Shown piece by piece: positions 1 through 39,156 of a stretch of 39,156 bases of DNA. The notes beneath the pieces are model-generated. The model was given only the letters and a program-made list of their open reading frames with translations. It was not told the DNA's origin and searched no databases. A program made the position numbers and the translations under genes. Positions within the stretch are counted from its first letter, which is position 1; each line of letters begins with the position of its first letter. Where the stretch lies: positions 1 to 39,156 of the forward strand of contig WAPT01000019.1 of the NCBI GenBank assembly GCA_015520605.1. The letters are read 5' to 3'. The DNA is from Nanobdellati archaeon. GTDB taxonomy: Archaea; EX4484-52; WAPT01.

Positions 1-10
1 CTACTTATTG

Positions 11-964
11 TTAATCCCTTATACCTTCAGGTGTTATTCTGAAGACCGCTTCTCCATCAGGTAAATGTGGAGAATCAACAAGCCTCGCGATTCTTTTGTC
101 TCCCTTACCTTTCCTTAAGTAGATTCTGAAAGTGGCTGCGTGATGTAGAACATGACCGCCAACCGCCTCAGTCGGATCGCCAAATATGACATCTGGTTTT
201 GCCATCACTTGGTTTGTTATGTAAACAACACAGTTGTATGTGTCAGCGATTTTTTGCATTGTATGAAGATGCTGGTTGAGCTTTTGTTGTCGTGACGCGA
301 GAGCACCTCTACCCACATACTCAGCTCTGAAGTGGGATGTTAAGGAATCTATAATTATCAGTTTTATCTTATATTCTTTGATTATGTCCTTTGCCTTTTC
401 CACGAGCAAAATCTGGTGGTCTGAGTTGTAGGCTCTACCCACAAACACATTCTCAAGCGTTTTTTTCGGATCCAGCCCCAAGGCGTTTGCCATCTGTTCT
501 ATTCTCTCAGGCCTGAATGTGTTCTCAGTATCTATGAATAAAGCATTACCGTTAAGTCCTCCCTTCTCTTTTGGAAGCTGAACATTTACCGCGAGCTGAT
601 GCGCGAGCTGTGTTTTTCCGCTGCCGTATGCTCCGTAACATTCCGTTATTGACTGCGTTTCCAGCCCACCGTGCAGGAGAGCATCAAGCTCCTTACTACT
701 TGTTGTAAGTTTGTTAACACTTTTCCTCTTTTCCAGCACAGCTAGCCCGGTTTCGAAACCCATGTCCAAAGCTTCTCTGGCGGCGGATATGATCTTTGCA
801 GCAACACCCTCTCCGATTTCCGCCACAGCAGCAAGCTCGGCTGGAGAAGCGGTCGCTATCACCATGAGATCCGTGTAGCCGGCTTCCATTAACTTTTCAG
901 CTATCTTTGGCCCGACTCCTGGGAGATCCTCGACGGAGGTTATCTTTTCCTTCATACTCTCCAC
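11..964 (-). CDS. radA: DNA repair and recombination protein RadA
   Basis: N-terminal HhH ([12 protein letters not shown]), GFETG polymerisation motif, Walker [21 protein letters not shown], Walker [20 protein letters not shown]; no intein. Confidence 0.98.
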
Positions 965-965
965 C

Positions 966-2000
966 CTAATTTTCTAAAAAGGCTTCAACTTCGTGTATCA
1001 ACGATGTTAACAGTGATGTATACTCCACATCACTAACCCTCATTGTTACCAGCTCCGCAAACTCCGTCAACTCATTCTTCCTAATCACACCTCTGAACAC
1101 AAATTCTTTCCCTATAATTGGGAGCACATAATCCTCAAAAAACTTTTTTTCACCCATGGTTTTAATTTTTTCCTCGATTTCATCAACACCCATGTTAAGC
1201 AATCTCCCAACATCCTTTCTAAATGCGACAAAGTTTATGGACGCAACACCATCATCGATTACTCCGCTTAAAATAAGAAGCTTATCTGGTTTTACTTCGC
1301 CGTGTTCCTCACATCTCATACCTTCCTGGAGTTTGGTTTTGCAACTGGGGCAGAGATAATGGATGACGGGGCGTTCAAATACAAGCGAAATGGCGGCTCT
1401 CGCAATTACTGCATCTCCTTCCTTTACCTGCCCGAGGTTCACACGTTTGTAGTTTCTTTTTTGAACGAGTTGAGCTGTCACAGCATTCTCCGGTACTTCT
1501 ATTTCAATCGGGACATCGAGCTTTTTAATTGAACCTTGCTTGCCAACCCGTACCTCTATTCCACCAAAATCATCCTCTCTTGTGTATCCGTTGATGATCT
1601 CTATTACATCCCCTTCTTTCACATCCTTCAGCATCTCGACCTTTTCGTTCCAGATGGATACTCTGACAACACCAGTCTCGTCCCCTGCAAGGAGGTTAAT
1701 AACCCTTCCTGTTTCATTGTTCTCTCTCGAAAACTCCCTGGAGGGGTAGATACGGAGCACCTTAACACACAGATTCACGCTGTTCAAACCGGAAATGAGG
1801 TTCCTTATCTTTAGCACCTTTGGCTTCTTCTTGACAAGCTCAACTCCGAGCTCCTTCCCCACAATTATTATCGCCCCAGCCCTTGACACCAAACCTCCGA
1901 ATTCCTCAATCTTTTCCTCAATCCTTTTCAGAACTCCCTCTCTGGAAATTCCCGCTGTCTCAACTATCTTCTCTATTAGTTCCTCCTCATTAATCTCCAT
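966..2000 (-). CDS. rpa: Replication protein A (archaeal ssDNA-binding protein; OB folds plus Zn finger)
   Basis: OB-fold motif [12 protein letters not shown], second OB fold with inserted CPSC...CEEH zinc finger; ends 1 nt before the radA start, suggesting co-transcription. Confidence 0.9.
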
Positions 2001-2085
2001 GGTGGATTTTTCAGATCCATATATTTAAAATACTCACTCACACCACTGCCGATACTGCAGACAGGGTGCCGATAGAAGGATTCAA

Positions 2086-4380
2086 CTACCCAAAGTAGCC
2101 CAACTCTTCCGGCTTTCTTAGCTCCTTTATCCTTTCTATTTTCCTCTTGAAGGACTCTATGTCGTTTTTGGTGAGGGAGGGCTTTATGACGTTCATCGCT
2201 TCTTCAAAATGTCTCATACGCACCTTTTTTGCATTTATCTTCTCTCTCAAAGTTATCAGCGCAGCCTCCCTGCATAGCGCTTCAATGTCGGCTCCTGTGT
2301 AATTTTCAGTTCTCTCCGCTATCTTCTCCAGATCAACATCGTCAGCCAGAGGCATATTCCTTGTGTGAACTTTAAGGATCTCAAGTCTGGCTTTCTGGTC
2401 TGGAGGGGGCACATAAATGTGCCTGTCGAACCTTCCTGGCCTCATTAAAGCTGGATCAAGCACCTCCGGCCTGTTTGTTGCACCTATAACTATAACACCA
2501 CCAAGTCCTTCCAGCCCGTCCATCTCCGCAAGGAGCTGTGTCACAACACGTCCCATGACCTCGTTTTCGGTTGTGAAGCTTCTTTTTGATGCGATAGCGT
2601 CAATCTCATCTATAAAGATTATAGACGGAGCCACCTGCCTTGCCTTTCTAAAGATCTCCCTTATCCTCTTCTCGCTCTCCCCTACCCATTTGGAAAAGAT
2701 CTCCGGTCCTTTTATATAAATGAAGTTGGCCTCGCTCTCATTGGCCACAGCCTTAGCTAACAATGTCTTTCCCGTTCCAGGAGGCCCATAAAGAAGCACA
2801 CCCTTTGGCGGTTTTATACCCATTCTCTTGAACGCTTCCGGGTGCTTGAGTGGCCACTCCACCATCTCTCTAAGCTGCTGCTTCTGCTTCTCAAGCCCAC
2901 CTATATCATTCCATCTTACTTTTGGCACCTCAATCATAACTTCACGCATCGCACTTGGTTCAACAACCATCAAGGCATTCTTGAAATCCTCCATGGTCAC
3001 CTGTAACTTCTCCAGCACTTCTGGTGGGAGCTCATCTTCGTCCAGATTAATCTCGGGGAGCACCCTCCTAAGAGCGGACATTGCAGCCTCCTTCACAAGC
3101 GCCGCCAGATCAGCCCCAACATAACCATGGGTTATATCGGCTATCTTCTCCAGATCAACATCGTCAGCCAGAGGCATATTCCTTGTGTGAATCTGCAGTA
3201 TTTCAAGCCTCCCGTTTCTGTCCGGCACACCGATCTCTATCTCCCTGTCAAACCTTCCCGGTCTTCTCAAAGCTGGGTCAAGCGCGTCAGGTCTGTTTGT
3301 TGCTCCTATGACTATTACCTGTCCTCTGCTCTTCAACCCATCCATACATGCAAGAAGCTGCGCGACTATTCTTCTTTCAACTTCCCCGGTAACATCCTCC
3401 CTTTTTGGGGCTATGGCGTCAATCTCATCTATGAAAATTATAGACGGAGCGTTTTCTTCAGCTTCTTTAAATATGTCTCTTATCTTCTTCTCACTTTCTC
3501 CATACCACTTACTTGTTATTTCCGGCCCGTTGATGGAAATAAAGTAAGCACCGCTCTCATTGGCCACAGCCTTAGCTAACAATGTCTTTCCCGTTCCAGG
3601 AGGCCCATAAAGAAGCACACCCTTTGGCGGCTCTATGCCCAGCCTCTCAAACAGTTCTGGATGTTTCAACGGGAGCTCTATCATTTCCCTTACCTTTCTC
3701 ACAGCTTCCTTAAGTCCACCTATATCTTCATAGGTTACCACAGGAACAGCGCCCTTCTCTTCTGCAACATCCACGCTTTGACTAAGAACCTCAACTCTCG
3801 TATTTTCTGTTATTATCACTATACCGGATGGCTCGGTCTTAACAACCCTAAAGAGCACCTCTCCAAAACCAAGAGCAAAGAGCTCATCAATTCCGAAGCC
3901 TGTGAAGAAATCGGATCTGTATGGATGGCCTCTCCTTCTTGGTGCGGGCAGAATTATATCGCCCTTAACCATAACTCTTCCCAACAACACCCGTTTCATA
4001 TGCTCTCCTGGGATGTGAACCACAACTCCCTTCTGCGCCGGAGCAAGTACAACCTTCTTGGCTTCTTTTATCTCAGCCTTTCTCACCACAACTGTCTCGC
4101 TGACGGAAACTCCAGCATTCCTCCTCGTATAACCGTCCATCCTTATTATGTCCAGTCCCGCATCGGAAGGATACGATCTGAGAGCTATGGCCGCTGTCTT
4201 TCTTTTCCCCTCTATCTCTACAGGCTGGCCTTCTTTCACTCCTATTTCGGCGAGTCTCCTGAGGTCTATTCTAACAATTCCGATGCCTATATCTGATTGC
4301 GCGCTGCTCGGTATCTCTCCAACCTTGAGTCTTATTTCCTTTTTCTTGCTTCCTCTATTTTCCCTTCCCTCTCCAACCAT
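2086..4380 (-). CDS. cdc48: CDC48/VCP family AAA+ ATPase
   Basis: N-domain ([13 protein letters not shown]), two AAA modules (GPPGTGKT twice, [10 protein letters not shown] twice, RPGRFDR twice), C-terminal YFG tail resembling HbYX. Confidence 0.98.
2318..3191. repeat. Identical 52-bp direct repeat between cdc48 D1 and D2 (2318-2369 and 3140-3191)
   Basis: gctatcttctccagatcaacatcgtcagccagaggcatattccttgtgtgaa read at both positions; encodes [17 protein letters not shown]. Confidence 0.9.
2733..3630. repeat. Identical 79-bp direct repeat between cdc48 D1 and D2 (2733-2811 and 3552-3630)
   Basis: Both copies read cgctctcattggccacagcc...ccctttggcgg with no mismatch; encodes [26 protein letters not shown]. 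Confidence 0.9.
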
Positions 4381-4434
4381 AAGTACTCTATTTGTTATAC
4401 TGAATTTTTAAATATTGGAAGAAAAAGCTACCAC

Positions 4435-5136
4435 ATGGTGAATGTCCTCAAGCTGAGGTGGGAACAGTTAAATGTTTTTCTTGGGGGAGGAGTGGAAAAG
4501 GGCATAATAACCAACGTGTACGGTGTTGCTGGCGCTGGCAAAACCAACTTTGCGCTTGAAGTGACGATAGCAGCACTCCTTGAAGGAAAAAAGACAGTGT
4601 TCATTGACACGGAGAGAAACTTTTCTCCAGAAAGATTTTTGCAGATGCATCCCAGAAAGGAAGATCTGGAAAGAGTGCTGATCTTCGAGCCATTCTCCTT
4701 CTACGAGCAACATAAAGTTATTCTAGAAAAACTTCCCGAAATCCTAAAGAAGGAGGATGTTGGTGTTGTTATCATAGATTCCATGGTGGCTCTTTATAGA
4801 CTTGAGATGAGGCACGAGAAAGCACAAGAAGTCAATGCTATGCTCAGCGAGCAGTTTGTGCAGCTTGCTAAACTTGCAAAGTATCACAACATTCCCGTGG
4901 TGGTGACATGTCAGGTTTACACACCCTTCGACACAGAGGAGCTTGAGATAGTGGGGAGAGACATCCCGAAATACTCATCGAAGTGCATGATCCTGCTTGA
5001 AAAGAAGAACTTCAACGAAAGGAGAGCAACTCTTATGAAACATCGCTACATGCCCGAGGGAGTATCCATCGATCTCAAAATAACAAATAAAGGTCTTACG
5101 CCCGCCGGATCAAGGAAGTTTGCTATCTTTAAATAG
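4435..5136 (+). CDS. radB: DNA repair and recombination protein RadB
   Basis: RecA core without the RadA N-domain: GVAGAGKT, FIDTE, IIDS, C-terminal KHR basic patch typical of RadB. Start moved to ATG 4435 because the longer ORF overlaps cdc48. Confidence 0.93.
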   Translation: MVNVLKLRWEQLNVFLGGGVEKGIITNVYGVAGAGKTNFALEVTIAALLEGKKTVFIDTERNFSPERFLQMHPRKEDLERVLIFEPFSFYEQHKVILEKLPEILKKEDVGVVIIDSMVALYRLEMRHEKAQEVNAMLSEQFVQLAKLAKYHNIPVVVTCQVYTPFDTEELEIVGRDIPKYSSKCMILLEKKNFNERRATLMKHRYMPEGVSIDLKITNKGLTPAGSRKFAIFK

Positions 5137-5163
5137 GTTTAAACACACAAAAATTAATGAGGG

Positions 5164-5748
5164 ATGGGGGTTATGGTATCTCTCTTTGACATCTTCAACA
5201 TGTCGAATGTCATAAAGAGAGGGAAATTTAGGATCTTTGGGAACTTAGAGTCCAACATCTATTTTGACGTTTCTGAGATCCTGAACAATCCACGCAACTT
5301 TGACATCCTCACCGATATGCTCGCTGATAGCGTCATGGCGATGAACCCCGACAGAGTGGCCGGGGCTTACACTTCCGGCATACCTCTTGCAACCGCCATT
5401 TCTCTCAAAACCAACATCCCCATGGTTTTCATAAGGCGAGAGCCAAAGGAGTACGGACTAACCCGGAGAATCGAGGGGAAATTGGAAGAAGGCGATCATG
5501 TTGTGCTTGTTGATGATGTTTTTACATTCTACGAGTACAATTTGCCATACATCGAGGCTATAGAAGAGGCAGGAGGAATCGTAACATACATGCTGGTAAT
5601 CGTGGACTTTGAGGTGCCGGAAGAGAAAAAGAAGCTTGCGAGGAAAGGTGTAGACCTCGTATCCCTCACAACCGTGCGGGAGATTGTGAACAAGATGAAA
5701 AAGCGTGGATTTTTACCCCAAGATTTCAAGGTCGAGCTAGAGTGTTAG
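5164..5748 (+). CDS. pyrE: Orotate phosphoribosyltransferase-like protein with degenerate PRPP-binding loop
   Basis: Type I PRTase/PyrE features (GIPLATAIS, IRREPKEYG, IEG, VVLVDDV), but the loop reads DDVFTFYEYN instead of DDV(I/L)TTGxS. Confidence 0.7.
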   Translation: MGVMVSLFDIFNMSNVIKRGKFRIFGNLESNIYFDVSEILNNPRNFDILTDMLADSVMAMNPDRVAGAYTSGIPLATAISLKTNIPMVFIRREPKEYGLTRRIEGKLEEGDHVVLVDDVFTFYEYNLPYIEAIEEAGGIVTYMLVIVDFEVPEEKKKLARKGVDLVSLTTVREIVNKMKKRGFLPQDFKVELEC

Positions 5749-7803
5749 CTTCTTTTTACTTCTTTTTTTGCAGCTGGGGTCTAAGCAGATGAACCAATGA
5801 GAGCTCTTTTTGCCTTTAGTTCGCATAATGACTCTTATAATGGGAGTACCACAGGTTTCACACACCCTCCCCGTCGGTATTATTTGACCTTTGGTTGGAA
5901 GAGGATAAGAAATTTTACATTTAGGATATGTGTCACATGACACAAATCTCTTGCCAGATTTTCCCTTTCTTATTATAAGATTGCCTCCACATTTACACTT
6001 GCCGAGTACACGCTCCTTGGATTCCATATCTTTTATGGAATACACAAGTTCCTTCCCCAACTCTTCCTCCTTTTCCTTGAGTTTATTTAGCACAGATATA
6101 AGATGGTTCTTTGCCTCCACCACTATTTCATCACTTTTTGCGATTCCTTTGCTTATTTTCTCAAGCTTTTCCTCGAACTCACGAGTTAGTTCTTCGTCCA
6201 TAATTCTTTCAGCATACTCCTTCAATATTGTTACGACCTTCTCTCCGATGGGAGTTATCTCTATTTTATTACCCTTTATGTACTTTCTTTCATATAGGTG
6301 GTGCACTATTTCAGCTCTTGTTGCCTTCGTTCCGAGGTTTCTCTTTTCAAGCTCCCTCACGAGAGAGGCAGCGGTGTATCTGTCTGGTGGAGTAGTCATT
6401 TTCTTTTCAAGCTTTACCTTATCTACGGGGTAGGTGCCATTAAGGGTGAATGCCGGCAGCTCAATCTCTTTACTTCTCAAGTAGGGTTTGTATGCTCTGT
6501 ACCAGCCTTCATGAACCACCTGCACTCCCGTTGCGATGAATTTGGCGCCATTGGCATCAAAAACAACCTTTGTGAGCATTTTTTCAGCAGGTTCCATGAA
6601 ACAAGCAAGAAACCTTCTTACGATGAGATCATAAATTTTCGCTTCATTTTTACCTAGATTTTGAGGAACCTCTCCTGTGGGGTGGATGGCCGGATGTGCT
6701 TCATCATCCTTCTTCCCTTCCTTAGGAATCAGAAGACGCTTGCTTAACAACTCCGCCACAACACTTTGATATTGTGAGATCTTTGATATACCATGCAAAA
6801 TCTTGTGAAAGTCAATTGTTCTGGGAAGCTTCTGCGAGCTCGTTCTGGGGTAGGAGATTAGGGACATTTCATAAAGCTTCTGCGCTATGTCCTGTGTCTG
6901 TTTCGGGCTGAGCTTGAAGAGCGCGTAAGCTTCAGCCTGCAAGTCGTTGAGATTGAACGACGCGGGTGGGTTGTGTTTCTTTTTCTTCCTGTTTATCTCA
7001 GCAACCCTAGCGTGTTTCGTTGCTTTCACCTTTCTGTGGAGATCTCTTGCAACAACCTCTTTTTCTATCTTACCTCCTTCATATTCTGCTTTTACCCCCA
7101 TTACCTCTATGCTGAGCTTCCAATAGGGTGTTGGCATAAACTGCCTTATCTCAAGCTCCCTGTCGTAAACTATCTTCAATGCAGGCCCCTGAACCCTCCC
7201 GCTGCTCAGTATGAAGTGTCTTCCTGCCTTTTTTACTGCGCTCATCAGAGCTCTGCTTACATTAATCCCCCAAAAATAATCTAAAATGTGTCGCGTGACA
7301 CCCGCTTCTGCAAGCCCGAAGAGAATGGTCGGTTTGGCATTCTCATACGCTTTAACAAGGTCGTCCTTTGTCAGGGTGGAGAAAAGCATACGCTGTGCAT
7401 TTTTTCTGTTACATATAAAGCGCAGGATGTTGAATCCGATAGTCTCGCCCTCAATATCGTAGTCTGTGGCTACGATTATCTTCTTGGACTTGTTGCTGAG
7501 CATTTTTATGGCAGAAATGTATTCTTTAGTATATGTCGCACTCTTACCGACAACATACAGCGGTTTCCACTCGACATCGAATACAGGGTAGTGGTTATAC
7601 GCTACCTTCTCCCTTTCCGCCAGCCCAAAAAGATGCCCTGCAGCCCCCACAACTGCTATTTTTTTGCCCTTCCTCTCTATCTCAAAATAAGGAACCTTGC
7701 CGTGCCTTTTCGTTATAATCTTTGATTCCGCAAGTGCCTGCGCTATCTTTCTTGCACTGGAAGGCTTCTCAGCTATGATGAGCTCATCGTACATTTCCAT
7801 CAT
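5737..7803 (-). CDS. topA: Type IA DNA topoisomerase
   Basis: TOPRIM IIAEKPS and ATDYDIEGE, SSGRVQGP, catalytic Tyr in ISYPRT, LGTKATR, C-terminal Cys zinc ribbons. Confidence 0.97.
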   Translation of the reverse strand: MMEMYDELIIAEKPSSARKIAQALAESKIITKRHGKVPYFEIERKGKKIAVVGAAGHLFGLAEREKVAYNHYPVFDVEWKPLYVVGKSATYTKEYISAIKMLSNKSKKIIVATDYDIEGETIGFNILRFICNRKNAQRMLFSTLTKDDLVKAYENAKPTILFGLAEAGVTRHILDYFWGINVSRALMSAVKKAGRHFILSSGRVQGPALKIVYDRELEIRQFMPTPYWKLSIEVMGVKAEYEGGKIEKEVVARDLHRKVKATKHARVAEINRKKKKHNPPASFNLNDLQAEAYALFKLSPKQTQDIAQKLYEMSLISYPRTSSQKLPRTIDFHKILHGISKISQYQSVVAELLSKRLLIPKEGKKDDEAHPAIHPTGEVPQNLGKNEAKIYDLIVRRFLACFMEPAEKMLTKVVFDANGAKFIATGVQVVHEGWYRAYKPYLRSKEIELPAFTLNGTYPVDKVKLEKKMTTPPDRYTAASLVRELEKRNLGTKATRAEIVHHLYERKYIKGNKIEITPIGEKVVTILKEYAERIMDEELTREFEEKLEKISKGIAKSDEIVVEAKNHLISVLNKLKEKEEELGKELVYSIKDMESKERVLGKCKCGGNLIIRKGKSGKRFVSCDTYPKCKISYPLPTKGQIIPTGRVCETCGTPIIRVIMRTKGKKSSHWFICLDPSCKKRSKKKLTL

Positions 7804-9095
7804 CGCTTGGACTTTGGCTCAATTTTCTTTATTCCATTCATGTATGGCCACAACACTTTAGGAATGTCCACACTGCCATCTTCATTCTGATAATTTTCAA
7901 GGATAGCACACATGGTTCTCTCCGTTGCTATGCCAGTACAGTTAAGGATGTGTACATAGCCCTTCGGTTTGCTTCCCTCTTTTTCCCTCCACTTTATGTT
8001 AAGCTTCCTAGCCTGATAATCTGTGCAGTTGCTCCCACTCACCACCTCTCTATACTTTTGCTGAGCCGGAAACCAAACCTCTATATCGTACTTTTTGGCA
8101 GCATTATCGTTCATCTCTCCGGAACATATATTTACCACCCTGTACGGCAGTCCCAGCTCCTGGTAGAACTCCTCGGCATTCTGAATCATCCTTTCATGCC
8201 AGTCCCAGCTTTCCTCCGGCAGGCAGAATACTATTTGCTCAACCTTGTCGAACTGGTGCACCCTGAAGATGCCTTTGGTATCTTTTCCATGTGCTCCAGA
8301 TTCCCGCCTAAAATTAGTTGAGAACCCCACATACTTAAGTGGGAGCTCATCCTTCAGAAACGTCTCATTCATGTGGTATGAAAGGATCGATTGTTCTGCT
8401 GTGGCTATGAGGTAGGCATCCATGCCTTCAACCTTGTATAGAGTTTCCTCAAAATCAGCAAGTTCTGAGGCCCCTTTCATGGCCTCACCACTTATCATAT
8501 ACGGCGTCCAAAGTGGTATAAATCCCTTGGCCGTTAGCTTATCGAAGGCATACCTTATTAAAGCGAGGTTGAGCAGCACGAGCTCGTTTCTTAGGTAATA
8601 GAACCTTGATCCGATAACCTTGGCAGCTCTGGCAACATCAGCAACATCGAGGATCTCTATCAGATCAGCATGCCCTTTTGGCTCGAAATCGAATCTCTTG
8701 GGATTTTCCCATGTCCTAACCACAACATTATCTTCCTCGCTCTCACCCACAGGCACGCTCTCATGTAGTATGTTTCCTATTCTGTAGCGGAGCTCATCTC
8801 TCTTCTGGAGGAGCTCGGCAGCTTTCTTCTCAAGCTCATCAACCCTTCGCTTTAGATCCTTCATTTTTTGAGCAAGATCCTCGGGAGTTGAACTTCTTTC
8901 TTTTCTCCTCTTTGCAACTTCGGAAAGAATCCTGTTCCTCTTCTCTCTCAGCTTCTGAAGCTCCCGTATGCTTTCCCTCCATTTTGCATCGTACTCCAAC
9001 ACTTTGTCCACTATGGACGGGTCTTTGAATCTTTTTCGCTCGGATTCCTTAACTATTTCGGGGTGTTGCCTTATGAAGTCCATGTCGAGCATCAC
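7800..9095 (-). CDS. serS: Seryl-tRNA synthetase
   Basis: MLD start, N-terminal coiled-coil arm, LIATAE, motif 2 FRRESG..GIFRVHQFDKVE, SGSNCTDYQAR, motif 3 ATER. Confidence 0.98.
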   Translation of the reverse strand: MMLDMDFIRQHPEIVKESERKRFKDPSIVDKVLEYDAKWRESIRELQKLREKRNRILSEVAKRRKERSSTPEDLAQKMKDLKRRVDELEKKAAELLQKRDELRYRIGNILHESVPVGESEEDNVVVRTWENPKRFDFEPKGHADLIEILDVADVARAAKVIGSRFYYLRNELVLLNLALIRYAFDKLTAKGFIPLWTPYMISGEAMKGASELADFEETLYKVEGMDAYLIATAEQSILSYHMNETFLKDELPLKYVGFSTNFRRESGAHGKDTKGIFRVHQFDKVEQIVFCLPEESWDWHERMIQNAEEFYQELGLPYRVVNICSGEMNDNAAKKYDIEVWFPAQQKYREVVSGSNCTDYQARKLNIKWREKEGSKPKGYVHILNCTGIATERTMCAILENYQNEDGSVDIPKVLWPYMNGIKKIEPKSKR

Positions 9096-9140
9096 ACATC
9101 ACCAAGAACCTTTTAATAATTCACCGAGTGTTAAATTTTT

Positions 9141-9782
9141 ATGGGTTTATTGTCTTTCTTCTTTAGAAACAAAAAGGTCGAGAAACTGGAAACTGATGTG
9201 AAAAACATAAAAAATGAGCTTGAAAGTATAAGAACCGAGATTGAAAACACGAAAGAGCTGCTTTCATCTCTGAGTTCGGCGATAAAGCTACTTGACTCAA
9301 AATTAAAAAAGGAAGCGGAAAAGTTCAACATCAAGATGGAAGAGGTTGAAGAAAAAATATCTATCTTGATCAGATCAACTAAAATCGGGGTTGAAGCTAA
9401 AAAGGAAGTAGAAAGCATAAAGTTAAAGATAGAAGAGTTGGAAAAGTTGGTGGAGAACAAAAAAATTCGTGAAAAGAAAAAAGGATCAGAACGTAAAATT
9501 CCTGATGTGGGGATCGAAGACCGCGCTTTGTCACCGCAATCATCCGACTTCATGAAAACACTATCCCACGCGGAAAGAGAAATCATTTCTGTTTTGCTAT
9601 CTTCGGAAATTCCGCTTAGCTATGAGGAGATTGCGGAAAAGTGCGGTAAGTCACCCAGCACTGTCAGAGATCACATAAACAGTATAAGGAGAAAAGCCGA
9701 CATCATTGAGGTTGTCGAAGCTCCGGACAGAAAAAAGCTCTTCAAGATAATACCTCTCGTGAGGAAGGAGCTGATTTTCTAG
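9141..9782 (+). CDS. Uncharacterised protein: N-terminal amphipathic helix, coiled coil, C-terminal winged helix-turn-helix
   Basis: MGLLSFFFRNKK N-terminus; heptad-rich E/K segment (about aa 12-108); LSHAEREIISVLL...LSYEEIAEKCGKSPSTVRDHINSIRRK wHTH with a beta-wing. Confidence 0.85.
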   Translation: MGLLSFFFRNKKVEKLETDVKNIKNELESIRTEIENTKELLSSLSSAIKLLDSKLKKEAEKFNIKMEEVEEKISILIRSTKIGVEAKKEVESIKLKIEELEKLVENKKIREKKKGSERKIPDVGIEDRALSPQSSDFMKTLSHAEREIISVLLSSEIPLSYEEIAEKCGKSPSTVRDHINSIRRKADIIEVVEAPDRKKLFKIIPLVRKELIF

Positions 9783-9790
9783 CTTGGTTG

Positions 9791-9995
9791 TTTTGTCGAA
9801 TTTTTCGACACAACTTCGACAGACATTCGACACAACTTCGACACAAACGTAATTTTTCGACACAACTTTTTTATAGAAATCAGCATGCATTAACCCACCA
9901 ACATTTTGACAACTAAATCTTTTTGTCGAATTTTTCGACACAACTCCGACAGACATTCGACACAACTTCGACACAAACGTAATTTTTCGACACAA
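9791..9995. repeat. Two 75-bp direct repeats (9791-9865, 9921-9995; one mismatch) made of phased TTCGACA boxes, separated by a 55-bp AT-rich spacer; iteron-like
   Basis: Each copy has an inverted box TGTCGAA followed by TTCGACA boxes (copy 1: 9804, 9815, 9826, 9837, 9856; spacing 11, 11, 11, 19). Copy 2 is offset by 130 bp and has T>C at 9946. Confidence 0.95.
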
Positions 9996-10052
9996 GAATG
10001 GTACGATTAACGAACATAAACTTACTAAAAACGGTGCTAGTATGTTTTAAAT

Positions 10053-11141
10053 TCATCGGGTGATCTCCACACTTTTAATGAACTCGTAGAGTTCCTTCGC
10101 CTTCCTGTTCTTCTCGAAGTGCTCTCGTATTGGTTTGATTAAGCCCTCCAAATAGCTTGCTACCGCCATCTTCAAGTCAAGAGGGTGAAGCTTGCCTTCT
10201 TTGTAATCCTTTTCCACCTCTTCGTATGACCCGTAGATACTGTCTCCGCCGTATTTTGGAGGTCTTTCAACCTTAAAATCGCTGAATGCTCTGAAAATTA
10301 TGTGCTTCACGTACTCGAGTACTGGATTATCTTCCACGACTCTCGCAGGACAGTAAGCCTTTTTAAGTTTCCTCACAATTTCTTCATAGCTGTCGTGAAC
10401 GAAGATGGCAGAATCCGGCTTACTCTTGCTCATTTTTGAAGATATTTCCTTGTCTATTTTTTCGTTCTTGTCAAACCCCTCGGTCTTTTTCGGGCCCTGC
10501 AGACCCATAAGCATGTGGTGGCTCACTATTACGGGCTTCCTCCATTTCAGTTTATCCGCGATCTCTCTCGCTAGCATGTTAACCTTTCTTTGATCAAGCC
10601 CAAGCTGGCAGATATCCACATCCAGCTGAAATATGTCGGCACACTGCATTGACGGATAGAACAGGAACGCGGTCGGGTTGCTGAGCTTTCCCACTCTCCC
10701 TGCTATTGTCAGGGCTCTTAAACCCCTCTGAATTGTGTGGTTCTTTGCTATCAGTATGACCTTCTTCCAGTACTCGGGATCATCGAAGAACTCTTTGTGC
10801 CAGATAACTTCAACCTTATTCATGTCAACTCCTGCAGCTTTCCACACCTCGACAAAATACTCACCACACTTCCTTATTTTTTCAAGATCCCCACATAGTT
10901 TGTTGTTTATCCATGCGAACGTATCAGCAAGTAAAAGTTTGAAATGCACGCCAGCTTTCATGAGATCTCTGAGTAGGAGGGGCCTAAACACCCCTACAGG
11001 CAAGTGCGCGAGCCCGCTCGGCTCAAATCCGTCGTATGCCGTAATTTTTTCTTTCGTCTCGACAAGTTCCCTCAGCTCAGCTTTGGTTACTATCTCTTCC
11101 CCCACCCCGGCTATCAACTCAAACCTCGTTTCGGCATCCAT
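10053..11141 (-). CDS. tyrS: Tyrosyl-tRNA synthetase (archaeal type)
   Basis: YDGFEPSG, HIGH variant HLPVG, YPSMQCADIF, GLDQRK, KMSKS, LHPLDLK. Confidence 0.97.
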   Translation of the reverse strand: MDAETRFELIAGVGEEIVTKAELRELVETKEKITAYDGFEPSGLAHLPVGVFRPLLLRDLMKAGVHFKLLLADTFAWINNKLCGDLEKIRKCGEYFVEVWKAAGVDMNKVEVIWHKEFFDDPEYWKKVILIAKNHTIQRGLRALTIAGRVGKLSNPTAFLFYPSMQCADIFQLDVDICQLGLDQRKVNMLAREIADKLKWRKPVIVSHHMLMGLQGPKKTEGFDKNEKIDKEISSKMSKSKPDSAIFVHDSYEEIVRKLKKAYCPARVVEDNPVLEYVKHIIFRAFSDFKVERPPKYGGDSIYGSYEEVEKDYKEGKLHPLDLKMAVASYLEGLIKPIREHFEKNRKAKELYEFIKSVEITR

Positions 11142-11181
11142 GAAGTAGGGTTAAGTAATTTTACCCTTTAAATTTATTTTC

Positions 11182-12201
11182 ATGATCGAGATAGATGGGA
11201 GTGTGGGGGAAGGTGGGGGCCAGATAGTGAGGGCAAGCGTAGCTTACTCCTGCTTCACAGGCAAGCCCGTAAGGATATTTAATATCCGCGCTAAAAGACA
11301 AAACCCAGGATTGAGAAGACAGCACGCAACGGCAATAAAGATTCTTGCAAAAATCTTCGACGCAAATGTAAAGGGCTGCGCTGTTGGTAGCAGAGAGGTC
11401 GTCTTTGAGCCATCCGGAAAAGTAAGAAGCGGAGCTTACACTTTTGATATTGGTACTGCAGGCTCCATAACTCTTGTTCTACAGGCCCTTACGTTCGCGC
11501 TGATGGGTCGCGACTCAAAGATAACTCTAACAATCAAGGGCGGCACAGATGTTCCCTTCTCTCCAGCGTTCGATTACTTCAACCACTGCTACCTCAAACT
11601 GCTATCAGTTTTTGGATACGATGCAAGCGCCGAGGTTGTGAGAAGAGGTTACTATCCAGCGGGAGGTGGCGTCGTGAAGTTCACGTTTAACGGACATGAA
11701 CCAAAGCCAATGGTGCTGGATGAATGTGAAGAAAATCCCACAAGCGTGAACATATTCGCATCCGCATCTGCTGCTTTAAAGGCGGCCAGAGTTTGTGAAA
11801 GGATGGTCGCTCGTGCAGCAAATCTGATACGTAGGGAGCTGAAAGGTATTGCGGTGAGCACGCACATACACTACTCTGATTCCCTGTCCCCAGGAGCAAC
11901 TCTTTGCATAGTTGGCGGTGCATTACCCTCAAAAATCATCGGTGCTGATGAACTGGGAAGAAAAGGAACACCTTCGGAGAAGGTCGCTGAACTATGCGTG
12001 GCCAAATTCCTTGAGGAGTACAGCTCTGGATGCGTGGATTCTCATCTTGCAGACCACCTCATTCCTTTCCTTGCGGTGTGTGGTGGTGTTATAAAAACAT
12101 CCAGAATAACCACACACACATCAACCATGATCTGGCTTGCTAAACGATTTCTTGATGTGCAATTTGAAGTGGACGAAGGAAAGGTTGTAGTCTTACAATA
12201 A
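11182..12201 (+). CDS. rtcA: RNA 3'-terminal phosphate cyclase
   Basis: IDGSVGEGGGQIVR, NIRAKR.NPGL, GTAGSITL, GGTDV, RGYYPAGGG, catalytic His in VDSHLAD. Confidence 0.95.
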   Translation: MIEIDGSVGEGGGQIVRASVAYSCFTGKPVRIFNIRAKRQNPGLRRQHATAIKILAKIFDANVKGCAVGSREVVFEPSGKVRSGAYTFDIGTAGSITLVLQALTFALMGRDSKITLTIKGGTDVPFSPAFDYFNHCYLKLLSVFGYDASAEVVRRGYYPAGGGVVKFTFNGHEPKPMVLDECEENPTSVNIFASASAALKAARVCERMVARAANLIRRELKGIAVSTHIHYSDSLSPGATLCIVGGALPSKIIGADELGRKGTPSEKVAELCVAKFLEEYSSGCVDSHLADHLIPFLAVCGGVIKTSRITTHTSTMIWLAKRFLDVQFEVDEGKVVVLQ

Positions 12202-12244
12202 CAAATAAAAACATTATTATATTCCCTCTTCCAAACATAGTAAC

Positions 12245-15200
12245 ATGTTAATAATGAAAAGAAAAAATTATTTACTCACTTTAATCTTCCCGATAACTTT
12301 GATAGTATTAATAATGTTGTTTTCTCATACATCTTTTAGTGACAAACCAAAAAACTCCGAACTTTTTGAACTACAACAAGCCATTAGGAATGACCCTAAA
12401 ATCCTCGGTATTAAAGATCTACCAGCTTTTATTCAGGAAATGAGGCATAGAGGCATAGAACTCTCCGAGAAAAATATAAATAGTGTCAAAGTTCCATTAA
12501 TTATATACTTCACAAAAAGAGCCAATCCTGCATTGATTAAGCGACTTTTGAGACTGGGTGTCAACATTACTTCCTTGTCGCCTTCTAAACGTGTGGCTGT
12601 GGTGAGGGCATCTCTAACAACCCTTCAAGTATTGGAAAAAATGCCCGGTATTGAAATTGTTGAGTTGCCAAGAGCTTACAGAATATCTAGCACCGAATCT
12701 GTGTCTCTTATCAGAGCAGATGAGGTATGGAATGTCAGGGCGGGAAATACAAACATTACCGGGAAAGGCGTTACTGTGTGTGTCATTGATACTGGTATTG
12801 ACTACACTTATCCCGAATTTGGAAATTGTTCTACACTTTATAAACCAGCTAACAAAAGCGTGAGCGTAATTAATTATTTTCTCAATATTACCGGTCCTGC
12901 AGCAGAGAACATAACGATATCCATACCCAACTTCACAGTATATTCTGTTCATATCCTCCGATACGCGGTTTACCCTGGAGATTATCTTCGATTTTACAAT
13001 ACCAATGGTACTCTGATTAAAACAATAGCTAATGGTAGTGCGGACTACGATGTGTGGACGAACCCCACAACCACCCATAATGTTACTGCGGAGATTAACT
13101 TTACGAATCCCAACTCCTTTCTAATCATAGATATGGTCGCAAACGGAACGATGGTTCCTGAGAGTCTCTCCGTATGCAAGAAGTTCGTAGGTGGTTATGA
13201 TTTTGTGAATAATGTCCCAATCCCGAAAGATGATGTTTATCACGGTACTGCGGTTGCGGCCATCATAGGGGCGAACTCATCAACGCTCAAGGGTGTTGCA
13301 CCGGGAGTGCGTTTTGCCATTCTAAAAGCATGCGATAAACACGGATTATGCTATGACGATACAATACTGAGTAGTATTTATTGGTGCATAAATAATACCA
13401 AAAAGTACAATATTTCAATTATCTCTATGAGTTTGGGCGACAACACAACCTATAACAATTCTTGTGATGATTATGAACCTATTCTTTCAGATGCGATTCA
13501 TATTGCAATTAAAAAAAACATAACCGTCGTAATTGCGAGCGGAAATGAAGGTGATCGGTACGGGATTTCCTCGCCTGCATGCATCTCCGGAGTAATTCCC
13601 GTTGGAGCAACAACCAATAACGACGCCATAGCTCATTTCTCTAACAGGGGTCCAGCTTTTGATTATTTTGTTCTGGCCCCGGGGGTTAATATCTACGTAC
13701 CAGAACTGTTGGGCATGTATGGTTATGTCAACGGTACTTCTTTTTCGGCACCGCACGTTAGTGGAGTGGTCGCCCTGATGCAACAGTTTTACAAAACGAT
13801 TTACGGCAGACTTCCACTTCCGTCTTTAATCGCTGAAAAGTTAGTTTCAACCGGGGTTAAGCTTTTTGATAACGCTACTGGCATCGAATACCCGAGGGTG
13901 GATGCGTATGCTGCCGTTCTCTCCCTCGATCCAACTCCCCCCAAGATCTCCATAATTTCTCCTCAAACTTCAAGACTTATCATCAACAAAACGTTTTTGA
14001 ATGTCACCGCTTCGGTTGTGGATAATTTTGCTTTGAAGAATGCGAGCGTACTTTTGAAGTATGATGAGGAGCAAAAATGGAATGCAGTTTTCAATGAAAC
14101 TTATGTTGGAAATGTGAGAAATGACACGATAACGGCGGACGTTAACTTCCCACAGGATGGGTTCTACACATTGAAATTCGAAGCTTGCGACTACGCGTCC
14201 TGCAACAGCTCTACAACCATATTCACGGTGGTCGATACAACACCACCTTCTCTCTCAATAAATCTAACAAACGGCACGACCTACAAAAGCTCTTCGTTAC
14301 CAGTGTATGTAAGATGCACAGACATCACACCCATTACCAACATGAAAATCTGCATAAACCAATCATGCGTTAATGTCACCTGTGCGAATGGCGGGGCAAG
14401 AATCCTTCTTCAGAATCTCACCGACGGGTGGCATTCGATCTATGTCAGAGCAAGGGATACTGCAGGAAACAACGGCATCAGCCCGACATATTTCATTAAA
14501 GTAATGGAAAATCCAAAGCTTGAATTGAAACTTCCCAAGAAAAACGGAACCCTTCTGAATCGGAGTTGGATGAACTTCAGCGTGGAGGTAAGGGATAACT
14601 CAAATCTCTCAGCGGTATGGATTGAGATAAATTCCACCATTCAGAATATAACTCTCATACAAAATCTTACACGCACGAACATACCTTACAATGTCTCTTT
14701 GGCTGATGGAGAAAACAACTTGACCATATGCGTGAACGACACGTATGGTCTCATCACATGCTCTGCGGTATTGATCGCGGTTGATACAACACCACCGATC
14801 CTCGTCGTCAACGGTTTTGATCGAGGAAATATAATGACCAGTGGGGCTCTCAAACTCAACGTTTCCGTTGAAGATACTCCCTTCAACAATTTTAGCTGTA
14901 ATCTGATACTGCAAAAGAACTATAATACACTGTGGCATCCGGTTATGAGTGGGAGCATACAACCTTCTCTGTCCAACAATGATGAAACTTTTACAAATCG
15001 ATCCATTATAAAAACACTTTCCGATGGTATGTATAAAATTAACATTAACTGCACCGACGAAGCTGGTTTGAAAACGACGTTCTCAAGGATATTTTACGTC
15101 GATACGAGGCCACCTTCATTCAGATTTCTGACTAGCCCCAATACAAACACGATCAGAGACATAATCTACACAAACGTTTCAATTCTTAACATCACATTCA

Positions 15201-16573
15201 CTTTCGGAGATGGAGGTACGGGAATAAAGAGCTTGATGATTGAAAATGTGAGCGCGAACACTACAACAACGCTATTAAATTTAACCAATAACGACTTCTG
15301 TAACCTTACTCAAAAAAACATCACAACAAGTATTATTTTTAACGGGAACTCTTCAGAACAAACGTTTAAAATAAAAGTTGAAGATTTTGCCAACCACACA
15401 CTTGAACGCACTTTAACCTTTTTTTACGACAGCTCTCCCCCACAAATAACGGAGTTTTATGTACCCGAAAAGGTTTACAGGGGCACAAAAATAAAAACCA
15501 TAGCTATTTGTAAAGCACGCGATAACGACGGGATTTATAAATTGGAAATATCGGGAGATACATCGTCTGTAGGAAAAAAAGTAGCGTACTGTTGCGCTTA
15601 TGATCTCTCTCTAAACGTCAGGTGCGTTAATAAAACATTCTATGTTTATGTATCTTCATTTTCTCCATCACCGAAGCCCGCATTTTTAAAATCGGCGCCA
15701 ACGGCAATCCAGAATATGACAGAGAGTACACAGGACAACAACACAATGAAGATCATCGAAAACGGCGGTATGCTCGTGGAGCTCTATGTAAGCAAAACAG
15801 GAAAAACAATTGTTGACATAACTCCTGAAGAGAGAATAAGAGCGAAAATCCCTCTTTCAAAAATAGCTCTCAGAACTTCGAGAGAAGCATGGATAGATAT
15901 AGCTCTTAAGCCTGTTGATCCACACACGCTTCCGAAGGATCTTGGGAATGAGTACGAGCCAATCCGGGCATTTGAGATTACCGTAAGCAACGCTTCCGCT
16001 GTGAATTATGTACAATTAGATATCGTGGTGGATGTGAATATAGCTGCCACTTACTCCTACAATCTTATGGCATTGGTCGTGGAGGAAGATGGCAGTTATT
16101 CTTTCCATCCCTTGAAGTTTGCTGGTGTTGAGGGAGGAAATGCGCACTTCCTGTTGAGGATGGAGCATTTTTCGACAGTCTACATTCTCGGGAAAAGACT
16201 TGTGGAGACAACTCGACAAGAAAGCAATTCCAGCTATTTAGGCAGGTGGAAACCTATGGGTAAACAGATCGGAGAGAACCAAACATATCATGCTGAAAAA
16301 GGAGCGAATAAACACAGGAGAAGTGGACTAATTGTTGGTATCTTTGCACTCGTTTTGGTCGCGTTCTGTGTCCTTATTCTCACAATCATTTATAGAAAAC
16401 ACTACAAAGAGAAGAAACAGAACTACGCTCTTTCACCCCAACTCATCAAAAAACTGGAACTCCTCCAGCTCAGGGTGAGAGAACTTGAAGGAAGAGCAGT
16501 GTCACAGGAAGAAAGGGAAAGACTAAGAGAGCTTTTGGCGGAGATCGAGACGCTCAGAAAGCGTGTCATGTAA
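12245..16573 (+). CDS. Large secreted/membrane-anchored S8 (subtilisin-family) serine protease with Ig-like repeats
   Basis: N-terminal hydrophobic signal; catalytic D (VIDTG), H (HGTAVA), oxyanion N (ASGNEG), S (GTSFSAP); repeated DxTPP-linked beta domains; many N-x-S/T sequons; HFS motif; C-terminal TM helix and charged tail. Confidence 0.92.
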   Translation: MLIMKRKNYLLTLIFPITLIVLIMLFSHTSFSDKPKNSELFELQQAIRNDPKILGIKDLPAFIQEMRHRGIELSEKNINSVKVPLIIYFTKRANPALIKRLLRLGVNITSLSPSKRVAVVRASLTTLQVLEKMPGIEIVELPRAYRISSTESVSLIRADEVWNVRAGNTNITGKGVTVCVIDTGIDYTYPEFGNCSTLYKPANKSVSVINYFLNITGPAAENITISIPNFTVYSVHILRYAVYPGDYLRFYNTNGTLIKTIANGSADYDVWTNPTTTHNVTAEINFTNPNSFLIIDMVANGTMVPESLSVCKKFVGGYDFVNNVPIPKDDVYHGTAVAAIIGANSSTLKGVAPGVRFAILKACDKHGLCYDDTILSSIYWCINNTKKYNISIISMSLGDNTTYNNSCDDYEPILSDAIHIAIKKNITVVIASGNEGDRYGISSPACISGVIPVGATTNNDAIAHFSNRGPAFDYFVLAPGVNIYVPELLGMYGYVNGTSFSAPHVSGVVALMQQFYKTIYGRLPLPSLIAEKLVSTGVKLFDNATGIEYPRVDAYAAVLSLDPTPPKISIISPQTSRLIINKTFLNVTASVVDNFALKNASVLLKYDEEQKWNAVFNETYVGNVRNDTITADVNFPQDGFYTLKFEACDYASCNSSTTIFTVVDTTPPSLSINLTNGTTYKSSSLPVYVRCTDITPITNMKICINQSCVNVTCANGGARILLQNLTDGWHSIYVRARDTAGNNGISPTYFIKVMENPKLELKLPKKNGTLLNRSWMNFSVEVRDNSNLSAVWIEINSTIQNITLIQNLTRTNIPYNVSLADGENNLTICVNDTYGLITCSAVLIAVDTTPPILVVNGFDRGNIMTSGALKLNVSVEDTPFNNFSCNLILQKNYNTLWHPVMSGSIQPSLSNNDETFTNRSIIKTLSDGMYKININCTDEAGLKTTFSRIFYVDTRPPSFRFLTSPNTNTIRDIIYTNVSILNITFTFGDGGTGIKSLMIENVSANTTTTLLNLTNNDFCNLTQKNITTSIIFNGNSSEQTFKIKVEDFANHTLERTLTFFYDSSPPQITEFYVPEKVYRGTKIKTIAICKARDNDGIYKLEISGDTSSVGKKVAYCCAYDLSLNVRCVNKTFYVYVSSFSPSPKPAFLKSAPTAIQNMTESTQDNNTMKIIENGGMLVELYVSKTGKTIVDITPEERIRAKIPLSKIALRTSREAWIDIALKPVDPHTLPKDLGNEYEPIRAFEITVSNASAVNYVQLDIVVDVNIAATYSYNLMALVVEEDGSYSFHPLKFAGVEGGNAHFLLRMEHFSTVYILGKRLVETTRQESNSSYLGRWKPMGKQIGENQTYHAEKGANKHRRSGLIVGIFALVLVAFCVLILTIIYRKHYKEKKQNYALSPQLIKKLELLQLRVRELEGRAVSQEERERLRELLAEIETLRKRVM

Positions 16574-17552
16574 GGTAATCAAGCAGTATCTCTCCCATTT
16601 CCTTTGTGGTCTGCGCCATCATGCTCAGACTCTCCACTATGTTGGTCATGAGCAGTGCCGTTTTCTGAGTGGTGGACAGCAGAGCTCTTCTTAACCTCTC
16701 CAGCTGGACATTGAGAAACGCAATACTCTCATCAACTATGCAGTTCGCGGCATCCCTCTCATTCAGAGATAAAGCTACGCGAACACTATCTACAAGTTTT
16801 CCGAGTTTGAGTAGAGCATCCTGCAGTACCATAACATTCCCGGCTGTAGTTCTTTCATCAAGCAACTTGATGGAGTGTCCGGCAACGCTCTCAACGCAGT
16901 CCCCCATGGTTTCGAGCTTCTGTAGAAGTGAATTGTAACCCACGACCTTCCTGAATTCTCTCAGAGTCGGAAAAGTCTCATAACCCATTAAATTTAGCTG
17001 CCGTCTTGCAAAGAGCACCAGCTTATCAATGTCATCGTCCATTTCCGTTACGGCGCTAAGAATTCTGGTGTCCCTGCTCGCTATCCCGTCCACTAGACTG
17101 CGTATCATTGCGGAAACAAGAGCACAACACTTCTCAGCTATGTCTTTTATGTCTATGAGCTCAGACGCACCCGCACCCACCACCGATATTTCCAAGAAAT
17201 TCTCACCCTCCGTTATGTTCACCCCGAATAGGATGGATTCGAGATCCTTTTTCATTCTCCTTCTTATATCCCACAGATCAAGACCAACAGCCTTTATTGT
17301 GTCGTACCCCTGCACATATTTTGCAACGATTTCCCTCACAAGCCAGCTTTCATTCTTCTGATAGATCACTTCGCATGATTTTTTGTGAGGTGGTATGTTT
17401 TTTCTCACTATCATATGTTCCCTTTCGGGAAGGTACTCGAGAATGAGGCAATCTCCCCGATTAATTCCATTTGCCCTGACCCAGTTCTTGGGCAACGATA
17501 CTATGAGCGTATTTTTCCCCGTTTTCTGAACCTTCCTTGTTTCTCGCTCCAT
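16566..17552 (-). CDS. phoU: AbrB-domain plus PhoU-domain phosphate uptake regulator (archaeal)
   Basis: ETRKVQKTG..TLIVSLPKNW (AbrB), REIVAKYVQGYD, EMDDDIDKL and LETMGD PhoU motifs; start set to ATG 17552. Confidence 0.88.
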   Translation of the reverse strand: MERETRKVQKTGKNTLIVSLPKNWVRANGINRGDCLILEYLPEREHMIVRKNIPPHKKSCEVIYQKNESWLVREIVAKYVQGYDTIKAVGLDLWDIRRRMKKDLESILFGVNITEGENFLEISVVGAGASELIDIKDIAEKCCALVSAMIRSLVDGIASRDTRILSAVTEMDDDIDKLVLFARRQLNLMGYETFPTLREFRKVVGYNSLLQKLETMGDCVESVAGHSIKLLDERTTAGNVMVLQDALLKLGKLVDSVRVALSLNERDAANCIVDESIAFLNVQLERLRRALLSTTQKTALLMTNIVESLSMMAQTTKEMGEILLDYLT

Positions 17553-17685
17553 CTTTTTATACCCATTCCACATTTTGTAAATAAATAGAGGTATATATCT
17601 AACAATACACAACTCAAAAAAGTTTAAAAAAGTATATGTTGAGACTCTCTATGTCCTTTTATTTCTTTTCAGTCGGTGGTAAAAT
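17553..17685. promoter_or_regulatory. AT-rich divergent promoter region between phoU and the ATP synthase operon
   Basis: TATA-like elements (GTATATAT near 17591; AAAAAGTTTAAAAAG 17617-17633); GGTGG Shine-Dalgarno-like motif before ATG 17686. Confidence 0.5.
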
Positions 17686-18003
17686 ATGCAGGACGTGCTT
17701 TTAAAGATCCGGGAGGCTGAGGAAAAAGCAAAGAAAATCGTGGAGGAGGCTGAAAAGAAAAAGGAAAAGATAATTTTGGACGCCAAAGAAGAGGCGGAAA
17801 CACTTTTAATCAAAAAACAGGAGGAATTAAAAGCTGAGAGGGATGAAATACTTAAGGAGTTTGAGAAGAAGCTCAAAAAGAAAAAGGAAAAGATAATAAA
17901 AAATGCAAGGAAAGAAGCAGAACTTCTCGAGAAAAAATACTTCAAGGTGAAGGAGAGGGCAATGAAAAAAGCGCTTCAAGCTTTCCTCGAGGCTTACGTG
18001 TGA
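17686..18003 (+). CDS. atpH: A/V-type ATP synthase subunit H (G-like peripheral stalk)
   Basis: Short E/K-rich helical protein (IREAEEKAKKIVEEA), first gene of the ATPase operon. Confidence 0.85.
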   Translation: MQDVLLKIREAEEKAKKIVEEAEKKKEKIILDAKEEAETLLIKKQEELKAERDEILKEFEKKLKKKKEKIIKNARKEAELLEKKYFKVKERAMKKALQAFLEAYV

Positions 18004-18009
18004 TGTTCT

Positions 18010-19872
18010 ATGCTCCGCACGGAAAGGATGTACAAGGTAACCATAGCATGCGCGAAAAAGTACATGGAGGAAGTCATAGAAAGTCTTTACAACCTCGGAT
18101 GCCTTCATATAAAAGAGTATGAAATGACCGATAGTTTCTTCGACATAGGGAAACCATTTGAAAGGGCTGAACGTATCTCGAAACTTCTACTGAAGTTGCG
18201 CAATCTTCTCAACACACTTTCCGCGGTTGAGAACTGTGATCACAAGAAAAAAGGAGAGTTCAAAACCTTCGTCGAGCTGGAAGAGTGGTGCGATAAGCTT
18301 GCCGAGCGTGTTGATGGGCTGAACCTTCGCATCAAGGAGCTGGAGGACGAGATGTCAAAGATAAGATCACAGCTCCAGCAGCTCCAGCTGATCGAGAAAC
18401 TTGGTTTAAATCCACGCGAGCTATGGGATTACGAGACGATAGAGTGGAGAATTGTGCACACAAGGAACAAGGAACTTTTAAGCAATCTCCAAAAAAACAG
18501 GGAGAAGTTTGTTGAGCTCCGTGTTACCGAACACGAGAAGGGGTGGCTCATTGCCACATTCTACAAGAAGGAAAACAGGAGGGATGTGGAGAAAATCCTT
18601 GCAAGATATGATCACAGAATTGTGGATGTTTCGGATATTAGTAATCTTGATGTTTCGGTTGCCGAACTCAGAAAGAAACTTCTTCGAGAAAAAGAAGAGT
18701 TGCGCAGCCAAATTGAGAAGCTCAAAAGAGAACTGAAAAAACTCGCCACGGAATCCACACCCGTGCTTCGGTACTGGATCAATGTCCTTCAGGAAGAGGC
18801 GGAAAAAGCAGAAGCGCCTCTGAAGTTTGCATCCAGCGAGAACGCTTTCATAATCTCTGGATGGGTTCCAAAGAAAAACTCGGAAATACTCAGAAAAAGT
18901 CTTGAAAAGATAACTAACGGAAAGGTATTCATTAGATTTGATGAAATTGATGAACGGAAAGAGGATGCCCCCGTAAAGTTCGCTCATCCTAAAGGAGTAG
19001 ATAATTTCCAGGCGTTGATGGAAATGTACTCCTTCCCCAAATACAGTGAAATAGATCCCACACTCTTTGTCGCGATAACATTTCCTATTTACTTCGGATT
19101 TATTTTGGGTGATGTTGGTTATGGTCTTGCGTGCCTTTTTGCTTTTCTCCTTATAAAGAAAAAAATGCCACAACTCAAAAAAATTGTCAATGTTTTCATT
19201 TTCAGCGCTGTGGTAACGATCTTCTTTGGTTTCATCTATGGTGAGTTCTTCGGAATGAACGAAATTATGGGGTTCAGACTTCCGACCCTGATACACAGAG
19301 TACATGATACCATGACGCTACTGTATCTGGCGGTGGCGATAGGTATTGTACATGTGAACCTCGGCTTCATACTTGGTGCCATCAATGAGTACAGGCTCTA
19401 CGGGATCAAAAAAGCATTGCTGGAAAAGATAAGCTGGATCCTAATTGAAGTTGGTGCCGTGCTGTGGTATTCATCCTCCAAATCTTACATCTCCCTGCCG
19501 TGGGAACTCGGCGCTTCAGTAACAATTATCTCGGTTTTAATGCTTGCTGTGGGGGAGGGTATTAAGGGTGTGGTTGAGCTTCCGACCCTCTTCAGTCACA
19601 CTTTGTCATATGCACGATTGATGGGTGCTGGCGTTGCATCAGCTGGCTTGGCCATGGTTATAAACTCTACTGCCACCGGCTTTGTCGCCAAAGGCCCAGT
19701 CTACATAATTTTTGCGATAATGCTTGTTGTCTTCGGTCACATATTCAACATAATGCTTGGGATACTCGAGGGGTTCCTCCATTCCATTAGGCTTAACTAT
19801 GTGGAGTTTTTCACAAAGTTTTTCATCGGTGGTGGTTTTCCTTATAATCCCTTTGGGAGAAAAAAGGAATGA
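18010..19872 (+). CDS. atpI: A/V-type ATP synthase subunit I (a)
   Basis: Soluble N-half, GWVP, PKYSEIDPT, GDVGYG, essential Arg in SYARL, HSIRLNYVEFF. Confidence 0.96.
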   Translation: MLRTERMYKVTIACAKKYMEEVIESLYNLGCLHIKEYEMTDSFFDIGKPFERAERISKLLLKLRNLLNTLSAVENCDHKKKGEFKTFVELEEWCDKLAERVDGLNLRIKELEDEMSKIRSQLQQLQLIEKLGLNPRELWDYETIEWRIVHTRNKELLSNLQKNREKFVELRVTEHEKGWLIATFYKKENRRDVEKILARYDHRIVDVSDISNLDVSVAELRKKLLREKEELRSQIEKLKRELKKLATESTPVLRYWINVLQEEAEKAEAPLKFASSENAFIISGWVPKKNSEILRKSLEKITNGKVFIRFDEIDERKEDAPVKFAHPKGVDNFQALMEMYSFPKYSEIDPTLFVAITFPIYFGFILGDVGYGLACLFAFLLIKKKMPQLKKIVNVFIFSAVVTIFFGFIYGEFFGMNEIMGFRLPTLIHRVHDTMTLLYLAVAIGIVHVNLGFILGAINEYRLYGIKKALLEKISWILIEVGAVLWYSSSKSYISLPWELGASVTIISVLMLAVGEGIKGVVELPTLFSHTLSYARLMGAGVASAGLAMVINSTATGFVAKGPVYIIFAIMLVVFGHIFNIMLGILEGFLHSIRLNYVEFFTKFFIGGGFPYNPFGRKKE

Positions 19873-19883
19873 GGTGAGGTTGA

Positions 19884-20108
19884 ATGGTAGGGGATGTTGG
19901 TCTCATAGCCATAGGTGCAGGACTTGCTATTGGACTTGGAGCTATAGGTGCAGGACTTGCCGAAGCAAACATAGGAGCTGCGGCAGTAGGAGCGTTTACA
20001 GAAAAAGAAGATCTGTTTGTAAAAGGCCTTATCATGACGGTGATTCCAGAAACACTTGTGATATTCGGGATGGTGATAGCGATAATGCTGATGCGTCTTG
20101 CACACTGA
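19884..20108 (+). CDS. atpK: A/V-type ATP synthase subunit K (c, single-hairpin proteolipid)
   Basis: Two Gly/Ala-rich TM helices, ion-binding Glu in IPETLVIFG; GAGGTG Shine-Dalgarno upstream. Confidence 0.96.
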   Translation: MVGDVGLIAIGAGLAIGLGAIGAGLAEANIGAAAVGAFTEKEDLFVKGLIMTVIPETLVIFGMVIAIMLMRLAH

Positions 20109-20151
20109 CAAACTCCTGAGCTTTTTAATATCTTGAAACTGGGGGTAAACA

Positions 20152-20706
20152 ATGTCAGCTGATGGTGTGGTGGAGGAAATATTGAGCTCAGCGAGGGAAA
20201 AAGCATCCGCCATTTTAAGAGATGCAAAAAAAGAGGCGAGAGAAATAATAAAGAGAGCAGAGGGGGAAGCAAAGCAGTACGAGGAAAGCTTCAAAGCGGA
20301 AACGGAGAAAATCCTCGAGGAAATAGAGAAAAGCGAGATAGCATCGGCAAAACTCGAGGCATCCAAGATAAAGATGAACACGAAAAAGAGAATCATAGAG
20401 GACTTTCTGAACAGTGTGCTTGAAGAAATAACGTCACTTAAAGAGAAAGAAGATTTGCTCAAGAGTCTCGCAGAGAAGGTAAAGGGAGAAATAGAGGTCG
20501 GTAGAATTTACTGTAATGAAGAGGAGAAAAAAATCATCAGGAAGCTCTTTCCGAAAGCAAAGATATCCTGTGTAGTGTGCAAAGGTGGCTTCATCGCCGA
20601 GAGCAGGGACGGAGAGGTATCCATAGATCTTACTTATGAAACTCTCCTGAGAAACATAAAAAGGAAGATACTAAAGATACTGGAAAAAGAACTTGAGTCC
20701 GCGTGA
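20152..20706 (+). CDS. atpE: A/V-type ATP synthase subunit E
   Basis: Helical N-half, GGFIAES..G.VSIDLTYE C-terminal motif, operon position. Confidence 0.92.
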   Translation: MSADGVVEEILSSAREKASAILRDAKKEAREIIKRAEGEAKQYEESFKAETEKILEEIEKSEIASAKLEASKIKMNTKKRIIEDFLNSVLEEITSLKEKEDLLKSLAEKVKGEIEVGRIYCNEEEKKIIRKLFPKAKISCVVCKGGFIAESRDGEVSIDLTYETLLRNIKRKILKILEKELESA

Positions 20707-21779
20707 GCATCATGCAACCCATAGACATCTTGGGCAGGATAAGCTTTGGAAAGTACCCCTATCTTGCAGCAAGGATGCGAGCAATGAAAAGCAAGTTGCT
20801 CACAAGGATTGACTACGAAAAGATTTTAAAGATGGACCTCTACACAATGGCGAAGTTTTTAGAAGAAAGGGGTTACTCCATCGACGAGGAAATCATAAGG
20901 GGGGGTTTTAAGGTTGAAGATGTGATTGAACTTGCTGCAAATGAAAGCCTTGAGTCCTGCTTCAGAAAGCTTCTGTTCATTACAGCCGGACAGACAAGAA
21001 AAATAATTCTTGCTTACGTGGTGAGGTACGATATTGAGAACATAAAAACATTGCTGAGAGGAAAGCTCGCGGAGGAGAGCGTTGAAAACCTTAGAAATCT
21101 CTGGATTTGTGGGGGTCTTCTATCGAAGGAGAAACTCGAGGAGTTATACATGCTTGACGATATCCATGAGATCTTCAGAAGGGTCAAATTACTCAAGATA
21201 GACCGAGAACTTAAAGAAGCGATAGACACTTTCAATACACAAGAAAGAGTTGATGTGCTGGAAAATGTTATTGACAAGAGGTACTTCAACTTCCTCCTCA
21301 AATACTCACAAAAACTTCAAAAAGACGGAAAAACACTTCTCCAGTTAATAAAAATTAGGTTCGATGTGCTTAACCTCAGAACCCTATACAGACTCAAAAG
21401 AGAGGGCGCTGGAAAGGAAGAAATAATGAAGTGGGTTTATCCTTCGGGATTGAAGCTGAAGATGAGAGATATAGAGCGGCTGGCCGCAGCACCCGATTTA
21501 AAAGCTCTGCATGAGATGGTACTGAACACCCCCTATGGAACGGTTCTGGACGGTGTTGATATTTCCGAATCTCTTATCGAGGTCGAGCTGAGACTTGATA
21601 CATATCTTCTCAACTTCGCCTCAACACTCATGCACACAAACCCCATCTCGATAGTACCCGTGATCGCTTACCTCATGATGAAGGAAGCTGAGACGAGCAA
21701 TATAAAGCTAATAGCAAGGGGAAAGGCGAGAGGCGTAAATGAAGAGTTCATAAAGAAATACTTGGTGATTTATTCATGA
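20703..21779 (+). CDS. atpC: A/V-type ATP synthase subunit C
   Basis: YPYLAARMRAMKSKLL, YDIENIKTLLRGK, E..NIKLIARGK; the start may be ATG 20712. Confidence 0.93.
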   Translation: MSIMQPIDILGRISFGKYPYLAARMRAMKSKLLTRIDYEKILKMDLYTMAKFLEERGYSIDEEIIRGGFKVEDVIELAANESLESCFRKLLFITAGQTRKIILAYVVRYDIENIKTLLRGKLAEESVENLRNLWICGGLLSKEKLEELYMLDDIHEIFRRVKLLKIDRELKEAIDTFNTQERVDVLENVIDKRYFNFLLKYSQKLQKDGKTLLQLIKIRFDVLNLRTLYRLKREGAGKEEIMKWVYPSGLKLKMRDIERLAAAPDLKALHEMVLNTPYGTVLDGVDISESLIEVELRLDTYLLNFASTLMHTNPISIVPVIAYLMMKEAETSNIKLIARGKARGVNEEFIKKYLVIYS

Positions 21780-22096
21780 CATTCGGAAAGGTTTATGTTG
21801 TGGGTACTCCGGAATTCACGCTCGGATTCAGACTTGCGGGTGTGAAGGATGTTATTGAGACACCCCCCGAGGACACGGAAACTTTCGAAAAGGTCATAGA
21901 AGAGATCATTAACAAAGGGGATGCAGCTCTCATAATCACGACCGAGGAGGAGTTTAGAAAGCTGCCAAAAAGGAAAAGAGAAATACTGGAAAAACTTACC
22001 GCGCCCATAATCATACCTCTATCTGAGGGGGAGATAAGCACAGAAGCCCTCAGAAAAAGAATCATAGAGGTGGTCGGAGTAGACCTCTTTAGGTGA
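21776..22096 (+). CDS. atpF: A/V-type ATP synthase subunit F
   Basis: VVG...FTLGFRLAGV and LRKRI.EVVGVDL motifs. Confidence 0.95.
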   Translation: MTFGKVYVVGTPEFTLGFRLAGVKDVIETPPEDTETFEKVIEEIINKGDAALIITTEEEFRKLPKRKREILEKLTAPIIIPLSEGEISTEALRKRIIEVVGVDLFR

Positions 22097-22125
22097 GACC
22101 ACAATCTTAGAAGAGGTGGTTTTTC

Positions 22126-23874
22126 ATGGCAGGTAAAAATGTTGGCTTGATCTATAGGGTTGCCGGCCCTGTGGTTGTAGCTAAAAACATGCAAGCAAAG
22201 ATGTACGATGTGGTTAGGGTAGGATATGAGAGGCTTATGGGTGAGGTCATTCAGATAAGTGGGGATAAGGTTGTCATTCAGGTTTATGAGGACACCACAG
22301 GCATTAAGCCAGGAGAGCCTGTTGAAAACACAGGAAAGCCTTTGACGGTCACACTTGGACCAGGACTTCTTGCTAACATCTACGATGGTGTGCAACGCCC
22401 TCTTAGTGTGTTGAAGGAGAAAGCAGGCGATTTTATAACGAGAGGTATAGAAGCATTTGCTTTGGATGAAGAGAAGAAGTGGGATTTTGTGGCGACCAAA
22501 AAGAAGAATGAGTATGTTAGACCTGGAGATATCATAGGCTATGTGGTGGAGTTCAACACCCAGCACAGGATAATGATACCTCCAGACTACAGAGGAGGGA
22601 AGATAGTCGAAATAAAATCCGGGAAATTTACCGTCAATGATGTTGTTTGCAGGCTTGATAATGGGGAAGAAATAAAGCTGTGTCACGAGTGGCCGATAAG
22701 GAAGCCACGCCCTTACAGGAAGAAGCTGAAGCCGGAAGTACCCCTAATAACTGGGCAGAGGATTTTAGATGCGCTCTTTCCGCTTACGAAAGGAGGCACT
22801 GCTGCAATACCCGGCCCATTCGGAGCCGGAAAGACCGTGACACAGCAGACTCTTGCCAAGTTCAGCGATGCCGACATAGTGGTCTATATCGGGTGTGGAG
22901 AGCGTGGAAATGAAATGACTGAGGTACTGGAAGAGTTCCCGCAGCTTGAAGATCCGAGAACCGGAAGACCTCTGATGGAAAGGACAGTGCTGATAGCTAA
23001 CACATCAAACATGCCTGTCGCAGCAAGAGAAGCATCCATATACACTGGTATAACCATAGCTGAGTACTACAGGGATATGGGTTATGATGTTGCTCTTATG
23101 GCCGATTCCACATCAAGATGGGCTGAGGCGATGAGAGAAATTTCCAGCAGGCTTGAAGAAATGCCGGGGGAAGAGGGTTATCCCGCTTATCTTCCCGCAA
23201 GGCTTGCTGAGTTTTACGAGAGAGCAGGCAGGGTCGTGCCTCTGGGTACAGATGAGGTGGGGTCTGTGACCATAATCGGAGCCGTATCCCCTCCTGGTGG
23301 AGACTTCAGCGAGCCTGTAACACAGAACACACTTAGGGTTGTTAAGGTTTTCTGGGCTCTGGATGCCAAGCTCGCTCACCGAAGACACTTCCCGGCAATA
23401 AACTGGCTTACATCTTATTCGCTTTACCTTGACACACTTGAACCTTGGTTTGCTGAAAAAATAGCGAGCGACTGGATGGAGCAGGTGAAGAAAGCTATGG
23501 AGATCCTGCAGGAGGAGGAGAAACTGCAGGAGATTGTGCAACTCGTTGGTAGTGATGCCCTTCCTCCAAGGGAAAGGGTAATTCTTGAAGTCGCGAGGAT
23601 GCTGAGAGAGTCGTTCCTTCAGCAGAATGCATTCCATGAAATTGACAGGTACTGCCCACCACAGAAAACCTATAGGTTGTTGAAGCTCATACTGCGCTAC
23701 GATACTCTCGCGAAGCATGCCCTCGAAAACAATGTGCTCGTTGAGGACATACTGAATGTTAAAGCAAAGAGGAAGATAGCGGAGCTTAAATTCGTAAAAG
23801 AATACGAGAAGGCTATGGATGAGATTGAGAAGGAGATGGAGGAGGAGTTCGAAGCTTTGGTAAGGGGTGAGTGA
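22126..23874 (+). CDS. atpA: A/V-type ATP synthase subunit A (catalytic)
   Basis: P-loop [41 protein letters not shown]; no intein. Confidence 0.99.
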
Positions 23875-23876
23875 TC

Positions 23877-25298
23877 ATGGCCAAAGATGTTGCGAAGCTC
23901 AAGGAATACAAAACGATAGAAAGAATCGCGGGTCCCTTGGTTTTTGTCAAGAAAGTTAAGGATGTGGCTTACGGAGAGGTAGTGGAGGTCATACTTGCAA
24001 ATGGCGAGAGGAGATTAGGACAAGTTTTGGATAGCTCCGAGGATGTAGTGGTGGTGCAGGTTTTTGAGGGAACAAGCGGAATGGATAAGGAGAACACAAA
24101 GGTGCGTTTCACGGGAGAGGTGATAAAACTTCCAGTCTCTATAGAGATGCTCGGAAGGATTTTCAACGGTAGAGGAGAGCCAATAGACGGCGGACCAGAA
24201 ATCGTGCCGGAAAAGGAGATGGACATAATTGGAAGTGCCATAAATCCTTACTGTAGGGCTCCACCATCAGAGTTCATACAGACGGGAATCTCAGCTATAG
24301 ATGGCATGAACACTCTGGTTAGGGGGCAGAAACTGCCTATATTCAGCGGGTCTGGGCTCCCTCACAACGAAATAGCACTTCAGATAGCAAGACAGGCCAA
24401 GGTCGTTGGTGAAGATGAGAAGTTTGCCGTCGTTTTTGCAGCAATGGGTATAACTCACGAGGAGGCGCAGCGCTTCATCGACGAGTTTGAGGAAACAGGA
24501 GCTCTTGAGAGAGCTGTGGTATTTCTTAACCTTGCTGATGATCCTGCAGTTGAGAGACTCCTCACACCGAGAATAGCTCTCACAACGGCGGAATTTCTGG
24601 CCTTTGATAAGGACATGCACGTGCTGGTTATCCTCACCGACATGACCAACTATTGCGAGAGCCTTCGTGAGATCTCAGCCGCAAGAGAGGAGGTGCCTGG
24701 CAGGAGAGGTTACCCGGGTTACATGTACACAGACCTCGCGACAATTTATGAAAGGGCGGGGAGGATTAAGGGTAAGAAAGGGAGCATAACCCAGATCCAG
24801 ATCCTCACCATGCCGGGAGATGATATTACCCACCCCATCCCAGACCTGACCGGTTACATCACTGAGGGACAGATTGTGTTGAGCAGAGAGCTTCACCGCA
24901 GGGGAATATACCCGCCCATAGATGTTCTGCCGTCCCTTTCAAGGCTTATGAATGCAGGGATAGGGGAGGGAAAAACAAGGGCGGATCACAAACAGGTCTC
25001 AGACCAGCTCTATGCACTCTATGCAGAGGGCAGAGATTTGCGCGGATTGGTTGCCATTGTTGGTGAAGAAGCTTTATCCGAAAGGGATAAGCTCGTGCTA
25101 AGGTTTGCAGAGCGCTTTGAAAAGGAGTTCGTGCAGCAAGACAAGCACGAGGATAGAAGCATCGAGAAAACTCTGGAAATAGCATGGAGTCTGCTATCCA
25201 TGCTGCCGGAGGATGAACTGACAAGAGTATCGCCCGCGTTCAGGAAGAAATACTACAAGGGTAGAACTAAGAAAGAGAAAAAAGAAGAGAAGGGATGA
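23877..25298 (+). CDS. atpB: A/V-type ATP synthase subunit B
   Basis: [44 protein letters not shown]. Confidence 0.99.
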
Positions 25299-25333
25299 TA
25301 CACAACAAAAATTAATCAAGGTGTGTAACTCCC

Positions 25334-25960
25334 ATGCTTGATGTGAAACCAACGAGATCGGAGCTGCTCAATCTGAAAAAGAAAATACAGCTTGCAAAGT
25401 CAGGACACAAGCTACTCAAGAAAAAAAGAGACGGCATGATAATGGAATTTTTCCGCGTACTGGAAGAGGCAAGGGAGGTGATGAAAGAGACAGCAGAACT
25501 TTACAAAGTGGCAAGAGAGCGACTGATTCTTGCAGAGGTTACTGAGGGTGCGACGAAATTAAGATCCATTTCCTTAGCTGTTCGACCTTTTCCGCCCGTT
25601 AAGCTCACGACATCCAACCTGATGGGAGTTAAGGTATCGCGCATTGAAGTGGAAGGCGGAGAATTACATATGCTGGAGAGAGGTGTCGGACTGTTGAGCA
25701 CGAAGGCGAAGATAGATGAGGCCTCATATTACTACAGGTTGTTGGTGGAAAAACTAGTGAAATACGCTGAATACGTTTCATCCATCCAGAAATTACTGGA
25801 TGAAATAGAAAAAACAAAAAGAAAGGTTAACGCACTTGAATACAACATAATCCCACGATTAGAAGATGCGGCTAACTTCGTCAGACAGAGACTTGAAGAG
25901 ATGGAAAGAGAAAATGTTTTCAGATTGAAAAAAGTAAAGAGTAAGAAGCGGAGAGCATAA
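25334..25960 (+). CDS. atpD: A/V-type ATP synthase subunit D
   Basis: KPTRSEL, GHKLLKKKRD, EIEKTKRKVNALE, LEEMERE. Confidence 0.97.
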   Translation: MLDVKPTRSELLNLKKKIQLAKSGHKLLKKKRDGMIMEFFRVLEEAREVMKETAELYKVARERLILAEVTEGATKLRSISLAVRPFPPVKLTTSNLMGVKVSRIEVEGGELHMLERGVGLLSTKAKIDEASYYYRLLVEKLVKYAEYVSSIQKLLDEIEKTKRKVNALEYNIIPRLEDAANFVRQRLEEMERENVFRLKKVKSKKRRA

Positions 25961-25965
25961 TCGTT

Positions 25966-26184
25966 TCACTTTCTCTCCTTAAGTTTCCAGTAAACTTTCT
26001 TGCTTTCTCCGATCCTCGCTATCCTGTATTCGCAATCTATCTTCCCAGCATCCTTGAGTCTGTAACAGTGCGTGTTCGCGGTGCTCCAGCTTATCCCCAA
26101 CTTCTTTGCTATTTGGTATGTGGTGAGCGGTTCTTTCGCTTCTTTCAGCACTCTAATTATAGCGTTATCTATGCTTTCGGGCAT
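25966..26184 (-). CDS. Small stand-alone winged HTH protein (putative transcription regulator)
   Basis: IIRVLKEAKEPLTTYQIAKKLGISWSTANTHCYRLKDAGKI wHTH; start set to ATG 26184, preceded by GGTG. Confidence 0.8.
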   Translation of the reverse strand: MPESIDNAIIRVLKEAKEPLTTYQIAKKLGISWSTANTHCYRLKDAGKIDCEYRIARIGESKKVYWKLKERK

Positions 26185-26546
26185 GAAAAAACACCATTCT
26201 CGACGTATCGAGATATAAACCTGATTCAAAATAAGACCACAACCTCTATATAAAGATTTCGGTTTTGAATAGTTGATTTATTGATGTTCTTACTTTTATT
26301 TTTTCCTTCCGACAAAAATACCCGTAAAACACATCTCCTTTATAATAAAATAAAACCTGCTTATCACAATACCTTAACTAATGTGATCTATATATTCGGA
26401 TAAAATACGCAACTAAGCATCTGTTTTCGAATCTCATGAACTAAGCAAGTTTGATTTCAAAAAAATATTTTAAACTATTCTTCTTTCTTGTTTCACGACT
26501 TTCCCTGTGGGTGATTTATTTTAAAGTTTTTCATTAAGGTAAGTTT

Positions 26547-26762
26547 ATGGAAACATTAGTAAATAAACGACCTGGGGTGTATGTTGTTAAAGACGTTTTA
26601 GGAGGCTATTGGTGTAAACAGAAACTTTATGAACTTGGCATATGTCCTGGAAAAGAAATAAAATTAATAACTTTTTGGCATAAAGGAGCGGTGTTGATTA
26701 GGGTTGAAAATACTAAAATAGCACTTGGTAGGCGCATGGCCAGTAAGATAATTGTGGAATGA
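26547..26762 (+). CDS. feoA: Ferrous iron transport protein A
   Basis: KLYELGICPGKEI...IALGR.MASKIIVE SH3-like FeoA signature; upstream of feoB. Confidence 0.92.
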   Translation: METLVNKRPGVYVVKDVLGGYWCKQKLYELGICPGKEIKLITFWHKGAVLIRVENTKIALGRRMASKIIVE

Positions 26763-26934
26763 TGTTTTTATCGTGGTATGTCGGTGGTACTGCCAAATCT
26801 GATCATATAAAATAATTAAGACGGGCGATTGTATTGATGCTAATATATTCTAAAAAATTTCAATTAATTTTAATTGCACGTATTTATTTGATGCTTGTCC
26901 TTTTCACAACAAAACATTAACATAAAAGGGGTAA

Positions 26935-28872
26935 ATGATGAGTGAAAATATATTGATAGTGCTGGTTGGACAGCCAAACGTTGGAAAAACAACATTATTT
27001 AATGGACTAACTGGAAATAAGCAATCCGTAGGGAATTGGCCGGGGGTTACTGTTGAAAAACGCGAGGGTGTGTTGAAAATCAACAACAAGGAATTTAATG
27101 TTGTCGATTTGCCCGGGATTTATTCGTTAATCTCAGATTCTATAGATCAAAAAATAGCAAGGGATTTTTTAATAAATAATGATGATGCAATCATTTTAAA
27201 CATTATTGATACTCCAAACATAAATAGAAACTTATACCTGACCTTGCAGCTAATTGAGATGGGAAAAAGCCCGATTTTATGTTTGAATTTAATCGATGAG
27301 GCCGAAAGATTCGGGATATTTGTTGATGATAAAAAACTTAGCAAAAAACTGAACTTACCAGTCATAAAGATATCTGGCAGGTATAATTTGGGAATAGACA
27401 AATTAAAAAAAGCAATCTATAACTACGAGCCAAGGGAACCCAACACGATAAAGTATTCCCCGCTACTAGAAGAATGCATAGGCGAGATTATCGAAAAACT
27501 AAATAACACACAACTCGACAAATTTTCCAAACTCCCGAAAAGATGGATAGCAATATCGTTACTTGAGGGAGATCCAGAAATCTTAGAGACATTTAAAAAT
27601 AATGACGAGATCATAAATCACGTAATAAAATTAAAAAAAAGAGTCGAGAATGAAATAAAGCACGATATCGAGAGTTATATTGTTGAAGAAAGATACCGTG
27701 TTTGCGACGAATTATTGAGAGATGTGCTGGCTTTCAATGAGGTCTATGATGATATTGATGTCATTGTTGTGCACCCGGTTTATGGTACTATAATTTTTGT
27801 AGGCGTCATGTATTTAATGTATAATCTCGTTTTTGGTATCGGAGGGATTGTTTCGAAGATGATAAAGGAGTTTTTTGAATTCATTAGTCAGATTCTAGCT
27901 AATATTTTACCGCCTGTATGTAAGGGATTCATTATTAATGGTTTGTTGGCGGGAGTTAGTGCCGTCTTGGCATTTTACCCCCAGATAGTTTTGATTATGC
28001 TTTTCATATCGCTCTTGGAAGATTGCGGGTATCTCGCAAGAGTTGCTGCGTTGACACATTCGGTAATGTCGAAGTTCGGTCTGAGCGGAAAATCGGCTGT
28101 ACCGATGATTTTAAGTTTTGGGTGTAACGTTCCCGGCATAATGGCAACACGAATAATTGAGGATTCAAGGGAGAGGTTATCGACAATATTGGTGACTCCT
28201 TTAGTGCCATGCTCGGCGAGATTTGTGATTATTGGGTTTTTGGCAGGAGCTTTCTTTGCATCACATAAGACGTTATTCACTTTGTCGATATTACTGATGT
28301 CGTTAAGTTTGATGTTCATAGTGTCTTTTTTGGTTGAAAAGCTTTTATTCAAGGAAAATATCGATTTGTTCATATTTGAACTTCCTCCATATAGAGTACC
28401 AGATTTGAGAAACGTCTTGAAGATGACATGGGAGAGAAGTAAAGAATTTTTAATAAAAGTAGGGACAATAATCGCACTAGGTTCTCTAACTTCCTATTAT
28501 ATTTTCAACTATCCGAACATGAGAGAAAGTTATGCGGCAACTATCGGGAAGGTTCTTGAGCGTATAACCTCTTTAATGGGGTTAGATTGGAGAGGGGCAA
28601 TGGCATTAGTATTCGGAATATTCGCAAAAGAACTGGTTGTTTCTACACTGAACATTGTTTATGGAAATGTCACCAATTATTTAACTCCTTTGGAGGCATT
28701 TGTTCTATGTTTGGTTTCAGTTATCTACATCCCGTGTTTGGCAACAATTGCTACCATTTATACGGAAACTAAGAGTATAAAGTGGACATTATTTGAGATA
28801 TTTTACAACCTAATCCTTGCGACTACGATAGGCATCATTGTTTACCATCTTGGAAAATTACTTGGATTTTAA
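26935..28872 (+). CDS. feoB: Ferrous iron transport protein B
   Basis: GTPase motifs GQPNVGKTT, NWPGVTVE, DLPG; membrane part with LEDCGYLAR, FGCNVP, PCSAR, FELPPYR, YIPCLAT. Confidence 0.98.
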   Translation: MMSENILIVLVGQPNVGKTTLFNGLTGNKQSVGNWPGVTVEKREGVLKINNKEFNVVDLPGIYSLISDSIDQKIARDFLINNDDAIILNIIDTPNINRNLYLTLQLIEMGKSPILCLNLIDEAERFGIFVDDKKLSKKLNLPVIKISGRYNLGIDKLKKAIYNYEPREPNTIKYSPLLEECIGEIIEKLNNTQLDKFSKLPKRWIAISLLEGDPEILETFKNNDEIINHVIKLKKRVENEIKHDIESYIVEERYRVCDELLRDVLAFNEVYDDIDVIVVHPVYGTIIFVGVMYLMYNLVFGIGGIVSKMIKEFFEFISQILANILPPVCKGFIINGLLAGVSAVLAFYPQIVLIMLFISLLEDCGYLARVAALTHSVMSKFGLSGKSAVPMILSFGCNVPGIMATRIIEDSRERLSTILVTPLVPCSARFVIIGFLAGAFFASHKTLFTLSILLMSLSLMFIVSFLVEKLLFKENIDLFIFELPPYRVPDLRNVLKMTWERSKEFLIKVGTIIALGSLTSYYIFNYPNMRESYAATIGKVLERITSLMGLDWRGAMALVFGIFAKELVVSTLNIVYGNVTNYLTPLEAFVLCLVSVIYIPCLATIATIYTETKSIKWTLFEIFYNLILATTIGIIVYHLGKLLGF

Positions 28873-28893
28873 AAGTTAAAAAAGAACAAATCT

Positions 28894-29523
28894 CTACTTG
28901 TTTGTATCTATTTCTATAGCCTTTCTTATCTGGTGAAGCAGCTCAGCTGGGCTTTTGATCGGATACTCAAGTTTGTCGAGTATCTCTTCTATTGGCCTGC
29001 CCTTTATCACGAGTCCACCGAGTCTGTTTTTCAGTGTGTTCTTTTCCACTGGAAAGTCTGCCCCCTTGAGCCTTGATAGCACATGTACCGCCCATTCGGC
29101 ACCTAAGCTTTTCACAGCCTGCTTAGTTATTTCTATTGCGAGGTTGATCTCATCCCTGCCTGCCATGATCTCTTGGTAAGCGAGCTTTGCAAGGGCCCCC
29201 GCTGTGTGTGTTCTCCTTTCCTCGTCCTTCTCCGCTACAATTTCCTCACCCAACTTTGCTTTAAGCACCTCAGGATCAGCTCTTAACATGTTCTGCACAC
29301 TCTGTTTTGTCATACCTAGCAATGACGCTATGGTTTCGGCGCTATAACTCTTATCCTTAGCATACACTATGGCATAGCTGGCTGCCATCAAGCTTGGAAG
29401 CCATGTTAAATTGCGGTGCTCCACAAGCTTTTTTGGCCCGCCGAGTATCTCTATACTCTTAAGAAAAACTCTCATTGCCTTTGAATCAACATCCTCCACA
29501 ACGGGCTTAACCTCCACTACCAT
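28894..29523 (-). CDS. KaiC-associated regulatory-domain protein (near-KaiC family) with a small C-terminal helical domain
   Basis: LGGP..L.E.RNLTWLPSLM.A.Y, an HTH-like segment (AETIASLLGMTKQSVQNML) and HTAGALAKLAY; overlaps the KaiC-domain gene. Confidence 0.75.
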   Translation of the reverse strand: MVVEVKPVVEDVDSKAMRVFLKSIEILGGPKKLVEHRNLTWLPSLMAASYAIVYAKDKSYSAETIASLLGMTKQSVQNMLRADPEVLKAKLGEEIVAEKDEERRTHTAGALAKLAYQEIMAGRDEINLAIEITKQAVKSLGAEWAVHVLSRLKGADFPVEKNTLKNRLGGLVIKGRPIEEILDKLEYPIKSPAELLHQIRKAIEIDTNK

Positions 29524-30437
29524 GACTCACCACCCCCTCCAAATTTGAGTGTGCTCTGCTTCTGCGCTTCCTTTAATAGCTCATCAAGAGAAGGCCCCAC
29601 CCTCACAAGCCCCGTCTCAGTTATCTCGAATATGTGTGTCTTAGTGTCGTGCCCGCACATCCTGCAGCCGTCAATTCTGATCAGCCTAACTATTGAGCCG
29701 ATCGGTCTTCTGTAAATATTTGCAGCATATCTACTCATAATCAGCTCTTTGGAAAGCACAATGGAACAATCGACGATGTGGCTAACTGCATAGCCTCCAG
29801 CTGCCTCAGCGGTCAACTCTTCATGCCCGCTCCTCTTTTGTGATACGAAAAGAGCTGTCTGATGTTTCAGCTTCATAAAGTTGAACAACCTTCTCACTAC
29901 ACTCCTGGCCATCATTTCCTTAGCTTCGTAAAGTCCTGTTACAGAGTCTATGACTACAGACTTGGTCTCATAAGTATCTATGGCATACTCCAACGTGTTC
30001 AGCAAACTTGAAATGTCCTCCCTCAAGATTGCGTGTGTAGCAGCATCCACCATGATTATGTTGTCCTCTATCTCATCCCATCTGATTCCCATGGCCTTTG
30101 CTCTCTCCTTAAGACCCATGCTGACGAAAGCAGCAGGAGATTCGACGGTCACAAAGCAAACTTTGTACCCTCTTGAAGCTTGTGTAACCGCGAACTGCTC
30201 AACCATGAGGCTCTTACCGGTGTCAGAAACACCCGTTATGTTGACCACCGCCAGGTAAGGTATTCCGCCTAGGGGGATCTTCTTAACCTTACCGTCCTCA
30301 ATCTTCGTTGTGAAGAACATCTCGTCAAGCCCTTCAACACCAGTCGGAATCCCAAAGAGTTTTGGGGCTCTCTTGCCAACTTCCTCTAGTGTTTCCACAG
30401 CCCCCTCTATGACTTTCGGTTGTCTTGCCCCAACCAT
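29517..30437 (-). CDS. Single-domain KaiC-like ATPase (thermophile AF_0795-type family)
   Basis: GIPTGVEGLD, Walker A GVSDTGKS, Walker B VVIDSVTGLYE, SQKR, AAGGYAVSHIVD, RIDGCRMCGHD. Confidence 0.88.
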   Translation of the reverse strand: MVGARQPKVIEGAVETLEEVGKRAPKLFGIPTGVEGLDEMFFTTKIEDGKVKKIPLGGIPYLAVVNITGVSDTGKSLMVEQFAVTQASRGYKVCFVTVESPAAFVSMGLKERAKAMGIRWDEIEDNIIMVDAATHAILREDISSLLNTLEYAIDTYETKSVVIDSVTGLYEAKEMMARSVVRRLFNFMKLKHQTALFVSQKRSGHEELTAEAAGGYAVSHIVDCSIVLSKELIMSRYAANIYRRPIGSIVRLIRIDGCRMCGHDTKTHIFEITETGLVRVGPSLDELLKEAQKQSTLKFGGGGESW

Positions 30438-30520
30438 AATTTATCATTCGGTGAGAAATTTTTTAAATGAAAAGTTGAAAGCAAAAAAACTTTATATTGG
30501 GGTTAGAACAACCATTCATT

Positions 30521-31183
30521 ATGTTTCTGAAAGGAAAGAAGCTCAATATAGTGATCATGGGCGGTGGGAAGCTGGGAGAGCATGTGGCCAAGGTCATGGA
30601 ATCCAGAGGGCACAAAGTGAATGTTATAGAAAAGAATGAAGAAAAAGCCAAGTCCCTCTCAACAAAAATAAGCGGAGTCGTGATAAACGGAGATGGTACC
30701 GACATTCTCGTGCTGAAGGAGGCGGGAATAACAAAGGCTGACGTTTTTCTCGCTCTCAGCGGGGATGACAAGGCAAACCTTATGGCCTGCGAGATTGCAA
30801 AGAGTTTTAACATCCCCAAGATAGTTGCAGTGGTTAATCAACCGGGTAACGAGGAGCTCTTCGTGAAGCTGGGTATAGGTAACATAGTGCCTGTCACGCA
30901 GCAGGTCGCCAATGCCGTTGAGAACATCATAATGAGTGATGGAAGCAGGATAATAGGTGAAATCGCCAACGGTGCCGTGAAGATAGCGGAGCTGGTCGTG
31001 AGTGAGAACTCAAAGTATGTCGGAAAAAGGTGGAGCGACATAAAGGACTTTTTTCTTGCAGGGGTGTGGAGAAACGGGACATACATTTTTCCCCATAATC
31101 ACCTGAAAATCGAGGCCGGAGATGTACTTCTTGTCGTTGCCAGAACGAAGGACATGGAAAAAATAGCCAGCAGGTTGGGATGA
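30521..31183 (+). CDS. trkA: Trk potassium uptake regulatory subunit (RCK_N plus RCK_C)
   Basis: Rossmann IVIMGGGKLG, GDGTD...L.EAGI, DDKANL, C-terminal IEAGDVLLV; start at ATG 30521. Confidence 0.93.
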   Translation: MFLKGKKLNIVIMGGGKLGEHVAKVMESRGHKVNVIEKNEEKAKSLSTKISGVVINGDGTDILVLKEAGITKADVFLALSGDDKANLMACEIAKSFNIPKIVAVVNQPGNEELFVKLGIGNIVPVTQQVANAVENIIMSDGSRIIGEIANGAVKIAELVVSENSKYVGKRWSDIKDFFLAGVWRNGTYIFPHNHLKIEAGDVLLVVARTKDMEKIASRLG

Positions 31184-31186
31184 GTT

Positions 31187-32551
31187 ATGAAAAATGTCCT
31201 CGTCTATCTCGGAATGTTACTTCAGCTTGTATCTGTGTTCCCGCTTATCCCGGGAGTATTTGCATTGATACATGGTGAGTTCGGCTATGCATTTTACACA
31301 GTATCACTTCTCTATATATTTCTGGGGGTGATTCTCGAGAAGTACTTCGGAAAGGGCGGTTACGAGGATCTCTCATTTTCCGACGCATTAAAACTTACTG
31401 CACTATCGTTCATAATTATACCTGTTATCGGGGCAATACCTTATCACATCATGACGAATATGAGTATTACAGATGCCATGTTTGAAAGCATCTCTGGTTT
31501 TACGACCACAGGCCTAACGGTGATTAATGACCCTTCAACCCTTCCGAAATCTCTTCTCTTGTGGAGAAGCATGACACAGTGGATGGGTGGAATAGGTATA
31601 GTCATAGTTTTTTTGGGGATAATAAGGGAGGTCTCGACCTCCACCCTCAATATTTTCTCAGCGCAAAACATAGAGAAAAAACTGGGATATGATATCTTAT
31701 CGCTATCGAGAAGGATTTTCCACCTCTATATTTTACTCACAACTTTTGGCGTGGTGCTCTTTTTCCTCTCATCCAGAAACATTTTTCTCGCGGTCAACTA
31801 CGCGTTAACTTCCATCTCCACGGGAGGGTTTCAGCCCGTAAAGAGCTTTCCTACAGACCCTCCAATGCTTCTCTCAGCGATAGTGATGATGCTTGCGGGC
31901 AGCATCAGCTTCCTCCTGCTGGAGGATGTATTCAGGGGAAAAATAAGAAAGGCTATCACCTCTCCCCAGATTATATGGATGTCGGTATTTCTCTCCACTC
32001 TCGCAGCCTATACTTTTTTGAAAACGAAAAACATCATTCTCTCAACCTTTCAGATCGTTTCGGCTCTAACAACAACAGGATACCAAACAGCTAACTTCTC
32101 AGCAATTCCTGAGGTGGTGTTTTTCGTTTTTATCATCGCAATGATAATCGGAGGGAACACAAATTCCACCGCAGGCGGTATAAAAACGGAGAGGGCGGGG
32201 CTTGTGTTCTCCTGCATAAGATGGAGCGTTAAAAGAGCGAGCCTTCCGAGAAGAGCCATAATCCCTGTGAGGTTTGGAAGAAGGATCGTGGAGGATGAGG
32301 AGCTCAAACTTGCGCTTATCTTCATCACAACCTACCTCGCTTTCGGTACGCTTGCCTCATTCGTTATATCTCTCGATAATGTACCTTTCAGACATGCGCT
32401 TTTTCAGTCCTTCTCCGCCATAGGAACCGTGGGGCTGAGCAGCGAGAGTATAGCCGGCTATGGTTTGTTATCCAAACTAACACTTATGGTACTCATGCTT
32501 TTTGGAAGGCTGGAGATATTCCCACTGCTTGTTTTGATGGTTAAAGACTGA
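31187..32551 (+). CDS. trkH: Trk potassium uptake membrane subunit
   Basis: Four pore motifs SGFTTTG, STGGF, TTTGY, GTVGLS; QWMGGIG, STAGGIK, GRLEI. Confidence 0.96.
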   Translation: MKNVLVYLGMLLQLVSVFPLIPGVFALIHGEFGYAFYTVSLLYIFLGVILEKYFGKGGYEDLSFSDALKLTALSFIIIPVIGAIPYHIMTNMSITDAMFESISGFTTTGLTVINDPSTLPKSLLLWRSMTQWMGGIGIVIVFLGIIREVSTSTLNIFSAQNIEKKLGYDILSLSRRIFHLYILLTTFGVVLFFLSSRNIFLAVNYALTSISTGGFQPVKSFPTDPPMLLSAIVMMLAGSISFLLLEDVFRGKIRKAITSPQIIWMSVFLSTLAAYTFLKTKNIILSTFQIVSALTTTGYQTANFSAIPEVVFFVFIIAMIIGGNTNSTAGGIKTERAGLVFSCIRWSVKRASLPRRAIIPVRFGRRIVEDEELKLALIFITTYLAFGTLASFVISLDNVPFRHALFQSFSAIGTVGLSSESIAGYGLLSKLTLMVLMLFGRLEIFPLLVLMVKD

Positions 32552-32566
32552 GGGGGTGATTATTGT

Positions 32567-34069
32567 ATGAAGCTGCGAATCAAACCGCTTGATTTGAACG
32601 CGAGGTATTCAATTGCTGTGGTGAACGCCAAGGATGCCTACAGACTGGGGGTTCATGCGGGAGATAGAATCGCCATAAAGTACGGAAACGAGGTGAAATA
32701 TGCGATTGTGGACACAACCTCAACACTGGTTGGTGAGGGCGAACTTGGCATAACGAGGGATATGTTGGAGTGCGGGGTAGATGAAAACCGCATAGTTGAG
32801 GTTGAGCCTGTGGCAAAACCACGGGCAGTTGAGCTCATAAAAAAGAAACTCTCTGGAGAGGAAGAGCTGAGCGAAGCGGAGATTAAAGAGATAATGCGGG
32901 ACATAGCGAATGACATGTTATCTGATGTCGAGGTGGCGGCATATATCTCAGCGGTCTATACCCACGATTACAGTGAGAACGAACTCCTCGCTGTCATAAA
33001 GGAGATGGTATCTGCAGGACTGACAGTCGAATGGAGCGCAAAGCACGTTGCGGATAAGCACAGCATAGGAGGTGTGCCCGGAAACAGGGTCTCGCCCATA
33101 GTGGTGTCTGTGGTTGCGGCATCGGGAATATTAATACCCAAAACATCTTCAAGAGCGATAACCTCCCCGGCCGGAACAGCCGACACGATGGAAGTTGTGT
33201 GTGATGTGAGCTTCAGCATAGATGAAATAAAAAAGATCGTGAAGAGAACCAAGGGCTGCCTTGTGTGGGGCGGTGCCCTTGACCTTGCCCCCATAGATGA
33301 TAAACTGATAAGGATAGAGAGACCTCTCTCGCTCGATCCGAAGGGACAGGTGCTGGCATCCGTGCTCTCCAAGAAGAAGGCAATAGGCGCAAAGCAGGTG
33401 GTCATAGATATACCTGTGGGGAACGAGGCCAAGGTGAGGAGCATGGACAGCGCAATAACGCTTGCAAGGAGATTCAAGAGAGTGGGCAGGAAACTTGGGA
33501 TGGATGTTGAGTGCACCATAACGAGGGGTGAGGAGCCCATAGGAAGGGGTGTCGGGCCGGTGCTTGAGATGCTGGACATAATGAGAATTCTCAACAATGA
33601 TGTATCCGAGCTTCACGATCTGAAAATGAAAGCCGTGATGCTCGCCGGAACCTTGCTTAAAATGTGCGGTAAGGGGGATGAACGTGTAGCGCTGAAGATT
33701 ATAGAGAGTGGAAAAGCGCTGAAAAAATTTGCCGAAATAGTTGAGGCGCAGAACGGAACCATAAACATCGATCTTGAGAGCATGGTCGGAGACAAAACGT
33801 ACGATTTTGTGGCAGAGCAAGATGGTGTGGTGCTCGACATAAGCATAAGGAGTATAGCTTCGATAGCAAGAATCGCAGGCGCTCCTGCTGATAAAGGTGC
33901 CGGTGTCTACATGTTCGTTAAGAAAGGTGAGGAGATTAAGAAAGGGCAGCGGCTCTTCAGGATCCATGCGGAAAGTGCCGTGAAGTTGAGGAATGCTGTA
34001 CGCTATGCAAAGGAGAGCATGCCTGTGCTGGTGGGGAGGAGAGAGGATCTGTTGCTCAGAAAGATATAA
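32567..34069 (+). CDS. deoA: AMP phosphorylase (archaeal thymidine-phosphorylase family)
   Basis: N-terminal double-psi-barrel-like extension, DKHSIGGVPGN, KTSSRAITSPAGTAD, ERPLSLDP, GAPADKGAG; GGGGGTGA Shine-Dalgarno. Confidence 0.95.
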   Translation: MKLRIKPLDLNARYSIAVVNAKDAYRLGVHAGDRIAIKYGNEVKYAIVDTTSTLVGEGELGITRDMLECGVDENRIVEVEPVAKPRAVELIKKKLSGEEELSEAEIKEIMRDIANDMLSDVEVAAYISAVYTHDYSENELLAVIKEMVSAGLTVEWSAKHVADKHSIGGVPGNRVSPIVVSVVAASGILIPKTSSRAITSPAGTADTMEVVCDVSFSIDEIKKIVKRTKGCLVWGGALDLAPIDDKLIRIERPLSLDPKGQVLASVLSKKKAIGAKQVVIDIPVGNEAKVRSMDSAITLARRFKRVGRKLGMDVECTITRGEEPIGRGVGPVLEMLDIMRILNNDVSELHDLKMKAVMLAGTLLKMCGKGDERVALKIIESGKALKKFAEIVEAQNGTINIDLESMVGDKTYDFVAEQDGVVLDISIRSIASIARIAGAPADKGAGVYMFVKKGEEIKKGQRLFRIHAESAVKLRNAVRYAKESMPVLVGRREDLLLRKI

Positions 34070-34082
34070 CAACCTTGACTCT

Positions 34083-35297
34083 TTACTCCACTATTCTTTC
34101 CTCTCCTATGAGATTCAGAACCTCATGTATCACGTCCTTTGCATGGATCCTGGAAAGAAGACCGCAGTGACAATCTCTCTCCCCGAACCTGAAACAGTTA
34201 TCGGCCCTCACACCCTCGCCGTGAATAAGGAGTGGAACATCATCACCGCTATGGTCCATTAAACTGCACGGAGTGGAATGGTCGCCCGTCACCACAATAA
34301 CACCGTCCACACCATAAATTTTGCTGAGAGCTTTATCAAACCTCTCTATGAACTCCTTTTTGCCGATGGCATCTCCGTCATGTCCGAACAGGTCGGTGGC
34401 TTTAACATGGAGAAATATAAAGTCATAGTTTTTGAGAGCATTCTTTGCTGCAAGAATCTTTGCATCTACATCGGTGTTCTTCGTGCCGGAGGCACCCCTC
34501 ACATTCAAGACATCCATTCCGAAATATCGCGCAACACCCTTGTAAAGTCCAGCACCCGCTATGCAGCAGGCCTTCAGATCATACCTCTCTCTGAAACTCT
34601 CAGCACTTCTGTACTCTCCAGCCCCCCTTACCAGAAGGTAGTTTGCGGGAGGCAGGCCTTTCTTTTCCCTCTCCCTGTTCACATCATGAGTTGAGAGGAT
34701 CCCGGCAGCTTTATCGATATATTTCTGCAGGAGTTTTGCGGTTTTTACGGCATCGGGGTTTCTGGTTTTGGGCTTTATTTTTAGTGGTTTTCTGCCGGTT
34801 TTGTGGGGATCATTTCCCTCAATCTCACTGCTTAGCCCCGAGCCCCTAATTATCAGTGCCGCCCTGTGTTCCACCCCGGCTTTAAGGATGAACTGCACAC
34901 CATCGATCTCCATCGTCAGATCTTTCTCAAATACGCTTACATCTTCTATTCTCCCAGCTCTCCTGTCCATAATTTTACCGTCCTTAATTGTGGCAAAGTT
35001 CACCCTCAGCGCGATATCACCTTTTTCGAGCTTCGCACCGATTCCCAGGGCTTCAAGCACACCCCTCCCCGGGTAGAACTCGCGGAACGGGTGGTAACCG
35101 AAAAGCTCGAAATGCGCCGGACCGGATTCAACGACAATTCCGGGATCTATCGGCACGTGAAAACCACAAATACCTTCCCTTGCAAGGTAATCCATAAAAG
35201 GTGTTGATGCGGCCTCCAGCGGCGTCTCCCCGTAAAGCTCTTTACACGGCCTGTCTCCGAGCCCGTCAAGAACGATGAAAATTATTCTGAAAGTCAT
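34083..35297 (-). CDS. apgM: 2,3-bisphosphoglycerate-independent phosphoglycerate mutase (archaeal type)
   Basis: LDGLGDRP, TPLEAA.TP, GRGVLEALG, DRRAGRI, HVKATD..GHDG, TGDHSTP; start approximate. Confidence 0.95.
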   Translation of the reverse strand: MTFRIIFIVLDGLGDRPCKELYGETPLEAASTPFMDYLAREGICGFHVPIDPGIVVESGPAHFELFGYHPFREFYPGRGVLEALGIGAKLEKGDIALRVNFATIKDGKIMDRRAGRIEDVSVFEKDLTMEIDGVQFILKAGVEHRAALIIRGSGLSSEIEGNDPHKTGRKPLKIKPKTRNPDAVKTAKLLQKYIDKAAGILSTHDVNREREKKGLPPANYLLVRGAGEYRSAESFRERYDLKACCIAGAGLYKGVARYFGMDVLNVRGASGTKNTDVDAKILAAKNALKNYDFIFLHVKATDLFGHDGDAIGKKEFIERFDKALSKIYGVDGVIVVTGDHSTPCSLMDHSGDDVPLLIHGEGVRADNCFRFGERDCHCGLLSRIHAKDVIHEVLNLIGEERIVE

Positions 35298-35406
35298 AAT
35301 AATCATGATGACTTTAAGGAAATATAAAAGTTTATCCAAAGAACAAAAGACTGATTGTGTGTTTCAAGAATAAAATATGTTATATTTCCATAACTCATTT
35401 AAGACT

Positions 35407-35721
35407 TCACTTATAACATCCCGGCGATGTTCCGTGGAGTATCTCCTTACAGGTCACATCTCCACAGGTAACTCCACTACACTGGTCTCCACATGGATCG
35501 TCGGGTCCTGTGATATCCTGTATGTATGTGTTGTCGGGATGTTGCAAACAATAACTTACTATACATGATGCACATGTTGCGGGGTCTCCAACAGCACTCG
35601 TACTTTCTCCAAACCTCGTGGATGATCGTCCGAAGAGCGCCATAACCACCATAGCCACAGCTATTACGACCACAATGGTTATAATAAGCGTCACTGGCAT
35701 TGAGAGGCCCTTCTTTTTCAT
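35407..35721 (-). CDS. Class III signal peptide (pilin-like) protein with a Cys-rich C-terminal domain
   Basis: MKKKG^LSMPVTLIITIVVVIAVAMVVMALF prepilin pattern; 8 Cys in the last ~55 aa. Confidence 0.8.
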   Translation of the reverse strand: MKKKGLSMPVTLIITIVVVIAVAMVVMALFGRSSTRFGESTSAVGDPATCASCIVSYCLQHPDNTYIQDITGPDDPCGDQCSGVTCGDVTCKEILHGTSPGCYK

Positions 35722-35734
35722 GGGTATTCTTTTT

Positions 35735-35760
35735 GTCCTAGATTATATATAAAAATTTCG
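35735..35760. promoter_or_regulatory. TATA-like element between the divergent pilin gene and tRNA-Pro
   Basis: GATTATATATAAAAA at 35741-35755, within ~20-50 bp of both gene starts. Confidence 0.5.
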
Positions 35761-35789
35761 TTGTGAAAAGCGTATGTTATGTTTTTCTA

Positions 35790-35866
35790 GGGGCCGTAGT
35801 GTAGCTTGGTTATCACTCCGGCCCGGGGCGCCGGCAACCCCGGTTCAAATCCGGGCGGCCCCACCA
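35790..35866 (+). tRNA. tRNA-Pro(GGG), intronless, CCA encoded, C at position 33
   Basis: Acceptor GGGGCCG/CGGCCCC plus A-CCA; D arm GTGT..TCAC; anticodon stem CCGGC/GCCGG with loop CCGGGGC; T arm CCCGG-TTCAAAT-CCGGG. Confidence 0.95.
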
Positions 35867-35900
35867 ATGTTTAGCACATTGCAACGTGGTTGGGCAGAAC

Positions 35901-36137
35901 TCATAATCGTTCATGTACTTTTATATTCTCGCTCCTCCACCTTTCCATGTGTCCTTTTTCATCCACAACCAGAATCTCCACGCCATCGTTGTTTATCATG
36001 AGCTTGCAGGTGATCTTTTCATTCCTGATTTTTACCGCACCCGCTATTGGGTGTGGGAGAAGGATTTTGTGCTTCACGATGTCGTAATTCTCATCGAAAC
36101 AGTTCGCCTCTATCAAAAGAGCCCTTCTCCTCACCAT
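35901..36137 (-). CDS. Small hypothetical protein (78 aa)
   Basis: ATG preceded by a GGTGGG Shine-Dalgarno-like motif and an AT-rich upstream region; fills the gap between tRNA and ATPase. No recognisable family. Confidence 0.55.
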   Translation of the reverse strand: MVRRRALLIEANCFDENYDIVKHKILLPHPIAGAVKIRNEKITCKLMINNDGVEILVVDEKGHMERWRSENIKVHERL

Positions 36138-36232
36138 TCCAACCCACCTATTTAATCACATATTAATGATAACATTTTAATATCGAGGAAAATTTAAAAA
36201 CATTACTCTTGTATCCTCACAAACACCATGTT

Positions 36233-38353
36233 CTATATTTCCACAGAAGTCAATCTTTCACCCCTCATCATATTTTCTATTGTTCCCACGCGGAAGAGAA
36301 AACCGCGAATGTTCTCTTTTTTCTTTATTTTTGCCAAATTCTGCAGGAATCGGTTGAGATTCTTCCTGTCCGCAACGAGCACAAACCCCACTTCACCCGC
36401 CTTGTTTAGAAGTTCGCGAACAGAATCTTCATCCGTATCCAACAATAAGAAAATCTTTTTGCTGTCCTTCTCAACAACGATTATTTTTGTGGAGGACTCC
36501 GCGACACACCACCCCCTACCTCTCATTTTTTTAATAAACCTTTCAAACACATCAATGCTTGTTATGTCTTCAGTTTCATCATCTCTAACAAAAATTCTCA
36601 ATGCAGGAATCCAATTCTCCCTTATGAAGTAAATGTGAGCATTCTGACCGTTGAGGATTATCTCTTCAAAGTCCACCACTCCCTCCTCTACCAGATCTCT
36701 CATCAGTCTTTTGAAGGTGGTGCCCGACATCCCCATGTTTTTGTAAAGGTCCGATGCCTTTGCAGCTTCAAATCTGGCCAGTTTCTTCAGCATGACTATC
36801 TGTCTTGTGTTGAATTTTTCCTTTAACTTTTCCACAATCTCCGCGGAGGAGTATGTGTGTTCGCCTTCTTTTTCTTTTGTCACCTTCTTGTCTTTTTCTT
36901 TCATTTTATCCACTTTCGATGCATCATCTGTTTCAGACTCAGAGGTAAGCAAAAACCCTCCGCCTTCCATGAAATCCCTTAAATCACCATCTCTCACTTT
37001 TCCCTTCTCTATTTCCACCTTAGGAAACCTCATGTAGAAGGGTTTGGTAAACTCGATTTTCCTGCAGAAAACAAGACCTTCACCCACTTTCAGTCTCCTC
37101 AGAAAGTCTTTCTCCTCCTCTCCCACGAGGTTGAGCATGCAGGCAGCATCATCAACATCACTTGCGTGTTTCGTCTCAAGTCCGAGGTTCATGTATAGCT
37201 GCGTTGAAGTGTTCCCTAAAGCGGTATAGGACATGAGAGATGGGTGCTGATCCGTATAGATTATTCCCACACCCAGCTCCCTGATTTCCCTGAAAATGAC
37301 ATCCGTAACAGTTTCCGTGCCTAGTTTTTTGGTTTTCTCCCTGTTCAGGATGTGATGTGCTTCCTCCACAACAATGACAGCGTTCAGCTCTTCCTTTTTA
37401 CTGTTCACAAGCAGCCAGTCCCTCAGCCACTGCAGCATGACTTCTATGAAAAACGTTCTGTCGTTGGAGGAAAGCGCATCAAGTTCTAACACCGTCACGC
37501 ACGGCTGGAAAAAAAGCTCAGCGGGGTTAACGCTTCTCTTGGGGTTAAAAGCCTCGCCTATCTCTCTGTAGCAGAGTGAGTCAAGAGCTCTTTTAGCCGT
37601 TGCGGCCCAGTTCCTCTCTCTGGCGGACGTAAAAGCATCCTCGTTCGCATAAATCCACGCTCTTATGTCCTTCAACCTTATTTCTTTGTGGGGACTCATA
37701 GACTCTATTTCATCGAGAGCTCTCAGAACAATATACCTTCCACCTCCCATCATCCAGTAAGCATGGTCGAAGATCTCTGCAAATTCTTTACTCCATTGGG
37801 AAAACGGGACGTTTTCTGGAGGCATCACGGGGTTAAAGTAGAAAGGCGACACATTTCTTCCTACGGTATAGATGCGCATTTTCTCCCTGACTTCGTGGAG
37901 CTGGAGAAGATCCCTGTAATTCCTTTTGGAGAAGTCGAAGATCACCACGGGCACATTTTTCTTCGCAAGCTCCAGAACCAGGTGCTGTACTAGAGTGGTC
38001 TTCCCGTAACCTGTAGAGCCAAAGATACCTATGTGGTGGAGAAGCACATCCATTGGCAGGAGAAATGACGACAGCTTTATGCCTCCGTAGAGGACGTCTC
38101 CCACATAAATGTCTCCTGCTTCAGCAACCTCCTTCGGGGGAGGCTCAAAAATAACGAGGTCTTTTTCAGGCATGAGGGAAAGCATTGCAGCTTTTATAGC
38201 ATCCACGAGGTCTTCCAGAAAGCTTCGGGTTTTCTCATCTCCCGAAAGATAGAGAACCTCAAGCTCCACAACCTTATCCCTACCCAAAACGGGTGCGAGC
38301 TTCTTGACCTCTCTTAAAAATGTTGTCGCTGTGCCCACCACCTCACTCACCAA
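36233..38353 (-). CDS. HerA/FtsK/VirB4-superfamily (DUF87-like) ATPase with C-terminal wHTH and a small alpha/beta domain
   Basis: HIGIFGSTGYGKT Walker A, VVIFD, Walker B IVVEEAH, REIRELGVGIIYTDQHPS; wHTH ASDLYKNMGMSGTTFKRLMRDLVEEGVV; exact start uncertain. Confidence 0.88.
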   Translation of the reverse strand: MVSEVVGTATTFLREVKKLAPVLGRDKVVELEVLYLSGDEKTRSFLEDLVDAIKAAMLSLMPEKDLVIFEPPPKEVAEAGDIYVGDVLYGGIKLSSFLLPMDVLLHHIGIFGSTGYGKTTLVQHLVLELAKKNVPVVIFDFSKRNYRDLLQLHEVREKMRIYTVGRNVSPFYFNPVMPPENVPFSQWSKEFAEIFDHAYWMMGGGRYIVLRALDEIESMSPHKEIRLKDIRAWIYANEDAFTSARERNWAATAKRALDSLCYREIGEAFNPKRSVNPAELFFQPCVTVLELDALSSNDRTFFIEVMLQWLRDWLLVNSKKEELNAVIVVEEAHHILNREKTKKLGTETVTDVIFREIRELGVGIIYTDQHPSLMSYTALGNTSTQLYMNLGLETKHASDVDDAACMLNLVGEEEKDFLRRLKVGEGLVFCRKIEFTKPFYMRFPKVEIEKGKVRDGDLRDFMEGGGFLLTSESETDDASKVDKMKEKDKKVTKEKEGEHTYSSAEIVEKLKEKFNTRQIVMLKKLARFEAAKASDLYKNMGMSGTTFKRLMRDLVEEGVVDFEEIILNGQNAHIYFIRENWIPALRIFVRDDETEDITSIDVFERFIKKMRGRGWCVAESSTKIIVVEKDSKKIFLLLDTDEDSVRELLNKAGEVGFVLVADRKNLNRFLQNLAKIKKKENIRGFLFRVGTIENMMRGERLTSVEI

Positions 38354-38894
38354 CGAGTATCTTGTTTATCTTTGAAATTATCGCATACTGCTCCTCCAGC
38401 ACGTTAACTTCATTTGTTATGGTTGTCGTATCTCTCCAGTAGCTCACCTCCTCCCTTCTCAGCTGAGATTTCAAAGCAGAAATATCGGCCATAACATCTC
38501 TTATGTCTTCGGGCTTTGTCATTTTTGCCATCAGTCTTTCTTTCTCCGCTATCTCGGCCTTTATGTCCTCAACGATCTGCTCGTGAATTCTTTTCCTACT
38601 CTCCAGCGCATCTCTCAGATCCTTTATCCTTTTCTCCAAAAACTTGCATCTTTCTCGTATTGTTCCGACAACTTCTTCTACTTTGAGCTTTAATTCGTCA
38701 ATGTCTTCTGTCGTTTCAGCCTCCAGTCTTGTCGGGTGTACGTGCACGTCCCTCCTGACCACTACCTTTTCTTCTGCTTGTTCTCTTTCCCTCCACACGT
38801 TTGCAGGGGAAAAAAGAGTATCTTCCTCTTTGAACATTTCCCTGTAGATCTTTTCTGACTTGTGTTTCTCTGTGCGATAGTACCGCTCCTCCAC
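38343..38894 (-). CDS. Hypothetical coiled-coil protein, overlapping the ATPase gene
   Basis: GTG start after GGTGGT; long heptad helices; YWRD motif; stop overlaps the ATPase start region. Confidence 0.75.
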   Translation of the reverse strand: MEERYYRTEKHKSEKIYREMFKEEDTLFSPANVWREREQAEEKVVVRRDVHVHPTRLEAETTEDIDELKLKVEEVVGTIRERCKFLEKRIKDLRDALESRKRIHEQIVEDIKAEIAEKERLMAKMTKPEDIRDVMADISALKSQLRREEVSYWRDTTTITNEVNVLEEQYAIISKINKILVGE

Positions 38895-39156
38895 ACCACC
38901 ACCTGTCTCAGCTGTCCCAGCTTACGGTAATTTGGTGAAAGAACGTTTAAAAATCTGAGGGAAAATGAGAGTAGGCATATCAACAGAGAAAAGCCAGATA
39001 ATGCGGGATAATCCTGTGTTCCGGGACATGGGGATCCATAATGTAGTTGTACTTATCGACTTGTTCTGTCTCAATCGAATCGATTATCTCTACTTTCTGG
39101 CTTTCCTCTCGCTCCCGATGCCCGTCTGCCATGGTGCAGCGGGCGGGAGGCGAACA

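Follow-up and report, generated by a model that had tools for sequence, protein, structure and literature searches.

In the plasmid centromere systems ParR-parC (R1), TubR-tubC (pBtoxis), and SopB-sopC (F), a small adaptor gene lies beside about 7 to 12 short repeats; the repeats of parC and tubC fall into two clusters and recur about once per helical turn, and TubR is a winged-helix protein. To our knowledge, none of these modules lacks an adjacent motor gene (parM, tubZ, or sopA), and all are carried on mobile replicons. The archaeal segregation systems described, SegAB and HpaAB, come from the Sulfolobales and the haloarchaea, and we found nothing in the literature on chromosome segregation in DPANN archaea. 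SegB is a site-specific archaeal chromosomal protein whose centromere-like binding sequence adjoins its own operon (PMC12139799, PMC8682754, PMC11381335); it acts with the adjacent ParA-type protein SegA, segS lies upstream of the operon, and there are many distal SegB sites (PMC12139799).

RacA, RocS, and RicO of the Firmicutes have an N-terminal MerR-type helix-turn-helix (HTH) domain and a coiled coil through which they self-associate, followed in RocS and RicO by a short C-terminal amphipathic helix that binds the membrane (10.64898/2026.03.06.710092). Their sites cluster close to the origin, one ricS site lies beside ricO, and no dedicated motor takes part (10.64898/2026.03.06.710092, PMC11500499, PMC13042908); the sites are dispersed, nine being given for RicO and 25 for RacA. 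In Noc from B. subtilis, an N-terminal amphipathic helix takes sequence-specifically bound DNA to the membrane (PMC4331003). [quoted passage not shown] The available portion of a complete-genome Nanobdellota preprint does not mention a module of the kind described below (10.64898/2026.05.13.725050).

The locus described here, a gene followed directly by a repeat array, looks like a simple device, centromere-like or serving to anchor the chromosome, of a kind not yet described in archaea. It lies in a window (the whole stretch of DNA that was analyzed) of 39,156 nucleotides from the small genome of a DPANN archaeon, whose assembly has 863,228 bases and is 90.7% complete. The gene ends with a TAG codon at 9780-9782, and the first repeat unit begins 8 nt downstream. 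The pair is flanked by a seryl-tRNA synthetase gene (7800-9095, minus strand) and a class I Tyr/Trp-type synthetase gene (10053-11141, minus strand). A preliminary description had placed an array of 12 boxes 8 bp past the stop codon, between serS and tyrS and away from mobile elements; the coordinates were reproduced from 9791 onward, and none of the 16 neighboring ORFs scanned (14 to 25295) is a mobile-element gene. The features are as follows.

9110-9119, plus strand: TATA-like element CTTTTAATAA, about 26 nt before the ATG, read from the sequence
9141-9782, plus strand: protein gene, an ORF of 213 aa with the start MGLLSFFFRNKK; unnamed family, mostly from DPANN archaea
9141-9176, plus strand: N-terminal peptide MGLLSFFFRNKK, aa 1-12, a hydrophobic patch and then basic residues
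9147-9482, plus strand: long helix, aa 3-114, AlphaFold2 prediction with block-mean pLDDT of 87-97 over most of its length
9483-9536, plus strand: disordered linker, aa 115-132, pLDDT below 50, variable in length and sequence in alignment A1
9540-9779, plus strand: C-terminal winged helix-turn-helix, aa 134-213, AlphaFold2 winged-helix fold at 134-212
9791-9865, plus strand: array copy A, with an inverted box at 9794-9800 and direct boxes at 9804, 9815, 9826, and 9837 (11-bp steps) and at 9856
9794-9810, no strand: palindrome TGTCGAA-TTT-TTCGACA, the inverted box plus the first direct box
9866-9920, no strand: spacer of 55 nt, 31% G+C, with a T6 run at its start
9921-9995, plus strand: array copy B, with an inverted box at 9924-9930 and direct boxes at 9934, 9945 (TCCGACA), 9956, 9967, and 9986

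The TATA-like element is probably the promoter of a leaderless or near-leaderless transcript, as judged by the archaeal TATA consensus; a scan for bacterial-type promoters and terminators gave chance-level results. The T6 run in the spacer is a possible termination signal for the gene, as oligo-T tracts can terminate transcription in archaea.

The AlphaFold2 model agrees with the architecture proposed earlier, a peptide, a coiled coil, a linker, and a winged HTH, and contains no globular N-terminal domain. The N-terminal peptide presumably targets the membrane or binds a partner. Alignment A1 shows no variation at M1 and G2 and almost none at L3 and F8, and 125 of 149 representatives that start with M have at least three of LIVFWM in residues 2 to 9 plus at least two K/R in residues 6 to 16. 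The hydrophobic moment of residues 2 to 12 (0.17 to 0.51 in eight family members) is modest and unremarkable within the protein, and does not discriminate, because the coiled coil is amphipathic too. Residues 1 to 30 gave chance-level matches only (E ≥ 1) against PDB sequences, and a motif search of all frames in the assembly returned no informative paralogue. An origin of the N terminus from ESCRT-III/Snf7 was considered and rejected, there being no Snf7 match in the 90.7%-complete genome or among the Pfam matches listed for the protein; those matches do not include MinE either. The helix spanning residues 3 to 114 is presumed, from the model, to be a coiled-coil oligomerization rod; prediction of a homodimer (two copies, alignment A1) gave scores of 0.18 and 0.15 against a mark of 0.42, which is uninformative either way.

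The winged helix, the most conserved part of the family, has STVRDHINSIRRK as its presumed recognition helix. Foldseek matched it best to ArsR/SmtB and MarR chains (best E value, 2.3e-4), and VIA-align gave Z scores of 10 to 12.6 over 68 to 88 aligned residues against MarR/ArsR-type folds, the only type among the fold matches listed. No Pfam or NCBIfam family covers the protein family, whose matches are limited to generic HTH entries that are borderline or below threshold: HTH_20 scored 25.3 bits (cutoff, 27), HTH_5 scored 18 (cutoff, 22), and the generic HTH_24 passed marginally with 22.3 (cutoff, 21.9). Among the best 25 of 40 Pfam matches (E ≤ 1) there is no MarR-family match; a ParB-type domain is absent from these and from the 10 NCBIfam matches, whereas the ParB/Noc family combines an N-terminal CTP-binding domain with a ParB-type HTH. 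Neither the Pfam and NCBIfam matches listed nor the AlphaFold2 model contains an AAA+, ATPase, Rep, or second winged-helix domain.

The 12 boxes, 10 direct and 2 inverted (at 9794 and 9924), lie within 9794-9992 and are divided between two copies of 75 nt each that are 99% identical. Strict 11-bp phase holds for only four boxes per copy, the fifth lying 19 bp further on. The palindromic arrangement recurs in a second genome of the genus (G001), and the palindrome at 9794-9810 is likely to be the nucleation site for a dimer. A thirteenth box, inverted, lies inside the ORF at 9713 and is absent from G001.

The array is the densest short-repeat cluster of the assembly and its sole composite site. 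T(T/C)CGACA occurs 24 times in the window, compared with a mean of 9.14 in shuffled sequences (standard deviation, 2.95; maximum, 17; 0 of 100 shuffles reached 24). The whole assembly contains 167 boxes, and only copies A and B form clusters of three or more; the top 7-mer count per 250-nt window is 11 at the array and at most 5 anywhere else. No other box pair with the spacing seen here was found in the assembly at up to one mismatch. A single, densest composite site fits one cis-acting locus and not a regulon. Contigs from two public runs of one study join the gene to copy A, connect the two copies across the spacer, and link copy B with the tyrS side, and the depth of the repeat is about twice that of the flanks; they do not count as independent support for the assembly, since the runs may include the source sample. 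A reading of the array as RNA was rejected: the fold of 9783-10000 had a z score of -1.9, 8 of 200 shuffles were equally stable, and Rfam matched only a tRNA (35790-35863) in the window.

The protein had been called an orphan, a description that did not survive a profile search, which returned 591 cluster representatives at E ≤ 0.001, mostly of about 200 to 250 aa. Contigs were scanned with a 19-sequence subfamily alignment. Most metagenomic loci have an array just past the stop codon, as do homologues from five families within the phylum of the host and from a single unrelated genome. With an array defined as at least four copies of an 8-mer within 500 nt (at least 250 nt being available), it lies downstream in 33 of 41 homologous loci and upstream in 3 of 42; in the host assembly, 11 of 3,412 windows satisfy the same definition, 2 of them being the locus studied. 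Eight of the 41 loci fall short of it, some with arrays that look degenerate by eye. The proteins of the host genome and G001 share about 50% identity; these two genomes have the boxes in common, but the spacer, which measures only 33 nt in G001, is unalignable. Several metagenomic loci have an AT-rich stretch of about 200 nt between their two clusters. The boxes are also kept at a contig end in a further genome (G002). The 11-bp phasing noted previously holds in this genus; elsewhere, periods of about 8, 9, 10, and 12 bp were seen by eye.

In one well-matching subfamily (f110/f118, recognition helix STVKNH), none of the four loci has an array within 500 nt in either direction, and there the next gene begins 27 to 54 nt past the stop codon. 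Because of these loci, the array is not obligatory for the family. In one of them, four copies of an AT-rich 8-mer lie inside a convergent ORF and were taken for chance.

The sequence of the box follows that of the recognition helix across lineages, as read from the loci themselves.

f1: box TTCGACA, helix STVRDH
f8: box TTAATCGA, helix ITVKGY
f6: box ATAGTATCG, helix NTVKVY
f4: box CATAACTA, helix PTVRTY
f3: box TGTTRTAACA, helix ATARAY
G264: box GGTGACA, helix TTVKNL
metagenomic group: box CATTRYAATG, helix NTVRV(Y/N/I)

In a matrix of motifs by lineage, every off-diagonal cell was zero. The boxes of some other lineages are palindromes without polarity, for example, CATTATAATG. The check suggested at the outset, whether repeats adjoin the gene in homologues and change with the recognition helix, thus came out positively, with f110/f118 as the exception. 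Gene and array constitute a module that is unique in its genome, is conserved among homologues, and carries lineage-specific boxes, and we are quite confident in inferring that the protein binds the boxes that adjoin it.

The neighbors of the module vary in identity and orientation; they include serS/tyrS, a DUF373 gene, a TBP gene with ThiI/THUMP, an ArsR-S-layer-like gene, an AAA_18 kinase-like gene, and a Toprim protein. Since the neighbors differ among lineages, the constant partner of the array is the gene itself. The locus is chromosomal, has a housekeeping context, and is syntenic across two families. No gene for a partition motor or a ParA-, ParM-, or SegA-type NTPase lies beside the module in any lineage examined, no tubulin-family protein is encoded among 16 ORFs of the window and 22 neighbor ORFs of other loci, no recombinase gene is present among the neighbor ORFs scanned, and neither a helicase nor a primase is a constant neighbor.

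Two Orc1/Cdc6 genes are present in the host assembly, at C12:11283-12371 and C3:43816-44769, on contigs other than that of the locus. All five genomes checked have two such genes, never adjoining the array, and at least one is found in 40 of 42 genomes of the phylum. The distance from the locus to Orc1/Cdc6 is measurable in four genomes only, because the other assemblies are fragmented: on the contig of the locus, the main paralogue is 20.5 kb away in G001, 41 kb in G264, and 92 kb in G011, and in G014 the second paralogue is 4.3 kb away. G001 and G011 also share ancestry. In the host genome, Orc1/Cdc6 would be about 20 kb off by synteny, since the gene order of G001 places reversed C12 against the start of C19. 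Two markers of an origin were rejected. Gene orientation at the locus diverges in G001 and converges in G011, and G264 shows no switch; GC skew, both in the window and in G001:C4, tracks the coding strand and so does not place the origin.

These observations bear on several other readings of the locus. It is unlikely that the protein is an ordinary MarR/ArsR-type transcription factor and the array an operator for the downstream gene, for its own gene, or for convergent read-through. Its winged helix is nearest to the MarR/ArsR/SmtB repressors, and in nine metagenomic loci the array occupies a gap of 134 to 204 nt before a co-directional gene of 180 to 290 aa, which is ThiI/THUMP by Pfam in four of the nine (the four scanned); in these nine loci the array may act as an operator. 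Three f3 loci, moreover, have a second repeat, GTGCCTAA, upstream of the gene. In this genus and in f8, however, the genes on either side converge on the array, which leaves no promoter to control, and the identity and direction of the downstream gene vary by lineage. The 45-nt gap between serS and the gene, its own promoter region, has no box; 10 to 14 sites in two clusters with no second genomic site would make an unusual operator, and the long helix and conserved N-terminal peptide would be left without a role. The position between convergent genes in the genus would suit a polar barrier, a roadblock of the RTP/Tus kind for forks or transcription, as do the shared direction of 10 of the 12 boxes, the convergence of gene orientation on the locus in G011, and the precedent of the B. 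subtilis terminator protein, which is a winged helix encoded beside its own sites. But the measurable loci are close to Orc1/Cdc6 and not opposite it, and the palindromic boxes elsewhere lack polarity; for a recombination or resolution site, another possible single-site function, the nearby recombinase gene is missing among the neighbors scanned. We regard this group of readings as the most improbable of those considered.

A role in replication, with the clusters around the AT-rich spacer acting as an iteron-type origin or accessory site and the protein as its initiator or regulator, we also consider improbable. The AT-rich stretch between the clusters, here and in the metagenomic loci with long spacers, would suit it, as would a pairing of gene and iterons like that of plasmid Rep modules, the divergence of gene orientation from the locus in G001, and the nearby Orc1/Cdc6 paralogue in G014. 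Against it stand a protein without AAA+, Rep, or second winged-helix domains, the ubiquity of a separate Orc1/Cdc6 pair in the genomes checked, the short spacer of G001, orientation that is convergent in G011 and patternless in G264, and the lack of a helicase or primase as constant neighbor. The earlier proposal of a non-Cdc6 initiator plus origin is weakened by the two Orc1/Cdc6 genes on other contigs and the lack of an ATPase or Rep domain. Alternatively, the array complex could be a centromere whose protein is a cargo adaptor, the N-terminal peptide activating an orphan archaeal MinD-type ATPase and not binding lipid. Two MinD_arch-type genes occur elsewhere in the genome (C15:54810-55580, 269 bits against a cutoff of 201.75, and C24:67606-68376, 177 bits); basic N-terminal peptides of several centromere-binding proteins are activators of partition ATPases, and the peptide seems reminiscent of the N terminus of bacterial MinE. 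However, in the lineages examined the module has no ATPase gene beside it, MinD- and Mrp-type genes of the genome are on contigs other than that of the locus, and MinD-type genes are common in archaea with or without the family; we give this reading little credence.

The explanation that we favor, tentatively and at not quite even chances, is that the module is a self-contained, origin-proximal, centromere-like tether, a chain of steps in which oligomerization, membrane attachment, and segregation are all inferred. The C-terminal winged helix would read the TTCGACA boxes, with binding probably starting on the palindrome and spreading over the direct repeats of both 75-nt copies. The helix of 110 residues would link subunits into dimers or higher oligomers, and the hydrophobic-then-basic N-terminal peptide would hold the assembly at the cytoplasmic membrane or at a membrane-bound partner. 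Each chromosome would then have a single nucleoprotein anchor, with orc1/cdc6 some tens of kilobases away and no motor gene adjoining. Of the preliminary description, the architecture and the association of arrays with homologues are supported; the orphan protein and the general 11-bp phase are not.

Archaeal chromosome segregation is largely open, and a conserved protein-plus-site module near orc1/cdc6 is a concrete and testable candidate, needing just a single small protein, 200 bp of DNA, and a peptide of 12 residues. It is conceivable, though rather doubtful, that this is the first chromosomal centromere-and-anchor from DPANN archaea, coupling an origin-proximal array to the membrane or to an orphan archaeal MinD-type ATPase, independently of RocS/RicO. 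If so, it would be a minimal segregation device for tiny cells, built from the three modules of RocS/RicO in reverse order, and the rapid coevolution of box and recognition helix would offer a natural set of orthogonal protein-DNA pairs. Should the segregation reading fail, there is still a large unnamed family, a rule by which its predicted binding sites can be located (just past the stop codon), and at least seven lineage-specific helix-box pairs that are useful for studying the evolution of winged-helix specificity.

Of the known systems, the MarR and ArsR/SmtB repressors share the winged-helix fold of the C-terminal 80 residues. They dimerize via helices flanking the winged helix and bind one or two promoter operators; here, the 110-residue N-terminal helix and the peptide replace the flanking helices, and the array lies past the protein's own stop codon. 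Orc1/Cdc6-ORB origins have an AAA+ initiator with a C-terminal winged helix, encoded next to inverted ORB elements on both sides of an unwinding element; the protein has no AAA+ domain, and the Orc1/Cdc6 genes lie on other contigs. In plasmid Rep-iteron modules, a Rep protein with two winged helices or another Rep fold is encoded beside iterons on a mobile element; the protein has no Rep match, a single winged helix, and a syntenic housekeeping context. In MinE, a membrane-targeting N-terminal peptide precedes a helix that contacts MinD and the topological specificity domain; any likeness would be confined to the N-terminal peptide. A winged-helix protein beside tandem repeats is what TubR-tubC would lead one to expect, but no tubZ gene adjoins the locus, whose neighbors are SerRS and TyrRS, and the folds of ParR and SopB are unlike that of the protein; the plasmid centromere modules as a group differ in that this one is chromosomal, flanked by serS and tyrS, and without an adjacent motor in any lineage. 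Unlike SegAB-segS, the module has no adjacent ATPase, its array is downstream, and there is no second genomic site. Noc is a ParB homologue with scattered sites, whereas this protein has no ParB-type domain match and a single locus. The likeness to RocS and RicO extends to a putative membrane peptide, a presumed coiled coil, a small HTH domain, and the lack of a dedicated motor. In contrast to RacA, RocS, and RicO, the order is reversed in the AlphaFold2 model, with the peptide N-terminal and the DNA-binding domain C-terminal; the domain resembles those of MarR/ArsR proteins rather than MerR, no sequence relationship is detectable, and the module belongs to an archaeon. Its 12 sites are packed into a single cluster next to the gene, whereas the sites of RacA and RicO are dispersed. 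By analogy, a working principle may nonetheless be common to RacA, RocS, RicO, and the protein described here.

The 213-aa gene and the repeat array that directly follows its stop codon lie between two tRNA synthetase genes, in an archaeal assembly of 863,228 bases (27 contigs, 90.7% complete) whose contig C19 is the window. The features are as follows.

7800-9095, minus strand: SerRS gene, divergent from the 213-aa gene across a gap of only 45 nt
9141-9782, plus strand: ORF for the 213-aa protein, N-terminus MGLLSFFFRNKK
9791-9865: array copy A, a 75-nt unit beginning 8 nt past the stop codon
9921-9995: array copy B, one difference from copy A
10053-11141, minus strand: Tyr/Trp-type tRNA synthetase gene, convergent with the 213-aa gene

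Every 75-nt copy has five TTCGACA boxes in direct and one in inverted orientation. The inverted one pairs with the first direct box in a palindrome, TGTCGAA-N3-TTCGACA; four direct boxes are set at 11-bp intervals, and the fifth lies 19 bp on. The 55 nt between the copies open with a T6 run and have a G+C content of 31%, against 44% window-wide. The window holds 24 boxes, a count reached in none of 100 shuffles (9.1 ± 3.0), and among the 167 boxes in the assembly the only clusters are copies A and B. The top 7-mer count per 250-nt window was 11 at the array and at most 5 anywhere else in the assembly, and a search of the assembly for box pairs of like spacing, allowing at most one mismatch, found none besides the array. 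Contigs from two public runs of one study reproduce the gene-copy A, copy A-spacer-copy B, and copy B-tyrS links, support that is not independent if the source sample is among those runs; read depth over the repeat was about double. A thirteenth box, TGTCGAA at 9713-9719 (minus strand), falls within the ORF, in codons of a conserved EVVEAPDRK stretch; it is kept in G002 but missing from the sister genome G001, and is thus probably a chance occurrence.

The best 25 of 40 Pfam matches to the protein (E ≤ 1) were only generic helix-turn-helix ones at residues 138-192, mostly under cut-offs, with coiled-coil noise elsewhere, and no NCBIfam match exceeded a cut-off. An AlphaFold2 model (mean pLDDT 84) predicts one helix spanning residues 3-114, disorder from 115 to 132, and, at 134-212, a winged helix that resembles ArsR/SmtB and MarR chains (best Foldseek E-value, 2.3e-4; VIA-align Z, 10 to 12.6). 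The preliminary description called the protein an orphan, which it is not: a word-based search identified relatives at 82%, 81%, 48%, and 35% identity, and a profile built from 11 members matched 591 cluster representatives at E ≤ 0.001, 116 of them at E ≤ 1e-10. Several short, weak matches probably belong to another family. Median length among the family proteins examined was 218 aa; neighboring clusters in a protein atlas are unnamed, annotated "helix-turn-helix type 11," and commonest in Nanobdellota. A hydrophobic patch and, after it, basic residues open 125 of the 149 representatives whose first residue is M; 49 begin with MG. A 199-aa paralogue in another genome (locus L053, G009:C17:19067-19663; locus positions 1501-2097, plus strand) shares the N-terminal peptide (MGFLESLFGDKK) and the coiled coil but lacks the winged helix and has no NCBIfam match, so the peptide-plus-rod part also occurs alone.

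The protein of G001 is about 50% identical, and a two-cluster TTCGACA array again separates its gene from tyrS; the boxes align between the two genomes, and the spacer between clusters does not. In G002 the array is interrupted by a contig end. Within the phylum, more remote families again have an array 3' of the gene, but with a different box.

Boxes in other lineages of homologues
f8: TTAATCGA, array after gene
f6: ATAGTATCG with GGTTACC, array after gene
f4: CATAACTA, array after gene
f3: TGTTRTAACA, array after gene
G264, a genome outside the phylum: GGTGACA, in clusters
Metagenomic subfamily: tandem palindromes CATTATAATG or CATTGCAATG, often in two clusters separated by about 200 nt of AT-rich sequence

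With an array defined as at least four copies of an 8-mer inside 500 nt, arrays were found 3' of the gene at 33 of 41 loci and 5' of it at 3 of 42; these are counts, not independent trials, since three metagenomic loci duplicate one sequence and many are close kin. The same definition picked out 11 of 3412 background windows in the source genome, two of them the module locus itself. The expectation that homologues' genes would adjoin repeats is thereby borne out, with exceptions: all four f110/f118 loci lack an array on either side. So is the expected co-variation, in that the presumed recognition helix changes among lineages in step with the box. All off-diagonal cells of a motif-by-lineage table are zero; its diagonal is circular, the motifs having been derived from those very loci. 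Three f3 loci (L047 and L048, from G016 and G028, and L046, from G004) carry a second repeat, (T/G)ATAGTGCCTAA, in 4 to 5 copies 100 to 400 nt upstream of the homologue, in addition to the downstream TGTTRTAACA array. In G041, an assembly with 8% contamination, a full-length homologue (L010/L014, C33 about 11787-13207) has no array within 500 nt, and behind it lies a second open frame, of 95 aa, that matches the winged-helix part alone; this locus may be rearranged or duplicated.

Genes identified in the window encode RadA, an OB-fold protein, Cdc48, a RadB-like protein, topoisomerase IA, and SerRS, then the 213-aa protein, and beyond it TyrRS, RtcA, an S8 protease, and the A-type ATPase operon; no mobile-element gene was found among the ORFs identified. 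Family f6 has the same serS, gene, array, tyrS, rtcA order despite a protein identity of just 22 to 24%. Neighbors in other lineages include DUF373, TBP with ThiI/THUMP, ArsR-S-layer-like, AAA_18 kinase-like, and Toprim proteins, and their orientations vary too. At no locus examined does a gene for a partition ATPase or for an actin- or tubulin-like protein adjoin the module; the array's constant partner is the gene. Separately, G+C falls to 0.35 to 0.39 (0.44 overall) at 25000-29000 of the window, over the end of the A-type ATPase operon, an apparently ORF-poor stretch (25960-26935), and a 645-aa ORF (26935-28872).

At least one Orc1/Cdc6 gene is present in 40 of 42 genomes of the phylum; the source genome has two (C12:11283-12371 and C3:43816-44769). 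Distances to the module come from genomes with both on one contig, other assemblies being too fragmented.

G001: main paralogue, 20.5 kb
G264: main paralogue, 41 kb
G011: main paralogue, 92 kb
G014: second paralogue, 4.3 kb

Synteny puts reversed C12 directly before the window's contig, implying about 20 kb in the source genome. The intervening region (window 1-9100 plus C12) is collinear with G001:C4 10-40 kb and rich in DNA-metabolism genes (RadA, OB-fold protein, RadB-like protein, topoisomerase IA). GC skew tracks the coding strand and gene orientation at the module differs inconsistently among genomes, so neither places the origin. About 700 nt at C12:13985-14709 (L109 about 985-1710), 1.6 to 2.3 kb past the main orc1/cdc6 gene, contain no ORF of at least 70 aa besides small antisense ones and no Rfam match; an AT-rich tract lies there, as do three CATCCCGG(GAT) elements next to an inverted repeat that contains GTGGAG. 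This stretch is the genome's second densest 7-mer cluster and could serve as the Orc1/Cdc6 origin or encode an unknown RNA.

These observations fit a self-contained pairing of a site-specific protein with one cis site of its own, close to orc1/cdc6 though not located at it. The protein probably binds the array. What the pair does is less certain. An operator array is unlikely. Less likely still are an iteron-type origin or origin accessory and, slightly behind it, a MinD-coupled adaptor; a polar barrier, or some other function at a single site, ranks lowest.

We tentatively favor a centromere-like anchor, and put the whole chain of putative binding, oligomerization, membrane association, and role in segregation at a little under an even chance. 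It is favored because the known tethers RocS and RicO share the three modules, while plasmid centromeres and SegB-segS need an adjacent motor. The accessible full-text literature, which leaves out most subscription journals, described neither the protein family nor a device for segregation in DPANN archaea. In tandem-repeat plasmid centromeres an adaptor sits beside its own site, and an adjacent motor is required. Archaeal SegB-segS follows the same adaptor-beside-its-site logic as the module, yet it too requires an adjacent motor (PMC12139799). The closest working analogues are RacA, RocS, and RicO, which tether DNA to the membrane in bacteria and combine a helix-turn-helix with a coiled coil; in RocS and RicO an amphipathic helix is added at the C terminus. 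The sites of these tethers lie near the origin, one of them beside ricO (10.64898/2026.03.06.710092). Compared with RocS and RicO as described there, the 213-aa protein has the three modules in reverse order and an unrelated DNA-binding fold.

Follow-up and report, generated by a model that had tools for sequence, protein, structure and literature searches.

The parC site of R1 is described as two sets of five 11-bp iterons, 39 bp apart, each loaded separately and cooperatively by ParR (PMC2241845). The tubC centromeres are described as direct repeats in blocks, to which a small DNA-binding protein binds and along which it spreads to yield a higher-order segrosome (PMC6009700), and RacA, which anchors the chromosome of B. 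subtilis, as a protein that joins a winged helix-turn-helix (HTH) domain to a disordered region and a coiled coil (PMC4914108). Repeats that flank an AT-rich region beside an initiator gene define archaeal origins, with WhiP as a winged-helix initiator (PMC4010727), and the boxes of MsvR share a TTCG core (PMC3729527). Archaeal chromosome organisation and segregation are poorly understood outside Sulfolobales and haloarchaea. Here, we describe an array of phased 7-bp boxes from a Nanobdellati archaeon whose DNA layout, by analogy, resembles that of parC or tubC, and which adjoins the gene of a small protein, P0001, whose layout resembles that of RacA.

The array lies within a window of 39,156 nucleotides (39 kb), which is the whole stretch of DNA that was analysed. 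The earlier note had described two 75-bp units, each with a palindrome, boxes at 11-bp steps and a distal box at 19 bp, around a spacer containing TTTGACA, and each of these features is confirmed at its position (Table 1). The array is real. The two units are direct copies, identical at 74 of 75 positions (99%), with starts 130 bp apart, the TCCGACA of unit 2, which the earlier note does not mention, being the only difference between them. Exact TTCGACA boxes start at 9794 (minus strand), 9804, 9815, 9826, 9837 and 9856 in unit 1 and at 9924 (minus strand), 9934, 9956, 9967 and 9986 in unit 2, with start-to-start steps of 10, 11, 11, 11 and 19 bp, and the linkers that follow the boxes of unit 1 read, in order, CAAC, GACA, CAAC and CAAA. 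Tandem Repeats Finder calls both arrays with a period of 11, 3.9 copies and the consensus TTCGACACAAC (9804-9846 for unit 1). The whole site comprises 205 bp and 12 boxes, 10 of which point the same way when the TCCGACA at 9945 is counted and the one-mismatch TTTGACA of the spacer (9905-9911) is excluded.

Table 1. Features of the array and its surroundings, in window coordinates.
Feature	Position	Strand	Details
serS	7800-9095	-	NCBIfam serS 524.9 bits (cut-off 301.65); flank outside the system
Divergent promoter region of serS and the P0001 gene	9096-9140	.	45 bp; TATA-like CCTTTTAATAA; without TTCGACA
P0001 gene	9141-9782	+	213 aa; between serS and the array
Unit 1	9791-9865	+	75 nt; 6 boxes
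Inverted pair, unit 1	9794-9810	.	TGTCGAA-TTT-TTCGACA; half-site starts 10 bp apart
Tandem repeats, unit 1	9804-9847	+	four head-to-tail 11-bp repeats, TTCGACA+4
Distal box, unit 1	9856-9862	+	19 bp past the previous box
Spacer	9866-9920	.	55 bp; GC 31%; starts CTTTTTTATAGAAAT
Unit 2	9921-9995	+	75 nt; 5 exact boxes plus TCCGACA at 9945-9951
Inverted pair, unit 2	9924-9940		opening element of unit 2
Tandem repeats, unit 2	9934-9976	+	
Distal box, unit 2	9986-9992	+	
tyrS	10053-11141	-	Pfam tRNA-synt_1b; NCBIfam tyrosine--tRNA ligase 380.8 bits (cut-off 220); flank outside the system

The flanks had previously been implied to be serS and tyrS, and NCBIfam and Pfam agree; the P0001 gene between serS and the array had gone unmentioned. 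This winged-HTH/coiled-coil gene, whose stop codon lies 11 nt before the first box, is the most informative neighbour of the array. Its 3' end and that of tyrS converge on the array, and the promoter region that it shares with serS is nearly identical to the matching stretch of one relative, L002.

How unusual is such a pattern? The window contains 19 copies of TTCGACA, whereas 100 dinucleotide-preserving shuffles give 5.08 ± 2.25 and never reach 19 (largest count 10), and 11 of the 19 copies fall in 9794-9992. Within the window, an exact 7-mer repeated at least three times at a fixed period of 8-24 bp is found at the array only, and in none of 20 shuffles. The array is also the sole long non-coding repeat of the window. 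No second cluster of paired boxes was found elsewhere in the 39-kb window and 31 kb of related loci (70 kb), and no boxes were found at any promoter seen in the window. As the earlier note had held, this is not a CRISPR: the units are 11 bp long, head-to-tail and without unique spacers, and there is one 55-bp stretch, whereas a CRISPR would have repeats of ~24-48 nt that alternate with unique spacers of about the same length.

Absence of the array from close relatives, raised earlier as a possibility, is refuted by its presence in both related loci. Our comparison covers three genomes, the window, L002 and L001, whose contig ends inside the array; the two related loci came from a search with alignment A3, among 36 pattern matches. 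L002 is syntenic, with coding DNA ~73% identical to that of the window, and shares with it the gene order cdc48, radB, a phosphoribosyltransferase-like gene, topA, serS, the HTH gene, the array, tyrS, rtcA and a subtilase gene. Fourteen of the 19 exact boxes of the L002 locus lie within 10638-10816, in two clusters with 11-bp steps, and 11 of 15 boxes there point the same way. In L001, the first three boxes are present before the contig ends, with an inverted pair at 10654-10670. L002 has two exact inverted pairs (10679-10695 and 10745-10761) and a one-mismatch pair (10628-10644), and its counterpart of the distal box of unit 1, at 10689, is the right half of a second inverted pair (10679-10695). 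Orthologues of the P0001 gene hold the same position in both relatives, and the array abuts the HTH gene in all three genomes, the first box following the stop codon after 11 nt in L001 and 3 nt in L002.

Conservation between the window and L002 is concentrated in the boxes. Box positions are identical at 82 of 84, whereas the figures are 39 of 66 for non-box positions within the units, 19 of 55 for spacer columns and 28 of 65 for tail columns; the L002 spacer measures 38 bp. Unit 1 as a whole aligns to L002 at 63 of 75 columns and unit 2 at 58 of 78. The linker CAAC has become CATC in every L002 copy while the box is unchanged. These comparisons bear out the earlier proposal that conserved cores with variable linkers mark selected protein-binding sites. 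Nonetheless, the uniform linker change indicates concerted evolution within the array, so that the copies are not independent witnesses of selection.

Could the array be functionless tandem DNA, such as a slippage product, a satellite or an assembly artefact? The uniform linker change does show homogenisation by slippage or gene conversion, the near identity of the window units is that expected after a recent duplication, and the L001 contig breaks at the array. However, boxes and inverted pairs have been kept across ~27% nucleotide divergence, as have the 11-bp register and the arrangement in two clusters, while spacer and tail were randomised; the independent assembly of L002 has two clusters, neither of which is a copy of the other, and no other copy exists in the 70 kb of window and related loci. 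We therefore find this reading scarcely credible. Judged by sequence, the array is probably a selected set of predicted protein-binding boxes with the core TTCGACA in an 11-bp register, arranged in two clusters each opened by an inverted pair, and it is passed on as a single module together with the gene ending 3-11 nt upstream of it.

The AlphaFold2 (AF2) model of P0001 (mean pLDDT 85.4) shows a helix at residues 3-113, disorder at 115-132 and a winged HTH. The protein can be divided into a hydrophobic and basic N-terminal tip, a coiled coil (~13-113), a disordered linker (115-132), the winged HTH (137-203) and a short C-terminal helix, with a single winged HTH and, as far as the model tells, neither an AAA+ domain nor a second winged helix. 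The heptad periodicity of the coiled coil was reached by none of 1000 shuffles; this signal and the implausibility of a lone 110-residue helix suggest that P0001 oligomerises. By resemblance, the N-terminal tip may be a membrane-binding element. The HTH matches of P0001 in Pfam are all near or below the cut-offs, and Foldseek returns only winged HTH domains of the MarR/ArsR type, a generic fold (best E ~2e-4). A PDB sequence search gave coiled-coil noise and weak LuxR/sigma HTH matches only. The family is archaeal, without a functional name, and comprises 320 representative clusters, which an automatic atlas assigns mostly to Nanobdellota; among 6547 candidates we saw no fused longer forms, which is weak evidence.

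Is P0001 the protein that binds the boxes? Its winged HTH is more conserved than the rest of the protein, with identities of 95% versus 79% in comparison with P0002 and 63% versus 40% with P0004, and its recognition helix keeps 14 of 14 residues in P0002 and 10 of the 14 in P0004. A selected site for some protein other than P0001 has to be considered, as linkage is the sole tie between protein and site: covariation between the two is not seen among the three genomes because the box and most of the recognition helix are invariant. Yet the array abuts the gene in 3 of 3 genomes, and the conservation of the winged HTH parallels that of the boxes, in contrast to the drift seen in the rest of the protein; we regard another binder as unlikely.

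ParR is a ribbon-helix-helix protein, whereas the candidate binder P0001 is a winged HTH protein. TubR, too, is a winged HTH protein, although PDB searches found no sequence relation between TubR and P0001. As in a type II centromere, the array consists of two blocks of short phased direct repeats and a spacer, and it shares with parC, as described, a pair of clusters, each with about five direct repeats of 11-bp period, and a spacer of ~40-55 bp, which is unbound in parC (PMC2241845). In contrast, parC lies upstream of the par operon and holds its promoter, while the array lies downstream, between convergent genes, and the P0001 promoter is free of boxes; furthermore, the locus is chromosomal and syntenic rather than plasmid-borne. 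Direct repeats in blocks are likewise common to the array and tubC (PMC6009700), but tubC precedes tubR and has TubZ as its partner, whereas the array is downstream of its gene. None of the 32 window translations scanned is a ParA, an actin-like ParM or a tubulin/FtsZ-like TubZ, the motor and anchor proteins looked for.

Other comparisons concern the protein. The winged HTH, disordered linker and coiled coil described for RacA (PMC4914108) recur in the P0001 model. However, the order is reversed in P0001, where the coiled coil comes first, and RacA sites are GC-rich and dispersed, in contrast to one dense array beside the gene; no homology to RacA was detected by PDB sequence search or Foldseek. 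SegB of Sulfolobales is reported to have an archaeal chromosomal site beside its own gene (PMC12139799, PMC8682754), but it works with the ParA-type SegA from the same operon, a kind of gene that the window lacks, and the PDB sequence search found no similarity of SegB to P0001. MsvR has a weakly similar winged HTH and boxes with the common TTCG core (PMC3729527), and L002 contains TTCG-N7-CGAA at 10671-10685. Unlike MsvR, P0001 has no V4R domain by Pfam and stays far below the NCBIfam family cut-off (22.7 bits against 220, E 6.4e-5, over the DNA-binding domain only), and MsvR boxes lie at its own promoter, which the array boxes do not.

Phased direct repeats with an inverted copy beside the gene of a winged-helix protein are also found at iteron or ORB-type origins (PMC4010727). 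The locus might accordingly be read as a replicator-initiator pair, that is, an iteron-type origin, either chromosomal or captured from a plasmid, with P0001 as the initiator or origin-binding factor and opening in the spacer or the AT-richer tail. Helically phased direct repeats, an inverted partial copy and a DNA-binding gene in cis fit iteron plasmid origins, the archaeal origin definition and the winged-helix initiator WhiP fit as well (PMC4010727), intergenic GC is 35% against 44% for the whole window, and there is a weak match to phrog_17376, the C-terminal winged-helix part of a 'replication protein' (E 1.8e-5 for P0004, 0.0019 for P0001). Against this, P0001 lacks an initiator-type domain: an iteron plasmid Rep, encoded in cis, would have tandem winged-helix domains, whereas P0001 is predicted to have one winged HTH with a 100-residue coiled coil and neither AAA+ nor a second winged helix. 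No orc1/cdc6 or whiP gene is adjacent, and Pfam finds no Orc1/Cdc6, Cdt1/WhiP, MCM-loader or Rep-like protein among the 32 translations of the 39-kb window, in which the AAA matches belong to Cdc48 with its CDC48_N and CDC48_2 domains. The repeats are not inverted around an unwinding region either, the units being direct and the L002 clusters pointing mostly the same way. GC skew stays below zero to either side of the array, and its cumulative minimum falls at 17-18 kb rather than at 9.9 kb. Finally, neither protein nor DNA has a plasmid or phage relative: the array DNA matches no plasmid, P0001 has one ArsR match of 30% coverage in Streptomyces among plasmids and none among phages, and the distant family member P0009 matches neither collection.

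The earlier note had further suggested that the spacer could serve as an unwinding element, and this is not supported. Its GC content, 31% for the window and 37% for L002, compares with 35% and 39% for the respective intergenic regions, so it is not markedly AT-rich as an ORB-type unwinding region would be, and it is conserved neither in length nor in sequence. Its stability is unremarkable as well: in a nearest-neighbour energy profile, which falls short of a full SIDD calculation, the weakest 30 bp of the interval rank only among the top 2.1% for the window, the weakest 50 bp are not in the spacer, and the window has 15 separate sites of lower stability. With no initiator gene among the 32 scanned translations besides, we consider an origin decidedly unlikely.

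The position of the array, exactly between two convergent 3' ends, could instead suggest a transcriptional role, as a roadblock or insulator for the HTH gene and tyrS, as a titration sink for a factor with operators elsewhere or as the control of a small promoter in the spacer. The spacer opens with T6-ATA, which resembles the TATA-like element of the P0001 gene promoter, and winged HTH proteins with a fold of the P0001 type are mostly regulators. However, the spacer is not conserved and its T-run or TATA-like element is on the opposite strand in L002, the sequence has no RNA family match and folds no better than shuffles on either strand, the 12 to 15 phased sites far exceed what a roadblock or operator needs, and the window promoters seen carry no boxes. 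A role in transcription thus seems quite unlikely to us.

The common direction of the boxes in both the window and L002 raises yet another reading, a polar replication-fork barrier or terminus like RTP-Ter, in which head-to-tail boxes and the winged HTH/coiled-coil protein encoded next to them would stop forks from one direction. RTP of B. subtilis invites the comparison: it is a dimeric winged-helix protein with a coiled-coil helix, and its gene lies next to its Ter sites. But the inverted pairs break strict polarity, the loci are contigs of metagenome-assembled genomes (MAGs) without a terminus position, and we know of no RTP-Ter-like system in archaea. This reading appears very improbable.

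What, then, might the array do? We tentatively favour the view, to which we give somewhat less than an even chance, that it is the cognate site of P0001, on which two nucleoprotein blocks would assemble and serve as a landmark, either centromere-like or anchoring. We infer that P0001 would be the binder, fill the boxes cooperatively, contact the membrane through its N-terminal tip and serve in anchoring or segregation. Binding could begin with a coiled-coil dimer that docks two winged HTH domains on the inverted pair, the half-sites of which are 10 bp apart, after which more winged HTH domains might occupy the head-to-tail boxes in 11-bp steps, along roughly one face of the helix. Nucleation at the palindrome with spreading on one face, as the earlier note had put forward, is plausible. 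Each cluster would give its own nucleoprotein block, while the non-conserved spacer would stay free. The resulting complex could be a structural landmark of the chromosome, a reading suggested by the position of the array where two genes converge, away from a promoter. From this landmark, the coiled coil and N-terminal tip may reach the membrane or some other partner.

The proposed pairing of P0001 and the array is compact, one small gene and one short site, and if it holds, it would offer a handle on the equivalent sites of other family members and on DNA positioning in tiny archaeal cells. A bolder and rather doubtful extension is that the family as a whole (~200 aa, with tip, coiled coil, linker and winged HTH) is a motor-less chromosome-anchoring system of small DPANN-labelled archaea, each member binding a parC-like iteron centromere directly behind its own gene and tethering the locus to the membrane or division apparatus. 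Were this true, it would represent a type of archaeal segregation or organisation module that has not been described before. We found no literature on chromosome segregation by a winged helix protein in DPANN-labelled lineages, and no paper on a TTCGACA binding array in archaea among the matches listed. Should the locus be an origin or a fork barrier instead, it would be an unconventional one, without Orc1/Cdc6 next door, and also of interest.

Several further candidates were rejected. A link to defence is not upheld, as the PADLOC matches are confined to coiled coils and to the winged HTH, a generic domain, of CARF/Csa3 proteins. An RNA gene is rejected on the lack of an Rfam match (E <= 1, 9600-10200) and on fold z-scores of -0.66 (plus strand) and +0.29 (minus strand). 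Coding is rejected as well: the open reading frames across the array, 9651-9995 (minus), 9913-10056 (minus) and 9788-9916 (plus), have sub-threshold 'RING-like' matches only, which are due to repeated Cys codons, and the 11-bp period is out of frame, with conservation that tracks the 7-mer and not a reading frame. A promoter and terminator scan returned 2 promoter-like sites against 2.0 expected and no terminators, with bacterial-type models that are uninformative for an archaeon. Folded as single-stranded DNA, unit 1 of the window reaches a z-score of -1.19 and cluster 1 of L002 one of -4.89, the latter because of its two inverted pairs.

The array that follows the gene of P0001, a protein of 213 residues, is built from two 75-nt direct copies that a repeat search of the window found to be 99% identical and 130 bp apart, and its sequence bears out the architecture described in the earlier note. 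Each unit opens with an inverted pair of the box TTCGACA (TGTCGAA-N3-TTCGACA), the box-to-box steps are 10, 11, 11, 11 and 19 bp, and a single TCCGACA is all that distinguishes the second unit from the first. Tandem Repeats Finder reports a period of 11 with the same consensus, TTCGACACAAC, for both arrays, so that the true repeat is 11 bp, a 7-bp box plus a 4-bp linker; CAAC and GACA linkers alternate, which makes for an effective 22-bp alternation. This repeat structure leads us to reject CRISPR, as the earlier note had done; readings as an RNA gene or as coding sequence were also rejected. The window holds 19 copies of the box, 11 of them within the array, against 5.08 ± 2.25 in shuffled sequence (0 of 100 shuffles reach 19), and no other exact 7-mer occurs in at least three copies at a fixed period of 8–24 bp, either in the window or in 20 shuffles. 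No second box cluster occurs in 70 kb of window and related loci, and within that span the array is not part of a dispersed family.

Coordinates of the features discussed (exact boxes are on the forward strand unless marked)
Feature	Sequence	Coordinates	Remark
P0001 gene	window	9141-9782 (+)
P0001 orthologue gene	L001	10001-10639
P0001 orthologue gene	L002	10001-10621
Long helix	P0001	3-113	AF2 model
Disordered stretch	P0001	115-132	AF2 model
Winged HTH	P0001	137-203	AF2 model; followed by last helix
Unit 1	window	9791-9865	exact boxes 9794(-), 9804, 9815, 9826, 9837, 9856
Unit 2	window	9921-9995	exact boxes 9924(-), 9934, 9956, 9967, 9986
TCCGACA	window	9945	in unit 2
TTTGACA	window	9905	inside spacer
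Array clusters	L002	10628-10695, 10734-10816	11-bp steps; inverted pair opens each; spacer 38 bp
Array start	L001	10654-10686	contig JALVWC010000002.1 stops after third box
CTTTTTTAT	window	9866-9875 (+)	after last cluster-1 box
CTTTTTTAT	L002	10696-10705 (-)	after last cluster-1 box
ATTAACGnACATA	window	10006-10018	13 nt; found once in window
ATTAACGnACATA	L002	~10848-10860
Lone TGTCGAA	window	9713-9729	within P0001 coding region
cdc48 ORF	window	2086-4380	764 aa
cdc48 ORF	L002	2548-5241	897 aa
radB ORF as listed	window	4297-5136	starts at TTG overlapping cdc48 start
Low-GC stretch	window	25961-29000	GC 0.34-0.38 vs 0.44
Winged-HTH-like ORF	window	25966-26229 (-)	small; in low-GC stretch

The window is archaeal in gene content, and a related contig matches it at 92.4% identity over 9.8 kb. 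Its genes run from radA, an OB-fold protein, cdc48, radB, a phosphoribosyltransferase-like gene, archaeal topA and serS, through the unnamed P0001 gene, the array, tyrS, rtcA, a 1442-aa subtilase and a PhoU/AbrB-type regulator, to the A-type ATPase operon, feoB, kaiC, trkAH, an AMP-phosphorylase-like gene, apgM, tRNA-Pro and herA. The array occupies most of the 270 bp between the stop codons of P0001 (9782, +) and tyrS (10053, −), and the site therefore lies at convergent 3′ ends, not at a promoter. The P0001 gene has a promoter region of its own, 45 bp long, divergent and common to serS, which contains a TATA-like element but is free of boxes. Since the array does not coincide with a promoter, we favour a structural role; a function as a transcriptional roadblock, sink or small promoter we consider unlikely. 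The CTTTTTTAT that follows the first cluster in the window and in L002, on opposite strands, is similar to the TATA-like element of the P0001 promoter. Between array and tyrS stop, where the tail is otherwise poorly conserved, both loci keep ATTAACGnACATA, perhaps a 3′ signal of tyrS or one more site.

Close relatives of P0001 are few (5 of 1292 candidates at E ≤ 0.001 in a word-seeded search, P0001 itself included), and only two of the 36 stretches matched in a genome scan, L001 and L002, encode one, which makes a comparison set of three genomes. L002 has the gene order of the window from cdc48 to the subtilase; its array starts directly after the stop codon of the P0001 relative, and 14 of the 19 exact boxes of the locus lie within 10638-10816. 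The L001 contig ends inside the array, where the inverted pair is followed by a single additional box; the repeat probably broke the assembly there. The syntenic interval, to which the earlier note had pointed, thus carries the array in L002 and its start in L001.

Are the boxes under selection? Window and L002 share about 73% identity in coding DNA, and in the aligned interval 82 of 84 box positions are identical, against 39 of 66 non-box positions within units, 19 of 55 spacer columns and 28 of 65 tail columns. Where the window has the linker CAAC, every copy in L002 has CATC, with GACA unchanged; the array is thus homogenised by concerted evolution, and the box copies are not independent observations. 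Box, register, inverted pairs and two-block layout have nonetheless been retained, which speaks for selection of the boxes rather than neutral slippage, in agreement with the earlier proposal of selected protein-binding sites; a functionless repeat or artefact is hardly credible. The phase between clusters, measured from first direct box to first direct box, differs between the window (130 bp) and L002 (117 bp), and this lack of conservation fits independent blocks. A lone TGTCGAA in the P0001 coding region forms, with its surroundings, a copy of the inverted pair with three mismatches; it is retained in L001 and missing in L002, and is thus probably a by-product of VVEAPDR codons.

For P0001, Pfam gave no more than HTH matches near or below threshold, and the NCBIfam matches are weak. 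Among 1.84 billion representatives, a profile search returned 320 matches at E ≤ 1e-3, 47 at ≤ 1e-10 and 4 at ≤ 1e-30, mostly of about 200 aa and aligned over their full length; in a protein atlas the look-alike clusters are mostly Nanobdellota, with automatic names going no further than 'HTH type 11 domain'. Foldseek against the PDB matched the winged HTH of the AF2 model (mean pLDDT 85.4, pTM 0.39) alone, to MarR/ArsR/MepR-type domains at E ~2e-4, and the PDB holds no solved sequence relative. The long helix has a heptad power of 118 against 13 ± 13, a level that none of 1000 shuffles attains, and on this periodicity it should form a coiled-coil oligomer. By a crude criterion of our own, 95 of 124 proteins of 170–260 aa, the P0001 subfamily included, begin with a short hydrophobic run followed by Lys/Arg, which we take to resemble membrane-targeting tips. 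Compared over the gene intervals in the table, the complete P0001 protein has changed much faster than the housekeeping proteins encoded around it (82% identity in L001, where the neighbours have 89–98%; 48% in L002, where serS and tyrS have about 85%), with the divergence concentrated in coiled coil and linker. Within the close subfamily, identity in winged HTH and coiled coil is 95% versus 79% for P0002 and 63% versus 40% for P0004, and the recognition helix matches that of P0001 at 14/14 and 10/14 positions, respectively. No protein–site covariation was seen among the three genomes, one of which ends inside the array, and we leave a binder other than P0001 a small share of probability.

P0001, encoded immediately upstream, is the predicted binder of the array. 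In the mechanism we propose, P0001 dimerises through its coiled coil and would place one winged HTH on each half-site of the inverted pair, 10 bp apart, and further winged HTH domains would then occupy the head-to-tail boxes at 11-bp steps. The result would be two separately loaded blocks with a free spacer, as measured for ParR on R1 parC (PMC2241845). Coiled coil and N-terminal tip may link the DNA to the membrane or a partner, as RacA links DNA to an anchor in Bacillus (PMC4914108), giving a centromere-like or anchoring landmark. We hold this statement as a whole with slightly less than even confidence, and its first half, that the sites are selected and that the neighbouring protein binds them, with more; binder identity, cooperativity and anchoring role are what we infer.

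Could the array instead be a replication origin? The origin reading fails the features tested: no initiator gene is found among 32 scanned window translations, no GC-skew turn occurs at the array, and its two units are direct, whereas ORBs are inverted in the archaeal origins that a review shows (PMC4010727). The suggestion that the spacer is an unwinding element finds no support, as the spacer is not conserved, its GC of 31–37% is unexceptional for the interval, and the least stable stretch of the interval, in the top 2–4% of the window, lies partly outside it; elsewhere the window has 15 separate places of lower stability. These tests are not decisive: origins vary among archaea, and the initiator used at Sulfolobus oriC3 is a winged-helix protein encoded in cis (PMC4010727). 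An unconventional replicator–initiator pair is decidedly unlikely, and a polar fork barrier very improbable.

Among known systems the locus comes closest to the parC and tubC centromeres in the layout of its DNA and to RacA in that of its protein, and MsvR sites faintly echo the box in a common TTCG core. The locus has no ParM, TubZ or ParA gene, no V4R domain and no initiator; without the defining features of each family tested, it is not a member of any named system but a gene-linked iteron array for a putative DNA-binding protein. We found no description of such a locus in the searchable literature (open-access papers and preprints). The locus shows no visible sign of mobility, array and P0001 having no plasmid or phage relatives and a syntenic position.

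Elsewhere, the best single alignment of L002 and window cdc48 covers residues 12-404 only, and the longer L002 ORF possibly carries an insertion, perhaps an intein. For radB, alignments with relatives begin only at residue 14 or 43, and its true start is therefore probably later than listed. The low-GC stretch, in which feoA-like and feoB genes also lie, may have been acquired separately as a block.
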